From Hoeflea sp. (GTDB taxonomy: Bacteria; Pseudomonadota; Alphaproteobacteria; Rhizobiales; Rhizobiaceae), in NCBI RefSeq assembly GCF_039975035.1, contig NZ_JBDWHW010000021.1:392-64391 (forward strand): a DNA stretch of 64,000 nucleotides, given 5' to 3'. How positions within the stretch are numbered: the first letter of the stretch is position 1; each line of letters starts with the position of its first letter. Both the position numbers and the translations under genes were made by a program. Shown piece after piece: positions 1-64,000 of this stretch. Under the pieces are notes generated by a model, which saw only the letters and a program-made list of their open reading frames with translations, was not told where the DNA came from and searched no databases.

Positions 1-594
1 CTTGTCGAGAATGGTCTGGTACTTGTCGAGGTCGGCATAGGCTGCAAACGGATCCTCGCCCATGTCGAATGCCATCCCGAGAAGGATCGTGCGCTTCAGG
101 CGCATCGAGGTCTTTCCCTTGTATTGCGGGTCGCACAGATCGCCCCATGCCTTGACGTCAGGCGCCATTGACGTGTTTGCCATCAGGCCCGAGGTGCCCC
201 ATTGATGCGGCACGGCATAAACTTCGCCATCGATTGTCGTGTTGGCCTTGACCCCATCCAGCAGCTTGGCCTGCATGGCGGAGGTGTTGATCTTGGAAAG
301 ATCCAGCGGCTTGTAGATGTTGTATTCCTGTTGCACCGCATAAATGCGGTCATGGCTCGGTTGCGCCAGGTCGAAACCGGCACCGCCGGTTGCCCGCAGC
401 TTGGCGATCATTTCCTCGTTGTTGGAAAAAGTCACCTCGACAGTGATGTCGGGATTTTCCGCTTCAAATTTCTTGACCAGCTCGTCAGGAGCGTAAGAGC
501 CCCACGTCAAAAGGCGCAAGGTTTCTGCCTGCGCCGGAACGGCTGCCATGACGGTTGTGGCCAGAAGCCCGGCCATTGCTATTCTTATGATCAT
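1..594 (-). CDS. ABC transporter periplasmic substrate-binding protein, polyamine (PotD/PotF)-type; first 198 codons only, C-terminus lies off the left edge
   Basis: Own minus-strand translation from ATG at 594-592: MIIRIAMAGLLATTVMAAVPAQAETLRLLTWGSYAPDELVKKFEAENPDITVEV...GEVYAVPHQWGTSGLM... Signal peptide followed by a family-1 SBP pattern. The frame is open to nt 1, so with no stop in the window it is absent from the ORF track. Confidence 0.75.
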   Translation of the reverse strand, partial: MIIRIAMAGLLATTVMAAVPAQAETLRLLTWGSYAPDELVKKFEAENPDITVEVTFSNNEEMIAKLRATGGAGFDLAQPSHDRIYAVQQEYNIYKPLDLSKINTSAMQAKLLDGVKANTTIDGEVYAVPHQWGTSGLMANTSMAPDVKAWGDLCDPQYKGKTSMRLKRTILLGMAFDMGEDPFAAYADLDKYQTILDK

Positions 595-832
595 TTTCTA
601 CTCCCTTTGAACCCTCTGAATATCAGCGCATTATTGCTTATAACCCGCGCAGATGACAAGAAGCGTAGTCCCTCATTGGACTGCACCTCATATCCATTAT
701 AGATATTTTTCCATACCAATTTGTGACATTCAGCCACTTCTGTACAGAGCATTGCACCGGAGTCAATTGAGCGCAATACGGGCGAGCGATTGAGTGCCGG
801 TGCAAGGCCAGTTTTGGCATGAACACAGCATG

Positions 833-2305
833 TCAGGCAAACAGCTGCGCCATGACATCCATGCCCTGCCTGATCTCGCTTTCACTCGCCGCCCCGTAGC
901 CAATCACCACCCCCTTGCGATCTATCGGGGCAAGGCAGTAGCGGCCGATCCCCGACAGGGTAAGCCCTGCGGCGTTCGCCGCCTCTATGAAATCATCTTC
1001 GCTCCGGTCCGGATCCGAAAAATAGCCCACCGTGTGAAACCCCGCCGATGCGCGCTGCACAAGCATATGCGGTTCAAGCCGTCTGGCGTTCTGGTGAAGA
1101 ACTTCGTGCTTCTTCTTGTAGTGTTGCCGCATGGTCCGGATATGGGTGGAAAAATGCCCCTCATCGATAAAATCCGCAACGACTGCCTGCGGCCAGGTCG
1201 GCACGCCGCTCAACGCGGCCGAAAAAACCGTCATCATGGCTCCGACCATGCTGGCGGGTGCAATCAGAAAACCCAGCCGCAGCGAGGGAAATAGCGTCTT
1301 GGAAAAGGTGCCCACATAGATCACACGGCCATGGGTATCGATGCTCTTGAGCGTCGGAAGCGGTTGATCGCCGAAATAGAAATCACCGTCATAATCATCT
1401 TCCACGATAAAAGCGTCGGCCCGGTCCGCAGCATCCAGCAGCGCCAGACGGCGTGACAGGCTCAAGACCTTGCTCAAGGGCTGCTGATGCGATGGCGTGA
1501 CAAACGCCAGCCTGAAATCCGGCGCTTTTGCGAGCCCGTCATCAACGACAATGCCTTCCTCATCCACCGCAACCGGAACAAGCTCCCCGCCTTGTGAAAC
1601 AAACGCGTTGCGGGCTCCAATGGCGCCGGGATTTTCGAACCAGACCTTATCGCCCTGGTTGAGCAGCATGCCACCGATCAGGGAAAATGCCTGCTGGGCT
1701 CCTCCCACAATGAACACTTGCTCGGGATCGCACTGGATACCGCGACTTGCATTGAGATGCGCCGCGATTGCCGCACGCAGCCGAGGCAGTCCAAAAGGGT
1801 TGCCATATCCCATAACTGCATCCCGGTCCGTCCGCAGGTGTCTGGCCGAAAGCCGCGCCCATTGCGCCATCGGAAACGAGTTCAACGCCGGGAGCGCGGT
1901 GACGAAAGCCTGGGATTTGTTCGGCAGTCGTCGTCGCTCGGCAAACAGGCCGCAGGCCTTGAGCGTTGATTGAGACAGGCGCGGCTGTATCTCGGCACCG
2001 TTTTTGGCCGTCTCCGGCCTGACCCGCACCCTGCCCGTCATTGTGTGGCTGACAAATGTCCCCGCACCGATCCGCGATTCCAGCAGTCCCTCCGAGATCA
2101 GACGGCTGACCGCATCGAGCGCGGTTGTGCGCGAGACGCCGACTTCACTCGCAAGGGTGCGTGTCGCAGGAAGACGCTCCCCTCCGCTCAGTCCGCCAGA
2201 AAGGATGATGTCACGCAGTCCCATATAAAGCTGCACACTTATTTTCCGATCCTGCAATCTGTCGATCCGGATCGAGGAAAGGATCGCGCCCGCCTTGGTT
2301 TTCAT
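833..2305 (-). CDS. MocR/PdxR-type regulator (GntR wHTH fused to class-I aminotransferase-like PLP domain)
   Basis: ORF 833..2329. N-terminal wHTH LPATRTLASEVGVSRTTALDAVSRLISEGLLESRIGAGTFV, then a ~400-aa aminotransferase-like domain. ATG at 2305 (MKTKAG) preceded by GGAG is preferred over TTG at 2329. Confidence 0.85.
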   Translation of the reverse strand: MKTKAGAILSSIRIDRLQDRKISVQLYMGLRDIILSGGLSGGERLPATRTLASEVGVSRTTALDAVSRLISEGLLESRIGAGTFVSHTMTGRVRVRPETAKNGAEIQPRLSQSTLKACGLFAERRRLPNKSQAFVTALPALNSFPMAQWARLSARHLRTDRDAVMGYGNPFGLPRLRAAIAAHLNASRGIQCDPEQVFIVGGAQQAFSLIGGMLLNQGDKVWFENPGAIGARNAFVSQGGELVPVAVDEEGIVVDDGLAKAPDFRLAFVTPSHQQPLSKVLSLSRRLALLDAADRADAFIVEDDYDGDFYFGDQPLPTLKSIDTHGRVIYVGTFSKTLFPSLRLGFLIAPASMVGAMMTVFSAALSGVPTWPQAVVADFIDEGHFSTHIRTMRQHYKKKHEVLHQNARRLEPHMLVQRASAGFHTVGYFSDPDRSEDDFIEAANAAGLTLSGIGRYCLAPIDRKGVVIGYGAASESEIRQGMDVMAQLFA

Positions 2306-2421
2306 AATTCTCCATCCGTCGCCGGTCAAAATTGGTTTGCAAGCTTTGCCAGATTGGACCTTATCGTAAGTCCAATCGAGCCGCTACGGTCTCACCAAAT
2401 GTCAGCACGGAATCGAACATC

Positions 2422-3537
2422 ATGAAAATTTCTCACATCGAAACCTTCACCAACGAGTTTGTCTGCTTCGTCAAGGTAACCACGGATACAGGCGATATCG
2501 GATGGGGCCAGGTGGCGCCCTATTACGCCGATATCACCGCCCAGATCGTGCACCGGCAGGTCGCCCCCTACGCGCTTGGTCAGACCGCGCTCGACATTGA
2601 TTACCTGGTGGATCTGATCCCCGAGAAAGAACACAAATTCCCCGGCTCCTACCTGAAGCGGGCCATTGGAGGCTTGGAAACGGCGCTCTGGGATTTGCGC
2701 GGACGCCTGGAAGGCAAGCCCGTGTGCGAACTGATCGGCGGAACGCCGGGCACCATTCGCGCCTATGGTTCCTCGATGAAGCGCGACATCACGCCCAAGG
2801 ACGAAGCGGCGCGATTGAGCCGCCTGCGCGACCAGTTCGGATTTGATGCCTTCAAGTTCCGCATCGGAGCCGAATGCGGCCGCGGCAAGGATGAATGGCC
2901 GGGCCGGACCGAGGAAATCGTGCCGACTGTGCGCAAGGCCATGGACGACACCGTCGCGCTGCTGGTCGACGCCAATTCGTGCTATGCCCCGGCCCAGGCA
3001 ATCGAGATCGGCAAGATGCTCGAGCAAAACGGGATCAGCCATTTCGAGGAACCTTGTCCCTACTGGGAATACGAGCAGACCAGGCAGGTCACCGAAGCGC
3101 TGTCGGCACTGCCTATCGATGTCACCGGCGGCGAGCAGGATTGCGAACTGCCGAACTGGCGCTGGATGATCGACATGAAAGCCGTCGACATCGTACAGCC
3201 CGACATCTGTTATCTGGGCGGTCTCACCCGCACATTGCGCGTGGCGGAGATGGCGCACAAGGCAGGGCTGCCATGCACACCCCATTGCGCCAACTGGTCG
3301 ATGGTGACGCTGTTCACCATGCATCTTCTGCGCGCTATCCCGAATGCGGGAAAATATCTCGAATTCTCCATCGAGGGCGACGACTATTATCCGTGGCAGG
3401 ACGGTCTGTTTGTCAAATCTCCCTATGACATTGTTGACGGCAAGGCGACAGTTACCAACGCACCCGGCTGGGGCGTGGAAATCAATCCGGTCTGGCTTGA
3501 AAAATCCAGCCATCAGATCAGTTCTGTCGGGGCCTGA
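2422..3537 (+). CDS. enolase-superfamily enzyme (mandelate racemase/muconate lactonizing family, acid-sugar dehydratase-like)
   Basis: ORF 2332..3537 with an internal ATG at 2422 (MKISHIETF). Motifs FKFRIG, LLVDANS, HFEEPC, VTGGEQD, IVQPD, CTPHC. Confidence 0.85.
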
Positions 3538-3626
3538 CCCACAGTCGGCAACCGGCAGCCTTTCGGATTTCAACAAGAATGCGGCGGCCAATTGTCCAGC
3601 CGTGTTTCTGCGGCTAGAAAGACCGG

Positions 3627-4619
3627 ATGAAACATCGTCAATTGGGAAAATCCGGGCCTAGCGTTTCCGCGATCGGGCTCGGATGCTGGAATTTCGCCGG
3701 GCCCTACGGGCCTACCTCTGAGAAAGAGAGCCACGAGACCTTGGCTGCGGCAAAGGATCTGGGGATCAACCTGCTCGACACCGCCAATGTCTATGGCATG
3801 GGGGTGTCCGAGAACGTTATCGGGACATACCTGAAGCAACACCCGGGCTACTTCAAGATCGCAACAAAAGCCGGGATCCGCCGCGATCCGTCGACCGGCG
3901 TCCGGCACTTCGACAACTCACCCGATCATCTCAGAAGCGAACTTGAAAACTCGCTTCGCAGACTCGGCGTCGATCATGTCGATCTGTTCTATGTTCACCG
4001 GCGTGAAGCTGAACGGCCAATCGAAGAGGTTGTCGAAACCCTGCAGCGGTTCAGGCAGGACGGCAAAATCGGCGGCTTCGGCTTTTCCGAGATCTCGCCT
4101 GCTTCACTGCGGCTTGCGCATGCAGTTTCCCCGGTAACAGCGGTGCAAAGCGAGTATTCACTGTGGACCCGACAGCCGGATCTGGGAATGGTGCAGACCT
4201 GCGGGGATCTCGACGTCGCTTTCGTCGCCTTCTCCCCACTTGGACGCGGTATTTTCGCCGAACAAGCACCGGATCCATCAACGTTTGGAGATGGCGATTT
4301 CCGCAAGGCGAACCCGCGCTTTGTCGAACCCAACCTGTCCCGCAACATCGCGGCAATCACCCCGTTCAAGAAATACGCCCGCGATATCGGCGCCACGCCA
4401 ATCGCTCTGGCCATTGCCTGGCTTCTGGCGCGTGGACCGCACGTCATCCCTATTCCAGGAACCCGGTCAGCCACCCATCTGACGGACTGCGCCAATGGCG
4501 TCTCCCTGGACCTGACCTCGGACCATCTCGCCGAAATCGAGCGCATCCTTCCTGCCGGCTTCGCCCATGGCGCGCGCTATTCAAGAGATCAGGCAATCGG
4601 CACTGAAACCTATTGCTGA
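3627..4619 (+). CDS. aldo/keto reductase
   Basis: 330 aa. MKHRQLGKSGPSVSAIGLGCWNF, LLDTANVYG, typical AKR length and pattern. Confidence 0.9.
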   Translation: MKHRQLGKSGPSVSAIGLGCWNFAGPYGPTSEKESHETLAAAKDLGINLLDTANVYGMGVSENVIGTYLKQHPGYFKIATKAGIRRDPSTGVRHFDNSPDHLRSELENSLRRLGVDHVDLFYVHRREAERPIEEVVETLQRFRQDGKIGGFGFSEISPASLRLAHAVSPVTAVQSEYSLWTRQPDLGMVQTCGDLDVAFVAFSPLGRGIFAEQAPDPSTFGDGDFRKANPRFVEPNLSRNIAAITPFKKYARDIGATPIALAIAWLLARGPHVIPIPGTRSATHLTDCANGVSLDLTSDHLAEIERILPAGFAHGARYSRDQAIGTETYC

Positions 4620-4710
4620 TCACCTCAACCGGTCGGCCTGAAACGAGCCGGGATGGAAAATCCGGATTATCCGGCTTGCCTTCAATCCCAATAGTGCTAA
4701 AAATTTAGCC

Positions 4711-6495
4711 ATGGAGAATTTTTGTGCAGATTCAACCGCAACTGTAACCGTAACTCCGAAGCAGATTCCAAAGCGTTTGCGCGAGGGGCTGCAGATGCTG
4801 TTGCAGTCAGTCTATCCGGACCATGATCCCCAGGCACTGCTGGCGGGAACTGTTGAAGCGTTTTGGCCCGGCGATGAGAGCCCCAAGCGACGCGGCAGGG
4901 CTCCGGCAAATACGCTTTGGAGCGAAAAGGACAGCTATGTCATCACCTATGGGAATACGTTTGTTAATGGCGAGCACAAGCCTCTGGATCTGCTGTCGGA
5001 TTTCCTTGACACCCGATTGAGAAACATCACGACCGGCGTGCATATCCTGCCGTTTTTTCCCTACACGTCAGACGACGGGTTTGCCATTACAGACTATTAC
5101 GCGGTCGACAGCGGGCTTGGTGCCTGGGAAGACATCGGGCGCATCGGGGAGAATTTCCGGCTGATGTCGGATCTGGTGATCAATCACTGTTCAAGCCAGA
5201 GCACCTTCTTCACCGAATACCTCCGGGGGCACGCCCCTTACGACAGGTTCTTCTTTGAAGCCTCACCGGAAGACGACCTCTCGATGGTGGTCAGACCCCG
5301 CGCGCATCCGCTGCTCAGACAGGTTGAGACGGCCAGCGGAATCAAGCATGTCTGGTGCACCTTCAGCCACGACCAGGTGGATTTCGATTTCTCCAATCCC
5401 GAAGTGCTGTTCGAATTCCTGCGCATCCTGCGCTTTCACATGTCCAAGGGCGTTAGAACCTTGCGGCTGGATGCGATAGCGTTCCTCTGGAAGGAACTCG
5501 GCTCGCCATCGATCCATTTGCGCCAGACCCATGAGATCGTCCGCTTGATCAGGTTGCTGGCCGACTATGCAAGAGAGCCTCTGGTTCTGCTGACCGAGAC
5601 CAATGTGCCCAACACGGAGAACCTGAGCTATTTCGGCAATCGCAATGAAGCTCACATGATTTACAATTTTTCATTGCCGCCACTGCTGCTCCATGCCCTG
5701 CTGCACGGCACCTCGAAGCATCTCAACGCCTGGCAGATGACCATGCCGCCGGCGCAACTCGGGTGTAGCTATTTCAATTTCACAGCGTCGCATGACGGGA
5801 TCGGCATGAGACCCGCGGAAGGCTTGTTGAGCGAAGAAGACATCGCCCGGGTAATTGAGACCACACAGAAGTTTGGCGGCTTGCTCTCCATGCGCCAGAT
5901 GCCGGATGGCGGCACCCGGCCCTATGAAATCAACATCGCCCTGTTTGATGCGTTGAAGGGAACGATAGACGGCGAGGACGAATGGAATATCGAGCGCTTT
6001 CTGTGCAGCCAGATCATTGCCATGGGGCTCGAAGGCATTCCCGGATTTTATATCCATTCGCTGCTGGCCACCGGCAATGATCACGATGGTGTTGAAAAAT
6101 CCGGGCACAACCGGGCGATCAACCGGCACCGCTGGCATTACCCCGATTTGATCGAACATCTGGACAACCCGGCCAGCACCCATTCCCAAGTCTTCACGGC
6201 ACTGACGGGAATTTTGAAGAAGCGGACCAGGCAGGCTGCGTTTCACCCGAACGCCACCCAGTTTACACTTCAGTTGGGCGAGCGGTTTTTCGGTTTCTGG
6301 CGGCAGAGCATGGACCGGGCGCAGAGCATATTCGCGATCCACAACCTCAGCAATGAACCTGCATCAATTCCGGTCATGTCCCTCAATCTGATTGGCGGAG
6401 AAAGCTGGCGGGACTTGCTGTCGGATGAGGACATACCCGGACCTGGCGGCGAAATCGAATTCACACCTTATCAATGCCGCTGGATCACCAACTGA
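4711..6495 (+). CDS. GH13 sucrose-phosphorylase-family glycoside phosphorylase (glucosylglycerate phosphorylase-like)
   Basis: 594 aa. FAITDYYAVDSGLG, LVINHCSSQ, RLDAIAFLWKELG, LLTETNVPNTEN, FTASHDGIGMRP. Context next to MpgP/GpgS-type genes. Confidence 0.8.
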   Translation: MENFCADSTATVTVTPKQIPKRLREGLQMLLQSVYPDHDPQALLAGTVEAFWPGDESPKRRGRAPANTLWSEKDSYVITYGNTFVNGEHKPLDLLSDFLDTRLRNITTGVHILPFFPYTSDDGFAITDYYAVDSGLGAWEDIGRIGENFRLMSDLVINHCSSQSTFFTEYLRGHAPYDRFFFEASPEDDLSMVVRPRAHPLLRQVETASGIKHVWCTFSHDQVDFDFSNPEVLFEFLRILRFHMSKGVRTLRLDAIAFLWKELGSPSIHLRQTHEIVRLIRLLADYAREPLVLLTETNVPNTENLSYFGNRNEAHMIYNFSLPPLLLHALLHGTSKHLNAWQMTMPPAQLGCSYFNFTASHDGIGMRPAEGLLSEEDIARVIETTQKFGGLLSMRQMPDGGTRPYEINIALFDALKGTIDGEDEWNIERFLCSQIIAMGLEGIPGFYIHSLLATGNDHDGVEKSGHNRAINRHRWHYPDLIEHLDNPASTHSQVFTALTGILKKRTRQAAFHPNATQFTLQLGERFFGFWRQSMDRAQSIFAIHNLSNEPASIPVMSLNLIGGESWRDLLSDEDIPGPGGEIEFTPYQCRWITN

Positions 6496-7301
6496 CAGAT
6501 GAAATCGTGACCGCTCGCCCCATCAACAACCTGATTGTTTTCACCGATCTCGACGGTACGCTTCTCGATCACGAAACCTACTCCCATACCGAGGCCCTGC
6601 CGGCGCTCAGTCTCCTGCGACAGCAGAAAATTCCGCTCGTTCTGGCGTCGAGCAAAACAGCGGCTGAAATCATTCCCTTGCGCAAATCGCTGGGCTTTTG
6701 CCACTGCGAAGCCATTGTCGAGAACGGATGCGGCATTCTTGAAGCCGGCAATGACGATCAGGGTTCCGGAGATGGCTATCACCAAATCCGCTTGATTCTG
6801 AACCGATTGCCGCAAAGCCTGAGACGCCAGTATCAAGGATTTTCGGACTGGAGTGCTCAGGAGGTTTCCGCGCAGACAGGATTGACACCAGTCGAGGCTG
6901 CAAGAGCCAAGCAGCGCCGGTTCTCCGAACCGGGACTGTGGCTCGGAGATGAAGCGGATCGCGAGGAGTTCGTGACAACCATCAGTTCACAAGGCCTGAG
7001 CGTCCTGCAAGGCGGACGCTTCATGACGCTGTCATTCGGTGGCAACAAGGCTGAACGCATGATGGAAATTGCAAAGCGATACGCATCCGGTGGGGAACAG
7101 CCTTTCACCGTGGCACTCGGTGATGCGGAAAATGACATTGCAATGATTGAGCATGCCAGGTTGGGCGTCATCATCCCCAATCCCGCCCATGATGGCATCC
7201 CGCCGTTACATGGCGAGACCACAGGCCAGATAATCCGGGCTCCATCCGCCGGACCCAAGGGATGGAACCAGGTAATCATGTCGCTACTCAAGCAGCAGTG
7301 A
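6474..7301 (+). CDS. HAD-IIB phosphatase of the mannosyl-/glucosyl-3-phosphoglycerate phosphatase (MpgP/YedP/GpgP) type
   Basis: 275 aa. LIVFTDLDGTLLDHETYSH, LVLASSKTAAEI, ALGDAENDIAMIE. The annotated ATG overlaps the upstream stop by 22 nt. Confidence 0.75.
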   Translation: MPLDHQLTDEIVTARPINNLIVFTDLDGTLLDHETYSHTEALPALSLLRQQKIPLVLASSKTAAEIIPLRKSLGFCHCEAIVENGCGILEAGNDDQGSGDGYHQIRLILNRLPQSLRRQYQGFSDWSAQEVSAQTGLTPVEAARAKQRRFSEPGLWLGDEADREEFVTTISSQGLSVLQGGRFMTLSFGGNKAERMMEIAKRYASGGEQPFTVALGDAENDIAMIEHARLGVIIPNPAHDGIPPLHGETTGQIIRAPSAGPKGWNQVIMSLLKQQ

Positions 7302-7320
7302 GAAATTCAGGAGAGAACAA

Positions 7321-8538
7321 TTGGCCGATTTTCATCAGAATGGCAGCGTGGCGACGCTTCACAATCTCTCGCGAATGCCCCTGGAGGTGATGGAGGGCCA
7401 GCTTCGGCAATTTTCCGCCTCACGCAAGATTACCCTGATCTTGCCGTCGCTGTTTTCCGAACTGGGGCGCGTTGCGCTGTCCAACATTATCGATGAATTG
7501 AGCGGTGCTACTTATATCAACAACGTCATCATCGGGCTTGATCAGGCAACCGAGGAACAGTACCGCTTTGCCCGTGAGTATTTTTCACGCCTGCCGCAAA
7601 AACACGACATTTTGTGGAATGACGGTCCGAGACTGCAGGCGATCCACACTAAACTTGCCGAGGCCGGGCTAGCGCCGGCCGAACCGGGCAAGGGCCGCAA
7701 TGTCTGGTACTGCATCGGCTATGCGCTTGCATCCCAGAACTCCGATGTCATCGCCCTGCATGACTGCGACATCACCACCTACTCCCGCGAAATGCTGGCG
7801 CGGCTGGTCTACCCGGTCGCCAATCCGGTATTTCCCTACCAGTTCTGCAAGGGCTATTATCCGCGCATAGCAGATGGGAAACTGAACGGGCGGGTCTCCA
7901 GACTGCTTGTTTCTCCCTTGCTTCTGTCGATCCAGAAGGTTTGCGGTCATCTCGATTATATCGAATATCTCAAGGGATTCCGCTATCCGCTGGCAGGCGA
8001 ATTCGCCATGCGGGTCAGCATGCTTCCCGACATGCGAATCCCGTCGGATTGGGGTTTGGAGATCGGAGTCCTGTCGGAGGTCTGGCGCAACCTGTCAAAC
8101 CGCTCGGTCTGCCAGGTGGATATATCCGATGCCTATGACCACAAGCATCAGGATCTTTCAAAGGCCGACGCCACCCAGGGGCTGTCGCGCATGTCTGTCG
8201 ACATCTCCAAGGCTTTGTTTCGAAAACTGGCGACAGACGGCGTGGTCTTCTCGCAGGAAACCTTCCGCACGATCAAGGCCACCTACTATCGCACCGCACT
8301 CGATCTGATCGAGATGTATCACAACGACGCGCTGATGAACGGGCTCCACACCGATCGCCATCAGGAAGAAGAGGCTGTGGAACTGTTCGCAGCCAACATC
8401 GTCATCGCCGGTCAGATTTTTCTGGAGAACCCGATGGAAACGCCATTCATCCCGAACTGGAGCCGAATTCAGTCAGCAGACCCGGATCTGATGCGCAATT
8501 TGCATGAAGCGGTCGCCGCCGACACTGCGGCGGCATAA
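7321..8538 (+). CDS. gpgS: glucosyl-3-phosphoglycerate synthase-like retaining glycosyltransferase
   Basis: 405 aa. TTG start 5 nt after GGAGAG. N-terminal DFHQNGSVATLHNL and DxD-like IALHDCDI. The call relies mainly on context (phosphatase plus GH13 phosphorylase). Confidence 0.6.
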   Translation: MADFHQNGSVATLHNLSRMPLEVMEGQLRQFSASRKITLILPSLFSELGRVALSNIIDELSGATYINNVIIGLDQATEEQYRFAREYFSRLPQKHDILWNDGPRLQAIHTKLAEAGLAPAEPGKGRNVWYCIGYALASQNSDVIALHDCDITTYSREMLARLVYPVANPVFPYQFCKGYYPRIADGKLNGRVSRLLVSPLLLSIQKVCGHLDYIEYLKGFRYPLAGEFAMRVSMLPDMRIPSDWGLEIGVLSEVWRNLSNRSVCQVDISDAYDHKHQDLSKADATQGLSRMSVDISKALFRKLATDGVVFSQETFRTIKATYYRTALDLIEMYHNDALMNGLHTDRHQEEEAVELFAANIVIAGQIFLENPMETPFIPNWSRIQSADPDLMRNLHEAVAADTAAA

Positions 8539-8612
8539 GCGCGCCATCCTGCTATTGCCTGTTAGTGATCCGGACGCGACTGGAAACCCAGCCGCGCCCG
8601 GACAAAGCGTAT

Positions 8613-11077
<2,465 letters not shown>

Positions 11078-11983
11078 ATGAGAAACATGACGCTCAGACA
11101 ATTGCGCTACTTCGAAGCCCTGGCACAGCACGGCCACTTCGGACGCGCCGCCGAGGCCTGCGCGATCTCCCAGCCAGCCCTGTCCGTGCAGATCATGGAA
11201 CTGGAGAAATCGCTCGGCACGGATCTGTTTGAACGTGGCCGGCGTCAGGTTCGCTTGACCAGCTTCGGCGAGGAGTTCGCAGTGCGCGTCCGCACAATCT
11301 TGCAATCGGTGGAGGAACTGGGGGAATTGGCGCGGGCGTCAACGGAGCATCTGGTCGGCCGTCTTCGCATTGGCATCATCCCGACGATTGCCCCTTACCT
11401 TCTTCCGGCGATCATCGGCAATCTGACCCGTATAAATGACAACATTGATATCCAGGTGCGCGAAACCCTGACGCCCAGGCTGGTCGAGGAACTTCTCGAG
11501 GGGCGCCTGGATGCGGCCATCGTCGCGCTTCCGGTCTCAGAACCATCGCTGACCGAAATTGCGCTATTTGAAGAGAACTTCGTGCTGGTCAGGCCGCAAG
11601 GAGATGCCGGCAAGCCGGTGCCCGATCATGAGGACCTGCGCGAGATGAAACTGCTGCTTCTCGAGGAAGGCCACTGCTTTCGTGATCAGGCATTGTCGTT
11701 CTGCAACATTCAGTCATCTCGACCACGGGAAATCCTTGATGCAAGTTCGCTGGCCACCCTGGTCCAGATGGTTGGCGCCGGACTGGGTGTCACCTTGATT
11801 CCGGAAATGGCGATTGCAGTCGAAACGCGCTCTGCCGCTGTCTCCATATCACGCTTCGCCGCACCACAGCCGGCGCGAACCATCGGCATGATCTGGCGCA
11901 AGACCAGTCCGCTGTCCAAACAGCTTATCGAGATATCCGGTATCGTGCGCCGCCCGGACGCGGATGGTGGCCGCAAGGATTAA
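11078..11983 (+). CDS. oxyR: LysR-family peroxide sensor OxyR
   Basis: HTH MTLRQLRYFEALAQHGHFGRAAEACAISQPALSVQIMELE. Redox-cysteine segment LLLLEEGHCFRDQALSFC matches the OxyR C199/C208 region. Divergent from katG. Start ambiguous (TTG 11072, ATG 11078, ATG 11087). Confidence 0.92.
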   Translation: MRNMTLRQLRYFEALAQHGHFGRAAEACAISQPALSVQIMELEKSLGTDLFERGRRQVRLTSFGEEFAVRVRTILQSVEELGELARASTEHLVGRLRIGIIPTIAPYLLPAIIGNLTRINDNIDIQVRETLTPRLVEELLEGRLDAAIVALPVSEPSLTEIALFEENFVLVRPQGDAGKPVPDHEDLREMKLLLLEEGHCFRDQALSFCNIQSSRPREILDASSLATLVQMVGAGLGVTLIPEMAIAVETRSAAVSISRFAAPQPARTIGMIWRKTSPLSKQLIEISGIVRRPDADGGRKD

Positions 11984-11997
11984 AACCCTTGCCCTCC

Positions 11998-13620
11998 TCA
12001 GTGTACCGAGCCGCTGGGCGCCGGCTGACCATCAATGACGACATTGACGCAAGCCACCTTGCCTGATGCCACCGCACGGTTGAGTGCAGCATCGAGATCC
12101 GCGAAGTCGGTGACATATTCACCGTGACCGCCAAGGGCTTCCACAGCTTTGTCGTATCGGGCATCGCTCAACTGGCAGCCAATCAGCCTGTCCTTGCCGT
12201 ATTCGCGCAACTGGATCTGGTGTTCGGCATTCCAGCACGAATCGTTGCCGATGACGACGACAAAGGGAAGGTTCTCCCGCGCCGCAGTTTCGAATTCAGC
12301 AAAATGGAAACCTACGGTACCGTCGCCCATCAGCGCGAAAACGGTTGCAGCGGGCCGGGCAGCGCATGCAGCCAGAGCATAGCAGAGACCGCCGCCAATG
12401 GCGCCGGAAGGGCCATTGATGATCCGTTCGGCGGCATGGCTGCCGGCCTGGGCCCATTGACCGAACTCACCGCCGTCGCAGATCAGCACAGCCTCATCGG
12501 CGGCTTCGATCTGGCTCTGCACGGCTGCAACCAGTTGTGCCGGACTGATCTTGCCGTCGGCGCCTGGCGTTGTCGCATCATAGCTGCGCGCCTTGACCAG
12601 ATCCGCCACCTGATGGCGCCAGGCGCGGCGTGCAGTGCCGCCCTGTCCCGCTTCCATCAACTGACCGGCGGCCTCCAGCGGATTGGCGTCGATCAGGTGC
12701 GCAAGCCGGTCGCCGAGATTGAGACCGGCGCGGTCGCGCTCGGTGACGTCGCTGTCGATAACGATCCAGCGGCAAGCCGGTTCAGCCACCGCCGCAGAAC
12801 CAAAGCCCAGCGTGAAGTTCACCGGCTTGCCAAGCGAGATAACAAGGTCACTCTGTTTGAGCGCATTCGCGAAATCACCGAGTGACGGATCCTTGAGGCC
12901 GCGCGGGCTTTCCATCGCCAGCACCGGCGCATCAAGCGCATCCTGCAGGGCCGTCAACACCGTGCCTTGCCGGGTGGCGTTCATCGCCGGGCCGCACAGC
13001 ACGAGCGGTGCCTTGGCCTGCGACAGCGACGCAAGCACCAGCGCCAATTCCTCGTTACCGATGCATACCTGATCGCGCGTCATTGACGCGGCTGTGGGCA
13101 GGTCTACGCCGCCGGTATCGGCTTCGACGACATCGAAAGGAAGCGCCACATGCACCGGCCCGGGCCTGCCCGACAGCGCGGTGCGAATGGCGAGCGCCAC
13201 CGTCTCGCCCAAGGTGGCGGCGGATTTTGCGCGCGTTGACAACTTTGTCAGCGGCGCGGTCATCGGCACCTGGTCGAATTCCTGGAAGGCTCCTTTGCCA
13301 TCCTGGCCGCGCGGAGAATCTCCGGTCAACAGCAAAACCGGGCTCTCAGATTGTCGCGCCGAAAAAAGCGGCCCAATGGCATTGGCAGCGCCCGGAGCCG
13401 CGGTCACCAGCGCAATGCCGATCTCGCCGGTTAATTGGGCCCAGGCATCGGCCATGAACACGGCTGCTCCTTCATGACGGGTATGAATGATCTCGATGCC
13501 GGCGCCCAGACAGGCATCATAGACCGGCATGATCTGGTTGCCCGACAACGAGAAGATTTTTGTCACCCCGGCCAAAGCCAGGGTCTCAACCAAAAGGTCT
13601 GCACCGCGCATAATTTTCAT
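11998..13620 (-). CDS. thiamine-diphosphate-dependent enzyme (acetolactate-synthase/oxalyl-CoA-decarboxylase-like fold), specificity unknown
   Basis: ORF 11998..13791. The N-terminal 57 codons look non-coding and would overlap tctA. ATG at 13620 gives MKIMRGADLLVETLALAGV... ThDP motif LMGDGTVGFHFAEFETAARENLPFVVVIGND. Confidence 0.85.
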   Translation of the reverse strand: MKIMRGADLLVETLALAGVTKIFSLSGNQIMPVYDACLGAGIEIIHTRHEGAAVFMADAWAQLTGEIGIALVTAAPGAANAIGPLFSARQSESPVLLLTGDSPRGQDGKGAFQEFDQVPMTAPLTKLSTRAKSAATLGETVALAIRTALSGRPGPVHVALPFDVVEADTGGVDLPTAASMTRDQVCIGNEELALVLASLSQAKAPLVLCGPAMNATRQGTVLTALQDALDAPVLAMESPRGLKDPSLGDFANALKQSDLVISLGKPVNFTLGFGSAAVAEPACRWIVIDSDVTERDRAGLNLGDRLAHLIDANPLEAAGQLMEAGQGGTARRAWRHQVADLVKARSYDATTPGADGKISPAQLVAAVQSQIEAADEAVLICDGGEFGQWAQAGSHAAERIINGPSGAIGGGLCYALAACAARPAATVFALMGDGTVGFHFAEFETAARENLPFVVVIGNDSCWNAEHQIQLREYGKDRLIGCQLSDARYDKAVEALGGHGEYVTDFADLDAALNRAVASGKVACVNVVIDGQPAPSGSVH

Positions 13621-13700
13621 CCTTGTTCGGCCATGATCTGGAGGGCAGGCCTGTCTCGTTTGTGGGTATTGCAGGTCGTCGCCGTGGTCTGCCCGACAGC

Positions 13701-13730
13701 CCGGTCTATTCTTGGCCGGTCTATTCCTGG
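13701..13730. repeat. 15-nt tandem duplication CCGGTCTATTC(T/C)TGG x2 spanning the tctA stop codon
   Basis: Read directly: ccggtctattcttgg (13701..13715) and ccggtctattcctgg (13716..13730). The second copy contains the tctA stop (cta at 13721..13723 on the plus strand). Confidence 0.9.
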
Positions 13731-15235
13731 TTTGCCGTCTGCATCGGAACGTGTCTCCGCGTCGCCTTGATGCCGGCACGAACGATGGCAAACACTGTAA
13801 TTACCGTCAGTGCCCAGAAGAACCAGGTGATCGGTCCACGGAACAAGATCGTCGGCGAACTGCCTGACATCAGCATTGCCTGGCGGAAATTGTCTTCAAG
13901 CAACGGCCCGAGAATGAAGGCAATCAGAAACGGGGCCGCCGGAATTTTGTAACGCAGCATGAAATAGCCGACCCAACCCATGGCGAACATCACCCCGACA
14001 TCGAAGATCGAATTGTTGACCGCGAACACGCCGAAGATGCACAGCACCAGAACGGCGGGAAACAGAACGCCGCGCGGAATGTCGGCGACATATTTGAAGC
14101 CGCGAATGGCCACCGAACCGATGAAGAAAAGGAACACCGAACTTACGATGAGGCCGATGAATAGCGCATAGATAATGTCGGCGTTGAGCACGAACATCAT
14201 CGGGCCCGGCTGCAGGCCGTGGATCATGAATGCGCCGATGATGATGGCGGTGATAACGTCACCCGGAATACCCAGCGCCAGCAGCGGAATCAGGGTCGCG
14301 CCGGCAACGCCGTTGTTGCCGGCTTCGGCGGCGGCGACGCCTTCAAGCTCGCCCTTGCCGAAATTGTCCTTGTTGGGCGAGGTTCGCCGGGCTTCCGAAT
14401 AGGACAGAAAGGCGGAGGGAGCCGCGCCGATGCCGGGAATGGCGCCCAGAATGACGCCTATGAAACTACCGCGGACGATCGATTTGAAGCACCGCTTGTA
14501 GTCAGCAAATGATACCCAGCTTTTACCCATCGAGCGCTTCTGACCATCAAAGGCCCTGGGATTCCAGACCATGGCGATGATTTCGGGAATGGCGAACAGT
14601 CCGATGAGAACCGCGATGAAATTGAGCCCCCCCATCAGATTGGCGTTGCCGAAAGTAAAACGGTTGGTGCCATAGATGAGATCGAGCCCGACCGTGGCCA
14701 GCAACAGTCCCAGCATTGCCGACAGCGCGCCGCGCAACAGGCTCTCGCCCGAGACGCCGGCAATGATGGTCAGCGAAAACAACATCAGGGTGAAAAATTC
14801 CGGCGGACCGAAACTCAGTGCAAACGTCGCCAGGTAACCGGCAAACAGGATCAGCGCCAGATTGGAAATCAGGTCGGCGGTGCACGATGCCCACAACGCC
14901 ATGCCGAGCGCCTTTCCGGCCTGACCCATCTCCGCCAGCGGATAACCGTCAAGCACGGTGGCCGACGAAGCCGGTGTGCCTGGTGTCTTGATCAGGATGG
15001 CTGGAATGGAGCCACCGAAAATGCCGCCCTTGTAAACGCCGAGCAGCAGCAGGATTCCGGTTATCGGCTGCAACGCAAAGGTAAACGGTAGGGTCAGCGC
15101 CACCGCCATGGTGGCCGACATGCCCGGAATCGCCCCGGCAATGACACCAACAGCAACACCCATGCCAAGAGCAGCGAAGCTTTCGATGTTGGCGACCAGC
15201 GACAGTCCCATCATCAGATTGTCTGCAAAACTCAT
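13721..15235 (-). CDS. tctA: tripartite tricarboxylate transporter large permease
   Basis: 504-aa polytopic membrane protein of the TctA family. Overlaps tctB by 4 nt. Its C-terminal third aligns with the fragment at 51896..52480. Confidence 0.92.
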   Translation of the reverse strand: MSFADNLMMGLSLVANIESFAALGMGVAVGVIAGAIPGMSATMAVALTLPFTFALQPITGILLLLGVYKGGIFGGSIPAILIKTPGTPASSATVLDGYPLAEMGQAGKALGMALWASCTADLISNLALILFAGYLATFALSFGPPEFFTLMLFSLTIIAGVSGESLLRGALSAMLGLLLATVGLDLIYGTNRFTFGNANLMGGLNFIAVLIGLFAIPEIIAMVWNPRAFDGQKRSMGKSWVSFADYKRCFKSIVRGSFIGVILGAIPGIGAAPSAFLSYSEARRTSPNKDNFGKGELEGVAAAEAGNNGVAGATLIPLLALGIPGDVITAIIIGAFMIHGLQPGPMMFVLNADIIYALFIGLIVSSVFLFFIGSVAIRGFKYVADIPRGVLFPAVLVLCIFGVFAVNNSIFDVGVMFAMGWVGYFMLRYKIPAAPFLIAFILGPLLEDNFRQAMLMSGSSPTILFRGPITWFFWALTVITVFAIVRAGIKATRRHVPMQTANQE

Positions 15236-15723
15236 GGAAGCCTCACGAAATCACCCTGCGGTATCGCGACACCGGCGACATGGGCAAAGAAAGCATAGAG
15301 CACCAGCGGAACCAGTACCGCACTGATCAGTGCGGTTTTCGGATGACTGGTGCCGACAAGAAAGGCGGTTACGATAAACACCAGCATCGAGGTCCAGACC
15401 ATACCGATGCGGGGCATCAGCAGCATGGTGGCGATCATCACTGCGGCAATGCTTGCCAGTCGGCGCCAGGCATTCGTCCTGTCGTCCACATCGGAGATTA
15501 CAGGCTCGGAGGATACGGGCTCGCGGAGCGCCAGCACCACCATACCCAGACCCGTGATTCCAGTCAGGCCGGCAAGCGCCCATGGCCAGAAAAGCGGCGA
15601 CAGGATGATATTTGGAACATTGCTGGGAGACGATACCCAGACAGGAATGGCGACAAGCAAAAGAAAAGCAGCTGCTAATATTGCCCCTACGCCCAATTGA
15701 AGTTGAATTGTCCGATCGTGCAC
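15232..15723 (-). CDS. tctB: tripartite tricarboxylate transporter small membrane subunit
   Basis: 163 aa with about 4 TM. Position between tctC and tctA with ATGA overlap. Confidence 0.8.
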   Translation of the reverse strand: MHDRTIQLQLGVGAILAAAFLLLVAIPVWVSSPSNVPNIILSPLFWPWALAGLTGITGLGMVVLALREPVSSEPVISDVDDRTNAWRRLASIAAVMIATMLLMPRIGMVWTSMLVFIVTAFLVGTSHPKTALISAVLVPLVLYAFFAHVAGVAIPQGDFVRLP

Positions 15724-15745
15724 CCAAAACCCCTCCCCTTGTTAA

Positions 15746-15896
15746 AATGCGCCGGATTTTGACCCGATCCGGCGCATTCTACAATCCTAGTGGTCTGACC
15801 GAAACAGATGATACCCATCTGTTTCGGATGGTCAGCCCACAAGCTATTGATCTGGTGGGGCGATTTGTCCTGACAGATGGGAACCATCTGTCAGGA
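15746..15896. repeat. three consecutive perfect stem-loops in the tctC-tctB intergenic region (15746..15778, 15799..15827, 15868..15896)
   Basis: aatgcgccggat/atccggcgcatt (12 bp). ccgaaacagatg/catctgtttcgg (12 bp). tcctgacagatgg/ccatctgtcagga (13 bp). Hairpins 2 and 3 share the core ACAGATG...CATCTGT. Confidence 0.9.
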
Positions 15897-15920
15897 TCGC
15901 ACCACTAGTCGTTGATCGAA

Positions 15921-16898
15921 CTAGCCTTCGACACGCATGCCAAGTTCATCAACCAATTTGCGGAAGGTCTCGTACTGCCCTTGAATAAAGGCCTTGGCTT
16001 CCTCCGGGTTCATCAGATTGATGACCGAGCCCGCCTTTTCCATGACGGCAAGAAACTTCTCATCCTGGACTGCCGTAGCCATCCACTCGCCCCATTTTGC
16101 CGCAACATCATCGCCCAGCGAAGCCGGGCCGGCAATGCCGGTCCATCCGACAAGTTGTTCAAGGGACGGCTTGCCGAGTTCTGTGGCGGTCGGGGCATCA
16201 AAACCGTTGAGCCGCTCGGGGGTAGTTACCAGCAGCGGCTTGAGCTGCCCGTTGGCCACAAAACCCGCCAGCGCCGAGGAGTTGGTGCAGATGAAGGTCA
16301 CGGTGCCGTTGAGCACCGCAGTTGCGGCCTCGCCACCACCCTTCTGCGGGATATGGACCGTCGACTTGAGCGGATCTTCGATGCCGAACTCCTTCAGCAC
16401 CATCACCGCTGCCAATTGCAACAGTGATCCAACGCCGGAGGAGGAATAGGAGACACCGCCTTCCTGGACCTTGGCTATCAGGTCGTCCATCGAGGCAATG
16501 CCGGAGGCTGGCGTTACCGCACATACGACCGGGTTGATTTCATAGACGGTGACAAAACGGAAATCATCAAGCGTGTAGGGCAGTGTTGCCTTCATCGCCG
16601 GATTGACGGTGTGCGAGCCGACGCGGGCAAACAGCATGGTGTAGCCATCGCCCTTGGCATTCTGCACAGCCACGGAACCAGTGGCGCCGCCCGCGCCTGT
16701 GACGTTGGACATTACCATCGGCGTGCCGGCGGCGGCAGTCAGAGCCTCGGCGATTGCGCGTGCGGAAATGTCCGTGGCGCCGCCCGCACCATAAGGAATA
16801 ATCATATTGATCGGGCGATCCGGGTATTCGGCCAAAGCCGCCGTCGCCGTCATTCCGAGCGTGAGCGCACACGCCAAGCCGATTTTCTTGAAATTCAT
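15921..16898 (-). CDS. tctC: Bug/TctC-family tripartite tricarboxylate transporter substrate-binding protein
   Basis: ORF 15921..16994. ATG at 16898 (MNFKKIGLACALTLGMTATAALA signal peptide) preceded by GGGAGGAAA. EYPDRPINMIIPYGAGGATD. Confidence 0.9.
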   Translation of the reverse strand: MNFKKIGLACALTLGMTATAALAEYPDRPINMIIPYGAGGATDISARAIAEALTAAAGTPMVMSNVTGAGGATGSVAVQNAKGDGYTMLFARVGSHTVNPAMKATLPYTLDDFRFVTVYEINPVVCAVTPASGIASMDDLIAKVQEGGVSYSSSGVGSLLQLAAVMVLKEFGIEDPLKSTVHIPQKGGGEAATAVLNGTVTFICTNSSALAGFVANGQLKPLLVTTPERLNGFDAPTATELGKPSLEQLVGWTGIAGPASLGDDVAAKWGEWMATAVQDEKFLAVMEKAGSVINLMNPEEAKAFIQGQYETFRKLVDELGMRVEG

Positions 16899-16987
16899 AA
16901 TTTCCTCCCGGTTACATGGCTTGCAGATTGTCCGGAACCATATTTCCTCTTTCCGGGCAACTAGGCCATTGCAAAAACCATATTGGT

Positions 16988-17042
16988 AAGTCACATTTGT
17001 ATAAAGTCACAATTGTTTACATATTATGTAATAATTGCTTAC
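16988..17042. promoter_or_regulatory. tctC/LysR divergent control region: direct repeat AAGTCACA(T/A)TTGT x2, palindrome TTACATA-T-TATGTAA, and 20-nt box ATTATGTAATAATTGCTTAC
   Basis: Read directly. Repeats at 16988..17000 and 17004..17016, palindrome at 17017..17031, box at 17023..17042 containing GTAA-N7-TTAC (T-N11-A). The box recurs at 27254..27273. Confidence 0.6.
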
Positions 17043-17061
17043 ACTATATCGCGGAAAACTG

Positions 17062-17979
17062 ATGTCGATACGATTGCTCAAAACGCTTCTGGCGGTGGCG
17101 GAACACGGGACTTTCAGTGCGGCGGCCGACGCGGTTTTTATCACTCATGCCGCTGTCAGCCAGCAGATGAAAGCCTTGGAACAGGAATGGAAAATCGCCA
17201 TTTTCGAACGGTCCAAGCGAACTCCGGAACTTACACCCATCGGCCGCAGTCTGGTGGAAAAGGCACGCGAGGTGGTGCGGGCCTATGACAATCTGGTGCC
17301 ATCGGTCCTTGGGGATGACGGACTCAAAGGCGATCTGATGCTCGGCGCGGTGCCCACGACCCTGGCAGGTCTCGCGCCGATGGCAATCTCGCTGCTCAAA
17401 TCCGCCTACCCCGATCTGCACGTCGCCGTCCAGCCCGGACTGACCAATGAATTGCTGCACCAGGTCGAGCGCGGCTATCTCGATGTCGCAGTCATCTCCA
17501 AACCGAAACTCGTTCCGCGCGGCCTCAACTGGCACCAGATAGCCATCGAGCCGCTGCAACTGCTGGCCTCTCTGGAGACCGATAGCGACGACCCGGTACA
17601 CCTGCTCAACACCAACCCCTTTATACGCTTTACCCGCGAAGCGGTGGTTGGCGATCTGATTGAAATTTGGCTGCAAGAGCAGAAGATCGATGTGCGTGAC
17701 AGCATGGAGCTGGAGGGGCTTGAGGCGATTTCCACCATGGTGCTGTGCAATCTCGGTGTCTCCATAGCGCCGCGCCGCTGCTTCCAGAGTGCCAATCCGC
17801 TGAACCTGAAGCGCCTGCCACTTCACAACGGCCCGGTACGCCATCTCGGTCTCATCAGTCGCGCAGACACCACCAAGGTGCGGGTGATCGAGGAAATTCA
17901 CTCCAAGCTGCTGGAAGCCGTCGAAATCGGCTCGTTCCCGCCCAGGACATTGAGGACACCTCCCCCAAGTGACAATTGA
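17062..17979 (+). CDS. LysR-family transcriptional regulator
   Basis: ATG at 17062 gives MSIRLLKTLLAVAEHGTFSAAADAVFITHAAVSQQMKALE. Divergent from tctC. The 3' end overlaps the TauE gene start by 11 nt. Confidence 0.9.
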   Translation: MSIRLLKTLLAVAEHGTFSAAADAVFITHAAVSQQMKALEQEWKIAIFERSKRTPELTPIGRSLVEKAREVVRAYDNLVPSVLGDDGLKGDLMLGAVPTTLAGLAPMAISLLKSAYPDLHVAVQPGLTNELLHQVERGYLDVAVISKPKLVPRGLNWHQIAIEPLQLLASLETDSDDPVHLLNTNPFIRFTREAVVGDLIEIWLQEQKIDVRDSMELEGLEAISTMVLCNLGVSIAPRRCFQSANPLNLKRLPLHNGPVRHLGLISRADTTKVRVIEEIHSKLLEAVEIGSFPPRTLRTPPPSDN

Positions 17980-18715
17980 GTTCATCGCAATCCTGGCCGC
18001 CGGCGCCGCCCTGGGTGGTTTTGTCAACGGTCTGGCGGGTTTCGGCACCGCCTTGTTCGCGCTCGGTTTCTGGCTGCAGATCCTGCCACCGCTGGAAGCC
18101 GTGTCACTGATCGCCTTGATGTCCGTCATCAGCGGTTTGCAGGGCGTGTGGGTTGTAAGACGCTCGGTGCTCGACAATCCGCGCCGTCTCGCACGGTTTT
18201 TAATACCTGCGGTCTTTGGCATACCGGCAGGCATTGCCGCGTTGTCGATCTTTCCGCCGCTGGTTATCAAACTGGTGATCGCCGCATTCATGATTCTCTA
18301 TGGCGGTTTCTTCTCGCTCCGCAGCGCGCTGCCCCGGTTCGAGCGGCCGACACCGGTGATTGACAGCATGATCGGCTTTTTCGGCGGCGTGCTGGGTGGC
18401 GCCGCCTCGCTATCTGGCGCCCTGCCGACGATGTGGTGCTCCATGCGGCCATGGCCGAAAGCCGAAATCCGCGCTGTACTGCAACCCTTCAACGTCATTG
18501 TGCTGGGGCTCACTGCAGTCGGTTTCGCGGTCAAGGGCGTCTATGATCTTGATACCCTGAAACTGATCGCCGTGACCCTGCCGGTGACGCTGATATCGGC
18601 GCAGATCGGCATCATCACCTTCAAACGGCTCAATGACGATCAATTCCGCCGGCTGATCATCGCCTTGATGTTCATTTCCGGCGCAGTCCTGCTTGCAAGG
18701 GAGGTTCTCTGGTGA
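17969..18715 (+). CDS. TauE/SafE (DUF81) family membrane protein, putative sulfite/organosulfonate exporter
   Basis: 248 aa with about 7-8 TM. Gly-rich TM1 AAGAALGGFVNGLAGFGTALF and second half-repeat GFFGGVLGGAASLSG, typical of the family. GTG start. Confidence 0.8.
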   Translation: MTIEFIAILAAGAALGGFVNGLAGFGTALFALGFWLQILPPLEAVSLIALMSVISGLQGVWVVRRSVLDNPRRLARFLIPAVFGIPAGIAALSIFPPLVIKLVIAAFMILYGGFFSLRSALPRFERPTPVIDSMIGFFGGVLGGAASLSGALPTMWCSMRPWPKAEIRAVLQPFNVIVLGLTAVGFAVKGVYDLDTLKLIAVTLPVTLISAQIGIITFKRLNDDQFRRLIIALMFISGAVLLAREVLW

Positions 18716-19851
18716 CCATTTCAGTCATTGCCCGCATCGAGGTCTCGACCTACCGGGTGCCCATCACCACACCGGTGATGACCTCCTTCGGCGCCATGGC
18801 CAACCGCCCGGCCGTGTTCGTCCGGCTCATCGATTCCGATGGTGCATTCGGCTGGGGTGAAATCTTCGCCAACTGGCCTGCGGCCGGTGCAGAACACCGC
18901 GCCAGGCTGTTGATGGAAGACATTGCCGACCTTGTGATCGGATTTCAGGCCGAAACCGCGAGCGACCTGTTCCATCATCTGATGACGAAAACCCATATCC
19001 GCGCACTGCAATGCGGCGAATGGGGACCCTTCGCGCAGGTCATCGCCGGGCTCGACACCGCCCTGCACGATCTTTTCGCACGCCGCGACGGCGTCTCGTT
19101 GGCCCGCCATCTCAATCGCGAGGCGGCCACATCCGTGCCTGCCTATGCCAGTGGCATCCACATCGGAGCGGCCAGCACGATGGTCCCCATGGTTCGCAAA
19201 CTGGGCTACCAGGCTATGAAGGTGAAGATCGGTTTCGACGCTGGCGCGGATATCAAACTGTTAAGAGACCTCTGCGCTACCCGGCCCCAAGGGGAAAGGC
19301 TGTTCACGGACGCCAACCAGGCCTGGACGCTTGAAGAGGCGCTTGCTTTTGTCGACCGGGCCGGCGAACTCGGGTTGGACTGGCTGGAAGAACCGATCCG
19401 TGCCGACATGCCGGGTGAGCAATGGACGGAACTGGCCAAGGCGAGTTGCATACCGCTGGCCGCCGGCGAGAACATCACCGGTTTTGACAGTTTCGATACA
19501 GCCATCGCCTCGGGCAATTTCGGCTTCATCCAGCCGGACGTGGCCAAGTGGGGCGGCGTGACCGGATGCTACCGGATCGGCAAGGCCATTCTGGCGGGCA
19601 GCCGGACCTATTGTCCGCATTTCCTCGGCGGCGGGATCGGGTTGATCGCTTCGGGCCATCTGTTGGCGGCAGCCGGCGGCAACGGCCTGCTGGAAGTCGA
19701 CGTCAACGCCAATCCGCTGCGCGATGCCTTTTTCCCCGAAGGCATGTGCAAAGGCGGGCGCTTCGAACTTTCCGACGCGCCGGGAATGGGATTCGAAGCA
19801 CTACCGGAAAGCCTGCTGCAGTATCGGACATTGGACCTGGTCCGCAGTTAG
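18712..19851 (+). CDS. enolase-superfamily enzyme (mandelate racemase subgroup-like), substrate unknown
   Basis: 379 aa. GTGA overlap with the TauE stop. AMKVKIGFD (KxK), LFTDANQAW, WLEEPI, AAGENI, IQPDVAKWGG, YCPHFLGGG. Confidence 0.85.
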   Translation: MTISVIARIEVSTYRVPITTPVMTSFGAMANRPAVFVRLIDSDGAFGWGEIFANWPAAGAEHRARLLMEDIADLVIGFQAETASDLFHHLMTKTHIRALQCGEWGPFAQVIAGLDTALHDLFARRDGVSLARHLNREAATSVPAYASGIHIGAASTMVPMVRKLGYQAMKVKIGFDAGADIKLLRDLCATRPQGERLFTDANQAWTLEEALAFVDRAGELGLDWLEEPIRADMPGEQWTELAKASCIPLAAGENITGFDSFDTAIASGNFGFIQPDVAKWGGVTGCYRIGKAILAGSRTYCPHFLGGGIGLIASGHLLAAAGGNGLLEVDVNANPLRDAFFPEGMCKGGRFELSDAPGMGFEALPESLLQYRTLDLVRS

Positions 19852-19860
19852 GCCCGGTTC

Positions 19861-20181
19861 TCACTTCACCTGAAAAAACGGTGCGGGTACCAGGATCTTG
19901 TTTTCGACATGGGTGACCAACGGCCGCATCTTGGCGGCGTAGCTCTGCCATTCGGGCGCGGCCTGCAACAGCTTGCGACGCACGAAGCGGTCATCAAGAC
20001 TGTCATAGCCCCACATGTGGACAATCTGGTTGAGCGGACCGATATCGGTGAAGTAGTACCCGACCATCTTGCCGAGGATTCGCACCTGCACCTCCATTCC
20101 CTCCTCCTCATAAAGCTTGAGGAAAACCGGCACCTTTCCGGCCTGCAGCGTATAGATGCGTTCATCAACAAACTTGCTCAT
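19861..20181 (-). CDS. NIPSNAP-family protein
   Basis: 106 aa single-domain protein. IYTLQAGKVPVFLKLYEEEG...IVHMWGYDSLDDR pattern recognised as NIPSNAP-like. Confidence 0.7.
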   Translation of the reverse strand: MSKFVDERIYTLQAGKVPVFLKLYEEEGMEVQVRILGKMVGYYFTDIGPLNQIVHMWGYDSLDDRFVRRKLLQAAPEWQSYAAKMRPLVTHVENKILVPAPFFQVK

Positions 20182-20202
20182 GTGAAATCCCTTCCGAAAG
20201 CC

Positions 20203-21228
20203 TCAGTTCATGTAAATCTTGATCGCGGTCAGTGCGAAGACGGCGAGAATCCCGGTGAGCGCGCAAATCAGCACGATGGCACTGCCACCGACATCGCCGA
20301 GTTTTTTCAGCGAAGTCTTCATGCCAAGCGCTGCAATCGCCACGACCAGGCACCAGCGCGAGAACGACAGCAAGCCGTCCTTGACTGGCACCGGAATGAA
20401 GTCATAGGAGCCGACGATAACCAGCGCGGCAAAACCAATGACAAAGAACGGGATCGGCAGTGCCCGCTTGGCGCCGGGTTCGCGCGAGCCTGCAAACACC
20501 AGCGACAGCACCACGACAATCGGCACCAGCAGCGCAACACGCAGCAGCTTGACGAAGGTAGCGGTTTCGCCGGCGAGGTCTGACACCGAGTAGCCGGCAC
20601 CGACAACCTGCGCAACATCATGGATGGTGGCGCCGAAGAAAACGCCGGTGGCAACTTCCGACAATTGCATCACGTCGGCGATGATCGGATAGAGGATCAT
20701 GGCAAGCGTGCTGAGCGCCGTGACCCCTATGACGGTGAAGATGGTGTCGCGTTCCAGTGTCTCGCTCTTGGGCAGTACCGAGGAGATCGCCAGCGCCGCC
20801 GACGCACCGCAGATCGCCACCGCACCCCCGATCAGCAAACCGAAACGCGAGCCGCGGCCGAGGAACCGGCTCAGGACCAGACCCAGACTGATGGTCAGCG
20901 CCACGCCGCCCAGCGTGATCAACAGCACTTCAGACCCGGTCGAGGCGATCTGCTGAACGGTGATTCCGAGACCCAGCAACGCCACACCGAAACGCAACAG
21001 CACTTTCGAGGAGAACTCGATGCCGGCCACGCATGTGCCGCCATCCTCAACCAGAAAATTGAAGGCCATACCGATCAGCAGTGCGATCAGCATCACCGGC
21101 GCGCCATAATGCTCGGAAATGAACTTGGCCGCCAGCGCTACAGTCAGCGCCGTGAGCAGCCCAGGAAACAGCAGTTGGGCCTTTCGGACCAGCGCAAGTT
21201 CGGTCAATCGGGTCATGGACCTCTTCAC
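20203..21228 (-). CDS. YeiH/UPF0324-family membrane protein (family annotated as putative sulfate exporter)
   Basis: 341 aa polytopic. GGAVAICGASAALA, GATIHDVAQVVGAG, AIAALGMKTSL. Confidence 0.8.
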   Translation of the reverse strand: MKRSMTRLTELALVRKAQLLFPGLLTALTVALAAKFISEHYGAPVMLIALLIGMAFNFLVEDGGTCVAGIEFSSKVLLRFGVALLGLGITVQQIASTGSEVLLITLGGVALTISLGLVLSRFLGRGSRFGLLIGGAVAICGASAALAISSVLPKSETLERDTIFTVIGVTALSTLAMILYPIIADVMQLSEVATGVFFGATIHDVAQVVGAGYSVSDLAGETATFVKLLRVALLVPIVVVLSLVFAGSREPGAKRALPIPFFVIGFAALVIVGSYDFIPVPVKDGLLSFSRWCLVVAIAALGMKTSLKKLGDVGGSAIVLICALTGILAVFALTAIKIYMN

Positions 21229-21298
21229 ATTTTCGATAGGGGACGGTGGGAACGCCCCGCATCAGAGGTGCGCGGCGTTGCAGTCAGAACGTACGTGC

Positions 21299-22402
21299 CT
21301 ACTGTCCGACAAAGACGACCACTTTCTGGGCCGCGTTGTTGCCGAATCCGCCGGCATCCCATGGCGCTTGGAGTGGCTGCACCTGACCTTCAGCATCGGT
21401 TGCGCGACAGCGCAGCACGTGCTCGCCGGGGCTGGCAGTCCAGTCGCAAGTCCATTTGGTCCAGGCATAATCGCCAACAGCAGTATCCAGCCGGGCTTCC
21501 TGCCAGGCGCCATCAAGCTCCACCTCAACTCGGCTGATCGGCACACCAGCGCCCGACCATGCACGGCCGATGAGCGTTACCGGTCCGGGCTCCAGATAGC
21601 GCTTGCGCGACCCCCAGTCAGGAACGCCCGGCGGCACCATCAACGATTTCACCCGTATGGCGGATACCGGCCGACCCGGATCTTCCGCAGTTTCTCGGTA
21701 GCGATAGGTACGCAGTTGCTGAAAACCGTCATAAGGCTCCGTCAGCGCCTCAATCCGCTTAAGCCATTTGACACTTGCCATCCCGTACCAACCGGGAACA
21801 ATCAGCCGGAGCGGCGCTCCATGCTGTGGCAACAACGGCTGCCCATTCATGGCATAGACGAGCATGACATCGAGTTCTGCGATTTGCGCCAGCGTCAGCG
21901 AGCGGCCAAATGGATGGCCGACGCCCTTGTCAAAACCGTAGTCGGCGCCGGTGAAGGCGATCTCAACGGCATCAGAGCGCAGCCCCATCTGTTCGATCAA
22001 CGGTCTTAGCGGTGTGCCGGTCCATTCCGATGTGCCGACCGCCTCATAGATCCACGGCATGGCATGAAGGCGCGGTGATACGCCAGCGCGCCCATTGCCC
22101 GCGCATTCCATTGTCACAGGCAGAGTCACCTGTGGCATTGCCTTGATCTCGTCGAGCGACAGTTCGGCAGCAGTATCGAACGCGCCCGAAAAACTCAGTT
22201 TGTGATTGCCGGCATCGAGTAGCGGCACATCGAAATGATTGAGCAAATAATGCAGCCCGGTGGGTGTCACATCCAGCGCCAGGGTCTCCAGCAGAATACC
22301 AGAATTGCGGTTGGCGAGCCTCAACTCGTCCTCGCTGTAGATCCCGTCCTGAGTGTCTATCGGCCCGTTATGTCCTGCGAAGGGATTATCATTCGTTGTC
22401 AT
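21299..22402 (-). CDS. sulfite-oxidase-family molybdopterin oxidoreductase (Mo domain plus dimerisation domain), no signal peptide
   Basis: 367 aa. Mo-ligand cysteine motif TMECAGNGR. The N-terminus MTTNDNPFAGHNGPID lacks Sec or Tat features. Start lies 3 nt after the upstream stop. Confidence 0.85.
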   Translation of the reverse strand: MTTNDNPFAGHNGPIDTQDGIYSEDELRLANRNSGILLETLALDVTPTGLHYLLNHFDVPLLDAGNHKLSFSGAFDTAAELSLDEIKAMPQVTLPVTMECAGNGRAGVSPRLHAMPWIYEAVGTSEWTGTPLRPLIEQMGLRSDAVEIAFTGADYGFDKGVGHPFGRSLTLAQIAELDVMLVYAMNGQPLLPQHGAPLRLIVPGWYGMASVKWLKRIEALTEPYDGFQQLRTYRYRETAEDPGRPVSAIRVKSLMVPPGVPDWGSRKRYLEPGPVTLIGRAWSGAGVPISRVEVELDGAWQEARLDTAVGDYAWTKWTCDWTASPGEHVLRCRATDAEGQVQPLQAPWDAGGFGNNAAQKVVVFVGQ

Positions 22403-22405
22403 GCC

Positions 22406-23086
22406 CTACCCTATCACTTCATCGCTGCGGTCGTCGGTTTCGCCAAAACGCTTGAGTACTGCCGGCACGGTGCCTTCATAGACTTTCGCGAGATTGGCGG
22501 AAATTTTGGCATTCTCGCGTTCGAACAGTGAATTGCCGGCCAGATCGCTCTCGACGATGAACGGCCCCATATTGTCGGCCTCAAGCACCCACATGGCCTG
22601 GGCGAGGCCGAGTTCCTTGTTCCAGTGCACAGTCTTGACCCGCTTGACGCCACGGCCCAGCAATGCGCCGGTTCCATAACCCACCGTGGTCAGGTAGATG
22701 GCGCCATTGGGGACGAAATGCTCCCTGTAGTCCTTCGAACTCATGCCGCCCTTGCCGATGATCAGCTTGGCGCCGGATTTCGCCATCCACTCGCCGATCC
22801 ATTTGGTGAAGCGGAATGACGCCGTGGCGGTCACAGCACCCAGCCGGAATGTGCCGTCCTCATTGATGGCGGCGGCGGGCGAGCAATGGAAATTGGCTGC
22901 ACTTTCACCCGGCAACTCCATCGGAATGTTGGCCTTGTCCTCGAGCGCACGCTTGTAGACGCCTTCGCGCGCCGTATAGATCAGTCCGTCGAGATAGACG
23001 ACGTCGCCCAGCCGCAGCTCGGCCAATGCTTCGGGCGTCGGCGTGGTGCTCAGGCGGATTTTTCGTGGTTTTGAGGCATTTCCCAT
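22406..23086 (-). CDS. class-I Fe-S hydro-lyase beta subunit (FumA C-terminal / TtdB-like)
   Basis: 226 aa. LIIGKGGMSS, AIYLTTVGYGTGALL, AMWVLEADNMGPFIV. Confidence 0.85.
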   Translation of the reverse strand: MGNASKPRKIRLSTTPTPEALAELRLGDVVYLDGLIYTAREGVYKRALEDKANIPMELPGESAANFHCSPAAAINEDGTFRLGAVTATASFRFTKWIGEWMAKSGAKLIIGKGGMSSKDYREHFVPNGAIYLTTVGYGTGALLGRGVKRVKTVHWNKELGLAQAMWVLEADNMGPFIVESDLAGNSLFERENAKISANLAKVYEGTVPAVLKRFGETDDRSDEVIG

Positions 23087-24012
23087 TCCACTGTCTCCCG
23101 GCGTTGATAATCAGTGAACCAGTCCGGATCGGTGCGGTATTCCACACGTCCGTCGGCGAAAACCCGCGCCACGGCGCGGCGCGATGAAAGGCAAAATGCA
23201 TGGACTGACATCTGCATGCCGCCAGTGTGGCAGTAGCCAACCTCGATATTGGCATCAATGACCATCGACTTGCCGACAAAGCCCATCGCGCCCATGCCGA
23301 TGGAATTGCCCAGTTCCTTGAGTTCCAGCTCCAGTTCGGCGATACGCGGATCGGAATTGCGGGAGCCGACAACGCGCAGGCAGGCGGCGCGCTTGCCCAG
23401 CACCATGCAGGTATCTTTGCAGCCGCCCAGCCCGATGCCGATGATCGCCGGCTGACAGGCCAGCCCGCGCTTGCCGAAGGCGACCAGGCAATCGAGATAG
23501 AAGCGCTTGATGCCCTGGATGCCGTCTGATGGAAACAGCATGCGGTAGTCAGTGCCGAACAGCCCGCCCTTGTGCACGGTGATCAGGTCGATCCATTCGC
23601 CGCCCGGCTCATAGCCGTATTCGATTTCCGGTGCGCCGATGCCGACATTGTTGTCATGATCTGTCCGCCACAGCGGATGCACCCGGTTCGGCCGCAGTGG
23701 CACTCCATTGGTTGCGTTTGCGGTTGCCCTGCGCAAGGCAGCCTCGAGCGCGATCGGGCCGCCCTCGATTTGGGTTTCGTTGCCCATCTTGACGTACCAG
23801 CGCGGCGTGCCGGTATCGCCGCACATGGCGCGGCGATCTTCCTTGGCCGCCGTATAGTTTTCGAGCATCGCCTCAAGCACGAAGGATGACAGATCTCCGT
23901 CCTCCACATTGGCTGCTGCCTGGAGCCCGTCGAGATAATCCTGCGGGATTTCGATTGCCGCCTTGTCCATCAGGACCTCGGCCGTCTTTTGAATGATGTC
24001 GATAGGGATCAT
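23050..24012 (-). CDS. class-I Fe-S hydro-lyase alpha subunit (FumA N-terminal / TtdA-like)
   Basis: 320 aa. AMCGDTGTP (CxDTG-type cluster Cys) and further Cys in GLGGCKD and HAFCLSSRR. Overlaps the beta-subunit start by 37 nt. Confidence 0.85.
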   Translation of the reverse strand: MIPIDIIQKTAEVLMDKAAIEIPQDYLDGLQAAANVEDGDLSSFVLEAMLENYTAAKEDRRAMCGDTGTPRWYVKMGNETQIEGGPIALEAALRRATANATNGVPLRPNRVHPLWRTDHDNNVGIGAPEIEYGYEPGGEWIDLITVHKGGLFGTDYRMLFPSDGIQGIKRFYLDCLVAFGKRGLACQPAIIGIGLGGCKDTCMVLGKRAACLRVVGSRNSDPRIAELELELKELGNSIGMGAMGFVGKSMVIDANIEVGYCHTGGMQMSVHAFCLSSRRAVARVFADGRVEYRTDPDWFTDYQRRETVEWEMPQNHEKSA

Positions 24013-25778
24013 CAGCTCACCTCCACCAGGGTTTCGGGGTCACCGGCCGGCAGGATCGTCTCACCCGGCCGGACGATGGTAAACTGCACCGGCTCGCGGC
24101 TGACAGCGATGCCGTCACCGGTCTGCCGCGCCACGGTGAAATAGGAGCTTTCGAGATCGCCCTGCTCGGGAAAGTCCTCCCGGAAGTGGGCGCCGCGCGA
24201 ATTCTCCCGCTCCAGCCCTGCCTTGGCAATGACATCGGAAACTTCACACAGCGAGCGGACATTGAGCCAGTCGTGCCACGTCAGATTGAAAGCCAGATTG
24301 CCTGCATCAACGCCCGCATGCATCAACTCATCGGAGATCGCGGCGACACGGTCGGTGCCGCGCTGCATGCCGCGGCGGTTGCGGATGACGCCGACGTCCT
24401 CCCACATCGCTTCCTGCAATTCATGCCTGAGTTCCTGAATGTTCGACGGCTTGCGGCCAAGCGGTTGGCAGGCGCGCGCAACCTCGGCCTCGAGCACCGT
24501 CTCGTCAGGATCTCGCAACGCACCCATACGACGGATATCCATGCCCATGGCGTCGCCGGCCACGCCTCCATAGACGGTCGAATTGGCGACCCCGTTGCCA
24601 CCCAGCCGGTTGGAGCCGTGCGCGCCGCCTGCATCCTCGCCCGCGACATAGAGACCTTCCATCTCGGTGCGGGTGTCAATGTCCACCACCACACCGCCCA
24701 TGAAATAATGCGCCGTCGGCACCACCTCGACCTTGCCTGCAGCAAGATCAAAGCCGGAATCGGCACAGCGCTTGACCATTCCCGAGAATTTCTTGCGCAC
24801 CATGTCAGGGCCGAGATGGGCCATCGAGATGTAAACTCCCCCATTGGTCGAGGTGTTGGACTTGCGCATCTCGGCATAGATGCCGCGCGAGACAACGTCG
24901 CGGGTGGCGCGCTCGCCACGGTCATCATAATCGAACATGAAACGCCGCTCGGAGCCGTTGAGCAACTCGCCTCCCGCCCCTCGCAATCCCTCTTCCAGCA
25001 CCGTACCGGTCATCTTGGTGTGGTCACCAGCCAGAAGTCCGGTGGGATGGAACTGCACCATTTCCATGTCGCGCAGTGGCAACCCGGCGCGCAGCACCAT
25101 CGCCAGCCCGTCCATGGTCTTGTCGCCGGATGGCGTGTGATACTTGTACATGGTCGGCCCGCCGCCGGTGGCCATCAGCACGGTCTTGGCGCGAACGAAG
25201 CGGAACTTTCCTGTTCGCATGTCGATCATCAACACGCCGGCCAGCGCCGAGCCGTCTTTCGTCGGAATCAGGCCGATTGCGCGGTGTTCCTGAAGCTTCT
25301 CCACCGGGCGTGAGAGCACCTGCTCCATCAGCCGGTTGATGATCTCGATTCCGGTCAGATCGCCCTTGTGCACGGTGCGGTCCGCAGTCTGGCCGGCAAA
25401 GGCCTTGTGATGCAACGTCCCGTCGGCATTGCGGTCGAAGAAACAGCCGATTTCGTTTTCGAGTTCGCGCACCCGCACCACTGCCTGCTCGCAGAGTTTC
25501 CAGGCCATGTCCTGGTTGGGCAGCCATTTGCCGCCATTGATGGTGTCCATGAAATGACGTTCGACCGTATCGCCCGATCCGAGTGCGACATTGTAGCCGC
25601 CCTGCACCATGCGGGTGCAGCCGCATTTGCCGATCAGGCCCTTGACCGCGACAGTCACCTTGGTGCCTGCCGGCGCGGTCTGCATGGCGTGGAGTGCGGC
25701 AAACATACCGGCGCCTCCTGTGCCGAGAATAAGGATGTCAGTGTCGTGGCGATCGATTGTCATCTTGGTCATGCTCAT
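24012..25778 (-). CDS. succinate dehydrogenase/fumarate reductase-type flavoprotein subunit
   Basis: 588 aa. ILILGTGGAG, MVQFHPTGL, EEGLRGAGGELLN, TAHYFMGGV, NRLGGNGVANS. The canonical RSHT histidine is replaced (GCT). Confidence 0.9.
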   Translation of the reverse strand: MSMTKMTIDRHDTDILILGTGGAGMFAALHAMQTAPAGTKVTVAVKGLIGKCGCTRMVQGGYNVALGSGDTVERHFMDTINGGKWLPNQDMAWKLCEQAVVRVRELENEIGCFFDRNADGTLHHKAFAGQTADRTVHKGDLTGIEIINRLMEQVLSRPVEKLQEHRAIGLIPTKDGSALAGVLMIDMRTGKFRFVRAKTVLMATGGGPTMYKYHTPSGDKTMDGLAMVLRAGLPLRDMEMVQFHPTGLLAGDHTKMTGTVLEEGLRGAGGELLNGSERRFMFDYDDRGERATRDVVSRGIYAEMRKSNTSTNGGVYISMAHLGPDMVRKKFSGMVKRCADSGFDLAAGKVEVVPTAHYFMGGVVVDIDTRTEMEGLYVAGEDAGGAHGSNRLGGNGVANSTVYGGVAGDAMGMDIRRMGALRDPDETVLEAEVARACQPLGRKPSNIQELRHELQEAMWEDVGVIRNRRGMQRGTDRVAAISDELMHAGVDAGNLAFNLTWHDWLNVRSLCEVSDVIAKAGLERENSRGAHFREDFPEQGDLESSYFTVARQTGDGIAVSREPVQFTIVRPGETILPAGDPETLVEVS

Positions 25779-26116
25779 ACCGCCTGCAGTAAGAAAGTTC
25801 CGGCCACAAGGAACGCAGCAGCGACCGCGGAGGCGGCCATTGTCTTGTGCCGCGGCGACCAGGGGAGGAATTCCAGCGCCAGCAGCCTCAGCCCACCGAA
25901 GACGTGAACCGCCAGCAGAAAGACGAGGCCGAATTCGGCCAGTTTCACAAGGGGATTGTCTGCAAAACGCAAGTACCTGTCGAGTTCGTCAGGCTGGTCG
26001 AGCGCCAGCGCTAGCATGTAGAAATGCGCAGGCAGGAACAGCGCCAGCCCCAGACCCGAAAGCCGGTGCAGCAGATAGGCGATCCACAATGGATGCGAGC
26101 GGTGCGGACGGATCAT
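25775..26116 (-). CDS. SDH/FRD membrane anchor subunit (SdhC-like)
   Basis: ATG at 26116 (MIRPHRSHPLW) gives an ATGA overlap with the upstream ORF. LLHRLSGLGLALFLPAH motif. 3 TM. Confidence 0.75.
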   Translation of the reverse strand: MIRPHRSHPLWIAYLLHRLSGLGLALFLPAHFYMLALALDQPDELDRYLRFADNPLVKLAEFGLVFLLAVHVFGGLRLLALEFLPWSPRHKTMAASAVAAAFLVAGTFLLQAV

Positions 26117-26445
26117 GACAGCGTCACCGCGAAAAGCGCGCGCAAGCCCATTGCCAGCAACAGCAGGCCTGCAAGCCACATGAAAATCTCCAGCCCCTTG
26201 CCTTTCAGGCCCAGGGTCTCGTGCACGATAACGCGCAAACCGATGGATGCATGCATCGACACCGCCACAATGAACAGGCCGTAGAAAGCAAACCAGACGA
26301 CGCTACCCTTGGTTCGTCCCAGAATTTCGGCTGTGGTGAGTCCGCCCTGTATGGCATAGATCATCACCGCGATGTGGCCGAGCGTCAGCGGGATCATCAC
26401 CATCGCGCTCAGCCGTTGCACCATGTAAAGCCGCAGACCCAGCAT
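26113..26445 (-). CDS. SDH/FRD second small membrane anchor subunit
   Basis: 110 aa with 3 predicted TM helices. Abuts the Fe-S subunit stop with no gap. Confidence 0.65.
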   Translation of the reverse strand: MLGLRLYMVQRLSAMVMIPLTLGHIAVMIYAIQGGLTTAEILGRTKGSVVWFAFYGLFIVAVSMHASIGLRVIVHETLGLKGKGLEIFMWLAGLLLLAMGLRALFAVTLS

Positions 26446-27174
26446 CTAGCGCCCTCCTTTGAAGAAGGAGGCGGTCGTGGCCCTTTTGAGACCGGCAATC
26501 GCCTTCATCGGATTGAGTCCGTTGGGGCAATGCAAGGTGCAACTCCCCTGGCTGTGACAGTTGTGACAGCCGCCCTTGCCGGAAACCGCATTGAGGATGG
26601 CATTTGGATCGGCGTCCTTGGGATCGAGATAGAGGGTCCAGGCCCTCTGCAGCGCTGCCGGTCCGAGAAAATCGACGTTGTTCGCCACCGTGTCGCACGC
26701 CGCGTAGCAGACCGAGCAATTGATGCATTCGATGCCGGTATCGGCCTCCACCCGCGCAGGCGTCGACGGGTCCAGTGTCTCGATGGCATCGTCACGGCTC
26801 TTCGTCGGATGGTGCTTTCCACCTGCCGCGATCCATTTGTCGAAGAATGGATCCATGTCCGCGGCCAGATCCTTGATCACCGGCAGATTGCGCAGGGGTG
26901 CGATGGTGATGGCGTTGTCCTTGAGCACTTTCTTGACATGGGTACGGCAGGTCCAGCGCGGCACCCCGTTGACCATCATGGCGCAGGAACCGCACATGCC
27001 GACACGGCAAGCATAGCGGTAGGACAGGGTTGGATCGGCATGCTGCTGGATCCAGGCAACAACATCGAGAATGGTCTGGCTTTCCTGGGCCGGAACCGTG
27101 AAATGCTGGAGTTCGCCGCCCGCCGCGTCACCGCGCCAGACCGATACGTCCATATCTTGCATGCTTTCCGACAA
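26446..27174 (-). CDS. succinate dehydrogenase/fumarate reductase iron-sulfur subunit
   Basis: 242 aa. CRVGMCGSC (2Fe-2S), CINCSVCYAAC, CHNCHSQGSCTLHCP. TTG start 5 nt after GAGG (alternative ATG at 27162). Confidence 0.9.
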   Translation of the reverse strand: MSESMQDMDVSVWRGDAAGGELQHFTVPAQESQTILDVVAWIQQHADPTLSYRYACRVGMCGSCAMMVNGVPRWTCRTHVKKVLKDNAITIAPLRNLPVIKDLAADMDPFFDKWIAAGGKHHPTKSRDDAIETLDPSTPARVEADTGIECINCSVCYAACDTVANNVDFLGPAALQRAWTLYLDPKDADPNAILNAVSGKGGCHNCHSQGSCTLHCPNGLNPMKAIAGLKRATTASFFKGGR

Positions 27175-27253
27175 AACCGCCTCGATGACTCTGAATGGGT
27201 GTCTGCCTTTATAGTTGTGAGGTTTCCTAACACAAAGGAATAAATGCTAACGA

Positions 27254-27277
27254 ATTATGTAATCTTTGCTTACGTAA
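27254..27277. promoter_or_regulatory. second copy of the 20-nt box (ATTATGTAATCTTTGCTTAC) plus TTACGTAA palindrome, upstream of the SDH-like operon
   Basis: Read directly. 18/20 identical to 17023..17042 and in the same orientation. GTAA-N7-TTAC dyad. Lies 80-99 nt upstream of the start at 27174. Confidence 0.6.
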
Positions 27278-27352
27278 AAGTTGCTTTGCAATACCCGGGT
27301 TTTGGCTAATGTGGAGGCCAGGTTACGAACCAGTTGAGGAACAGGCCCACCC

Positions 27353-27967
27353 ATGATCACACTTTGCTATGCCAATGGCACCGCCGCGCTGGCGCCGCAT
27401 ATCCTGCTCGAAGACGCGGGCGCCGAGTATGAAACCAGGTTGGTCGACTTCTCCGCAACCGAGCAGCAATCGCCTGATTTCCTGGCTATCAATCCCAAGG
27501 GCCGGGTTCCTGCGCTGATCACGCCAAAGGGCACGCTCACCGAAACACCGGCGATCCTGGCCTTCATCACGCAAATCTATCCGCACGCCAATCTGGCGCC
27601 ATCCGACGCGTTCGACTTTGCCGAAGCCCAGGCCTTCAACCTCTATCTCGCCGCCACTGTGCATGTGAACCATGCCCACAAGCAACGCGGTAGCCGGTGG
27701 ACCAAGGACGAAGCCGCGCAGGAGAAAATGCGCGAGACCGTGCCCGCCAACATGACCGAATGCGCCCGCATCATTGAGCAGCATTACCTCAAGGGGCCCT
27801 GGGTGATGGGCGACACCTATTCGATGTGTGATCCCTATCTGTTCGTCATCAGTCGCTGGATGAAGGCCGATGGCGTCAATCTCGATGATTTTCCTGCCAT
27901 CACGGCTCATTTTGCCGCCATGCAGGAACGCCCCAGTGTGCAGAAAATCATGCGGATACACACATAA
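27353..27967 (+). CDS. glutathione S-transferase
   Basis: 204 aa. N-terminal thioredoxin-like GST pattern (FLAINPKGRVPALI) and helical C-domain. Confidence 0.85.
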   Translation: MITLCYANGTAALAPHILLEDAGAEYETRLVDFSATEQQSPDFLAINPKGRVPALITPKGTLTETPAILAFITQIYPHANLAPSDAFDFAEAQAFNLYLAATVHVNHAHKQRGSRWTKDEAAQEKMRETVPANMTECARIIEQHYLKGPWVMGDTYSMCDPYLFVISRWMKADGVNLDDFPAITAHFAAMQERPSVQKIMRIHT

Positions 27968-28249
27968 GAAGCGCTGATTGCACGACTATCCCCGACAGGC
28001 GTGAGCCGTTGCTTTTCTAAAGGTTTCCGCCCGCATCAGGTAAGACCCATCGAAAATCGGATCACGGACCTTCTGGCAACGATTCGTCGAGCATGGCTTG
28101 AAAAAGGAGTGGACCCAGGAAGCGGCACAGAAAGGTTCCGACCGAAAATTCATCAGCCTCGCCATGCGCCGGTTCATTCTGAGGGGCGTGTCACCAGCGT
28201 CTCAGTTTCCGGCAACCAGGTATTTTGCCGTCAGCATGTCATTTTCGAG

Positions 28250-29395
28250 TCAGATAAGATTTCGCGCGGCGAGGTTGCGCATGAAACAAGCGACACCGAA
28301 CGTCCATTCCGGACATTCCGTCGAAAACCGCACCGTGTTCGTGAGACTGCCAAGAGCCGGTGACGCAATCGTGACGACATCGCCGAGTTTGTGGGTAAAC
28401 CCTTCGCCCGGCGCATCCCGGTCCTGGGTCGGCGCAAACAATGTCCCGAGGAACAACACGAGCCCGTCGGGGTACTGGTGATGACGACCCAACGTCTGGG
28501 CGACGAGACCGGCTGGATCGCGGCTGATTTCCTTCATCGAGGAATGGCCCTTGAGCACATAGCCGTCCTCGCCGGTGACGGTCAGGTCGAGCTCAGCCTG
28601 GCGAACATCATCGAGTGTGAAGTCGCTGTCAAACAGACGGATCATCGGCCCGATAGCGCAACTCGCATTGTTGTCCTTGGCCTTTCCAAGCAGCAGTGCC
28701 GAGCGCCCCTCGACGTCGCGCAGATTGACATCATTGCCGAGCGAGGCCCCGACAATCCTGCCTTTCGAGGATACCGTGAGCACGATTTCGGGCTCGGGAT
28801 TGTTCCATTTGGAAATCGGGTGCAGCCCGACATCCGCTCCGGGACCGACCGATGACAGCACCTGTGCCTTGGAGAACACCTCGGCATCCGGACCGATGCC
28901 GACTTCCAGATACTGGCTCCACAAGCCTTCAGCGATCAGCGCCGCCTTGACCTGCGCCGCTTCGTCCGAGCCCGCCTTGATGGCGCGCAGTGAACCGCCG
29001 ATTGCCTCCCCGACCCGCGCCCGGATCTCCAGCGCCTTGCTCGGGTCACCGGCAGCCTGCTCCTCGATCACGCGCTCAACCATCGAAGACGCAAACGTGA
29101 CCCCGCAGGCCTTGACTGCCTGCAGATCGCACGGCGCCAGAAAATGCAGGCTGTTCATGTCGCCAGCTCTGTTGCTCGCGATCTCTGCAAGTGTACCCAG
29201 AGACGCTCCCGGGGCAGTACGCACATAGCCGGTCGGATCATCCATCTCGCAGATGTCGCTAACTGTCGGCGCCATTTTTGATGTGATATCGATGACTGTC
29301 CCATCCCGGATCGTCACGACGGAGGGTCCACCTGCTTCCGGCGACCAGATTCGTCCGACGTAGACCCCATCAGCGGGCAGGTGAAATCTGGTCAT
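28250..29395 (-). CDS. fumarylacetoacetate hydrolase (FAH) family protein, long form
   Basis: 381 aa. C-terminal FAH-fold pattern (LVLFLGTLFAP...GDVVTI). Family call from overall pattern only. Confidence 0.65.
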   Translation of the reverse strand: MTRFHLPADGVYVGRIWSPEAGGPSVVTIRDGTVIDITSKMAPTVSDICEMDDPTGYVRTAPGASLGTLAEIASNRAGDMNSLHFLAPCDLQAVKACGVTFASSMVERVIEEQAAGDPSKALEIRARVGEAIGGSLRAIKAGSDEAAQVKAALIAEGLWSQYLEVGIGPDAEVFSKAQVLSSVGPGADVGLHPISKWNNPEPEIVLTVSSKGRIVGASLGNDVNLRDVEGRSALLLGKAKDNNASCAIGPMIRLFDSDFTLDDVRQAELDLTVTGEDGYVLKGHSSMKEISRDPAGLVAQTLGRHHQYPDGLVLFLGTLFAPTQDRDAPGEGFTHKLGDVVTIASPALGSLTNTVRFSTECPEWTFGVACFMRNLAARNLI

Positions 29396-29429
29396 TGGAC
29401 GTATCCTTCAAGTGCAAGTGACAACCGAC

Positions 29430-29850
29430 GCTGTCCGGTCAGATACTTGCTATCACTGATTCCGACCAGCCACCAAGAGAGCGCACCGCCGCCTGGTCGC
29501 ACAAGGTCATCGCCTCAAGTATTTTGGAGAGCGGCCACTATCACCGCAACATCATCGGCCTGCGAGACGATTTCGGCTTTCGCTCCAACATCCACACCAT
29601 GGGTCGATTTGTCCAGACGCAACAGCTTCGCCCCAGAGATAAGCGCTCTTGCAAACAGCGCATTCTGCTGATTTCCATTGCTCGGGATTCCGATCAACGG
29701 ATAATCAACACCCAACCTGATCCTGAGGCTGTCACCCTCACCGGCAGGCTTGGAGGCTTTCGTCGGCCTGTCGACACCCAGAAGGGCGATATTCGCGATT
29801 TCTCCCGCTCCCGGTGCCCGGCAATCAGGCGGCAGAGACTGCACCGCATT
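29430..29850 (-). pseudogene. decayed remnant of a sugar-type (RbsA/MglA-like) ABC transporter ATPase
   Basis: ORF 29515..29844 translates ...GEIANIALLGVD...SNGNQQNALFARALISGAKLLRLDKSTHGVDVGAKAEIV... This is a degenerate LSGGNQQK / ILDEPTRGIDVGAKAEI signature with Walker A and most of the domain missing. Confidence 0.55.
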
Positions 29851-29897
29851 CCGGCCAAGTTATACGCGCGGACTCCATGCCGGGTCCGTCATCAGCG

Positions 29898-31577
29898 TCA
29901 TGTCTCGCAAGGCGGCGTCGGCTCGAGACTGGTAAGCCGGCTTTGCCGAAGCTCGCCTCTGTGCTCAAGCACCGGATAGGCCGCCGCAGCAACCAGATGA
30001 GAATTGATCTGCTTGAGATCTCGCAGGAGATCGAGATGAAGCGAACTGGTCTCCATCGTGTTGATGTCGCCCTTGCGCAATCTGTCAAAGTGAGCCGAGG
30101 TACCGTCGCGCTCGGCTTTTCTGAAAATTACTTTCTCATCTGCCAGCATTCGGGCTGTGCGTTCATCCTGTGTCATCAGCACCGCGGCAGCCTTCTGCAG
30201 ATTCATCAAGAGCCGGTCGAACAGGACAAAAAGCTCTCTCTGCCCCTCCGGCGAGAAAGTCAGTCCGCGGCGCAGACGCTTGGCAAGATGCGGCAGCAGA
30301 TTTTGGTCGAGGACATCGCCGGCATGTTCGATATTCATCGAAAACAACAGGATCTCGTGCACTCGCCGCTTGTCTGCATCTCCAAGCTCTTCGGGATCGA
30401 TCGAGGTCAGATAGGTTTTCACCGCTGTGTTGAGACTATCAAGCACATTGTCTTTCCGTCTGAGCGCCGAGAGCGCCTTGCGGTCAGAGCTGGTGATCGA
30501 CAGCTTGGCACCGGAAATCATCTCGCCAAGCACATCCACCAGACGCAAGACTTCGCGCGCCGCGGCCCCTATTGCCACCACCGGCGTCTGGGTGGCGGCG
30601 GGATCGAGATAGAGTGGCTGCGCCGGATCCGTCGCATCGATCTTGCGCGGCAGAAGACGTCTCAGCCCAGCAGCAAACGGCACCAGAAAGGGCATGAAAA
30701 GAAGCGCCAGCACGAGATTGAAGGCGGTGTGGAAGTTCGCCACCATCCGCGCCATGTCCCCGTCGATCATAACGAAGAGATCGGTCATGTGCGACAGCAT
30801 GGGCAAGGCGATGGCAACGCCGACAATGCGCGTGAGAAGGTTGCCGATTGGCAATCGTCTCGATGCGAGATCCGGGCCAGAATGGCCTTCCAGCACCGGG
30901 TTCAACGCGGTTCCAAGGTTGGCACCGAGCACCAGGACGAAAGCTTGCTCAGGCGTGACCAAGCCCTGACTGGCCATCGACATGATCACCAGCAGGACAG
31001 CGACGCTGGAATGCGCCGCCCAGGCCACGATGGCTCCGAGAACCAGATTGAGAGCCGGCATTGCCGATATGCCGTGAAGCACGGTGGCCACGGCCGCCGT
31101 TCCTTCATACTGAGTCATCAGACCCAGCAGCAGATGCAACGCCATCAGCATGAAGCCGAGGCCAATCACAACACGTCCGAGATCATGGATCGTCGGATTG
31201 GATCTTTGCCTAAACATCAGGGCACCAGCAAGGATCAGGGCCGGCGCCAGTGCCGCTATGTCGAAGGAAAGGACTTGAACGATAAGCGTTGTGCCGACAT
31301 TGGCGCCAAGCATGACCGCCAATGCCGGAACAAGGCCGACCAGTCCGCCGGCAGCAAATCCCGAGGCCATCAAACCCGTTGCCGTGCTGCTTTGCAGGAT
31401 GGCAGTCACGCCCATTCCGGCAAGAAAGGCCTTGAAACGATTGTTCAAGGCGTGCCCGAGAAATGAACGCAAGTTCGGTCCAAACGCCCTTTGCACGCCG
31501 GTCTGAACCATGCGTGTCCCCCAGAGAAGAAGCGCGATGTGCCCGGCGAGGGCAACGAAGGACAGAATCATATCCAT
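29898..31577 (-). CDS. Na+/phosphate cotransporter family protein with C-terminal PhoU-like domain (NptA/YjbB type)
   Basis: ORF 29898..31646. ATG at 31577 (MDMILSFVALAGH). Duplicated GAN(V/L)GT motifs (MLGANVGTT, VLGANLGTA). Helical PhoU-like C-terminus. Confidence 0.85.
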   Translation of the reverse strand: MDMILSFVALAGHIALLLWGTRMVQTGVQRAFGPNLRSFLGHALNNRFKAFLAGMGVTAILQSSTATGLMASGFAAGGLVGLVPALAVMLGANVGTTLIVQVLSFDIAALAPALILAGALMFRQRSNPTIHDLGRVVIGLGFMLMALHLLLGLMTQYEGTAAVATVLHGISAMPALNLVLGAIVAWAAHSSVAVLLVIMSMASQGLVTPEQAFVLVLGANLGTALNPVLEGHSGPDLASRRLPIGNLLTRIVGVAIALPMLSHMTDLFVMIDGDMARMVANFHTAFNLVLALLFMPFLVPFAAGLRRLLPRKIDATDPAQPLYLDPAATQTPVVAIGAAAREVLRLVDVLGEMISGAKLSITSSDRKALSALRRKDNVLDSLNTAVKTYLTSIDPEELGDADKRRVHEILLFSMNIEHAGDVLDQNLLPHLAKRLRRGLTFSPEGQRELFVLFDRLLMNLQKAAAVLMTQDERTARMLADEKVIFRKAERDGTSAHFDRLRKGDINTMETSSLHLDLLRDLKQINSHLVAAAAYPVLEHRGELRQSRLTSLEPTPPCET

Positions 31578-31759
31578 ATTCACTCCTGAACTGCGGGTGA
31601 TTTCGGCAAGCAAGAAGCAAGCGCGGTTTTGGTCGATGGCAGGCACCGGGACGGCCCACCACCTGATATAGGCCTCATCGTCAGGAGATTTGCATCCCCT
31701 GGACGAAAAAGGTTCAGCGGGCTCAACTGCTCAGAGCCAGATACCCCGTTACATATCAA

Positions 31760-32503
31760 TCACTCGGACAGTTGTCGAAGCAAGCTGTCCTCCAGGCCCT
31801 TCTGTCCAAACCAGTTGAGGCGATTGATACAGGCGTATCCCCTGTCAATCAGGTCATTTTCGTCACCATCGCTTGCATCATGCGCCCGCCCGCGCGGTAC
31901 AATCAGGGTCGTTACATCACCCTCCGTCGCAACAATATCAGCGGCGCGACCAATTTTGTCGCGGCCGATACGCGGCTGGCGTATTTCGGCCGGCAGCGTT
32001 GTCGGCAGGTTCATCGACAACCAATGGCCTTCATCGAACCACTGGTCGCGTGCAGCCCAGACCGTGCCAATCAGTTCGCTCAACCAGATTTCATCATTGG
32101 CCGAAATCTCGGGGTTCTTGACCCGGGAAAACCCAATCGCGGCCATGTTCCAGAAACTCGCCTCGCGGGCAATTCCCAGTGTCCCCGAATAGGCGAGATC
32201 TTCGCCGACATTCCGACCATCATTGATCCCCGACAGCACCAGGTCCGGTTTCGGACCCTGCGCGAACAGCCAGGTCATGGCGGTGACGACACAATCGGCT
32301 GGCGTTCCCGAGCAGGAGTACCGCTTGTCGCCATGCCTGGTCATTTCCAGCGGGCGGGCGATAGTGATCGAGCCGCTGGCGGCAGTGCGTTTGCCGTCGG
32401 GCGCAACCACCCACACGTCATCGCTCAGCCGTCGTGCCACCCGTTCGAGCATGGCGATCCCCGGAGCCTCAATACCATCATCATTGCAAACCAGAATTCT
32501 CAT
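31760..32503 (-). CDS. surE: 5'/3'-nucleotidase SurE paralogue
   Basis: MRILVCNDDGIEAPGI, SGINDGRNVGEDLAYSGTLGIAREA. ATG at 32503 (alternatives 32509 and 32515), immediately downstream of the MBL gene. Confidence 0.85.
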   Translation of the reverse strand: MRILVCNDDGIEAPGIAMLERVARRLSDDVWVVAPDGKRTAASGSITIARPLEMTRHGDKRYSCSGTPADCVVTAMTWLFAQGPKPDLVLSGINDGRNVGEDLAYSGTLGIAREASFWNMAAIGFSRVKNPEISANDEIWLSELIGTVWAARDQWFDEGHWLSMNLPTTLPAEIRQPRIGRDKIGRAADIVATEGDVTTLIVPRGRAHDASDGDENDLIDRGYACINRLNWFGQKGLEDSLLRQLSE

Positions 32504-32514
32504 TTTCATATCCA

Positions 32515-33666
32515 TCAAATTGCGAGGTGGTCGCCTGTCACAGCATTGACATCCAGTTTTGGTAAAAAGGCCTGCAGGTCGCGAAGACCGGATTGCGAAC
32601 AGGAATGACCCAGGGCGGCCGGGCGGCCGGCGCCAGTCCATATCGCCACGTTTTCATCGCGCGTCGGATGTGTCGGCAGTCTTATCCAGGTAGCACGCTC
32701 TTCGTCAAAACACCTGCGCGCGGGGGTATGGTCGGGAATATGACCAGTCAGCAGAATTGGCAATCCTTGTGCCGAAGCACGCCGGATCGCGTCCACCGAA
32801 GGACCGGCGCTGCCCATGCCGTCAACGGTCAGCAGCGGACAATCGGGAAACGGCGAACCATCAGACCAATCAACTGCGGTGGCAAGCCGCTGACGCAACA
32901 AGTCACGCGTGGCGGGAGCGAAGGCGTCCTCGGCAAGAATCTGGGTGGCGATTGCCTCGCGCATAGTCTGATGGATTGCAAATCTGCCGGGAAGGATAGC
33001 CATTATTTCCAGCGGCTTGCCGGACGCCGGAACGGGCAACAGGCAGCCGGAAGGATGAGCGGCAAGCCAGTTTTCTATCTGCATGCGACGCTGCAATCCC
33101 GAAATGGCATCGTCTGCATAGGATGTATCAAGCAGCACGAGATCACACCGCGGAACGGGATCCATCACGAAAACGCTGCTGCCTGGCGTTACATCCGCAC
33201 AGTAGACCACTTGCCCATGGCCGTTATCGATGTGAAACCATGCACCGCCGACCACATGGCCGGAACGACCGGTCATTATCTTGAACTGGCCAACATGCAT
33301 GGTTTCCCCCGGGGAGAACAGTTTTATCTGGTCAGGGTGGATCGGGAAATCTCGTACATGGGACGGATCGGCATACTGAGCCAGCATTTCCGCCGCTTCA
33401 CCAAGGGTTTCACGGGTCATGAAAATGAGGCCGCGAAACCCGCGTGACAACAACCAGCTCAATCCGCCGATATGATCCTCATGCGCGTGGGAAATGAACA
33501 CGGCGTCAAGGTCCTTTATCGCGGCGTCTTCAATCACCGGATAATAGTCCCGGCCCATCGCACCAACCTTGATACCAACATCAAGCAGAATCCGGGTATG
33601 GGCATCCCCAAGTCCGACACTCGTCCGGCCTTTTTCGCCGAAGCCACCATACAGATCGATCTGCAT
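32515..33666 (-). CDS. MBL-fold metallo-hydrolase with beta-CASP-like C-terminal part
   Basis: ATG at 33666 (MQIDLYGGFGEKG) overlaps the upstream TAA by 1 nt. FISHAHEDHIGG. Later LLDTSYADD, LLTGHIP and ALGHS resemble beta-CASP motifs A, B and C. Confidence 0.75.
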   Translation of the reverse strand: MQIDLYGGFGEKGRTSVGLGDAHTRILLDVGIKVGAMGRDYYPVIEDAAIKDLDAVFISHAHEDHIGGLSWLLSRGFRGLIFMTRETLGEAAEMLAQYADPSHVRDFPIHPDQIKLFSPGETMHVGQFKIMTGRSGHVVGGAWFHIDNGHGQVVYCADVTPGSSVFVMDPVPRCDLVLLDTSYADDAISGLQRRMQIENWLAAHPSGCLLPVPASGKPLEIMAILPGRFAIHQTMREAIATQILAEDAFAPATRDLLRQRLATAVDWSDGSPFPDCPLLTVDGMGSAGPSVDAIRRASAQGLPILLTGHIPDHTPARRCFDEERATWIRLPTHPTRDENVAIWTGAGRPAALGHSCSQSGLRDLQAFLPKLDVNAVTGDHLAI

Positions 33667-34739
33667 TATTGCGGGTCTCCCTGCGGGATGACCCATCCGG
33701 AACAGATGCGAATATTGGCCGTGTCGCCTTCCAGCAGCGTCACGGGATCGGGGATATCAAATGTCAATTGAAGATCGGGACGGGCAACAGGATACGCCTC
33801 TACACGAGCCCCGCCTCCGCGATAGATGACGCGCTTGATGGCAACCGGAATGCCGTCTTTGTCGACAATCTCGATGTCCGAGGAACGGATACAAACCTTT
33901 GCCTCGGAAACCGTTGCCTGATCGGAAGCACACCGGAACACCGCATCCTGGCCGAGCAACTGAACCTTGCATTGGCCATTCTCAGGCACTGACATCAGCT
34001 TCGCGGGGAGCACCATACCCTGGGCTATGAAGGCCGCCACCATGTCGCTGCGCGGTTCCTGATACAACTCGCGGGGCGTTGCGAACTGTATCAGTTTGCC
34101 ATGATCCATAACCGCGATGCGGTCCGCGAGCGCCATCGCCTCGGCCTGATCGTGGGTGATATAGACGATGGTGGTTTTGGTCCGCTTGTGAAAATCAGCA
34201 AATTCCTCCTCCATGGACGCACGCAGATGCACATCCAGATTGGCGAGCGGCTCATCGAAAAGCACCAGCGATGGCGTCGACACGAGACATCTTGCAAGTG
34301 CCACGCGTTGCCGCTGTCCTCCTGACAGATTGGAGGGACGGCGATCGCCAAGCCCGGTCAGATCCACAAGCGCCAGCGCATCTTCCACCCGTTTTTCACG
34401 AGTAGCCTTCGCCACCTTTGCTACCTTCAGGCTATAGCCGACATTTTCAGCCACGGACATATGCGGCCAAAGCGCGTAATTCTGGAACACAATGCCAACC
34501 TTGCGCTTCTCCGGTGGCACATTGACGCTCCGGCTGGAGACGACGACCTCATCCACCCTGATCTCACCGTCGCTGACTTTCTCGAAACCGGCGATCGCCC
34601 GCAAAAGCGTGGTCTTTCCGCACCCCGATGGCCCCAGGACAGCGACAAACTCGCCATTCTTGACTTCGAGCGAGACATCGGAAAGGGCATTCATCGACCC
34701 AAACGTCTTGGTTACAGATTCAATTTTCAATCCCGCCAT
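33666..34739 (-). CDS. ABC transporter ATP-binding protein (FbpC/PotA/AfuC type)
   Basis: 357 aa. GPSGCGKTT, LSGGQRQRVALARCL, LFDEPLANLD, C-terminal TOBE-like domain. Confidence 0.9.
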   Translation of the reverse strand: MAGLKIESVTKTFGSMNALSDVSLEVKNGEFVAVLGPSGCGKTTLLRAIAGFEKVSDGEIRVDEVVVSSRSVNVPPEKRKVGIVFQNYALWPHMSVAENVGYSLKVAKVAKATREKRVEDALALVDLTGLGDRRPSNLSGGQRQRVALARCLVSTPSLVLFDEPLANLDVHLRASMEEEFADFHKRTKTTIVYITHDQAEAMALADRIAVMDHGKLIQFATPRELYQEPRSDMVAAFIAQGMVLPAKLMSVPENGQCKVQLLGQDAVFRCASDQATVSEAKVCIRSSDIEIVDKDGIPVAIKRVIYRGGGARVEAYPVARPDLQLTFDIPDPVTLLEGDTANIRICSGWVIPQGDPQ

Positions 34740-36427
34740 GGCAGAACTCCGTTTGGTAGATGCCGCGCAAACAGATTGGTCAGCAGCATGAGTGTGAATG
34801 TCATTGCGACGGTGAGTGTCGAGGTGGCCGCCGCATAGTTGGAATCACCGCCTTGCTCGAAGGAGAAAATCACCACGCCGATGGTTTCCGACCCCGACGC
34901 CCACAACAGCGCCGACACCGTGAGTTCGCTGAATGCGGTGAGAAAGATGAGAACACCGCCGGCGATCGTTGCCGGAGCCACGAGTGGAAAGATGATCGTC
35001 CGCATGCGCGTTATCAGCCCTGCCCCGGCCACCTGTGCCGCCTCTTCCAGCGATCTGTCGATCTGATGCAGACCGCTTACAGTGGGCCGCAACGCCAGAA
35101 CCAGGAAGCGCGCCAGATAGGCGTAGAGGATGATCCAGATCGTGTTGTAGATCTGGATGCCGATGACCGGCAGCGGCTTGAGAAACAGCAACAGTGAGGC
35201 AATCGCCAGCACCACACCCGGCAAGGCATATGGCAATTCGATAGAGAGGTTGAGAATCCTGGTCCACCAGCTTTGACGCCACGTCACCATGTAGGCGAGC
35301 GGCACCGCGATCATCACTGCGAAGAATGCGGTGGTCAACGACAGCCCGAAACTGTTGATGAAGGCCCTGCCGGTGGCTCCGTGTTCAAACAGTACAAAGC
35401 CATAATTTGCCAGCGTGATGGTTTGCAGCGTCAGAGGCGCACCATAGGCCGAGACCAGCGACGTCAGTACGAGGCCGAGAACCGGCAGGCCGAGCACAGC
35501 AACGACCACCAGCAGCATCAGCAACTCGATCACCAGGCGAAACCGGCCAAGCTCGTAAGGCGCTGCAGGCAGCGACGTCGATACGATGCGGTAATCACGC
35601 CGTCTGGACACGTAATCCTGCGCGAAGATACCGGTCATGGCGATAACGCCGATCAGAATCGACAATACCGCGACCTCGGAGAGCACACTCGGCCCTCCAC
35701 CTGCAAGCTTCTGGTAAATCAAGGTCGGCAACACCAGATAGTTTGCCGGAATCCCGAGAAAGGCAGGAATCCCGAAATTGCCGACACAGGATACGAAGGT
35801 CAGAGCAGCGGCACCGATGATGGACGGCATCATCAGCGGCAGAATGATGGTCCGAAGCACGGTCAAACGCCCTGCTCCGCTGCTCGATCCGGCCTCCACC
35901 AGTTCGCGCGGCAATTTGCGAAGGCCGGCACGCACCATCAAAAACACCAGCGGTCCGTACTGGACGCCAAGAAGCAAGATGATGCCGGATGTCGAATAGA
36001 GCGGATTTCGACTGCCCAGGCCAGGCGCCATGCCAAGCAGTTTCAGGAATGGACTGGCAGGTCCGAACAGTTGCAGCCACGCCAGCGCCGTGACTTGCGG
36101 CGCGATCAGCAACGGGGTGACATACAGAAAGACAAACACCGAACGACCACGCACTGCAGTCAACCCGACAAGCAGCGCGACGGAGGTTCCCAGAAACACC
36201 GCAAGTATCGTTCCGCCAATCCCGACCTGCAGGGAATGCAGGGTGGCGGTCCAGGTCGCCGAACTTGAGAAGGTCTTTACGATGGCGCCGGACGAACCGT
36301 TGCTGGGCACGGCCACCTCGAAAAGCAACCTGAACATGGGCATGATCGAAAGAAGCAGGACGATAGCAACTATCGCCAGAGTAAGGGCCCGATCAAAGCC
36401 CCACCCCCCTTCTTGATTTTTCTGCAT
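34727..36427 (-). CDS. ABC transporter permease, fused double domain (FbpB/AfuB type)
   Basis: ORF 34727..36454. ATG at 36427 (MQKNQEGGWGF) after AAGGA. About 12 TM in two permease repeats. Confidence 0.85.
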   Translation of the reverse strand: MQKNQEGGWGFDRALTLAIVAIVLLLSIMPMFRLLFEVAVPSNGSSGAIVKTFSSSATWTATLHSLQVGIGGTILAVFLGTSVALLVGLTAVRGRSVFVFLYVTPLLIAPQVTALAWLQLFGPASPFLKLLGMAPGLGSRNPLYSTSGIILLLGVQYGPLVFLMVRAGLRKLPRELVEAGSSSGAGRLTVLRTIILPLMMPSIIGAAALTFVSCVGNFGIPAFLGIPANYLVLPTLIYQKLAGGGPSVLSEVAVLSILIGVIAMTGIFAQDYVSRRRDYRIVSTSLPAAPYELGRFRLVIELLMLLVVVAVLGLPVLGLVLTSLVSAYGAPLTLQTITLANYGFVLFEHGATGRAFINSFGLSLTTAFFAVMIAVPLAYMVTWRQSWWTRILNLSIELPYALPGVVLAIASLLLFLKPLPVIGIQIYNTIWIILYAYLARFLVLALRPTVSGLHQIDRSLEEAAQVAGAGLITRMRTIIFPLVAPATIAGGVLIFLTAFSELTVSALLWASGSETIGVVIFSFEQGGDSNYAAATSTLTVAMTFTLMLLTNLFARHLPNGVLPWRD

Positions 36428-36448
36428 CGTTAAATCCTTGAGAAGGGT

Positions 36449-36475
36449 GCCCAAAACCGGAAGCCGGTTTTGGGC
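36449..36475 (-). other. perfect 12-bp stem / 3-nt loop hairpin between the SBP and permease genes
   Basis: gcccaaaaccgg-aag-ccggttttgggc, read directly. Confidence 0.85.
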
Positions 36476-36523
36476 TGTCTCATTGACAGGCTGACAAACA
36501 AAAGCCTGGGGGAGGACGAGCAG

Positions 36524-37510
36524 TTATCCGCCAAACATCTCGTTGAATTTTGCCTTGTCGGCATCGGTCTTCATCAAGACTTCCTGGGTCTTGATCGGCA
36601 TGACGGTGACATCAACGCCTTCGGGCAGCCAGGCCGGACGTCCGATGGATTGTTTGGCCGGCAGATAGCCCTGTTCAAGCGCCAGTTTCTGGCCTTCATC
36701 GGAGAGAATGAAGTCGATGAACTTCTTGGCGGCGGGAACGTTCTTGGCTTCCGCCATGATGGCCACGGGCTCGGTCACCGCCGGCACGCCTTCTGACGGA
36801 AAGACAAACTCAACCGGAGACCCCTTGGCTTTCGCATTGAGCGCCATGAAGTCAACCATGATGCCGTAGGGCCGCTCGCCGCTCGCCACCGATTTCAGAA
36901 CGGCGCCATTGCCGCGCACACTGATAAGATCGTTCTCGTGGAGTTTTTCGAAATAGTCCCATCCCAGATCCGGGTTGGCAGCAAAGCCGCTGAGAAGAAA
37001 TGCCGCAGCACCCGAATACAGCGGGCTCGGCATTACCACGAGACCCTTGTACTCGTCTCCGGCGAGATCGGACCAGTGCTCGGGCTTGGCCTTCACCCCG
37101 GTGTTGTAGGCAATGCCGGTGGTGATCAGCTTGCTGCCGAAATAGGTCTTGTCCGCGTCATAGGCATTTTCGGAGAAGCCTTCGACATTTGCTTCGGGGT
37201 AGCTCAAGAGCTTGTCTTGGGCCTTGAGGCTCTCCATGCTCACCGCATCGGCAATCAGCAGAACGTCAGCTTGCGACGCACCAGCCGCAAACTCGGCGGC
37301 CAACTTGCTCATGATGTCGCTGGTCCCCGAACGATATATCTGCACCTCGATGTCGGGATTGATTTTGCGAAACGCCTCAACGGTCTTGGCTGCATCGGCG
37401 TCCGGCTGCGATGTATAGAGCGTCAACTCATCCGCATGCGCACTCGACAGCATGAAGGCAGCGGCAAAAAACACCGGGGCTCGCTTCAACGCCTTGGAAA
37501 ACACGTTCAT
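36524..37510 (-). CDS. ABC transporter substrate-binding protein, Fe3+/AfuA-type family
   Basis: ORF 36524..37708. ATG at 37510 (MNVFSKALKRAPVFFAAAFMLSSAHA signal peptide) after AAGAGGAG. ELTLYTSQPD... pattern. Confidence 0.85.
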   Translation of the reverse strand: MNVFSKALKRAPVFFAAAFMLSSAHADELTLYTSQPDADAAKTVEAFRKINPDIEVQIYRSGTSDIMSKLAAEFAAGASQADVLLIADAVSMESLKAQDKLLSYPEANVEGFSENAYDADKTYFGSKLITTGIAYNTGVKAKPEHWSDLAGDEYKGLVVMPSPLYSGAAAFLLSGFAANPDLGWDYFEKLHENDLISVRGNGAVLKSVASGERPYGIMVDFMALNAKAKGSPVEFVFPSEGVPAVTEPVAIMAEAKNVPAAKKFIDFILSDEGQKLALEQGYLPAKQSIGRPAWLPEGVDVTVMPIKTQEVLMKTDADKAKFNEMFGG

Positions 37511-37624
37511 CTTATAATCTCCTCTTGGTCCAATTGTGCTCCTGTCAGGCCGCATACGTGCCTGATCACATTTAACGCGCAAGCCACTGGACCGTGCGAT
37601 GGCTTGCAACCTCCTCACTACTGT

Positions 37625-37652
37625 ACATTTGTAACATTTGTGCGACATTTGT
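37625..37652. promoter_or_regulatory. three direct repeats ACATTTGT (37625..37632, 37634..37641, 37645..37652) in the SBP/SorC divergent region
   Basis: gtACATTTGTaACATTTGTgcgACATTTGTcc, read directly. Confidence 0.5.
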
Positions 37653-37740
37653 CCAATCTGATATTTGCGCCGCGACGCAGTTTTTTGTGGTAAGGCGAAA
37701 ATCAACATGTTTTCAGGACCGGCATTGCAAAGGACACCCG

Positions 37741-38700
37741 ATGAGCGAACAGGAATGGCGGAGCAAATCCTCCAACCTCAAGGTGAAGACCGCCTGGCTC
37801 TACCATGTTGAAAAGATGACGCAGGAGCAGATCGCCGATCATCTTCAGATCAGCCGGGTGAAGGTGATGCGGACATTGGCGGAGTGTGTCACCGAAGGAA
37901 TCGTGGTCACCACGATCAACAGCGCGGCCTCCGAGCAGATTGCCGCCGAACGGGCACTCGAAAAGCGCTGGAACCTGTCATCCGCCGTCGTCATTCCCTC
38001 TCCCTCCAATGACAAGAACCTGGAGAAGGCGATCGGACACGCCATTGCGCGCTACCTGAGTATGGAGATGGGAGATGGCAAGACACTTGCTATCGGCGGG
38101 GGCGCAACCCTGTTCAGCAGCCTGCAGTTTTTGGAGAAACGGAAGCTCAAGGACGCCTCCGTCATTGGACTGGTCGGCAGCCTGCCGCATTCGGGGTGGA
38201 TCAACCCCTCGATTGTCGCCGCGCGGGTTGCCGAGGCATTCGATATCGACAGCTACCAGATCACCGCGCCCGTGGTCGTTGACAGCCCGAAACTCGCGAA
38301 AGCTCTCTGGGCACAGCCGCCCTTGATGGAAGTCAAACAACGTACGGCAAATGCGGACATCGCCTTGCTGACTGTCGGGGAAATAACCCCCGATGCGACA
38401 ATTTTCAGGCATGGTATTGTTGGCAGCGACCTCATCCCGTCACTGGTCGCAAAAGGCGCAGTGGCCAACGTGCTGTGTTACTTCATCGACGCGCAGGGCA
38501 ACCTGGTTGATCACGAACTCAACAGCCGCATCATGGCGGTCGACCTGGCCACTGTCTGCAAAATTCCAAGGATTGTTCTTGCCGCAGGCGGCGCCGCAAA
38601 AGTAAAGGCCATCCTGGCGGCCCTGCACCTCATGCCGACGGGGGTTCTCGTCACCGACATGCTAACGGCCCAGGCATTGCTGGACCACGATGGACCGTAG
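37741..38700 (+). CDS. SorC/DeoR-type sugar-binding transcriptional regulator
   Basis: ATG at 37741 (MSEQEWRSKSSNLKVKTAWLYHVEKMTQEQIADHLQISRVKVMRTL) followed by a sugar-phosphate-binding domain. Confidence 0.88.
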   Translation: MSEQEWRSKSSNLKVKTAWLYHVEKMTQEQIADHLQISRVKVMRTLAECVTEGIVVTTINSAASEQIAAERALEKRWNLSSAVVIPSPSNDKNLEKAIGHAIARYLSMEMGDGKTLAIGGGATLFSSLQFLEKRKLKDASVIGLVGSLPHSGWINPSIVAARVAEAFDIDSYQITAPVVVDSPKLAKALWAQPPLMEVKQRTANADIALLTVGEITPDATIFRHGIVGSDLIPSLVAKGAVANVLCYFIDAQGNLVDHELNSRIMAVDLATVCKIPRIVLAAGGAAKVKAILAALHLMPTGVLVTDMLTAQALLDHDGP

Positions 38701-38711
38701 AGCGGCAGGGA

Positions 38712-39107
38712 TCAGAGGACGCCACGCCCTTTGAGAAATTGCTCCAGACCAACATGAGTGATGGTTTCGAATTCGGCCACCGCCGCGGCAAACCGGTCGC
38801 GTTGCTTGATCATCAGCCGAAACACCTGGCGCATCTCGCCAGACACGCCAAACCGCTGCCAGTGTTCGGCAACATGGCTGGGCATGTCCAGATCGCGGCA
38901 GAAATCGGCTATATCGTCATATCCGAGTTGCGCCAGGCTCGACTTTACGTCCGCGGGAGACATCCGGTCTTCCGTCGCATGGTCGTGCAGCCTGTGGGCC
39001 AGCAGCCGCAAATCGGAAGGCGATGATTCGAGCACCCGTTTGACGATGTTCGGCACCTGCATTGGAAGCTTCGGCATCTGGTTTTCTCCGGTCTTTTCAA
39101 GCGCCAT
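38712..39107 (-). CDS. hypothetical small protein
   Basis: 131-aa ORF (alternative start at MPKLPMQ) with coding-like composition. No family recognised. Confidence 0.45.
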   Translation of the reverse strand: MALEKTGENQMPKLPMQVPNIVKRVLESSPSDLRLLAHRLHDHATEDRMSPADVKSSLAQLGYDDIADFCRDLDMPSHVAEHWQRFGVSGEMRQVFRLMIKQRDRFAAAVAEFETITHVGLEQFLKGRGVL

Positions 39108-39296
39108 GGATACAACGATGGCATCTCGGGATGCAAATCATATCGGTTGCTCCGCAACCGTTGCCATAAGCGGTGACGCATCACTTCTGCCCCGATCCGG
39201 CCTCTCTGAAAAGTTGGTTCTGTGTGGCGGAATATCAAATTGAAAAAGCGACCTCGAACGGCCTTGGCGCTTGTCGATATGCCGTCATCTTGCACC

Positions 39297-40301
39297 TCAC
39301 TCGTCGGTCGCCAACAGGCGCATGGCTGTGGCTTCGTCGGTCACAAACGTATTCGGCTTGACGGATTTCAAGGTTGCCCGGATCGCCAGGGTTTTCTCAA
39401 TCCCACCGGAAATCAACACCTTGTCCGACAATCGCGACAGGCGATCAACCGACACGGAAATGCAGCGTTCATTGACAGGGTGGGGAACCGGCTGGCCATC
39501 CCTGTCGAGAAAATTGTAAAGAACATCTCCCACCGCTCCGGCTTCGATCAGCGAGATCCGCTCAGCCTCCGAAACATGGCCGGTCCGGTAAGATGTGGTC
39601 AATGTCGATATGCCGCCACATGACAGCAACACGACGTCACAGGTTTCAGCCATGCTCATGATATGGTCGAGCCCGCAATGCTCCAGCAGTGCATGCTTGG
39701 TCTGGGCGGAATCGACAATCGCCGGCGCCGGAATCAGGAAGCCTTCCGCGTCAAACAGTTCGGCAAACTGCCAGGCGAATTCCGCCGGATTGAACCGGCG
39801 TGCCTGGGCAATTCCGCCGAGTAGCGAGACGACCCTGGCCCCCTCGAGGGTCCGCCCTTCGACATAGGGAAGCATGGTATGAAGCGTTCGTCCCCAGCCA
39901 ACGCCGATGGTCACGTTGTTGCGCATCAGGCCCGAAACATATTCGCCTGCGGCGGCGGCGATGACCCGCGTCGGGTCGCCATCGTCTTCCGTGAACGGAG
40001 CGACAATGGCCTTGGCCAGGCCGAACTTCTTCTCGAGCTGGATCTGGGCCTCGATCAACGGCCCCAGTTTCGACTTGATCCGGATCACGACTTCGCCGCG
40101 CTTTCTGGCTTCCGAAAGCAGGCGCGTGATCATGATACGGTTGACGCCGAGCCGATCCGCCACGTCCGATTGCGTGAGGCCTTCCACGTAGTAGAGCCAT
40201 GCCGCGCGCACCCGCAACTGACTTTGCGGATCCGACACCGGTTTACCGCGACCGACAGAGCCGCTCGGTAGTGTGTCTGCTGCCATGAGATATTCCTGCA
40301 C
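39297..40301 (-). CDS. SorC/DeoR-type sugar-binding transcriptional regulator
   Basis: 334 aa. LRVRAAWLYYVEGLTQSDVADRLGVNRIMITRLL HTH. Lies 21 nt downstream of the acoC-like gene on the same strand. Start GTG 40301 or ATG 40286. Confidence 0.88.
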   Translation of the reverse strand: MQEYLMAADTLPSGSVGRGKPVSDPQSQLRVRAAWLYYVEGLTQSDVADRLGVNRIMITRLLSEARKRGEVVIRIKSKLGPLIEAQIQLEKKFGLAKAIVAPFTEDDGDPTRVIAAAAGEYVSGLMRNNVTIGVGWGRTLHTMLPYVEGRTLEGARVVSLLGGIAQARRFNPAEFAWQFAELFDAEGFLIPAPAIVDSAQTKHALLEHCGLDHIMSMAETCDVVLLSCGGISTLTTSYRTGHVSEAERISLIEAGAVGDVLYNFLDRDGQPVPHPVNERCISVSVDRLSRLSDKVLISGGIEKTLAIRATLKSVKPNTFVTDEATAMRLLATDE

Positions 40302-40322
40302 TGATCACCGTTTCGCCAGCTA

Positions 40323-41618
40323 TCATAGATGGGTACGCAGGAGTTTTCCAACCTCGTCGGGAATTTCGAATTGCGGAACGTGTCCGACATTGTCGAACAG
40401 GTGCAAGCTTACCCGGCCCGGAGCCCGCAAAGCATGTTGCCAGGGGATGATCCGGTCTTGCCTTCCCCAGACAATTCGCGTCGGCGTTGCGACCCGGTCC
40501 AATGCGGATTTCATGTCAAAAGCCTGAACCCCATCGGGGAAGACTGCATCCGCCAAAGCATTTTGCGCCAGACGCATACCGGCATCTGCGCGCGCAGCCA
40601 TCGCTGCCCGCACATAGCCATCGCCGATCAACCGCTCATCCGCAACCATCTGCTTCAGCCAGGGGCCCAGGCTCTCGGCGCGCGTGGCGTTTCCAATTCC
40701 GGTGAGAGCTTGTCCATTGATATCGGGTCCAAGCCCGGCCGGCGCCAAAAGCGTCAGGGAGCATACTGTCTTGGGCCGAGTGTCGGCGAGCGCAAGGGCA
40801 GCCGCGCCGCCGAGGCTGTGGCCAATCAGATGTGCAGATCCCAGATCAAGCGCGTCAAACGCCCGGCGCACTGCCGACACAAGATCGGCAAAGCAGGATA
40901 TGCGAAGTCGCGGCGACTTGCCGTGAGATGGCAGCTCGATCCGGAAGATCGGATGGTCATTCAAGTACCCTTCCAACGGTGCCCAGGATTTCGCATCGCT
41001 GGCAAAGCCGTGGATCAGCAGGATCGGCGTGCCGGATCCGGCTTTGCTGCGTGACACGGCCAGGGGGCCGGTCTCGGAGACGAAGCCGGGTGGTGCCGCC
41101 ATCGGCAGCGGTAGTGGTTGATCCAGGATGCCACGCACATCCTCGGCCTGAACCCGGCCGCGAGGCCCGCTTCCAGCAACATCCTCAATATCAAGTCCGG
41201 CCTTGCGTGCCAGCGAGCGGGCCAGGGGCGTGGCGCGCGCCTTCTGGCGAGCAGGCGGAGCGGAAGAAGCATCGTCAGCCGGCGCGGTGGCGACCGGATT
41301 TGAATCACGGTCAGGTATTGCTTCCGGCGCCGGATCAGATGCGTGAGGTATCGCGGCTTCGGGTGGCGCACCGACCTTCTCGCCCTCGGCATAGATCCAG
41401 GCTACCGGCTGCCCGATTGGCACATCTGTGCCTTCGGCAACCGGATGATGCAGGTAACCGCTCGCGGAAGCCTCGACCTCCATTGCCGCCTTGTCAGTCT
41501 CGATATCGAAAAGCGGATCGCCTTGACCCACCTTCTCGCCTGCCGCGACATGCCATACCGAGATCTTGCCACTGGCCATGTCCATGTCGACTTTCGGCAT
41601 GATGACTTCAACAGGCAT
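40323..41618 (-). CDS. acoC: AcoC-type E2-like protein: lipoyl domain, linker and alpha/beta-hydrolase fold
   Basis: 431 aa. Lipoyl-lysine motif DIETDKAAMEVEA, Pro/Ala linker, GxSxG LIGHSLGGAAAL, C-terminal NVGHVPQFE. Confidence 0.8.
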   Translation of the reverse strand: MPVEVIMPKVDMDMASGKISVWHVAAGEKVGQGDPLFDIETDKAAMEVEASASGYLHHPVAEGTDVPIGQPVAWIYAEGEKVGAPPEAAIPHASDPAPEAIPDRDSNPVATAPADDASSAPPARQKARATPLARSLARKAGLDIEDVAGSGPRGRVQAEDVRGILDQPLPLPMAAPPGFVSETGPLAVSRSKAGSGTPILLIHGFASDAKSWAPLEGYLNDHPIFRIELPSHGKSPRLRISCFADLVSAVRRAFDALDLGSAHLIGHSLGGAAALALADTRPKTVCSLTLLAPAGLGPDINGQALTGIGNATRAESLGPWLKQMVADERLIGDGYVRAAMAARADAGMRLAQNALADAVFPDGVQAFDMKSALDRVATPTRIVWGRQDRIIPWQHALRAPGRVSLHLFDNVGHVPQFEIPDEVGKLLRTHL

Positions 41619-42628
41619 CAGATAAGGCCTTTTGCAATGTTACGGGCAGCTTCCACAATGTCGGGCACCTGAGGCACGACAGCCTTTTCAAGCTCGGGAT
41701 TGTAGGGAATAGGGCTTTCCGCCCCCCCCAAGCGAACAATGGGCGCCTCGAGGAAATCGAATGCGTCGCTCTCGGCGACCATGGCCGATATTTCCGCACC
41801 AACACCCAAAGTCTTGACCCCCTCATAGACGCAGATCAGTTTTCCGGTCTTGCGGACAGAGCCCAGAACCGTCTCCCGATCCATCGGGCGCACGGTGCGA
41901 AGATCAATCACTTCGACATCAATGCCCTCGCTGGCCAAAGTCTCCGCAGCGCTCAAAGCCTTGTGCACCATCAAGGATGTGGCAACGATTGAGAGATCCT
42001 TGCCTGACCGGCGGATCGCAGCCTTGCCGATAGGTGTTGTGTAGTATCCCTCAGGGACGTGGCCCTTCATCTTGTAGAGGATCTTGTGTTCGAAGATCAT
42101 CACCGGATCAGGGTCCTCAAGCGCTGCCAGCAGCATGCCTTTGGCATCTTCGGGCGTGGAGGGCTGGATAACCTTCAGACCCGGCACGTGACCAAACCAG
42201 GCTTCGAGGCTTTGCGAATGTTGCGCCGCTGCTCCGGTTCCCGAGCCCGCCGGAAAGCGCATCACAAGCGGAACAGAGACGGCACCGCCCAGCATGTAGC
42301 GGATCTTGGCCGCCTGGTTGACGATTTGCTCCATCGCCAAGGCAGCAAAATCCGAAAACTGGAATTCAAAGATCGGTCTGAGGCCCGTCAAAGCCGCCCC
42401 GACAGCTACGCCAGCGCCGCCAAGCTCCGAAATCGGCGTGTCCATCACCCGGTCCGCGCCGTATTTCTCGACCAGATTGCCGGTCACCTGGAACGCGCCG
42501 CCATAAACGCCGATGTCTTCTCCCATCAGTATGACCCGTTCATCGCGCTCCAGGGAGATGTCCATCGCCTCGCGAATTGCTTCCGCATAGGAGAGTTCGC
42601 GAAGCTCGGATTTGCCCTGAGCGTTCAT
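41618..42628 (-). CDS. acoB: ThDP-dependent dehydrogenase E1 beta subunit (acetoin dehydrogenase-like)
   Basis: 336 aa with the typical E1-beta pattern ([24 protein letters not shown]). 1-nt overlap with acoC. Confidence 0.85.
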
Positions 42629-43629
42629 GCCGCAGCTCCATCGGTATAGACAAAACGGGTGGCATCACCGAGTTCGGGCGAGGGGCTCGCCGCCGCAAAT
42701 TCAATCGCCTCCTTGATCACCCGCGCCGCTTCGTCGTGCAGCGCTTCGACCTCGGCTTCCGACATGATCATGTGCGCGACGAGCAACTCGGTCATTTGCC
42801 GGATCGGGTCGAGATCCATCCACTCGCTGATCTCTTCCTTGGTACGGTAGCGGTTGCGGTCGGATTTCGAATGACCACGCCACCGGTAAGTCAGATTCTC
42901 GACCAGGCTTGGTCCATCCCCCGCCCGCGCCCGCGCAACGGCGGCATCGACGGCCTCGGTCACTGCGGAGAAGTCATTGCCGTCCACCGTTACACCCGGC
43001 ATCGAATAGGCGACGGCGCGCTCGGCGATGTTCTTGACTGCGGTGGATCGTTCCGTCGAAGTCGACATGCCGTATTTGTTGTTCTCGCAGACAAAAACTA
43101 CCGGGAGCTTCCAGACGGCAGCCATGTTCAGCGCTTCATGGAAGGCGCCTTCATTGTTGGCACCGTCACCGAAGAAGCAGACTGTCACAGCCCCCGTTCC
43201 CAACCGCTTCGCCGACAGCGCAGCGCCCACGGCAATCGGCAGACCGCCGCCGACAATACCGTTGGCGCCCAGATTGCCCTTGGTCACATCGGCAATGTGC
43301 ATCGAGCCGCCCCGGCCCCGGCAATAGCCGGTGTCCTTGCCAAAGAACTCGGCGAACATTTTTCCAAGATCGGCGTTCTTTGCAATGCAATGGCCATGGC
43401 CGCGGTGGGTCGAGGTGATCTTGTCTTCATCACTGAGCGACATGCACGAGCCGACCGCGGATGCCTCCTGCCCGATCGACAAGTGCATTGTGCCGTGAAT
43501 CAGGCCGCGCGTGTAGCAGTCTTCCGCACCTTCCTCGAACCTGCGGATCAGGATCATCTTGCGCAACGCCCCTTTCAACGCCTCCGGGCTATAGGCGCGC
43601 ACGGCATAAGGGGTATTGATCTCAGACAT
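42625..43629 (-). CDS. acoA: ThDP-dependent dehydrogenase E1 alpha subunit (acetoin dehydrogenase-like)
   Basis: ATG at 43629 ([10 protein letters not shown]) overlaps the upstream [46 protein letters not shown]. Confidence 0.85.
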
Positions 43630-45010
43630 TGGCCGCCACTTTCCCGTAGAGCATTTCATCCTGGCGTCGCCGCAATTCGACGATCTTCGCGTTTGGCAGA
43701 GTGGTATTGAGTGCGGTGATCAATTCACCTTTCCGGATCGGCGCAGTCACCGTTGCACCGGTCAGCAGACCGGCCGGCTGCGCTTGCGCAGCGCGTGCCC
43801 GGGAAACTTCCATGGCCCAGGCGCGGTAGGTGTATTCGCCGATCTGATCGAGCTTTTCGCCCGGTTTCAGATCCCGTTTGGCCACCGCCGCAACTTCGGC
43901 AACAGGCCGGTCGAGGGGGATCATATCGGCCTTGCCGTAAAGGACGGCGCGCGCGCAGGTCAGCGGAACTTCCAACGAGGTCAGGTGATAGGGCCGGATA
44001 AACTCGAAATAAGGACCATCGCCCATCTTCAGATCGGTCAGGCGCTCGCGAATACGCGGGTGTTCGGCTTCGATGATGACGAAGACGCCGGGCGAAACCC
44101 CCTTGCCGATCGAGTAGTCGACCCGGCCTATGCCTTTCAACAGACCACCGTCCTTTTCAGGAATCAGGGTCTTGGCCAGATCCTTCGGGCCGGCGGCAGG
44201 ACCATGCATGCCATCACAATCAGGGATCAGTCCGGTGGCGTTGGCGATGGCAGACATTTCCACCATGGTCTTCGACCCGTCGACAAATTCGACCAGCAGA
44301 CGCGGGTTCATGTGACGCTGCATGGCTTCGGCTTCGTAGGCATCAGGCGTCGCGTCGATGTTGAGCGGGTTGTTCTTGCCCTTGCCGGCGCAGATGATCT
44401 TGTGCCCCATCGCCGAGACGAACTCGATCAGCTCCATGCAGGACGACGGTTCGTCGCCCGCACCCAGACTGTAGACCACGCCCAACCGCTCGGCCTCGCG
44501 CCGCAGGTAGGAGCCGATGGTGACGTCGGCTTCGACATTCATCATCACCAGATGCTTGCCACGCTCCATCGCGCGCAGCCCGATTTCCGCGCCGACTGCA
44601 GGAATGCCCGTCGCGTCGATGACCACATCGATGAGGCCCGATTCGAGGATTGCGTCGGCGTTGTCGGCGATCGCGGTCTTGCCGCTCTCGATCACAGCGT
44701 TCAACGCATCTGTCGTGTTGGCGTCCTGGCTGGAACCTTTCGACCGTCTGGCGATCTCGACCGCCCGGTGCGCCGCCGCCGGGTTGATTTCCGAAATGGC
44801 GGCAACCTCGACGCCATCCATCATCGAAGCCCGCGTGACGATGTCGGTTCCCATCTCGCCTGAACCGATCAGACCGATGCGCACCGGCCTGCCGTTACCT
44901 GCCCGCGCCGCGAGATCCTTGGCCAACCCCGTCAGTGCAATGTTTGACCCCATTTCGACAACTCTCCCATAATCAACAGCTGCCCAAGCATCATGAACTT
45001 TAGTACTCAT
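43622..45010 (-). CDS. NAD(P)-binding dehydrogenase with C-terminal SAF-like domain (predicted homoserine-dehydrogenase-like family)
   Basis: 462 aa. Rossmann motif VRIGLIGSGEMGTDI, central dehydrogenase fold, C-terminal PIRKGELIT segment. Family call from memory of this architecture. Confidence 0.65.
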   Translation of the reverse strand: MSTKVHDAWAAVDYGRVVEMGSNIALTGLAKDLAARAGNGRPVRIGLIGSGEMGTDIVTRASMMDGVEVAAISEINPAAAHRAVEIARRSKGSSQDANTTDALNAVIESGKTAIADNADAILESGLIDVVIDATGIPAVGAEIGLRAMERGKHLVMMNVEADVTIGSYLRREAERLGVVYSLGAGDEPSSCMELIEFVSAMGHKIICAGKGKNNPLNIDATPDAYEAEAMQRHMNPRLLVEFVDGSKTMVEMSAIANATGLIPDCDGMHGPAAGPKDLAKTLIPEKDGGLLKGIGRVDYSIGKGVSPGVFVIIEAEHPRIRERLTDLKMGDGPYFEFIRPYHLTSLEVPLTCARAVLYGKADMIPLDRPVAEVAAVAKRDLKPGEKLDQIGEYTYRAWAMEVSRARAAQAQPAGLLTGATVTAPIRKGELITALNTTLPNAKIVELRRRQDEMLYGKVAANV

Positions 45011-45062
45011 GTCAACTCAATTGTTCGTTCATATTCGGCGAATCCTATTGACTTCCAAGCCC

Positions 45063-45102
45063 ATCTGAACAAAGTTAGCCTTGTAAATGCTAATGTTCAG
45101 AT
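45063..45102. promoter_or_regulatory. 9-bp perfect inverted repeat ATCTGAACA-N22-TGTTCAGAT in the divergent promoter region
   Basis: Read directly. Arms at 45063..45071 and 45094..45102, between starts 45010 (minus) and 45189 (plus). Confidence 0.5.
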
Positions 45103-45188
45103 CATTGTGCAGGATCACAAAGGTCAAGGCGTAATCCCGGGGAGATTGCGACTCGGGTATTCAAGCGAACTCTAGGGAGGAGAATCCA

Positions 45189-46742
45189 ATGAAATTCAGA
45201 GGCAAGCTCTCGCGGCGCTCTTTTTTGAAGAACACCACCGCGACAGGAATTGCGATCGCTGGCACGACGTGGGGCACCCCGTTGCTCGCGGCATCCCATC
45301 TTCCGGATCCGCAAAGCGTGCTCGACGATATTTCAATCTCTAAATACGTGCGCAAGGACTACCAGAAACTCTATGGAATGTCTGACGACAAACCAATTTG
45401 GGACAACAGCAAGGACTGGATCAGGACCGTAGACTGGGACGCTGTGCGCAGCGAACTGGCTGGAACAACGGTTCGCTTTGCAGTTGGCGCTGCCGATGCT
45501 GAGTCGGCAGCTGAAGGTCTTGTGCCGTTTGAAGCACTTTCAGGTATCAAGGTCGAACTGGTTCCGATCCCGGATGACAGTTTCTACGACAAGGCACTGG
45601 CCGAATTCATCTCGGGCAATGCATCCTTCGATGCACTTCAGTTCTTCTCGCCCTGGCTGGGAGACTTCGCAGCGCCCGGCTTCCTGCATGAACTCGACGG
45701 GTTCGCAGACAAGTGGAACCTGCCGCTCGACGATTTCTATGACACCTACCGGCTCAACTACGGTTTCTTCAACGGCAAGATGTACGGCATCCCGTTCGAC
45801 TGCGACGTCCAGATGGTTCATGTCCGCAAGGGCTATATGGAGAAGCTCCTCGGTGGTGAAGTCGACCGCGTCAATTCTATTCCGACCTATGACGAACTGA
45901 TCCGCGTCTCGCGCGAACTCAACAAGGTCGAACCCGGCGTCTCCGGAGTAGGCTTGATGGCCGCACCGGGCTTCTGGTCAACCTACACCTGGGAACACGT
46001 ATCGGCGCAGGCCGGCATGATGCTGTTCGACGAAAACTGGGAACCAATCTTCAACGGTGATGCCGGCATGAAGGGACTCGAGATTATTCTCGAACTGTCC
46101 AAGAACGCCAATGAAGGCCATGCCGGTGCCGGTTGGCCGGAAAACCGTGCCGCCTGGCTCGGTGGTCAGGTTGCCACCAACATCAGCTGGCAGGATTCCG
46201 GCACCCAGGCCATGCGCCCGGACCAGTCGCAGATCGTCGACGACTTCGTCACTATCTACGAACCCCGCATCGCCGGAGGGCGCTTGGCGCCGCCGAATAT
46301 TGCCGGGTCCACCTCCTGTGTCGCCGCATCGGCTCAAAATGCCGAAGGCGCCTTCCTGATGCTGGCCTTCCTCACCACCGGTTCGATCATGGCCATGAAC
46401 GAAGCCAATGCCAACGGCGTTGCTCCGGGCTACAAGTCGGTGTTGACCAACCCCAACCTTCAGGAAGTCTCGCAGCCAGCCAAAGTCTGGGCCGACTCGC
46501 TTGAACACGCCTGGTGTTCACCGCGTCTGCCGGGAGCCTTCCCGATTGAACAGGCCATCGGCAACGAGATCAACCGGGCGGTTGTTGGCCAGATCACGGC
46601 CAAGGAAGCCCTCGACAACGCCGCATCCGCCGTCAAGGCCATAATGGCCAGCAACGGCTTCTACCAGGGCAAGGATCCGGTAGACTACGCGGCTGCGGCG
46701 CCGGGACTTTATGTCGGAGAAGGCAAGAAGCTTCCCTTCTGA
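45189..46742 (+). CDS. large family-1 (CUT1) sugar ABC substrate-binding protein with twin-arginine signal
   Basis: 517 aa. MKFRGKLSRRSFLKNTTATGIAIAG Tat-type leader. GGGAGGAG RBS. Confidence 0.85.
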   Translation: MKFRGKLSRRSFLKNTTATGIAIAGTTWGTPLLAASHLPDPQSVLDDISISKYVRKDYQKLYGMSDDKPIWDNSKDWIRTVDWDAVRSELAGTTVRFAVGAADAESAAEGLVPFEALSGIKVELVPIPDDSFYDKALAEFISGNASFDALQFFSPWLGDFAAPGFLHELDGFADKWNLPLDDFYDTYRLNYGFFNGKMYGIPFDCDVQMVHVRKGYMEKLLGGEVDRVNSIPTYDELIRVSRELNKVEPGVSGVGLMAAPGFWSTYTWEHVSAQAGMMLFDENWEPIFNGDAGMKGLEIILELSKNANEGHAGAGWPENRAAWLGGQVATNISWQDSGTQAMRPDQSQIVDDFVTIYEPRIAGGRLAPPNIAGSTSCVAASAQNAEGAFLMLAFLTTGSIMAMNEANANGVAPGYKSVLTNPNLQEVSQPAKVWADSLEHAWCSPRLPGAFPIEQAIGNEINRAVVGQITAKEALDNAASAVKAIMASNGFYQGKDPVDYAAAAPGLYVGEGKKLPF

Positions 46743-46777
46743 TAGGCAACAAAACAACAGACAGACAGGATCTCAAT

Positions 46778-47722
46778 GTGAGTAAATCCTCCCTGTCGGA
46801 CACCGGGGCGGCTGCGGTCGCCCCGGTCCCGCCGACGCACCAGAAGCTGAAACGGCGAAGCAAGCGCCTCAAGGCATGGTTTCCATACCTGCTGGTGGCG
46901 CCGGCCGTCATCTATCTCTTGCTGATCACTCTCTATCCGGGCATCTATGCGGTCATCCAGAGCTTCCACCATGTGAAGTTTGGGCCCTGGCAACCGGTGG
47001 GCCTGGCCAATTACATTCGCCTGTTTCAGGATTATCAATTCTGGGGCGCGATCTGGAACACCCTGGTGATCGGCTCGGTCTCGCTGGTCCTGCAATGTGT
47101 GCTCGCGCTTGCGATTGCCTTTTATGCCTACCGCGACCCCTGGGTAAAAGGCTGGCGGATCATCTTTCTGGTTCCGATGCTGTTCATGCCGTCGGCGGTG
47201 GCGTTCATCTACAAATTGTCATTTCTCGACGCCCGGGTGTTTGCCGACCTTCTGATGCGGATCGGCCTGATTGACGGCAATATCGCTTACCAGTCGTCGA
47301 TCTGGATGAGCCGTGGCATTCTGATCCTGGCCGACGTCTGGCAATGGACTCCGTTCCTGTTCATCATTTTTGTCGCCGCTTTGCAGGGACAGGACGAGGA
47401 GGTCGAGGAAGCCGCGCGGCTTGATGGCGCATCCTGGTATGCGATCTTCTGGAACATATCGCTACCGATGATGAAGCCGGTGATTGCCGTTGCCCTGATC
47501 CTGCGCGCCATCGACATCACCACGATGTTCACCAACGTCTTCATCATCACCAAAGGTGGCCCGGCCTTCGGCACGGAAACCATCAGCTATTTCATCTATC
47601 GAACCGGGTTCAAGTTCTTTGACTTTGGCTATGCCTCTTCCGCATCGGTGATCATGCTGGTGATCACCATTATCATTGCGCAGCTTGTCGTAAAGCGCGC
47701 CTTTGTCTCGGCGAGGAACTGA
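46778..47722 (+). CDS. sugar ABC transporter permease (MalF/UgpA type)
   Basis: 314 aa with 6 TM. EAA-like loop EEAARLDGASWYAIFWNISLP. GTG start. Confidence 0.88.
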   Translation: MSKSSLSDTGAAAVAPVPPTHQKLKRRSKRLKAWFPYLLVAPAVIYLLLITLYPGIYAVIQSFHHVKFGPWQPVGLANYIRLFQDYQFWGAIWNTLVIGSVSLVLQCVLALAIAFYAYRDPWVKGWRIIFLVPMLFMPSAVAFIYKLSFLDARVFADLLMRIGLIDGNIAYQSSIWMSRGILILADVWQWTPFLFIIFVAALQGQDEEVEEAARLDGASWYAIFWNISLPMMKPVIAVALILRAIDITTMFTNVFIITKGGPAFGTETISYFIYRTGFKFFDFGYASSASVIMLVITIIIAQLVVKRAFVSARN

Positions 47723-47725
47723 TCC

Positions 47726-48571
47726 ATGGCCTCACAACGCAAAAGCTCCCGAGGCGAAAGCCTGCTGCTGCGATACGCAATTCTCGGCGCCTGGGCCTTG
47801 TTCTGCCTGGCTCCCGTGCTGTGGTTCCTGTCCATCGGACTGCGCCCCCGGACAGAGATCATCACGCCACAACCGATCTACTGGCCGAGCTTCTCGCTCG
47901 ATGCCTGGCACATGATCTGGGAAGACTGGCCGATGGCCAAATATCTCCGCAACTCGGTCGCGGCGATCTTCGGATCGGTGATCATTGATCTCGTGCTCGC
48001 GGTGCCTGCGGCCTATTCACTGGCCCGCTACACCTACCGGGGCAGAGACGATATCGGCTTCTATATCCTGTCAACGCGCATGATGGCTCCGGCAATTGTC
48101 GCGATCCCGATCTTCTTCCTGTTCCGCAATCTCGGCTTGCTGGATACCATCTGGGCACTGATGCTGATCTATGCCGCGATCAACCTGTCCTTTGTGACCT
48201 GGATTATCCGCTCCTACATGCTCGACATTCCCAAGGAGCTGGAAGACGCCGCCCGGACCGATGGTGCAGGCGATCTGCGCATCCTGTGGGAAATCATCAT
48301 TCCCGCTGTCCTGCCCGGCATTATCACAGCTTCGGTGATCGCCATGATTTTTGCGATCAACGAGTTTCTCTTCACGCTGCTGATCGCCTCGACCCCCAAC
48401 GCCTACACGATGTCGGTGGCGCTGGCGAACTTCACCGGCGGATCCGACGGTCTGATTTACAATGCAATTGCACTGGTTGCCTTCCTCGCCTTTGTGCCGG
48501 TCTTCCTGGTGGTTGTCGCCATCCAGAAGCACCTGTCGCGCGGTCTGACCATGGGCGCAGTGAAAGGATAA
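47726..48571 (+). CDS. sugar ABC transporter permease (MalG/UgpE type)
   Basis: 281 aa. EDAARTDGAGDLRILWEIIIP loop. Confidence 0.88.
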   Translation: MASQRKSSRGESLLLRYAILGAWALFCLAPVLWFLSIGLRPRTEIITPQPIYWPSFSLDAWHMIWEDWPMAKYLRNSVAAIFGSVIIDLVLAVPAAYSLARYTYRGRDDIGFYILSTRMMAPAIVAIPIFFLFRNLGLLDTIWALMLIYAAINLSFVTWIIRSYMLDIPKELEDAARTDGAGDLRILWEIIIPAVLPGIITASVIAMIFAINEFLFTLLIASTPNAYTMSVALANFTGGSDGLIYNAIALVAFLAFVPVFLVVVAIQKHLSRGLTMGAVKG

Positions 48572-48575
48572 GAAT

Positions 48576-49625
48576 ATGGCGAGAATTGAACTGACGGGCA
48601 TTCAGAAAAAATGGGGCACCGTCTGGGGTGTCCGCGATGTCAATATCGACATCGCCGATGAAGAATTCATCGTCTTCCTCGGACCTTCGGGCTGTGGCAA
48701 GACGACGACGATGCGGATGATCGCTGGCCTGGAGGACCCAAGCGAGGGCGAGATCCGCATGGACGGCGAGGTCATGAACGAAATCGATGCCCGTGACCGG
48801 GATGTGGCCATGGTGTTCCAGGGCTATGCGCTCTATCCCAACATGTCGATTTACGAGAACATCCGTTTTCCGCTGCGGATGCGCGGCGTCGACAGAAGCG
48901 AGCATGACACGCTGGTCCGGCGTGCCGCGGGCCTGGTCGAAATGACCGAGTATCTCGACCGCAAGCCCGGCGCCCTGTCGGGTGGCCAGCGCCAGCGCGC
49001 AGCGCTTGCACGCGCCATCGTGCGCCAACCGCAGGTCTTCCTGATGGATGAACCCCTGTCCAACCTCGACGCCAAGCTGCGTCAGGCCATGCGGGTTCAG
49101 ATCAAGCACATTCAGCGGCAGCTGAAAATCACCACTGTCTATGTGACCCATGACCAGATCGAAGCCATGACGCTCGCCGACCGGATTGTCATCATGCAGT
49201 CCGGCCTGATCCAGCAGATCGGCACACCCGACGAGATCTACAATGATCCGGCCAACACCTTCGTTGCCGGCTTTATCGGATCTCCGCCGATGAACCTGAT
49301 CGAAGGCCAGTTGAGCGATGGCGTGTTTACGGCTCCAGGGATCAAGGTCGCCGGGCTCTCCCTGTCCCCCACTGGCAAGGTCACGCTTGGAATTCGCCCG
49401 GAAGACTGCACCGTGGGCGGCAATGGCGCGCAACTCAAGGGCACGGTTTACGGTGTTGAGCCAACCGGCGACATCACCTATCTGACCATCAAGGCGGGTG
49501 AGAAACTGCTCGAAGTCAAGGCGGAGCGCAATTGTCGTTCGGAACTGGGCGTGGAGGAATCAGTGGCATTTGACCCGGCGCGCATTTACCTCTTCGATGC
49601 TAAGACCGGTCAGCGCCTGCGCTGA
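48576..49625 (+). CDS. sugar ABC transporter ATP-binding protein (MalK/UgpC type)
   Basis: 349 aa. GPSGCGKTTTMRMIAGLE, LSGGQRQRAALARAIV, FLMDEPLSNLD. Confidence 0.92.
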   Translation: MARIELTGIQKKWGTVWGVRDVNIDIADEEFIVFLGPSGCGKTTTMRMIAGLEDPSEGEIRMDGEVMNEIDARDRDVAMVFQGYALYPNMSIYENIRFPLRMRGVDRSEHDTLVRRAAGLVEMTEYLDRKPGALSGGQRQRAALARAIVRQPQVFLMDEPLSNLDAKLRQAMRVQIKHIQRQLKITTVYVTHDQIEAMTLADRIVIMQSGLIQQIGTPDEIYNDPANTFVAGFIGSPPMNLIEGQLSDGVFTAPGIKVAGLSLSPTGKVTLGIRPEDCTVGGNGAQLKGTVYGVEPTGDITYLTIKAGEKLLEVKAERNCRSELGVEESVAFDPARIYLFDAKTGQRLR

Positions 49626-49653
49626 CCCGCCCGCGACAGCCCTGGGAGGCCTG

Positions 49654-50610
49654 ATGACGTTCGATTACACTTCGATGGGATTTTACACCTTCGACGCGCT
49701 GTGCCGGCCGGTCAGTGACCTGCCGCCAGGCGGCGGCACCCTGTTTGTCGACGATTTCGCCCTGGCTGTCTCTGGGGCTGCGGGGTCTGCCTCCATCGTG
49801 GCGGCCAAGCATGGCCTCAAGGTGCAGGCGGTTGGCGGCGTTGGCCATGACCTGATGGGTGACTGGGTGCTGCGGCGGCTTGACGATTTTGGCGTCGACC
49901 GGCTGCTGATCCAGCGCTGCGAAGGGTTCTCGACGTCGTCGAGCATTGTCACCACCCGGCCCGACGGCGCCCGGCCAGCCTTGCACAAGCTCGGGGCGAC
50001 GGCCGGCTTCTATGTTGACGATGATCAGGTCGACCGGGTGCTCGACACCAAAATTCTTCATATCGGAGGCGTCGGGCTGATGGATGCCATGGACCAGGGC
50101 CGCAATGCCGATATTCTGAAGGAGGCCAAGAAGCGCGGCTGCACCACGACGCTGGATGTGTTTGCCTCAACCCAGGACGACCTGCCGCTGATCAAGCCGC
50201 TTCTTGCCAATACAGACTTCTTTATGCCTTCCGAGGAAGAGGCAGCGGCCCTGTCCGGCTTGTCCGATTTCGAGGACATTGCAAGCTTCCTGCTCGATCA
50301 CGGCGTCGGCGCCGTCATCCTGACACTGGGAGCCAACGGCGCCATGTACAGGGACGCCAAGGGAAACAAGATCGACATACCGTCCTATGCCATCGACGTG
50401 GTCTGCACCTGTGGCTGCGGTGACTGTTTCAACGCCGGCTTTGCCACGGGACTGCATCTGGGGAAATCCATCGAGGACTGCATCCGGATGGGCCAGGCCA
50501 CCTCGGCACAGAATGCGATGGGATTGGGATCGCAGGCTGTTGTGAAGGATCTCGACACGACACTTTCCTTCATGGCAAAAACCAGAACTCGCGATTATGT
50601 TGTCAAATGA
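49654..50610 (+). CDS. PfkB-family carbohydrate kinase
   Basis: ATG at 49654 (MTFDYTSMGFYTFDAL). PfkB signature-2-like DVVCTCGCGDCFNAGFATGL. Confidence 0.85.
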   Translation: MTFDYTSMGFYTFDALCRPVSDLPPGGGTLFVDDFALAVSGAAGSASIVAAKHGLKVQAVGGVGHDLMGDWVLRRLDDFGVDRLLIQRCEGFSTSSSIVTTRPDGARPALHKLGATAGFYVDDDQVDRVLDTKILHIGGVGLMDAMDQGRNADILKEAKKRGCTTTLDVFASTQDDLPLIKPLLANTDFFMPSEEEAAALSGLSDFEDIASFLLDHGVGAVILTLGANGAMYRDAKGNKIDIPSYAIDVVCTCGCGDCFNAGFATGLHLGKSIEDCIRMGQATSAQNAMGLGSQAVVKDLDTTLSFMAKTRTRDYVVK

Positions 50611-50629
50611 AAAAGGAGGGCCGCTGAAA

Positions 50630-51301
50630 ATGTCCGTTTCGCACCCCGATCCAAGAGAGCTGACACTGCCATTGCGTGACCTCGTCAGGGGCCTTCATCA
50701 GAAAGCGTCCTCTTCGCGCGCCCTTCTGGCGCCTGCACTTGAGTTTCTTCCAGGCCCCTTGCGCGAAGCGATAAGGGATATCACACAGATCAATCGTCCA
50801 GGCGGGAAGGTGTTACGTTCCTTTCGGAAACCGGATTCGGCGGCTGTTGTCCGCACCGCGGCAGCGCTGCGTGGAGAAACCGTGCCGGCTGTGGACACGG
50901 TTTCAGTTGCTGCGTTTGCCATCCGTATCCTGCTTGACGCTGCCAACGAGCAGGACTTCCTGATCAGCAAGACCATCCTCGCACTGTGCTGGCATGATGT
51001 GGGAGACCGGCGGTTTCGCGCTGCAGCCTATGTTCACGCCCTTGTTAACCGGAACCCGTTTGGTGTGGCTCCCGGCCTGGTTCATACCGAGGCTGATTTG
51101 GATGGTAGGGAACGCAAACGGATTTGCATTGCCCTGGTTCTCTGGCTCCTCGCTGATCATGAAGATGATGGCGCTTGCGAGGAGGAACTGGTGAGGATTG
51201 CCGGCTGGTTGGCGGGCGATTGTCTGGATGCCTGTCAAGCCCGATGGGACGATGCAGAACAGCTTGAAATCGTGTTAATCGAGACTGCGGGACGGATCTG
51301 A
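50630..51301 (+). CDS. hypothetical protein, no recognisable family
   Basis: ATG at 50630 (MSVSHPDPREL), 11 nt after AAAGGAGGG and 19 nt after the kinase stop. 223 aa, soluble, helical-looking. Confidence 0.55.
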   Translation: MSVSHPDPRELTLPLRDLVRGLHQKASSSRALLAPALEFLPGPLREAIRDITQINRPGGKVLRSFRKPDSAAVVRTAAALRGETVPAVDTVSVAAFAIRILLDAANEQDFLISKTILALCWHDVGDRRFRAAAYVHALVNRNPFGVAPGLVHTEADLDGRERKRICIALVLWLLADHEDDGACEEELVRIAGWLAGDCLDACQARWDDAEQLEIVLIETAGRI

Positions 51302-51302
51302 C

Positions 51303-51899
51303 GTGAAAGACGCCCTGCATGTCCTCGATAAGCGTAACCTTCCTGTCCGCAAGACCATTCGCCGCGCCCGCTGGTTCACAGCCTCTTTTCGCGATTTTCT
51401 CGGCTCGGTTTCGGATGAAACGCAACGACACTATGTCCTCGATGAAGGAAAGCTCATATCCGCATTCACGTCATGGTTCCGTGCCTTCGAAGCGCAAAAG
51501 TACAAGGCCAGGGAACATCGACTGGAATATGTGACCTTCTCGGCTGGTTTGATGTTGCGGGAACTGGTGCGTCACGCGCCTGTAACGGCTGAACCATATG
51601 TCGGCCCGGTCGATCAGAGTGCGCCCGAGGGGTTCTGGCCGGAAGGCTACTTGTACGTCACATTTTGCCTGGCCGTCAGAGAGGCTGTCATTGAGCAGGA
51701 CTTTTCACTGGTCAACGATGTGACGCCGGAGCTTGGCGACCTCCGGACCTGGTGGTCCTTCAGGGAGAATACACGCGACGATATTGATCTGGCCGTCAGT
51801 TTTTTTGAGCGGTTCGCCGGTGAAATGCCCAACTGGTCCACGCCGGGACTGTTTCTACCCCACAACTCCAGGGAAAAGACCCAAAAATCGCTCAGTTGA
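51303..51899 (+). CDS. hypothetical protein, no recognisable family
   Basis: GTG start 1 nt after the upstream stop. 198 aa, Trp/Phe-rich and soluble. Confidence 0.5.
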   Translation: MKDALHVLDKRNLPVRKTIRRARWFTASFRDFLGSVSDETQRHYVLDEGKLISAFTSWFRAFEAQKYKAREHRLEYVTFSAGLMLRELVRHAPVTAEPYVGPVDQSAPEGFWPEGYLYVTFCLAVREAVIEQDFSLVNDVTPELGDLRTWWSFRENTRDDIDLAVSFFERFAGEMPNWSTPGLFLPHNSREKTQKSLS

Positions 51900-52480
51900 G
51901 CGCTTCCTGGATTCCGGCTATGGTGTTCGGTATTCCCGGCGACGCCGTCACAGCAATTGCCGTTGGCGTTTTGGTGATGAAGGGGCTGGACCCAGGGCCC
52001 ACATTGATGACCCTCCATCCGGAAAACTTCTACGCTGTTATGATCGTCTTTGCCATTGCCAACGTGCTGATGCTGCCACTTGGATGGGTAGCCGCCAAAA
52101 GCGCGCGGTGGATTTTTGAAGTGCCGCGCGCCTTGCTGAACGCTGCCGTACTGCTGTTCTGCATTGTCGGCTCCTACTCTATCAACAATACCATGTTCGG
52201 CGTGACACTGATGCTGGCCGCGGGGGTGGTCGCCTTTGTACTGGAATCGCGCATGATCGCCATCGCTCCAGTTATTCTTGGCATCGTGCTCGGGCCACTT
52301 GTCGAAACCAATTTCACCACATCAATGATCATTGCAGATGGAAACCTGGTCGGGTTTTTCAGTCGTCCCGTTGCGGCTGGATTGGGAATCGTGACCCTGC
52401 TTATCTGGGGTGTCACCATTGTTCACGCTATTCAGGGCTTTCTTGTAAAGTGTCGACAGGATCCGGGGCTGGAAGAGTAA
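51896..52480 (+). pseudogene. 5'-truncated tctA (C-terminal ~190 of ~500 codons only)
   Basis: The translation WIPAMVFGIPGDAVTAIAVGVLVMKGLDPGP...GIVLGPLVETNF aligns with the C-terminal third of the intact TctA (LIPLLALGIPGDVITAIIIGAFMIHGLQPGP...FILGPLLEDNF). No N-terminal part, tctB or tctC nearby. Confidence 0.8.
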
Positions 52481-52541
52481 GGATGGTGGCAGCGGAGGAT
52501 TTTTTGCAATCTTCTTGATATGGGTTGAATTGTCCCTCCGC

Positions 52542-52740
52542 GAACAAAGGCTGAAGAAGCAAGTTCAACACAAGCGGCGCCAGCGCTTCTTCAACAAGAC
52601 CTTAGCAAGGCTTGTCTTTGTTGATGAAGCATCGACTAACTGCAAGCTAACCAAATGCACGGGGTGATCAGCAAAAGGCCAACATCTATCACGCTTGCTG
52701 GAATGGACTGTTTGCCAAACATTTCTGAGCCGCTTGCCGC
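52542..52740 (+). mobile_element. degenerate IS630/Tc1-mariner-family transposase remnant
   Basis: Own translation ...KRRQRFFNKTLARLVFVDEASTNCKLTKCTG*SAKGQHL... resembles the ...LVFIDE(T)-x-T-x-M...G...KGQRL region around the first catalytic Asp. It is broken by a stop and frameshifts, and I found no inverted repeats. Confidence 0.45.
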
Positions 52741-52741
52741 A

Positions 52742-53689
52742 CTATTCAGCTCGGATACAGGCCACCTGACGTCCGGCCACACGCCGTTCCGGCGGGATCG
52801 CCTCGGCGCATTTCGGTATCGCGATCGGGCAGCGCGGGTGGAACGCGCAGCCGCTCGGGATATCGAGCGGTGACGGCAATTCACCTTCGAGCCGCACCCG
52901 CTCCTGTTTCATGATCGGATTGGCCACCGGCGTCGCCGACAGCAACGCCTGGGTGTAGGGATGCTTCGGATCGGCAAACACGTTTTGCGCGGAGCCCGAT
53001 TCCACCGGACGCCCGAGATACATCACCATTACATCGTCGGCGATATGCTTGACCACCGACAGGTCGTGGCTGATGAACAGATAGGCGAGGCCGAATTCCT
53101 TCTGCAGATCGATCAGCAGGTTGAGCACCTGCGCCTGGATCGACAGGTCCAGCGCTGACACGGGTTCATCGAGAACCAGGACTTTCGGGTTCAGCATCAG
53201 CGCCCGCGCGATGGCGATGCGCTGTCGCTGGCCGCCTGAAAACATGTGCGGGTAACGGTCGTAATGCTCAGGCCTGAGCCCCACCCGCTTCATCATGGCG
53301 CGGGCCTTGTGCTGCCGCGTCTCCGCATCGTCCTTGGTATTGACCTTGAGCGGCTCCTCCAGAATGGCGCTGACCTTCTGGCGCGGATTGAGCGAGCCAT
53401 AGGGGTTCTGAAACACGATCTGCACGGTACGCCGCAGGCTCTTGTCGGTGAGCGCCGCCGGCTTGCCATCGATCATCAGTGTGCCCGAGCTCGGCTCCTC
53501 GATCATGGTCACGAGACGTGCAAGTGTCGACTTGCCGCAACCCGATTCACCCACCACCGCAAGTGTCTTGCCGGGACTGAGATCGAAGCTGACGCCGTTG
53601 AGCGCGCGCACCAGCGCCGGCTTGCCGAACATGCCGCGCTTGACTTCATAATTGCGGGTCAGGTCGGTGGCGTGGAGAACCGGGCTCAT
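52742..53689 (-). CDS. dppF: dipeptide/oligopeptide ABC transporter ATP-binding protein
   Basis: 315 aa. VVGESGCGKSTLARL, FSGGQRQRIAIARAL, C-terminal oligopeptide-ABC extension with CAFHPRCP. Confidence 0.88.
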   Translation of the reverse strand: MSPVLHATDLTRNYEVKRGMFGKPALVRALNGVSFDLSPGKTLAVVGESGCGKSTLARLVTMIEEPSSGTLMIDGKPAALTDKSLRRTVQIVFQNPYGSLNPRQKVSAILEEPLKVNTKDDAETRQHKARAMMKRVGLRPEHYDRYPHMFSGGQRQRIAIARALMLNPKVLVLDEPVSALDLSIQAQVLNLLIDLQKEFGLAYLFISHDLSVVKHIADDVMVMYLGRPVESGSAQNVFADPKHPYTQALLSATPVANPIMKQERVRLEGELPSPLDIPSGCAFHPRCPIAIPKCAEAIPPERRVAGRQVACIRAE

Positions 53690-54687
53690 GCCGGCACCTC
53701 GTGTGCCGGTGTGCCGTCAGCCGGAACGCCGTTCGCAAGCGGGTGATTGCACAAGGCGAGCCCCATTTCCTGTCCCTGCTGTACCGCACCGACACGACAG
53801 CTGTCGGTGGCAAACGTGCACCGCGGCTCGAACAGACAGCCTGGGGGCCGGTCGAACTGGCCCGGCACCACACCCGGAATCGACGGCAGGTGCCCGCGCC
53901 CGGTGGCCCGTTCCGGCAAGGCCGACAGCAATGCCGCGGTATAGGGATGATGCGGATCGGCAAACAGCTCCTCCACCTTCTGCTCCTCGACTTTCTGGCC
54001 GGCATATTGCACCTGGACACGGTGCGCCATTTGCGCCACCACGCCCATGTCGTGGGTGATCAGCACCAGCGCCATGTCGAACTCGGCGCACAGATCGCGC
54101 AGCAGATCCAGAATCTGTGCCTGGATGGTCACGTCCAGCGCTGTCGTCGGCTCGTCCGCGATCAGGAGCTTCGGCCGGCAGGAGGCGGCCATGGCGACCA
54201 TCACCCGCTGGCTCATGCCGCCCGACAACTGGTGCGGGAACGCCGACAGCCGCTGCTCAGGCGAGGGAATGCCCACCGCCCGCATCAGATCGATGGCGCG
54301 CGCCTTGCGCTCGGCGCGGTCAAGCCCGGTGTGGCGCTTGAGCATCTCGCCAATCTGGAAGCCGACCGTAAAACACGGATTGAGGCTCGACATAGGCTCC
54401 TGGAAGATCATCGCGATATCGCGGCCGATGATACTGCGCTTGTCCCGTGCGGACATGGTCAGCAGGTCCTTGCCGTCAAACCGCATGACATCGGCTGTTA
54501 CCGATGCTGTGTCAGGCAACAGCCCCATCAGCGCCAGCATCGCCACTGATTTTCCGGATCCGGATTCACCGACGATCGACAGGATTTCGCGACCATCGAC
54601 ATTCAGATCAACCCCGTCCACGGCGCGGAACGGTCCGGACGCGGTGTCGAAGCTGACGGTCAGGTTCTTGATTTCGAGCAGGGACAT
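53686..54687 (-). CDS. dppD: dipeptide/oligopeptide ABC transporter ATP-binding protein
   Basis: 333 aa. IVGESGSGKSV, LSGGMSQRVMVAMA, CLFEPRC. Confidence 0.88.
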   Translation of the reverse strand: MSLLEIKNLTVSFDTASGPFRAVDGVDLNVDGREILSIVGESGSGKSVAMLALMGLLPDTASVTADVMRFDGKDLLTMSARDKRSIIGRDIAMIFQEPMSSLNPCFTVGFQIGEMLKRHTGLDRAERKARAIDLMRAVGIPSPEQRLSAFPHQLSGGMSQRVMVAMAASCRPKLLIADEPTTALDVTIQAQILDLLRDLCAEFDMALVLITHDMGVVAQMAHRVQVQYAGQKVEEQKVEELFADPHHPYTAALLSALPERATGRGHLPSIPGVVPGQFDRPPGCLFEPRCTFATDSCRVGAVQQGQEMGLALCNHPLANGVPADGTPAHEVPA

Positions 54688-55592
54688 CAGCTTTTCTTCA
54701 GTTTCGGATCGAGTGCGTCACGCAGACCGTCGCCCATCAGATTGATCGCCAGCACGGTGACCAGGATCGCCACGCCGGGGAAGGTGACCACCCACCAGGC
54801 CCGCAGGATGAATTCACGCGCCTCGGCCAGCATCGTGCCCCATTCAGGCGTTGGCGGCTGTGCGCCCATGCCCAGAAAGCCAAGCGCTGCGGCGTCGAGG
54901 ATTGCCGACGAAAACGACAGGGTCGCCTGCACGATCAACGGCGCCAGGCAATTGGGAAGGATTGTCAGGAACATCAGCCGTATCTTGCCGGCGCCCGCCA
55001 CCCGCGACGCGATCACATATTCTCGGTCACGCTCGGACATCACCGATGCCCGCGTCAAGCGCACAAAATGCGGCTGAAGGATCAGCGCGATGGCAATCAT
55101 TGCGTTGAGCAGGCCGGGGCCCAGAATGGCGACCAGCACCAGCGCCAGCAGCAGCGACGGAAACGCCAGGATCACATCCATGATGCGCATGATCACAGTG
55201 TCGACCCAGCCGCGGAAATAGCCGGCGATCAGGCCGATCATCACGCCGCTGGAAACCGAAAGCACCACCACGAACAGCCCGATAAACAGAGAAAACCGCG
55301 CTCCGTACATCAACCGGGATAGAATATCGCGGCCCACGGCATCGGTTCCCAGCAGGTAGCTCAGGTTACCCCCCTCCTGCCAGAATGGCGGCAGCAGGAA
55401 GGCTTCGCGGTTCTGCACGCTCGGCGAATGCGGCGCGATCAGGGGTGCGAAAATTGCAACGAAAACAACGATGGAGAACACCACAAGCCCAAGCACGGCA
55501 CCGCGATTCTGGCTGAAATAATACCAGAATTCGGAAAACCGGCCGCGGCGCAGCGGCGTCTGGTCGGGGGAAGCAACTGTTGTGTCAGTCAT
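54687..55592 (-). CDS. dppC: dipeptide ABC transporter permease
   Basis: 301 aa with 6 TM and an OppC/DppC-type N-terminus. Confidence 0.85.
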   Translation of the reverse strand: MTDTTVASPDQTPLRRGRFSEFWYYFSQNRGAVLGLVVFSIVVFVAIFAPLIAPHSPSVQNREAFLLPPFWQEGGNLSYLLGTDAVGRDILSRLMYGARFSLFIGLFVVVLSVSSGVMIGLIAGYFRGWVDTVIMRIMDVILAFPSLLLALVLVAILGPGLLNAMIAIALILQPHFVRLTRASVMSERDREYVIASRVAGAGKIRLMFLTILPNCLAPLIVQATLSFSSAILDAAALGFLGMGAQPPTPEWGTMLAEAREFILRAWWVVTFPGVAILVTVLAINLMGDGLRDALDPKLKKS

Positions 55593-55601
55593 GGCCCACC
55601 C

Positions 55602-56606
55602 TCAATGCCTGATGCGTGGGTTGATCAGCCCGTACAGCAAATCAACGATGAGATTGACGAGCATGATGACCCCGGCGATCAGCAGCAAGCCGCCCTGCAC
55701 CACGGAGTAATCGCGTTTGAACACCGAATCGACCATCCACTTGCCGATGCCCGGCCAGGAAAAGATGGTTTCGGTCAAAATGGCGCCGGCAAGCAGAACG
55801 CCGACCTGCAGACCGATCGTGGTGATCACCGGGATCAGCGCATTGCGCAACGCATGCACCCCGATCACCCGCCGAGGCGGCAGCCCCTTGGCGCGCGCGG
55901 TGCGGACATAATCCTCGCCCAGCACCTCCAGCATTGCCGAACGCGTCTGCCGTGCAATCACCGCCAGCGGAATTGTTGCCAGCACGATGGTCGGCAGCAC
56001 CAGATGGCTCAACGCTGACTTGAAGGCGCCGGACTGGCCCGACAGCAGGCTGTCGATCAGCATGAAGCCGGTGACCTGCGGAAAGAAATAGATCAGCGAG
56101 ATCCGCCCCGACACCGGGGTCCACTGCAAAATGCCGGAAAACAGGATGATCAGCAAAAGCCCCCACCAGAAGATCGGCATTGAATAGCCAACCAGCGCGG
56201 TGCCCATCAGGCCCTGATCGAGCCACGAGCCGCGCTTGACGGCGGCAACCACACCGGCGGGAATGCCGATCAGTGTCGCCAGGATGATGGCGCAAAGCGC
56301 CAGTTCGATGGTCGCCGGGAAAAGCGTCAGGAATTCATCAAGCACCGGTCGCTTGGTGACGATCGAGGTGCCAAAGTCGCCGTGCAGAATGTCGACGAGA
56401 TAATTGTAGTACTGGACCGGAATCGACTTGTCGAAACCGAGCATCGCCTGCAGTTCCGCATAGCGCGCGGGGTCAACGCCGCGCTCGCCGGCGAGCAGCA
56501 TGATCGGGTCGCCCGGCAGCAACCGGATGAAGGCGAAAGCCACGATTGAAACCCCGATGAAGGTCGGGATCAGCAGGCCTACACGTGTAAGGAAAAAACG
56601 CAGCAT
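55602..56606 (-). CDS. dppB: dipeptide ABC transporter permease
   Basis: 334 aa. MLRFFLTRVGLLIPTFIGVSIVAFAFIRLLPGDP is a typical DppB/OppB N-terminus. Confidence 0.88.
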   Translation of the reverse strand: MLRFFLTRVGLLIPTFIGVSIVAFAFIRLLPGDPIMLLAGERGVDPARYAELQAMLGFDKSIPVQYYNYLVDILHGDFGTSIVTKRPVLDEFLTLFPATIELALCAIILATLIGIPAGVVAAVKRGSWLDQGLMGTALVGYSMPIFWWGLLLIILFSGILQWTPVSGRISLIYFFPQVTGFMLIDSLLSGQSGAFKSALSHLVLPTIVLATIPLAVIARQTRSAMLEVLGEDYVRTARAKGLPPRRVIGVHALRNALIPVITTIGLQVGVLLAGAILTETIFSWPGIGKWMVDSVFKRDYSVVQGGLLLIAGVIMLVNLIVDLLYGLINPRIRH

Positions 56607-56619
56607 ATGATCATTGGCA

Positions 56620-56646
56620 ACGGGGGCGTTTGTAAAACGCCCCCGT
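56620..56646 (-). other. perfect 12-bp stem / 3-nt loop hairpin between dppA and dppB
   Basis: acgggggcgttt-gta-aaacgcccccgt, read directly. No U-tract follows on the transcribed strand. Confidence 0.85.
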
Positions 56647-56660
56647 CTTTCCTGTTGAGG

Positions 56661-58256
56661 TTATTCGGCGATATCGACGCCGGTGAACCAATGGCCACCG
56701 AGGGGATCCATCACGTAGCCGGTGACCTTCTTGCTCATCGGCATGAAGACCACGGAATGGGCGATCGTGGCCCACGGTGCTTCGCGCTTGAAGACAACCT
56801 GTGCTTCTTCGTAAAGCTTGGTCCGCTCGGCCTTGTCTGAAACGGACTTGGCCTTCTGGATCAGCGCTTCAAACTCGTCATTGCACCACTGTGCACGGTT
56901 CGAGCCGCCAACACCGTCACAGCCCAGCAGCACGGCCAGGAAGTTGTCCGGATCGCCATTGTCGCCGGTCCAGCCGAGCAGCACTGCGCCGTCACGGTCC
57001 TTGGCCTTCGACTTGTCAAGATATTCGCCCCATTCATAGGAGACGATTTCCACATTGACGCCGATCTTCGAGAAGTCTTCCTGCATCACCTCGGCCATGC
57101 GGCGGGCATTGGGGTTGTAGGGACGCTGCACCGGCATCGCCCAGATCTTCATCGACAGATCCTTCACACCTTCCGCCTCGAGCATCGCCTTGGCGGCTTC
57201 AGGGTCAAAGGCGTCGTCTTCAATGGCCTTGTTGTAGGACCACATGGTCGGCGGGATCGGGTTCTTGGCGGCCTGGCCGGAGCCCTGGAACACGGCGTCC
57301 AGAATGGCCTGCTTGTTGATCGCCATGTTGAGCGCCTTGCGGACCTTGGCATTGTCAAACGGCGGCACAAGCGCGTTATAGGCCAGGTAGCCGACGTTCA
57401 GGCCTTCCTGTTCCATCACTTCAAGATCGGCATTGGCCTTGAGCGAATCCAGATCGGCCGGATTGGGGTACGGCGCAACGTGGCACTCACCAGCCATCAG
57501 CTTCTGCTGGCGCACGGATGCGTCGGTGGTGATGGCAAACACCAGATCGTCGATCTTTTCCTTGCCGGCCCAGTAGTCCGGATGTGCCTTGAAGCGGATC
57601 ACGGCGTCGGGCTGATAGGCCACGAACTGGAACGGACCGGTGCCGATCGGCTTCTGGTTGAGATCAGAGGCCTTGCCGTCAGCTTCGAGTTTGTCGGCAT
57701 ATTCCTTCGACATGATCGAGGCGAAATCCATCGCCATGTTGGCGATAAACGGCGCTTCGGGACGATTGAGCACGAACTTGACCGTCATGTCATCGACCTT
57801 GTCGATCGACTTCAGCAGGTCGGGCATCGACATGCCGTTGAAATATTCCCAGCTAGCACCCTCGACATACTTGTTGAAGGGATTGTCTTGCTTGAGCTGG
57901 CGCTCGAACGAGAAGATCACATCGTCTGCATTGAGATCGCGCGTCGGTGTGAAGAAATCGCTTGTGTGGAACTTCACACCGGGACGAAGCTTGAAGGTGT
58001 ATTCAAGGCCATCCTCGGAGACTTCATAGCTCTCGGCCAGGCCGGGCTTGGTCTCGGTGGTGCCGATGTTGAATTCAACCAAACGGTTGTAGATGTTCTT
58101 CGACGAGGCGTCGAAGGTGGTGCCTGATGTGTAGAGCGCGGGATCGAAACCTTCCGGCGATCCTTCCGAGCAATAGACCAGCGTCTTGGCTTGCGCTGCA
58201 GATGCAAACATCGCTGCGAGCGCGGTCGTGGCCAGAAGTAAGTTAAGCTTTTTCAT
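56661..58256 (-). CDS. dppA: family-5 peptide ABC substrate-binding protein
   Basis: ORF 56661..58289. ATG at 58256 (MKKLNLLLATTALAAMFASAAQA signal peptide). KTLVYCSEGSPEGFDP. Confidence 0.88.
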   Translation of the reverse strand: MKKLNLLLATTALAAMFASAAQAKTLVYCSEGSPEGFDPALYTSGTTFDASSKNIYNRLVEFNIGTTETKPGLAESYEVSEDGLEYTFKLRPGVKFHTSDFFTPTRDLNADDVIFSFERQLKQDNPFNKYVEGASWEYFNGMSMPDLLKSIDKVDDMTVKFVLNRPEAPFIANMAMDFASIMSKEYADKLEADGKASDLNQKPIGTGPFQFVAYQPDAVIRFKAHPDYWAGKEKIDDLVFAITTDASVRQQKLMAGECHVAPYPNPADLDSLKANADLEVMEQEGLNVGYLAYNALVPPFDNAKVRKALNMAINKQAILDAVFQGSGQAAKNPIPPTMWSYNKAIEDDAFDPEAAKAMLEAEGVKDLSMKIWAMPVQRPYNPNARRMAEVMQEDFSKIGVNVEIVSYEWGEYLDKSKAKDRDGAVLLGWTGDNGDPDNFLAVLLGCDGVGGSNRAQWCNDEFEALIQKAKSVSDKAERTKLYEEAQVVFKREAPWATIAHSVVFMPMSKKVTGYVMDPLGGHWFTGVDIAE

Positions 58257-58822
58257 GGCGCATCCCCTGTGGTTGTACGCATAATTCATTTTTCACCGGG
58301 GATTGATTTTCCCGACCCCAGCTTGCCGCGATCAAAGGCCAATCACCATATCAATGCAAGCATCATTCCTGTCTTTTTTGGCGATCTTCGCGCAATAATT
58401 CGAAATAGGCCGCTCGCGCTGCATGCAATTTCCATCATTTGCTGCGGGAATGATCGAAAATTGGAAAAAACCGCCAAAAATGCCTCAACCTTCCAAATAG
58501 CGAAAACCACCTAATTCAAATTTCAACAAGTGTTGTTCCTTTTTCCGAACTGCCAACGGAGGTGCGCACTGAGCGCTATTTCACGATCGTCTTCAGCAGC
58601 ACAATTCCCTATTGCTTTCGACAGCAGCACTGAACCGCACCGGGTTTGCCGGAGGCTGCAATTTGAGCAGCGAATGTCTTTCGGACTTTGACCTCACAAT
58701 GAAAATCTCCGTCCAAATTTTACCGAAGAAGCCCGCTCAAAACGGGAATCTACCCTATGATTCGCCACCCATATTCCGATGTGCTAAAATTCCTCGTGTC
58801 GCGTAATCTGCGGGAGGTAGTC

Positions 58823-59191
58823 ATGCGTCAGATTTTTTTCTCGGCAATCATGTTCTCGTGTCTCATGCTTCCGGTCAATGCGGGCGAAAATCACATATTC
58901 TATACCGCAAGCGTCGAGGGACTCAGAACAGTGAACCTGAACCTGTTGAGCAGTGATGTCGCCCGTGACAGCGATTTCGATGTCGATGTGGTGATTACTG
59001 TGGTGGAAAAAGACTCCACAGGAAATTCATTGTACGTTGATCGGTCAGAACATTCTGCCAGCATTAGGTGTGGCGCCCCGGCATTGGTCAAAATCAGGGC
59101 AACCAGCTACAATATCAATTCCACGCTTTCTACCGGCATTGACTGGAAGCATGATCTTTGGTCGGCCGTTTGCATGTCGCCTACATCATAA
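58823..59191 (+). CDS. small secreted hypothetical protein
   Basis: ATG at 58823, 5 nt after GGGAGG. MRQIFFSAIMFSCLMLPVNA signal peptide. 122 aa with two Cys in the mature part. AT-richer surroundings. Confidence 0.6.
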   Translation: MRQIFFSAIMFSCLMLPVNAGENHIFYTASVEGLRTVNLNLLSSDVARDSDFDVDVVITVVEKDSTGNSLYVDRSEHSASIRCGAPALVKIRATSYNINSTLSTGIDWKHDLWSAVCMSPTS

Positions 59192-59350
59192 GTAGTCCTG
59201 AATTGTTGATGTGGGTTTTGGGTCGGCGGCCTCCAATTATTTCCGTACTGGTTCGGCGAGCCAATTTTGTAGGCGTGATTTGAATGAACTCAATCCGATG
59301 AAACTGACTGCAACCCAGTCGCAGGCCGCTAACACAATGTTTAGATATCT

Positions 59351-59384
59351 TACAAAACAGGGGCACACGGTATGTGCGCCCCTG
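59351..59384 (-). terminator. rho-independent terminator closing the tandem small-gene array
   Basis: The minus strand reads CAGGGGCGCAC-AUACC-GUGUGCCCCUG followed by UUUUGU. 11-bp stem with one G-U pair. Confidence 0.8.
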
Positions 59385-59544
59385 TGAGAGGCAATGGTCG
59401 CGACCAAATGCAAATGCATATCGCGCAAAAGTGTCCTGCGGTTTTGTGATAGCGACATGCAGAAACAAAGAGCTGACGCGCGCCACCTGACTCCGTTTGC
59501 ATGCGCCGCGCGTTAAGCGCGCGAGGCGAGGTGGCGAAGGTTAC

Positions 59545-59748
59545 CTCAATATCCGTCGAGTAGCTGATCGAACCGGGGGGGGTGGTCAATGCCGGCCTGC
59601 GGTGCTGCCAAGCTCGGTGAACCGTCATTTCCGGCGCGGTCATAGCTGACCAGGTCATTGCTGACACCAACGACGTAAGTGGTGAAGTCGTGGCCGGCCG
59701 GAGCCTGATAGACGTCGGGCGAGGAAGATTGGGCAAATGCGCCGGTGG
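59545..59748 (-). pseudogene. 5'-truncated, frameshifted third copy of the small secreted repeat-protein gene
   Basis: Own translation ASTGAFAQSSSPDVYQAPAGHDFTTYVVGVSNDLVSYDRAGNDGSPSLAAPQAGIDHPP... parallels copies A and B. It lacks the start and signal peptide, and the frame is lost at a G8 tract (59575..59582). Confidence 0.7.
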
Positions 59749-59800
59749 AAGCTAAGCGGGACCGGCCGGGAGAACAGCCGGTCCTGCTACCGATGGAGTC

Positions 59801-60100
59801 CTAGCGAGCGAACACCGGCGAGCCGTCATTGCCGGCACGGTCATAGGTGATCTGATCATTTGACACGCCACCGATCGAACCGGTGGCTGTGTAGTCGACG
59901 CCGCCCTGCGGTGCTGCGTAGCTGGGTGAGCCGTCATTGCCGGCGCGGTCGTAGCTGACCAGGTCGTTGCTGACGCCAACGGCGAAACTGGCGGAGCCGT
60001 GGCCGGCCGGAGCCTGATAGACGTCGAGCGCGGAAGACTGGGCGAATGCGCCGGTGGTGGCTGCAAGTGTCAGGCCGAGGGTGATGAAGATCTTGTTCAT
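59801..60100 (-). CDS. small secreted Gly/Asp/Ser-rich protein with an internal SND-x3-YDRAGNDGSP repeat (copy B)
   Basis: 99 aa. MNKIFITLGLTLAATTGAFA signal peptide. AAGGA RBS. Two internal repeats. Confidence 0.75.
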   Translation of the reverse strand: MNKIFITLGLTLAATTGAFAQSSALDVYQAPAGHGSASFAVGVSNDLVSYDRAGNDGSPSYAAPQGGVDYTATGSIGGVSNDQITYDRAGNDGSPVFAR

Positions 60101-60192
60101 AGGAGTGTTCCTTGTAGCGAATGAAGCTGATGATGTTGGAAGGCTGAGCGGGACCGGCCGGGAGAAAAGCCGGCCCCGCTTCAGGTGGGGTC

Positions 60193-60492
60193 TTAGCGAG
60201 CGAAAACCGGCGAGCCGTCATTGCCGGCACGGTTATAGGTGATCTGATCATTTGACGCGCCACCGATTGAACCGGTGGCTGTGTAGTCGACGCCGCCCTG
60301 CGGTGCTGCGTAGCTCGGTGAGCCGTCATTGCCGGCGCGGTCGTAGCTGACCAGGTCGTTGCTGACGCCAACGGCGAAACTGGCGGAGCCGTGGCCGGCC
60401 GGAGCCTGATAGACGTCGAGCGCGGAAGATTGAGCAAATGCGCCGGTGGTGGCTGCAAGTGTCAGGCCGAGGGTGATGAGGATCTTGTTCAT
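60193..60492 (-). CDS. small secreted Gly/Asp/Ser-rich protein with an internal SND-x3-Y(D/N)RAGNDGSP repeat (copy A)
   Basis: 99 aa. Differs from copy B at 3 residues (F5L, V79A, D87N). Confidence 0.75.
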   Translation of the reverse strand: MNKILITLGLTLAATTGAFAQSSALDVYQAPAGHGSASFAVGVSNDLVSYDRAGNDGSPSYAAPQGGVDYTATGSIGGASNDQITYNRAGNDGSPVFAR

Positions 60493-60670
60493 AGGGGTGT
60501 CCTTTCTGGGACGTTGTATTGGATCAATTGCTACTCATGTCCGGCTGACCGGGCACAGCTCCGCCGATGACAGAAAATGAGGAAAATCGACCACAGGGGC
60601 GATACCGCGCATTCTGTCCTGTTTAACTGCAACATGAGTCTTAGATTGGTCGGGATTGCACCGATGTCAT

Positions 60671-60700
60671 GAGCGGTCCAGCTTCGAGGGTGGACCGCTC
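60671..60700 (-). terminator. 10-bp perfect stem-loop just downstream of the CusF-like gene (weak terminator candidate, no U-tract)
   Basis: gagcggtcca-gcttcgaggg-tggaccgctc, read directly. Confidence 0.4.
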
Positions 60701-60709
60701 AGATGCGTC

Positions 60710-60994
60710 CTATTTCAGTTCGATGACCGTCAGCTTGCCCTCGACCCGGTCGGCAACGAATTCGACGTTTGCGCCTTGCTTCAGTTTGGCCAGCAGCGTT
60801 TCGTCCTTGATACGGAACACCATGGTCATGGCTGGCATACCAAGATTTTTCAGTTCTTCATGGATGAGCGTGACTTTCTTGGCCTTGGCGTCGATCTTCT
60901 TGACCACGCCCTTAGTGTATTCCACGGCCAGCGCGCCCGAGGCGAAGCTGAGGGTGAGGATGGCGGCGGATGCGAGTTTCAGAATGGTTTTCAT
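60710..60994 (-). CDS. cusF: CusF-like periplasmic copper-binding protein
   Basis: 94 aa. Signal peptide, then HEELKNLGMPAMTMVFRI, which matches the CusF H...M-x-M metal site. Confidence 0.8.
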   Translation of the reverse strand: MKTILKLASAAILTLSFASGALAVEYTKGVVKKIDAKAKKVTLIHEELKNLGMPAMTMVFRIKDETLLAKLKQGANVEFVADRVEGKLTVIELK

Positions 60995-61047
60995 ATCTAT
61001 TTTTCCTTGGGGAGGTTGCTTGTGTCGGGATGTTTTAGTTCCGGATG

Positions 61048-61527
61048 TTACTTCTGAGCGACAACGATGTCGCCGTGCATTCCAGATTCATAGTGGCCTG
61101 GGATGAGGCAAGCTATCTTGAAGGCACCGTCGTTGGTGAACTTCCAGACGATCTCGCCGGACGTGCCCGGCGTAAGACGGATGGCATTGGGATCGTCATG
61201 CTCCATCTCCGGAAACTTTGCCATCATGGCTTTGTGCTCCATGACCTTGTCTTCCTGGTCGAGCACGAATTCGTGCTCCAGTTCGCCTGCATTCTTGACG
61301 GCAAAGACGATGGTCTGGCCTTTCCGGACTTTGAAGTCGCTGGGAGTGAAAATCATCTGGCCGTCGTCTGTTTCTTTCATGGTGACCCGGATCGTCTGGG
61401 TGGCTTTGGCCTTCTTGCCAGGCTCACCAATGGCCATGGCGTCAGCATGGCCATCTGAATGAGTTCCTCCGGCGAGCGCTGGAGAGGCAAGAGCTGCGAA
61501 GAGGAGTGCGAGTGTTACAGTATTCAT
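61048..61527 (-). CDS. periplasmic cupredoxin (type-1 copper) protein with a His/Met-rich segment (CopI-like)
   Basis: 159 aa. Signal peptide. ELEHEF...CLIPGHYESGMHG ligand set. MEHKAMMAKFPEMEHDDP. Confidence 0.8.
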   Translation of the reverse strand: MNTVTLALLFAALASPALAGGTHSDGHADAMAIGEPGKKAKATQTIRVTMKETDDGQMIFTPSDFKVRKGQTIVFAVKNAGELEHEFVLDQEDKVMEHKAMMAKFPEMEHDDPNAIRLTPGTSGEIVWKFTNDGAFKIACLIPGHYESGMHGDIVVAQK

Positions 61528-61714
61528 TGTTTGATCCTTTGGTGCTTGGGAGGTAGATCAACCGTGCTTTAACGGCTTGGGTGTGGTGTGCGTCGTCGCA
61601 TCGGCGGCCTGAAACTGTCCGGGAGCTGCCCGAACGGCTGACTTCAGAGGACAATGCGGCTGCGCATCCGCTCACAATAAGCGGCACTGCAGACATCAGA
61701 AATGTGAATTTCAT
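61442..61714 (-). CDS. possible small lipoprotein ORF overlapping the cupredoxin gene start
   Basis: MKFTFLMSAVPLIVSGC lipobox-like leader. Weak RBS. Runs 86 nt into the cupredoxin gene in another frame. Confidence 0.25.
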   Translation of the reverse strand: MKFTFLMSAVPLIVSGCAAALSSEVSRSGSSRTVSGRRCDDAHHTQAVKARLIYLPSTKGSNNEYCNTRTPLRSSCLSSARRRNSFRWPC

Positions 61715-61803
61715 GATGCGATCCGAGTAGGACACATCAGCGGCGCAATGAGCAGACGGTGCTCAAATGCGCACGATCAGACCCGCAGAACGGGCGATCC
61801 TAC

Positions 61804-62199
61804 TTAGATTTTGGGAGGGCGGTGAAGGCCAGGGATTTCGCCGGTAATGCCGTGTTCGTCTATGAACTCGCGAGCGGCCAATACGACCGGTCCGCTTGTA
61901 TCAGTCCGGCATGTCACGAGCGCGAAGCCAACGCAGGAGTCATAGCAGCAGTCCTGCTTTGCAAGCTTCGAACCTTGGTCAACCTTCGAATAGTCGGGAT
62001 GGCTTTCGTCCGACGCCATGTGGGTATCCACATGATCCATCAGCTGGATTACACTTACCTGATCGTTGGCAGGTGGAGCGCTGTGTGTAGCGGCCGCAGC
62101 AATTGACAGCGGGTAGCCGGCCAGCGACATGATGATCGCCAACCTGATGAGAACCTGCAGCTTCCTGCAAAAGATTCGATACATCGCACACATATCCAA
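61804..62199 (-). CDS. hypothetical membrane-anchored or secreted protein with His/Cys motifs
   Basis: About 126-131 aa (start TTG 62199, ATG 62193 or ATG 62184). Hydrophobic N-terminus LIRLAIIMSLAGYPLSIAAAA. HVDTHM and DCCYDSC motifs, ends ...GLHRPPKI. Confidence 0.5.
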   Translation of the reverse strand: MDMCAMYRIFCRKLQVLIRLAIIMSLAGYPLSIAAAATHSAPPANDQVSVIQLMDHVDTHMASDESHPDYSKVDQGSKLAKQDCCYDSCVGFALVTCRTDTSGPVVLAAREFIDEHGITGEIPGLHRPPKI

Positions 62200-62600
62200 C
62201 AGATAGACTCAAATTGAGTCGACTTCAAGGCATTGATATTGTTTCTTTTTCTTAACTTTTTGTTAACGCTAAGGACCTTCCCGCGTCATCAAAACGAGTG
62301 TTCATGGGCGGAAATGGCTACAGAAAACTGTCTTTTCTGTGACACCAACGAAATCCCTAGGAATGATTGGGAAACTGCATCGGGCGCGCCGCATTTGCGG
62401 CAGTGCCGCCGAACATGGAGTAATTGAAATATTACGTCGCAAATTGGCTTTTTTGCGTAGTCACAAAAGTCACTCCTCACGAGGTCATGCGAGAGAGGCT
62501 AAGTTGACTTTGAACTGGCCGTCATTTCGGCATCCCCCTGTTTGAGAATGCACTGTGGAACGTGAACAGCTTAAGATTTCCGTTCGGAGGGAGACCTTTA

Positions 62601-63119
62601 ATGATTTCAAAGATAGTGGCCGCTTTGGTATCGATTATCGCTGGCAGGTGCCGCCGCTACGGCCACGGCATATGTTCAAGCGAGTGAAAGGACCGTCATC
62701 GTTCGACGACTGGATATGAAATCTATGGCCGAGGCAGAGAAGCTGATCGATACTATGTTCAAAGGCAGCAGCTCCTACGTTCTGGGTTGTTCAAAGCTGC
62801 CGCGGAAACGATATATCAGTGGTCTGGCAGCGCCCTTATCGCCTACTTCGCCGGCAATCCCGTCATTGCCGGCTCTGGAGCCAGTTCGGCCATTCTGACC
62901 CAACCCGCAGAGTTCATCGCACTGGCGAACGCCTTTGGTATGTACGCGAATTCTCTCTGTTCGGCCGCTGAAAGCCATCCTGATGCGTTGACCCCGGACA
63001 TGCGTATGAGAGCGGGGAACGTTAGAGGCCTCGGGCCATTCGGGAAGAAAGTAGACCCTGCGACAGAGATTTCGTCGATGTCCGCCGAACACGCCTTTCA
63101 CATAATGCTTCAGACCTGA
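62601..63119 (+). pseudogene. possible frameshifted gene for a secreted protein of unknown function
   Basis: GGAGGGAG then ATG at 62601 (MISKIVAALVSII). The sequence continues sensibly only after +1 shifts near 62640 (..LAGAAATATAYVQASERT..) and near 62785 (..FKAAAETIYQWSGSALIAYFAGNPVIAG.. to the stop at 63119). Confidence 0.3.
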
Positions 63120-63498
63120 CTTCCTGCCATGCGAAATTTCGCCTGAAAACGAACTGACAGCTTCCAGACGAAGTGAAAGGTGCCAGATGGACGGGCCGTG
63201 TGAGCCTATGTCCAGCATGGGTGTATTTGGTACAGGAGGCGTTCTTGATGCGGACATCGCCAGCACAAATGCTGGTTCCGGGCGGATCAATGATGAATCA
63301 CGGCATCATGTTGAGGCGATTTCTGGAGACGAGAAAACCACTGAATGGTAGCTGTATGACAACTCCGAATTCGATTGCCTGAAGGGGTACGACGGCGGCG
63401 CTGCCGGCAGGGCTCTTCGCCGCACTGAATGGGAAGAGCCTACGGGTCCTCACCATCCGTTTCGACGACGACAACACCAAAATCATGTTATGCCGAAC

Positions 63499-64000
63499 CT
63501 ACTCAGATTTGAGGCGCGCCCATCCCGGCCGCTCGAACAGGAAGTGCCCGAAACCAGTCATGCCGATAGCAAGATAGAGTATGACCGGTGTTGTCAGGGC
63601 TACCACGAAGACCGCGAGGCTGAGCGGTCCGGTTTGCGTGATCAGACCGGTATTCATAGCTAGCTCGCGAAAGATCGACATGGGAAGGGTGAAAGCCAGA
63701 TAGATGACAAGCGAATGGGCACCGATCCATCGCAACCAGCCTGTATACGGCCGGTCCACCAAAACCACACTGAAGGCGCAAAGGGCCACCGCGCCTGCCA
63801 CACCAAGCAGGAAATGCAGCGGTGGAAACGCGGCAAATCCCATGCGGGTTTCGTCCGGAAGCAGTTCGAAACCAGGGAGAAACACCAAAGCCCCGTTGAC
63901 GACGAACCAGACAGTCAGCGCAGCAATTGCTTTCCCCCGGTTTTCGGCTATCCAGCCCGCCATCCGGAAAATCTGCGGAGCGAACGCATAGCCTATGTAG
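63499..64000 (-). CDS. acyltransferase-3/OpgC-like integral membrane protein, C-terminal part (N-terminus off the right edge)
   Basis: The ORF is open to nt 64000 (..YIGYAFAPQIFRMAGWIAENRG..). Polytopic hydrophobic pattern. Confidence 0.6.
   Translation of the reverse strand, partial: YIGYAFAPQIFRMAGWIAENRGKAIAALTVWFVVNGALVFLPGFELLPDETRMGFAAFPPLHFLLGVAGAVALCAFSVVLVDRPYTGWLRWIGAHSLVIYLAFTLPMSIFRELAMNTGLITQTGPLSLAVFVVALTTPVILYLAIGMTGFGHFLFERPGWARLKSE

Follow-up and report, generated by a model that had tools for sequence, protein, structure and literature searches.

A conserved complex II-like and fumarase-like gene cluster in Hoeflea sp. with a possible role in 3-sulfopropanoate catabolism

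The sequence studied is a 64,000 nt window of a Hoeflea sp. genome (NZ_JBDWHW010000021.1 positions 392 to 64,391, assembly GCF_039975035.1). It contains a packed minus-strand operon coding for SdhBCDA-like proteins, a split class-I Fe-S hydro-lyase and a SUOX-family molybdoenzyme, with a LysR-TauE-enolase-type operon converging on it. All genes, motifs and junctions described in the initial annotation were found again as open reading frames at the same coordinates, with Pfam families that agree with the identities given there. The conserved cluster is wider than the block first described, and extends from a TPP enzyme (11998) to a glutathione S-transferase (GST; 27967):

11998..13611, minus strand: TPP-dependent enzyme, 537 aa, conserved cluster partner
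13721..15235, minus strand: TctA, large permease of a tripartite tricarboxylate-type (TTT) importer (Pfam TctA, E = 7e-144)
15232..15723, minus strand: TctB, small membrane subunit (Pfam TctB)
15921..16898, minus strand: TctC, periplasmic binding protein, 325 aa when counted from the conserved start (Pfam TctC; the gene is also called in the identical TARA locus)
17062..17979, plus strand: LysR-type regulator, heading the LysR-TauE-enolase-type operon and transcribed divergently from tctC (Pfam HTH_1 and LysR_substrate)
17969..18715, plus strand: TauE/SafE-family anion exporter, putative sulfite or sulfonate exporter (Pfam TauE, 1.4e-29)
18712..19851, plus strand: enolase-superfamily (MR/MLE) enzyme, translationally coupled to TauE (Pfam MR_MLE_N/C)
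19861..20181, minus strand: NIPSNAP-family small protein, conserved accessory (Pfam NIPSNAP)
20203..21216, minus strand: YeiH/PF03601 membrane protein, putative sulfate exporter (Pfam Cons_hypoth698, 5e-64; TIGR00698 under cut-off)
21299..22402, minus strand: SUOX-family molybdoenzyme, 367 aa, putative cytoplasmic sulfite dehydrogenase (Pfam Oxidored_molyb and Mo-co_dimer)
22406..23086, minus strand: hydro-lyase beta subunit, remodelled two-subunit class-I Fe-S type (Pfam Fumerase_C)
23050..24012, minus strand: hydro-lyase alpha subunit ("type 1"), putative sulfoacrylate hydratase (Pfam Fumerase)
24012..25772, minus strand: SdhA/FrdA-like flavoprotein, putative 3-sulfopropanoate dehydrogenase (Pfam FAD_binding_2 and Succ_DH_flav_C)
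25775..26116, minus strand: SdhD-like membrane anchor, 113 aa, HRLSGL motif (Pfam Sdh_cyt)
26113..26445, minus strand: SdhC-like membrane anchor, 110 aa (Pfam Sdh_cyt)
26446..27174, minus strand: SdhB/FrdB-like Fe-S subunit (Pfam Fer2_3 and Fer4)
27175..27352, no strand: divergent intergenic region between sdhB-like and GST genes, AT-richer, presumed promoter and regulatory region
27353..27967, plus strand: GST, conserved cluster partner (Pfam GST_N/GST_C)

On the minus strand, SdhB and SdhC abut (0 nt), SdhC and SdhD overlap by 4 nt, SdhD and SdhA are 2 nt apart, SdhA and FumA overlap by 1 nt, and 3 nt separate FumB from SUOX; the SUOX/YeiH and YeiH/NIPSNAP gaps are 70–82 nt and 21 nt. LysR overlaps TauE, and TauE the enolase-type gene, on the plus strand. 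The motifs HRLSGL, QFHPTG, HYFMGG, NRLGGNG, MCGDTG, IGKGGMS and TMECAGNGR are all present, including those quoted earlier as FHPTG and RLGGNG. A consensus promoter scan of 27175..27352 scored no higher than in shuffled sequences. Since a matching locus lies on a 345-kb TARA scaffold assigned to Hoeflea sp., the cluster is not an assembly artefact, and its recurrence in many genomes places the gene arrangement far beyond chance.

The SDH-like/fumarase-like pair is supported as a distinct, conserved and unannotated paralogue set. Every NCBIfam match of the pair falls under the equivalog cut-off, and the top model for the flavoprotein scores 468 bits where its cut-off is 718. The SdhB-like protein has all three cluster motifs (CRVGMCGSC...C, CINCSVCYAAC and CHSQGSCTLHCP). 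Compared with FrdA, the SdhA-like flavoprotein retains H232, R287, H355 and R390 but carries Cys52 in place of His44, the covalent-FAD histidine position, and Glu260 in place of Thr244 at the dicarboxylate site; its signature residues are invariant in 13/13 orthologues examined and in a haloarchaeal homologue. The hydro-lyase alpha subunit retains three Cys, the Asp and the His, with changes of CQDTG to MC[G/A]DTG, RPNVVHP to RPNRVHP and GSEN to LFG[T/S]D and a C-terminal extension; the substitution of CQDTG by C[G/A]DTG is a fixed signature of this hydratase. In the beta subunit GKGG is intact, as are the catalytic Thr and Arg, while T-T-S-A-R has become T-A-S-F-R.

The SdhBCDA-like genes and split fumarase-like unit travel together in ~29 loci of the sample, which spans Alpha-, Beta- and Gammaproteobacteria, Actinobacteria and haloarchaea, with carriers in Rhodobacterales, Hyphomicrobiales, Burkholderiales, Pseudomonas and Rhodococcus. 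The predicted tie between such a pair and sulfite and organosulfonate genes is seen across many lineages, with sulfite-handling genes of several independent kinds close by. In the haloarchaeal loci, an argininosuccinate-lyase/fumarase-superfamily gene stands in for the Fe-S hydratase, a non-orthologous swap that preserves the "fumarase" step. TctA accompanies the cluster in 12/29 loci and TauE in ~18/29 SdhA-like loci (annotated copies counted), and the LysR-TauE pair adjoins it in many genomes; YeiH (7/29), NIPSNAP and the enolase-type gene are accessories whose presence varies between genomes. In Paracoccus, Pseudorhizobium, Pseudomonas, Yoonia and Ascidiaceihabitans the gene after the hydratase genes is a NIPSNAP gene, and GST orthologues occur in the clusters of Marivita, Aestuariicoccus, Sulfitobacter and Hyphomicrobiaceae. 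The TPP enzyme, with orthologues of 45–84% identity adjoining the cluster or a SUOX gene in nine loci, is not Xsc. Its nearest families are 2-hydroxyacyl-CoA lyase, benzaldehyde lyase and oxalyl-CoA decarboxylase; it has relatives in the PDB, and its NCBIfam matches are all under cut-off. The earlier view of the pair as surrounded by three independent sulfite genes is true of Hoeflea but not universal. A cytoplasmic SUOX gene is present in 14/29 loci, 11 of which, like the window itself, were found via the SUOX gene; it is missing from 14/14 loci found via SdhA, where periplasmic SorAB/SoxC-type enzymes sometimes take its place. SorA/SoxC-type enzymes with cytochrome c lie near the unit in Pseudomonas MPC6 and M. 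nodulans.

Gene neighbours in other genomes, sulfolactate enzymes among them, bear on the substrate. The M. radiotolerans cluster is adjoined by SuyAB-like genes, Ldh_2 (ComC family) and a second dehydrogenase; SuyAB-like genes also flank the cluster in both haloarchaea (with Ldh_2 in Haloarcula), a betaproteobacterial MAG has adjacent SuyB-like and Ldh_2 genes, and P. versutus has Ldh_2 and a hydroxyacid dehydrogenase. SuyB is nearby in 0/23 loci with a type-1 hydratase vs 4/5 with a canonical-type or ArgH-like hydratase. Genes that could produce 3-sulfopropanoate out of C3 precursors also adjoin the unit: Pseudorhizobium NT-26 has TRAP transporter, beta-hydroxyacid-DH-like and succinate-semialdehyde-DH-like (SSADH-like) neighbours, Yoonia and Ascidiaceihabitans have DAO, ALDH and Zn-ADH, Sulfitobacter has an aminotransferase, and a Zn-ADH lies inside the Hyphomicrobiaceae clusters. 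A CoA-acylating malonate/methylmalonate-semialdehyde dehydrogenase (MmsA-type) is encoded immediately after the hydratase genes in Pseudomonas MPC6 and next to them in Cupriavidus P-10. The SSADH-like, ALDH, DAO, ADH and MmsA-type enzymes would make or use C3 compounds, and together with the beta-hydroxyacid-DH and SuyAB/ComC/SlcC-like neighbours they argue for a C3 sulfonate rather than sulfosuccinate. Homotaurine, 3-hydroxypropanesulfonate and 3-sulfopropanal are the precursors to which they point.

On balance, we slightly favour the block as an island of genes for the catabolism of a sulfonate that resembles succinate; the most likely one is 3-sulfopropanoate (3-SP), and TctCBA would import it. 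Gene content, conserved synteny, signature substitutions and neighbour statistics are direct observations, from which, with gene context, we infer the substrate, the reactions, which way the electrons flow, and transport. The TctCBA importer noted next to the block is borne out by Pfam and would take up 3-SP; SlcHFG, a TTT system, is a known sulfolactate importer. The complex II paralogue would oxidize 3-SP to 3-sulfoacrylate, passing electrons to quinone, and the remodelled hydro-lyase would hydrate sulfoacrylate. Water added onto the sulfonated carbon would give a 1-hydroxysulfonate that collapses to malonate semialdehyde and sulfite; alternatively, 3-sulfolactate would form and be cut by a beta-eliminating lyase, possibly the TauE-coupled enolase-superfamily enzyme in the window and SuyAB in other genomes. 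The enolase-type enzyme matches talarate/galactarate dehydratase weakly, under cut-off (closest structure 3DDM), and occupies the same place beside TauE as SuyAB-like genes in Methylobacterium and haloarchaea; it is a candidate sulfo-lyase acting on 3-sulfolactate. The molybdoenzyme would oxidize cytoplasmic sulfite to sulfate, perhaps passing the electrons on to the same SdhBCD module, TauE and YeiH would export sulfite or sulfate, although these family names are weak guides to function, and the LysR protein would regulate the cluster.

The neighbour pattern fits conversion of 3-SP via sulfoacrylate to sulfolactate, or to malonate semialdehyde and sulfite, better than it fits sulfosuccinate. 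The interpretation in the initial annotation is partly supported: a succinate-like sulfonate remains the probable substrate, sulfosuccinate is not supported, and the chemistry suggested there (dehydrogenation, hydration, then gem-hydroxysulfonate collapse or enolase-type beta-elimination) is still viable. 3-SP is a known product without a known degradation route, and a 2024 paper and a 2026 review both regard its degradation as unresolved. A thesis describes 3-SP to sulfoacrylate to sulfolactate in Roseovarius nubinhibens. As the annotation had suggested, no pathway of this gene composition was found in the literature searched. If the 3-SP reading is true, this previously uncharacterised cluster, conserved in many bacteria, is the probable source of enzymes for a sulfur-cycle step without known ones, and its presence in cultured strains, among them Hoeflea marina DSM 16791, Paracoccus versutus, Sulfitobacter sp. 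THAF37, Pseudorhizobium banfieldiae NT-26, M. radiotolerans JCM 2831 and Pseudomonas sp. MPC6, makes it directly testable.

Several features weigh against 3-SP. Because the flavoprotein lacks the covalent-FAD histidine, it may work in the reductive direction unless a cysteinyl-flavin is formed at Cys52; in E. coli FrdA, mutation of His44 abolishes succinate oxidation. The Glu at the Thr244 position would add a negative charge to the substrate site, unexpected with a dianionic sulfonate. The 64-kb window has no gene for making 3-SP or consuming malonate semialdehyde; SuyAB, ComC and Xsc are likewise missing from it, the absence of xsc and suyAB having been noted before. The TPP enzyme, GST and NIPSNAP are left unexplained by the 3-SP scheme.

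The molybdoenzyme had been described as lacking an export signal, and its N-terminus is indeed conserved and non-hydrophobic, with no twin-arginine motif; its homologues are all ~366 aa. Cys100, Arg105, His56 and Tyr233 are retained, but Leu54 occupies the position of SorA Arg55, and equivalents of Arg55/Arg138, the sulfite binders of characterised enzymes, are missing, which counts against the proposed scheme. Members of the family are found in at least 595 species; elsewhere they adjoin TauD-like dioxygenase, SuyB-like, aminotransferase/TPP or SdhBCD genes. In Hyphomicrobium-type genomes, SUOX, SdhB, SdhC and SdhD form an operon of four genes that lacks SdhA and is under purifying selection; the molybdoenzyme may therefore act with the complex II Fe-S/membrane module as a sulfite:quinone oxidoreductase.

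The minus-strand cluster that runs from the sdhB-like gene (27174) to the gene for the SUOX-family Mo enzyme (21299) is a real, conserved and unannotated organosulfonate module, and it is new as a variant of known enzyme kinds. Judged from its sequence and gene neighbours, its substrate is more likely 3-sulfopropanoate (3-SP), the sulfonate isostere of succinate, than the sulfosuccinate proposed in the initial annotation. All ORFs described there are found where it placed them, with the quoted motifs and with overlaps or gaps of at most 3 nt along the cluster, and profile searches return the same Pfam families. All the catalytic proteins fall far short of the NCBIfam equivalog cut-offs for SdhA/FrdA, fumarase/tartrate dehydratase and SorA/SoxC/SorT, which marks them as divergent paralogues and not housekeeping enzymes. 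At 100% identity, the product of the SUOX gene (21299-22402, minus strand) matches a protein named from a Hoeflea MAG, and a 345-kb TARA scaffold also carries the locus in full.

As the initial annotation also recognized, no canonical desulfonation enzyme (Xsc, SuyAB, CuyA or TauD/SsuD) is encoded in the window, and no further desulfonation enzyme turned up in the rest of the 64 kb. Searches of the window by tblastn find no homologues of SuyAB, ComC/Ldh_2, MmsA, SSADH or aminotransferase, and no genes making 3-SP or consuming malonate semialdehyde were found within it. The TPP enzyme was considered as an Xsc and rejected: it gives only partial matches to the model, at 172 bits against a cut-off of 620, and its nearest relatives are 2-hydroxyacyl-CoA lyase and benzaldehyde lyase. 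Adjoining its gene, at 8613-11983, are a KatG catalase-peroxidase above the equivalog cut-off and a divergent OxyR-like LysR regulator; their proximity may be chance, or may matter if peroxide is a product of the Mo enzyme, as it is of plant sulfite oxidase. A promoter and terminator scan gives nothing above shuffled controls. The 82-nt spacer from the SUOX stop codon to the YeiH start codon holds an imperfect GC-rich hairpin without a T-run (cgccgcg...gcggggcg; 21253-21277, minus strand), which may be a processing or attenuation site.

Relatives of the SUOX gene occur in at least 595 species (scan with one genome per species), and 80 loci were fetched, with genes called by a conservation-weighted caller that leaves some spurious small ORFs. 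By tblastn with the window proteins, SdhB-like genes adjoin SUOX in 17 of these 80 loci, and several truncated SUOX contigs also show hydratase genes directly upstream. The genes are found in two orders, SdhB-C-D-A-FumA-FumB-SUOX in Hoeflea, Marivita, Aestuariicoccus and others, and SUOX-SdhB-C-D-A-...-FumA-...-FumB in Hyphomicrobiaceae. Sampling anchored on SdhA, which covered annotated plasmids and chromids together with metagenome contigs, places the SdhBCDA-hydratase unit in Sulfitobacter, Paracoccus, Pseudorhizobium, Methylobacterium, Cupriavidus, Pseudomonas, Rhodococcus and two haloarchaea; with both anchors, the sample comes to 29 loci. The unit is also found on a great many contigs assigned to Yoonia and Ascidiaceihabitans, indicating that it is common in the sea. 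Genes for sulfite handling near the cluster include TauE in about 18 of the 29 loci and YeiH in seven, in addition to the cytoplasmic SUOX; periplasmic SorA/SoxC-type enzymes with cytochrome c occur near the cluster in Pseudomonas MPC6 and M. nodulans. On the co-occurrence that the initial annotation had suggested checking, SdhBCDA-like, hydratase and sulfite genes travel together. SUOX is absent from all SdhA-anchored loci, lies in unrelated contexts in most genomes and is rejected as an obligate partner of the cluster. A gene for a NIPSNAP-family protein, as at 19861-20181 (minus strand) in the window, lies 3' of the hydratase genes in at least six Alpha- and Gammaproteobacteria genomes.

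The haloarchaeal module (loci L099 4512-12509 and L108 7566-14534) comprises SuyAB-like, TauE, ArgH/fumarase-superfamily, SdhA-like and SdhB genes, and the SdhA-like protein has the same signature as the bacterial one; Ldh_2 is also present in Haloarcula. These two loci lack both an Fe-S hydratase, for which the argininosuccinate-lyase/fumarase-superfamily gene stands in, and annotated membrane anchors.

The SdhBCDA-like unit resembles complex II (SdhABCD/FrdABCD) in having four subunits, with an Fe-S subunit that carries 2Fe-2S, 4Fe-4S and 3Fe-4S motifs and two small Sdh_cyt anchors. The window flavoprotein contains the Pfam domains FAD_binding_2 and Succ_DH_flav_C and, by alignment, keeps the catalytic His232, Arg287, His355 and Arg390 of E. 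coli FrdA (QFHPTG, RD, HYFMGG, NRLGGN). Unlike complex II, the window genes are ordered B-C-D-A, the unit invariably has a hydratase and sulfur genes alongside, and in some genomes the B-C-D genes accompany the Mo enzyme without a flavoprotein. All scores also fall below the equivalog cut-offs, the best NCBIfam match of the flavoprotein being the thiol:fumarate reductase subunit TfrA (468 bits against 718; TIGR01812 gives 403 against 567). The flavoprotein further differs at two positions. Cys52 aligns exactly with His44 of FrdA, the covalent-FAD histidine (GKCGCTRMVQGG), giving the flavin-site signature GK[C/S]GCTRMVQGG, and Glu260 (VLEEGLRG; [V/I][L/I]EEG across the family) replaces the substrate-contact Thr244 (FrdA numbering) at the capping-domain hinge. 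Both the Cys and the Glu are fixed in 13 of 13 bacterial orthologues examined and in the Haloarcula homologue. Cys52 could bear an 8-alpha-S-cysteinyl flavin, or the flavin could be non-covalent, and because the flavin histidine is missing the direction of the reaction is uncertain. The added Glu260 is unexpected for an anionic substrate.

The hydratase shares with FumAB, TtdAB and the M. jannaschii enzyme (7XKY) split alpha and beta subunits, the Fumerase and Fumerase_C domains, three cluster cysteines and the catalytic Asp, His, Thr, Arg and Lys. It differs from FumAB/TtdAB in the motifs MC[G/A]DTG for CQDTG and KGGLFG[T/S]D for KGxGSEN, and in a T-T to T-A change in beta. The alpha subunit has lost GSEN and gained an Arg (RPNRVHP) and a C-terminal extension, and keeps its three Cys, Asp and His; beta keeps GKGG and the catalytic Thr and Arg. 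The alpha-subunit domain model TIGR00722 is exceeded (200.7 against 100.65), the beta-subunit domain model is not (114.6 against 145.15), and all equivalog scores lie below cut-off. In both enzymes, catalytic residues that are kept beside pocket motifs that have changed point to substrate pockets that are remodelled around a retained catalytic machinery.

Two routes to sulfite are plausible from here. The hydratase of the window kind (type 1) would add water at the sulfonated carbon of sulfoacrylate and so release sulfite and malonate semialdehyde directly. This fits the distribution of lyases, in that none of the 23 type-1 loci among the 29 sampled has a SuyB-like gene nearby and that compact operons (LysR-SUOX-SdhBCDA-FumAB, and SdhBCDA-FumAB-NIPSNAP with TauE and LysR) contain no other candidate lyase, whereas SuyAB-like genes accompany four of the five loci with a canonical CQDTG hydratase or an ArgH-like enzyme; the loci in these counts are not phylogenetically independent. 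The canonical CQDTG hydratases are about 30% identical to type 1. Alternatively, sulfolactate would form in the window strain and undergo beta-elimination by the enolase-superfamily enzyme, whose gene is translationally coupled to TauE and holds the position of the SuyAB-like genes in other genomes, and whose nearest structure is one without known function.

The Mo enzyme has the Oxidored_molyb and Mo-co_dimer domains and, in common with SorA, SorT, SoxC and plant sulfite oxidase, the Mo-ligand Cys (Cys100 in TMECAGNGR, aligned with that of SorA) and the active-site Arg105, His56 and Tyr233. Like the plant enzyme it is without a haem domain. Unlike SorA, SorT and SoxC, it has no signal sequence, as the initial annotation had observed, and no cytochrome gene adjoins it; it also possesses a conserved 40-residue N-terminal extension. 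The cationic sulfite pocket is altered, with Leu54, invariant in the family alignment, at the position of SorA Arg55 (chicken Arg138), and the best PDB match is a chain with Met at this position. Scores against the SorA, SoxC and SorT models of NCBIfam are 148-181, compared with cut-offs of 420-600. Cytoplasmic sulfite oxidation is nonetheless the best reading of its putative role, based on the sulfonate-type neighbours of its homologues (TauD-like, SuyB-like, aminotransferase/TPP and TauE). Nitrite oxidation, considered within a 3-nitropropanoate scenario, was rejected on thermodynamic grounds.

Close homologues of the Mo enzyme adjoin TauD-family dioxygenases in several marine lineages, or a SuyB-like gene. 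A TauD/TfdA-family dioxygenase gene lies directly 5' of SUOX at six loci from marine Gamma- and Alphaproteobacteria (L010, at 3460-5623, L012, L013, L017, L018 and L087), three of which (L010, L013 and L017) also have a divergent LysR gene; this pairing is a second recurrent sulfite-producing context. Granulosicoccaceae loci (L041 9107-13838, L047 8500-13303 and L051) show a co-directional series of YaaA, SUOX, TPP enzyme and class I/II aminotransferase, and the betaproteobacterial loci L044, L054 and L057 contain aminotransferase, ChaC, SUOX, a ComE-like TPP protein and TRAP genes. Both arrangements may represent cysteate or sulfopyruvate-type routes.

Six Hyphomicrobium-type loci, one of them from the isolate Hyphomicrobium sp. 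CS1BSMeth3, hold only SUOX-SdhB-SdhC-SdhD, with 4-nt overlaps, among housekeeping genes:

L031, 9947-12466: stand-alone SUOX-SdhBCD operon
L034, 9977-12496: stand-alone SUOX-SdhBCD operon
L037, 730-3246: stand-alone SUOX-SdhBCD operon
L104, 6895-9414: stand-alone SUOX-SdhBCD operon
L105, 4356-6875: stand-alone SUOX-SdhBCD operon
L106, 6895-9414: stand-alone SUOX-SdhBCD operon

No SdhA-like or hydratase gene is found in the 8-10 kb surrounding these six operons, although an SdhA-like gene may lie elsewhere in the genomes. Their SdhB retains all its Fe-S cluster motifs, and strong purifying selection acts on all four genes (dN/dS 0.03-0.18 at dS 0.5-1.0, from the five loci other than L105). A further locus has TauE-SUOX-SdhBCDA without a hydratase. 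Together these arrangements suggest that the Mo enzyme can pass electrons to Fe-S and anchor subunits of the complex-II type, and the stand-alone operon may encode a molybdenum-headed, complex-II-like sulfite:quinone oxidoreductase. To our knowledge, no architecture with a SUOX-fold head on a complex-II Fe-S/anchor module has been described. SoeABC, which couples cytoplasmic sulfite oxidation to the quinone pool, would be its functional analogue; SoeABC consists of a DMSO-reductase-family enzyme, a ferredoxin subunit with four clusters and an anchor of the NrfD type, whereas here a SUOX-fold enzyme would be combined with complex-II Fe-S and anchor subunits. We tentatively propose, as a possible though doubtful combination, that the two novel features are linked: the type-1 hydratase would be the C-S-cleaving enzyme, freeing sulfite and malonate semialdehyde from 3-sulfoacrylate by hydration without a classical desulfonating enzyme, and SUOX would dock on SdhB/C/D as a cytoplasm-facing sulfite:quinone oxidoreductase, a 'complex II with a molybdenum head' of which the four-gene operon of the Hyphomicrobium-type genomes would be the stand-alone form.

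The identity of the substrate is best approached through the genes beside the cluster in other genomes. M. radiotolerans has SuyAB-like genes, Ldh_2 (ComC family) and a second dehydrogenase, a betaproteobacterial MAG has a SuyB-like gene and Ldh_2, and P. versutus has Ldh_2 and a hydroxyacid dehydrogenase beside a TTT system. TRAP transporter, beta-hydroxyacid-DH-like and succinate-semialdehyde-DH-like genes are found in NT-26, DAO, ALDH and Zn-ADH genes in Yoonia and Ascidiaceihabitans, an aminotransferase gene in Sulfitobacter, and a Zn-ADH gene inside the clusters of Hyphomicrobiaceae. An MmsA-type CoA-acylating semialdehyde dehydrogenase gene lies directly 3' of the hydratase genes in Pseudomonas MPC6 and flanks them in Cupriavidus P-10. 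All of these fit 3-SP, which would be formed from homotaurine, 3-hydroxypropanesulfonate or 3-sulfopropanal and dehydrogenated to sulfoacrylate, which would then yield sulfolactate or malonate semialdehyde; these C3-type and sulfolactate-type neighbours favour 3-SP over sulfosuccinate. In the model of the initial annotation, sulfosuccinate (C4, trianionic) is converted to sulfofumarate and hydrated at the sulfonated carbon to give oxaloacetate and sulfite. That chemistry is plausible, the same enzyme families and sulfite-handling genes fit it, and a TTT importer suits polyanions. A Pseudomonas was reportedly found in the 1990s to desulfonate sulfosuccinate to oxaloacetate; searches under both spellings returned nothing usable on sulfosuccinate desulfonation in the literature covered. 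However, neither the SSADH-like, ALDH, DAO, ADH, beta-hydroxyacid DH and MmsA-type DH neighbours nor the SuyAB/ComC/SlcC-like ones have a role in a C4 route that ends at oxaloacetate, and the extra Glu of the flavoprotein is even less favourable for a trianion, so that sulfosuccinate is an unlikely substrate. The same sulfonate-type neighbours, SuyAB/ComC-type genes and alcohol, amine and aldehyde dehydrogenases, suit 3-sulfinopropanoate less well than sulfonates. This acid, which would derive from 3-mercaptopropanoate or from thiols formed out of DMSP, is likewise a succinate isostere and would lose its sulfinate spontaneously as sulfite after dehydrogenation and hydration. It would fit the abundance of the cluster in marine roseobacters, the TTT-dependent import of the related dithiodipropionate, and a gene annotated as 3-sulfinopropanoyl-CoA desulfinase on the same plasmid as the cluster in Sulfitobacter sp. 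THAF37, about 9 kb away (L092 24496-25668), but Methylobacterium, Paracoccus and Cupriavidus from soil commonly carry the cluster too, and we consider this substrate quite improbable.

Two further explanations were considered. If the cluster acted on a substituted C4-dicarboxylate (methylsuccinate/mesaconate or tartrate) or on 3-nitropropanoate, TauE and YeiH would transport anions in general and the Mo enzyme would have no connection with the pathway. Acids of this kind are the usual substrates of SDH and class-I hydro-lyases, two genomes have nitroreductase-family genes close to the cluster, and a malonate semialdehyde dehydrogenase is also compatible with 3-nitropropanoate. Independent and repeated ties to two unrelated kinds of sulfite dehydrogenase, to SuyAB-like lyases and to TauE, together with the translational coupling of SUOX into the operon in two different gene orders, make a non-sulfur route very unlikely. 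Much the same weight attaches to reverse running, in which the complex would reduce sulfoacrylate or another enoate with quinol, for respiration or detoxification. The flavoprotein lacks the covalent-FAD histidine, a loss that shifts fumarate reductase towards reduction, and its best NCBIfam match is a thiol:fumarate reductase subunit; the hosts, though, are mostly aerobes, the importers, regulators and sulfite-oxidising or -exporting genes alongside are typical of catabolism, and the invariant Cys at that site suggests that the flavin is covalently attached in another way. A reductase thus seems highly improbable.

The literature searched holds no paper describing this gene set, in keeping with the initial annotation, which knew of no such pathway. 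The module resembles sulfolactate degradation (SlcHFG, SlcC/ComC, SuyAB), with a TTT importer (the TTT system SlcHFG is what is known to import sulfolactate), a TauE exporter and sulfite oxidation, and with SuyAB-, ComC- and SlcC-like genes beside the cluster in some genomes. The known sulfolactate and homotaurine-to-3-SP routes stop at, or start from, sulfolactate or 3-SP. A 2024 paper states that 3-SP degradation was 'not previously reported' save for a thesis that it cites, and a 2026 review finds that its mechanism 'remains unclear'; in the literature covered, no enzymes that link 3-SP to sulfolactate or sulfite are described. The thesis, on Roseovarius nubinhibens and as relayed by the 2024 paper, proposes sulfoacrylate and sulfolactate as 3-SP intermediates. 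R. nubinhibens is absent among the best 120 SdhA-like matches listed. 3-SP arises from homotaurine and from dihydroxypropanesulfonate during sulfoquinovose breakdown; its degradation is an acknowledged gap, for which the cluster supplies a concrete gene set. Since the cluster occurs in marine roseobacters, which are abundant, and in strains from soil and sea that can be cultured, the missing step becomes directly testable. If the proposed function is correct, two central TCA-cycle enzymes have been re-tooled for a sulfonate isostere, perhaps with a new, Fe-S-dependent way of breaking C-S bonds and possibly with a new architecture for delivering sulfite electrons to the respiratory chain.

Two other loci in the window deserve mention. 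The similarity of the 194-aa ORF at 51896-52480 (plus strand) to TctA is confined to the C-terminal third (profile positions 298-423), and the ORF is probably a gene fragment or split gene. At 833-3537, a second enolase-superfamily gene and a gene for an aldo-keto reductase lie divergent to that of a MocR-type regulator (GntR domain fused to an aminotransferase fold), in what looks like a separate small catabolic unit.

Follow-up and report, generated by a model that had tools for sequence, protein, structure and literature searches.

The gene cluster at positions 39297-50610 of a Hoeflea sp. window is, on balance, probably a catabolic module for the 2-C-methyl-D-erythritol (ME) skeleton, in which ME would be converted by way of MEP and DXP to acetyl-CoA and GAP. 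The window, the whole stretch of DNA that was analyzed, comprises 64,000 nt (assembly GCF_039975035.1, contig NZ_JBDWHW010000021.1).

Layout and control of the cluster

All ten genes that a sequence-only reading had placed in the cluster were recovered by ORF and profile searches, at the same positions and in the same families. The minus-strand operon opens with a 462-aa NAD(P)/SAF oxidoreductase of the DXR-II/DRL type (43622-45010; PF21135, E = 1.7e-64). It continues with E1 alpha (42625-43659; ThDP diphosphate-binding half; PF00676, E = 2.7e-91) and E1 beta (41618-42628; ThDP pyrimidine-binding half; PF02779, PF02780), both of a DRL-linked subfamily, and an AcoC-type E2 with lipoyl, E3-binding and alpha/beta-hydrolase domains (40323-41618; NF011457, PF00364, PF02817, PF12697). 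The last gene encodes a SorC/DeoR-Bac-type regulator with HTH and sugar-phosphate-binding domains (39297-40301; PF04198, E = 1.1e-50). Start/stop overlaps had been claimed throughout this operon; we found them at three junctions (1 nt, 4 nt and about 8 nt), while the other is a 21-nt gap. Going by relatives of 334-340 aa, the true start of E1 alpha likely lies near 43629.

A divergent control region, read directly from the sequence and 178 nt long as previously given (45011-45188), is common to both operons. On its other side the plus strand encodes a Tat-exported CUT1-type substrate-binding protein (SBP) (45189-46742; 517 aa; SBP_bac_1, PF01547; SRRSFLK, TIGR01409 above cut-off), two ABC permeases (46778-47722, PF00528, kept in related clusters; 47726-48571, PF00528, 80-93% identity in related clusters), a UgpC/MalK-type ABC ATPase (48576-49625; PF00005, OB_MalK, TOBE_2; NF008653 at 424 bits against a cut-off of 432) and a PfkB-family kinase (49654-50610; PF00294), whose real start is probably 49654 and not 49498. 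Two translationally coupled plus-strand genes without a Pfam match, d1 (about 223 aa) and d2 (198 aa), follow at 50630-51899. The d2 gene accompanies the DRL-E1 core irrespective of transporter type, and about 45 loci carry a homologue of it, in some cases divergent from DRL and in some as a fusion with a HAD-like domain; its predicted structure is all-alpha (pLDDT 87), and a fold search returned no match.

The SorC regulator scored 194 bits against NCBIfam DeoR-Bac and 139 bits against LsrR (cut-off 486), both below cut-off, and in most related loci an orthologue (52-74% identity) comes after E2. The control region carries an inverted repeat, ATCTGAACA at 45063-45071 and TGTTCAGAT at 45094-45102. 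Its TGAACA-N22-TGTTCA core recurs, in the same 28-nt register, between the DRL and SBP genes at 12 related loci that represent several genera. The regulator is likely a repressor of both divergent operons, and this conserved putative operator in a common promoter fits co-regulation of the transporter and DRL-E1 operons.

The DRL and its linked E1/E2 genes

The dehydrogenase matched Brucella abortus DRL (PDB 3UPL/3UPY) at 600.7 bits (E = 1.6e-179, about 70% identity). All ten DRL residues checked were kept: three that anchor fosmidomycin or the phosphonate (K191, K193 and T229), four dimer-contact residues (E174, F178, R320 and Y322) and three that are diagnostic of DXR-II (G121, H250 and V351). 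Judged by this homology, the enzyme is a genuine DXR-II/DRL, a family interconverting DXP and MEP; its earlier designation as a SAF-domain NAD(P) dehydrogenase captured the oxidoreductase but missed the DRL_cat (PF21135) membership and the homology to Brucella DXR-II. The genome also encodes DXS (811.8 bits) and a DXR-I that scores above cut-off (421 bits), so the clustered DRL would be dispensable for isoprenoid synthesis here. Since the dehydrogenase is a DXR-II by homology, the ketol is most likely DXP, formed from MEP by the reductoisomerase in reverse, and since the phosphonate anchors are kept, phosphorylation probably precedes oxidation. It had been suggested that the imported carbohydrate may be oxidized and then phosphorylated; both steps are retained, in probably the opposite order. 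Thermodynamically, DXR in reverse is an uphill reaction that the E1 step has to pull.

Whether DXR-I is also present differs between DRL settings: none of 10 genomes whose DRL stands alone had it, versus 16 of 24 with a DRL-E1 cluster. No DXR-I was found in the other 8 of these 24, which are Mesorhizobium, Aquamicrobium, Oceaniradius and a single sampled genome (G253); their clustered DRL must therefore also run biosynthetically, so that it would be neither purely catabolic nor fully repressed in those genomes. Members of the DXR-II clade, both Mesorhizobium loti paralogues included, complemented DXR-deficient E. coli, and DXR-II was described as having an unexplained distribution, some carriers having no other MEP or MVA genes (PMC3847144). 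Some distant DRL homologues (39-47% identity) have other neighbors, either FGGY kinase/SIS/ADH or MFS/Metallophos/HAD.

The neighborhoods of DRL relatives across genomes, a comparison proposed in the sequence-only reading, supported the linkage: E1 alpha/beta directly followed DRL in 68 of 76 evaluable related loci, which span Rhodobacterales, Stappia, Pannonibacter, Hoeflea, Mesorhizobium and others. The pair again directly followed DRL on two metagenome contigs whose DRL was only 43% identical and which carried a Gut-type PTS IIA gene in place of the ABC transporter and kinase. Across an even sampling of 401 alphaproteobacterial genomes, E1 alpha at 63% identity or above was confined to four genomes, each time beside DRL (next best 52%), and PfkB orthologues (69-78%) occurred only beside DRL-E1, in three cluster genomes (next best 43%). 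None of the 14 DLO-type paralogues in this sample had an E1 nearby.

DRL-linked E1 shared 44-52% identity with canonical aco-operon E1 and 44% with the genome's own PDH E1; E1 beta was 73-90% identical among DRL-linked loci and 44-47% identical to canonical AcoB and to the genome's PDH/BCKDH E1 beta. The clade-specific invariant residues of E1 alpha (H55, T57, K265 (K/R265), R268 and R270) lie around catalytic H59 and H263, with H55/T57 in place of Pro/Phe and K/R265 in place of the Aco E1 Glu; those of E1 beta include G71, A72, Q90, S92, K186 and K188. Aligned to human PDH E1, and mapped by sequence rather than structure, these invariants gather at active-site loops. The alignments mark this E1, the sole Aco-like E1 in the Hoeflea genome, as a distinct subfamily with its own active-site signature, equally far from Aco and PDH E1, and the added positive charge and smaller pocket residue would fit a larger, phosphorylated substrate.

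The E2 scored 355.8 bits against NF011457, the NCBIfam acetoin-dehydrogenase E2 model (cut-off 307), with lipoyl Lys43 in a TDKA motif and GHSLGG in the alpha/beta-hydrolase-fold acyl-transfer domain. In Mesorhizobium/Aquamicrobium loci the E2 catalytic domain is a classical PF00198, with the lipoyl and E3-binding domains retained; by its domain content, the conserved element of the E2 variants is the lipoyl chemistry. The reported lack of an E3 (lpd/acoL) gene in the window extends to the whole contig by family-model search, and three matches above the family cut-off adjoin the PDH, OGDH and BCKDH loci on other contigs.

Proposed pathway and alternatives

The core of DRL and E1 is constant, while its uptake genes vary: a CUT1 ABC transporter with PfkB, a CUT2 ABC transporter with a PfkB orthologue, or, free of a kinase, an Afu-type (phospho-sugar type) importer or a Gut-type PTS. 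As predicted from these families, every variant would deliver a phosphorylated intermediate. The CUT1 SBP had no close solved relative (best 55.7 bits; sorbitol binder 4RYA, 46 bits), and its orthologues (71-89% identity) are divergent from DRL in 33 loci. The kinase scored far below cut-off against all NCBIfam equivalogs, its best solved relative being ribokinase (85 bits). We propose the SBP as a binder of methylerythritol or a close analogue and the kinase, from a PfkB subfamily without a characterized member, as a methylerythritol 4-kinase; ME as the imported molecule is deduced, because neither protein has a characterized close relative.

A second module, adjoining the cluster but outside it (31760-39107), comprises an Afu-type ABC importer (SBP 36524-37708, permease 34727-36454, ATPase 33666-34739), a beta-CASP MBL hydrolase (32515-33696), a SurE paralogue (31760-32641), a second, divergent SorC regulator (37594-38700) and a small ORF (38712-39107). 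Among solved structures, its SBP comes nearest to AfuA (4R72-75), which binds sugar phosphates, and to a binder of pyridoxal phosphate (6WCE). At 11 other loci the same module was linked to DRL-E1, and 9 of these have neither the CUT1 SBP nor the PfkB kinase; the module may serve to take up and process a methylerythritol derivative that already bears a phosphate.

In the proposed pathway, ME would be imported by the Tat-exported SBP and ABC transporter and phosphorylated to MEP by the PfkB kinase, and the DRL, identified by homology, would run in reverse (MEP + NADP+ to DXP + NADPH). DXP, like acetoin, is a methyl ketol; we propose that the ThDP E1 alpha/beta attacks its C2 carbonyl, releasing GAP and passing the two-carbon unit to the E2 lipoyl arm as acetyl; family chemistry, linkage and the active-site signature point to this step. 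By family chemistry, E2 would transfer the acetyl to CoA. Reoxidation of the lipoamide would fall to an E3 of the PDH, OGDH or BCKDH loci. The SorC regulator, at TGAACA-N22-TGTTCA, would sense a phosphorylated intermediate and release both divergent operons. The net conversion would be ME + ATP + CoA + NADP+ + NAD+ to acetyl-CoA + GAP. Plants and microbes export MEcDP, and both ME and ME-glucosides have been found in plants (PMC11192765). Linkage, exclusivity and the conserved common operator back the earlier suggestion of a single pathway made up of transporter, kinase, dehydrogenase and Aco-like E1/E2, and the distinct E1 subfamily with its linkage is likewise consistent with the suggested ThDP/lipoyl cleavage of a sugar-derived methyl ketol to acyl-CoA. 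The 1-deoxy-ketose phosphates already listed there as candidate substrates would fit the DXP reading that follows from DXR-II identity.

Of the alternatives, utilization and salvage of 1-deoxy-D-xylulose (DX) is unlikely but deserves most weight: DX would be imported, converted by PfkB to DXP and divided between E1/E2, yielding acetyl-CoA and GAP for energy, and a forward-running DRL, yielding MEP for isoprenoids. The linkage evidence fits this equally well. Genomes of the Mesorhizobium type, in which no DXR other than the clustered DRL was found and DRL hence runs forward, also count for it, as does the ability of E. coli to salvage DX via a kinase, for which PMC3424233 cites Wungsintaweekul 2001. 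Yet burning DX needs no DRL, which heads the E1 operon and is translationally coupled to it in nearly all loci, and most carriers already possess DXR-I. The kinase-free Afu-type and Gut-type PTS variants and the beta-CASP/SurE genes suit ME-skeleton compounds better; the Salmonella sorbitol PTS takes up ME. It is rather improbable that the same architecture handles a different deoxy or branched C5/C6 ketol phosphate, such as a reduced product of the quorum signal AI-2/DPD by analogy with LsrK-LsrG-LsrF, with DRL acting on a DXP/MEP analogue. The Lsr pathway likewise ends in acetyl-CoA and triose phosphate, LsrR is among the regulator's best NCBIfam matches, and the SBP and kinase leave room for another substrate, having no characterized close relatives. 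That LsrR match, however, is far below its cut-off and weaker than the DeoR-Bac match, and the DRL is close to an enzyme with proven DXP-to-MEP activity, keeps all substrate-contact residues that a published study names and belongs to a clade that complements DXR-deficient E. coli (PMC3847144).

We regard as very improbable a biosynthetic bypass in which E1 alpha/beta is an alternative DXP synthase (from pyruvate and GAP) and DRL makes MEP, so that the MEP pathway would have a further point of entry. Formation of 1-deoxyketoses is within the reach of PDH-type E1, dxs-deficient E. coli is rescued by mutations in aceE (PMC3424233), and the E1 directly adjoins a DXP-using enzyme; but a carboligase needs no lipoyl/E3-binding E2, and those domains are retained despite the catalytic-domain swap, the cluster's ties are with importers, with a sugar kinase and with a repressor of the sugar-phosphate type, and DXS and DXR-I are already in the genome. 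Ordinary acetoin/2,3-butanediol catabolism beside an unrelated dehydrogenase and sugar transporter is hardly credible, as the sequence-only reading had also held, although the E2 passes the acetoin-dehydrogenase model and the genome has no other Aco-like E1. The E1 is no closer to canonical aco than to PDH E1, has Lys/Arg where Aco has Glu in the active-site loop, and was not found without DRL in the 401 sampled genomes. Model aco operons have a sigma-54 AcoR-type activator; here the sole regulator is SorC-type, acoL/E3 is missing from the cluster, and the conserved operator is common to the transporter operon.

Comparison with known systems

The window DRL resembles that of B. abortus in family, identity and anchor, dimer and diagnostic residues; the Brucella enzyme, however, is known as the sole biosynthetic DXR, whereas Hoeflea has DXR-I too. 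A reverse, catabolic direction is suggested by its operon with a ketol-cleaving E1/E2, facing an importer and kinase; gene context is not discussed in the DXR-II family paper (Carretero-Paulet et al. 2013, PMC3847144). The acetoin system (AcoA/AcoB/AcoC/AcoL) shares the heteromeric ThDP E1, the three-domain E2 and the family chemistry, in which a methyl ketol (CH3-CO-CHOH-R) is oxidatively split into acetyl-lipoamide and an aldehyde. It differs in that the window E1 has Lys/Arg for Glu beside the catalytic His and Thr for Phe in the pocket loop, while the DRL cluster has no E3 gene, a SorC-type regulator and an E2 catalytic domain interchangeable with the classical one; the proposed leaving group is GAP, not acetaldehyde.

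The Lsr pathway for AI-2 (LsrACDB, LsrK, LsrG, LsrF, LsrR) also combines an ABC importer, a kinase, an isomerization and conversion of a 1-deoxy C5 keto-phosphate to acetyl-CoA and triose phosphate, under a SorC-family repressor sensing a phosphorylated intermediate. Its enzymes, however, come from wholly different families (an FGGY kinase, LsrG as a cofactor-free isomerase and LsrF as a thiolase with an aldolase fold), and no step involves ThDP, lipoyl or NADP. Rhizobiales erythritol loci (eryABCD/EryEFG type) share polyol import by an SBP and ABC transporter, phosphorylation and oxidation of the polyol phosphate, but employ an FGGY-family kinase and isomerases leading to erythrose 4-phosphate, without ThDP/lipoyl C-C cleavage. 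One variant locus, in Paracoccus (L042), also has a GlpD/EryB-like dehydrogenase nearby. The likeness to DXS lies in the chemistry: the same DXP C2-C3 bond and hydroxyethyl-ThDP intermediate, with GAP and a two-carbon unit. Whereas DXS is single-chain and transketolase-like and forms this bond from pyruvate as CO2 is lost, the window enzyme is an alpha/beta E1 that would break it and pass the two-carbon unit to lipoamide.

Gene content of the cluster and identity of its dehydrogenase

ORF listing and profile searches recovered every gene that the sequence-only reading had described. On the minus strand, a 462-aa oxidoreductase (DRL; 43622-45010; PF21135), E1 alpha (42625-43659), E1 beta (41618-42628), an AcoC-type E2 (40323-41618) and a SorC-type regulator (39297-40301) overlap or almost abut. 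The E2 has lipoyl, E3-binding and alpha/beta-hydrolase domains, with both a lipoyl-lysine motif (TDKA) and a GHSLGG motif, and the regulator combines N-terminal HTH matches with PF04198 (172.7 bits), reaching no equivalog cut-off. Across 178 nt from DRL, the plus strand encodes a CUT1 importer of complete make-up, consisting of a 517-aa binding protein (SBP_bac_1) with a Tat signal (SRRSFLK), two permeases (BPD_transp_1) and a UgpC/MalK-type ATPase with TOBE domains, together with a PfkB kinase that probably begins at 49654. The nearest solved relatives of the binding protein scored 56 bits or less and were uninformative on substrate; those of the kinase (best 85 bits) were likewise uninformative. 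The kinase matched PF00294 (124.7 bits) and fell far below the cut-offs of all NCBIfam equivalogs, the best being IolC and ribokinase (~107 bits versus cut-offs of ~300).

That the window holds no E3 gene was borne out by a profile search of the genome's contigs, which found none even on the whole contig. Three lipoamide dehydrogenase genes above the family cut-off lie elsewhere in the genome, with the PDH, OGDH and BCKDH loci. The window's E1 is the sole Aco-like E1 of the genome. Separately, a 759-aa open frame on another contig (G000:C230:1315-4974) matches both the E1 alpha and E1 beta profiles and appears to be a fused alpha-beta E1.

DRL matched PF21135 (DRL_cat; 217 bits, E 1.7e-64), an N-terminal NAD(P)-binding domain (NAD_binding_3) and a C-terminal SAF-like domain (SAF), and aligned to the Brucella abortus DRL structures 3UPL and 3UPY at 600.7 bits (E 1.6e-179). 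Carretero-Paulet et al. (PMC3847144) described which residues set true DXR-II apart from its inactive DLO relatives, and which ones contact fosmidomycin or take part in dimer formation. In the alignment to 3UPL all ten were kept (Brucella numbering): G121, T229, H250 and V351 (diagnostic), K191 and K193 (substrate anchors), and E174, F178, R320 and Y322 (dimer). Because all three sets are conserved, the window's DRL is, judged by its sequence, a member of the DXR-II clade and not of DLO1 or DLO2. Tested members of the clade turn DXP (1-deoxy-D-xylulose 5-phosphate) into MEP (2-C-methyl-D-erythritol 4-phosphate), and 11 of them, including both Mesorhizobium loti paralogues, were reported to be functional (PMC3847144). 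The window's own genome also encodes an ordinary DXR (DXR-I; 421 bits, above cut-off) and a DXS (811.8 bits), and therefore does not need the DXR-II copy for isoprenoid synthesis. A second PF21135 protein in this genome (G000:C49:7140-7691) is DLO-like and 33% identical to DRL; the match has an insertion of ~20 residues, and no E1 gene neighbours it.

Linkage of DXR-II to a distinct E1

The DXR-II family paper found no ecological or phenotypic trait in common, animal pathogenicity excepted, and does not discuss gene neighbourhoods (PMC3847144). We scanned one genome per species for linkage and obtained 80 loci with DRL at 68-86% identity, 76 of which had enough flanking DNA. E1 alpha and E1 beta lay directly downstream of DRL in 68/76 loci, and DRL stood alone in the other 8/76. 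A CUT1 binding protein divergent from DRL was also present in 33 loci (kinase in 30 of these), and 12 loci had a kinase orthologue without the CUT1 binding protein. Exclusivity was assessed in 401 evenly drawn alphaproteobacterial genomes. PF21135 occurred in 102 of these, mainly as DLO-type paralogues, and none of 14 such paralogues examined had an E1 nearby. Six genes of the sample belonged to the DXR-II clade: four were followed by E1, one was stand-alone and one lay on a contig that was too short. E1 alpha at ≥63% identity was confined to the four genomes with DRL-E1 (next best anywhere, 52%), and PfkB orthologues (69-78%) to the three sampled genomes with the full cluster (next best, 43%). 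A genome of the sample that is flagged as unpublished (G040) underlies none of the conclusions.

More distant DRL representatives (n = 6) were also inspected. Two metagenome contigs, with DRL 43% identical, carry a Gut-type PTS IIA gene directly upstream and an E1 alpha (56-61% identical) directly downstream; in three representatives the surroundings were different or gave no information, and another contig was of insufficient length. Together, the linkage and exclusivity counts and the distant PTS-linked contigs indicate that DXR-II and this E1 subtype form an ancient and specific pair, and that the uptake system is interchangeable.

In Paracoccus alkanivorans (L042:62-8544), the kinase orthologue lies beside a third transporter type, a CUT2 ABC system (Peripla_BP_4, BPD_transp_2, double ATPase), followed by a Zn-ADH, a GlpD/EryB-like FAD dehydrogenase, a d1/d2 pair (see below) and DRL-E1. 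In Roseobacter sp. N2S (L044:4582-9885), a d1-like/d2-like pair, a Cof-type HAD phosphatase, a 406-aa unknown protein and a GH13 amylosucrase-like enzyme are divergent from DRL; that these neighbours concern glycosides of the substrate, for example glucosides of 2-C-methyl-D-erythritol (ME), is only a guess. Three distant DRL homologues (L153, L157 and L160; 39-47% identity) occur in contexts without E1: DRL is preceded by an FGGY kinase, SIS and a Zn-ADH in one, followed by a Zn-ADH in another, and preceded by an MFS sugar transporter, Metallophos and HAD in the third. Enzymes of the DRL family may thus act in additional sugar-phosphate pathways.

We compared the E1 with five canonical aco operons. 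A protein search with E1 alpha returned close relatives only and no named AcoA, so the operons were drawn from genomes instead, being located with the AcoC model in a phylum-wide search. The window's E1 was 44-52% identical to their E1 subunits and 44-46% identical to the genome's own PDH E1. Orthology to AcoA/AcoB was rejected, as the Aco E1 is no closer than the PDH E1 and the active-site loop residues consistently differ. The hallmarks of ThDP-dependent E1s, by comparison with human PDH E1 (1NI4), are conserved (alpha ThDP/Mg motif GDGA...ENN, alpha catalytic H59 and H263, beta catalytic E68).

To define signature positions, sequences of DRL-linked loci (74 alpha, 71 beta) were compared with Aco and PDH; a position qualified when it was invariant within the DRL-linked group and differed from both of the others. 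No solved structure of an Aco E1 was found, and the positions were therefore mapped through the alignment to human PDH E1 alone, where they crowd around the catalytic residues. The alpha pocket loop reads IHGTMH in DRL-linked E1 versus IPGFVH in Aco, and the stretch after the catalytic His263 reads GHSKSDRNR versus GHFEGDAQT. The corresponding stretch of human PDH E1 is phosphorylation loop A, part of the lining of the active-site channel. In the beta subunit, SELGGAG and FQFSDF occur where the Aco and PDH forms are bulkier, and K186 and K188 are group-specific. The distant PTS-linked E1s retain H55, T57, K265 and the beta QFS motif. On sequence grounds, the switch from Glu to Lys/Arg, the further basic residues and the smaller pocket residue are as would be expected for a larger, phosphorylated substrate.

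The E2 of Mesorhizobium and Aquamicrobium keeps the lipoyl and E3-binding domains, and its catalytic domain is that of a classical 2-oxoacid-dehydrogenase acyltransferase (PF00198, 269.9 bits). Since this domain is swapped while the others are kept, the conserved trait is lipoyl-dependent acyl transfer and not the AcoC fold. Mesorhizobium jarvisii (L078:13389-14759) is an example, as are L060 and L073: the gene after E1 encodes a classical E2 (lipoyl, E3-binding, PF00198) rather than the AcoC type, and no DXR-I was found in these genomes.

Proposed pathway, its control and its alternatives

With these results the sequence-only reading, a ketol-cleaving E1/E2 outside acetoin catabolism and tied to an importer and kinase, gained support and was sharpened by the identity of the dehydrogenase. 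We consider it likely that the cluster is a DXR-II-centred, non-acetoin catabolic module. DXR-II is not known to act on anything other than DXP and MEP. DXP (CH3-CO-CHOH-R) has the same methyl-ketol motif as acetoin, and MEP, having no carbonyl, cannot be a ThDP substrate. In the proposed route, DRL would run in reverse to turn MEP into DXP. The ThDP of E1 would attack C2 of DXP and the C2-C3 bond would be cleaved, releasing glyceraldehyde 3-phosphate (GAP) and leaving hydroxyethyl-ThDP, an intermediate that Aco E1 shares with DXS; lipoamide would then accept the two-carbon unit and hand it on to CoA. Each uptake type (ABC importer with kinase, PTS, or phospho-sugar-type importer without kinase) would deliver a phosphorylated compound, and a SorC-family repressor fits a phosphorylated effector. 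On these grounds ME to MEP to DXP to acetyl-CoA and GAP would be the most economical pathway, and we rate this specific sequence of steps at slightly better than even.

The shared promoter region contains an inverted repeat (core TGAACA-N22-TGTTCA) that has the same spacing in 12 related loci, and its conservation supports joint control of the two operons. Promoter and terminator scans gave counts not above those in shuffled sequence. Two RNA-seq runs with the genome's species label had no reads on the region, which is not a test of expression. Two biofilm metatranscriptomes yielded short contigs at 95-99% identity spread over the cluster, for which DNA carry-over is possible; these show a close relative in the biofilm community.

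Carriers of DRL were surveyed for DXR-I. DXR-I was found in 0/10 genomes with stand-alone DRL and in 16/24 genomes with the DRL-E1 cluster; the cluster genomes without it (8/24) were from Mesorhizobium, Aquamicrobium and Oceaniradius, plus one sampled genome (G253). As no DXR-I was found in the Mesorhizobium-type genomes, clustered DRL must also run forward there, which counts against a purely catabolic role. These counts are compatible with a possible history: a catabolic DXR-II may have assumed the biosynthetic role in lineages that lost DXR-I, and in some cases may later have shed its partners.

Four other readings were weighed. Salvage and catabolism of 1-deoxy-D-xylulose (DX) agrees with the linkage as well, yet DRL would be superfluous for burning DX, and we hold this reading to be improbable. 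An analogue of DXP or MEP as the true substrate seems to us slightly less probable again. A biosynthetic, DXS-like role for the E1 would account neither for the importers and the kinase nor for the conservation of the lipoyl and E3-binding domains, and is very improbable. Ordinary acetoin catabolism, which the AcoC-type E2 might bring to mind, is contradicted by the E1 distances, the active-site signature and the exclusive linkage to DRL, and is hardly credible. An AI-2 connection was also considered and rejected, because reduction of phospho-DPD would, by its stereochemistry, give a 4S (L-series) deoxypentulose phosphate and not DXP.

Adjoining modules, significance and relation to known systems

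A neighbouring operon (31760-37708) encodes an Afu-type ABC importer, a beta-CASP hydrolase of the metallo-beta-lactamase fold and a SurE paralogue; the module as a whole, to which a small ORF and a divergent SorC regulator of its own belong, spans 31760-39107. The nearest solved relatives of the Afu-type binding protein are the sugar-phosphate binder AfuA (4R72-75) and a pyridoxal-phosphate binder (6WCE). Linkage of the module to DRL-E1 recurs in 11 other loci, in varying arrangements (including Oceaniglobus, Roseobacter sp. N2S, Amylibacter, Pseudogemmobacter, Aquamicrobium and Mesorhizobium), and 9/11 of these carry neither a CUT1 binding protein nor a PfkB kinase. This linkage suggests, speculatively, that an ME derivative phosphorylated beforehand may enter by a second route, the MEP-pathway intermediate MEcDP being one candidate. 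MEcDP is exported by plants and microbes under stress and is not attacked by alkaline phosphatase (review, PMC11192765).

Beyond the kinase, two coupled proteins (50630-51899, plus strand), d1 (about 223 aa) and d2 (198 aa), had no Pfam match and no useful Atlas match (best scores 0.75 and 0.86). In about 45 loci d2 is found alongside the DRL-E1 core. It carries the motifs RLRWF, FWPEGY and RTWWSFREN, and in L041, L044 and L045 a HAD-like domain is fused to it. The d2 model is all-alpha (pLDDT 87); no PDB entry matched its fold (best E about 1), and matches to predicted models were weak; a Fic-like assignment, from a predicted-model cluster (TM 0.49), was rejected as d2 has no Fic motif. At precisely 51886 the metatranscriptome contigs of the close relative depart from the sequence of the window, marking the end of the conserved module and a rearrangement in the window's own genome. 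The stretch that follows d2 (51886-52740) holds a C-terminal fragment of tctA (51896-52480) and a transposase-like remnant.

A wider, tentative and rather unlikely proposal is that 31760-51899 forms one island for scavenging overflow metabolites of the MEP pathway. Free ME would enter through CUT1 and PfkB, and a phosphorylated, phosphatase-resistant derivative such as MEcDP through the Afu importer, with ring opening by the beta-CASP hydrolase and trimming by SurE. DXR-II would originally have been catabolic, the stand-alone biosynthetic DXR-II of Brucella and relatives being a later takeover after loss of DXR-I, and d1/d2 would be a further pathway component, as yet undescribed.

If the proposed pathway is true, it would provide a catabolic route for methylerythritol-type compounds, a carbon flow without known consumers. 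Isoprene oxidation is one source of 2-methyltetrols. Plants accumulate ME and ME-glucosides (review, PMC11192765). The pathway would also explain a puzzle in the DXR-II literature, namely that this non-homologous second DXR is patchy and often redundant with DXR-I, and is present even in bacteria without other MEP genes. A sugar-phosphate ketol would be an added substrate class for lipoamide-dependent E1/E2 complexes, and Lys/Arg versus Glu beside the catalytic His would separate such E1s from acetoin enzymes, correcting widespread "pyruvate/acetoin dehydrogenase" annotations. There would be a bearing on fosmidomycin-type drugs, since DRL is a drug target in Brucella. Each step is testable with commercial or synthetic substrates.

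Among known systems, the cluster resembles AcoABCL in its E2, which has AcoC-type domains and exceeds the NF011457 cut-off (355.8 bits; cut-off 307). Control of model aco operons is by a sigma-54 AcoR-type activator answering to acetoin. Here the regulator is of the SorC type, and a dedicated E3 (acoL) is missing from the operon and from the contig, so the cluster departs from the acetoin system in both hallmarks. Full-text searches, with most subscription journals outside their scope, turned up neither an account of ME catabolism nor one that links the DRL and E1 genes. The combination, likewise not found in the searchable literature, would bring together kinds of system that are already known: a ketol-cleaving lipoamide complex joined to an enzyme of the MEP pathway, run in reverse.
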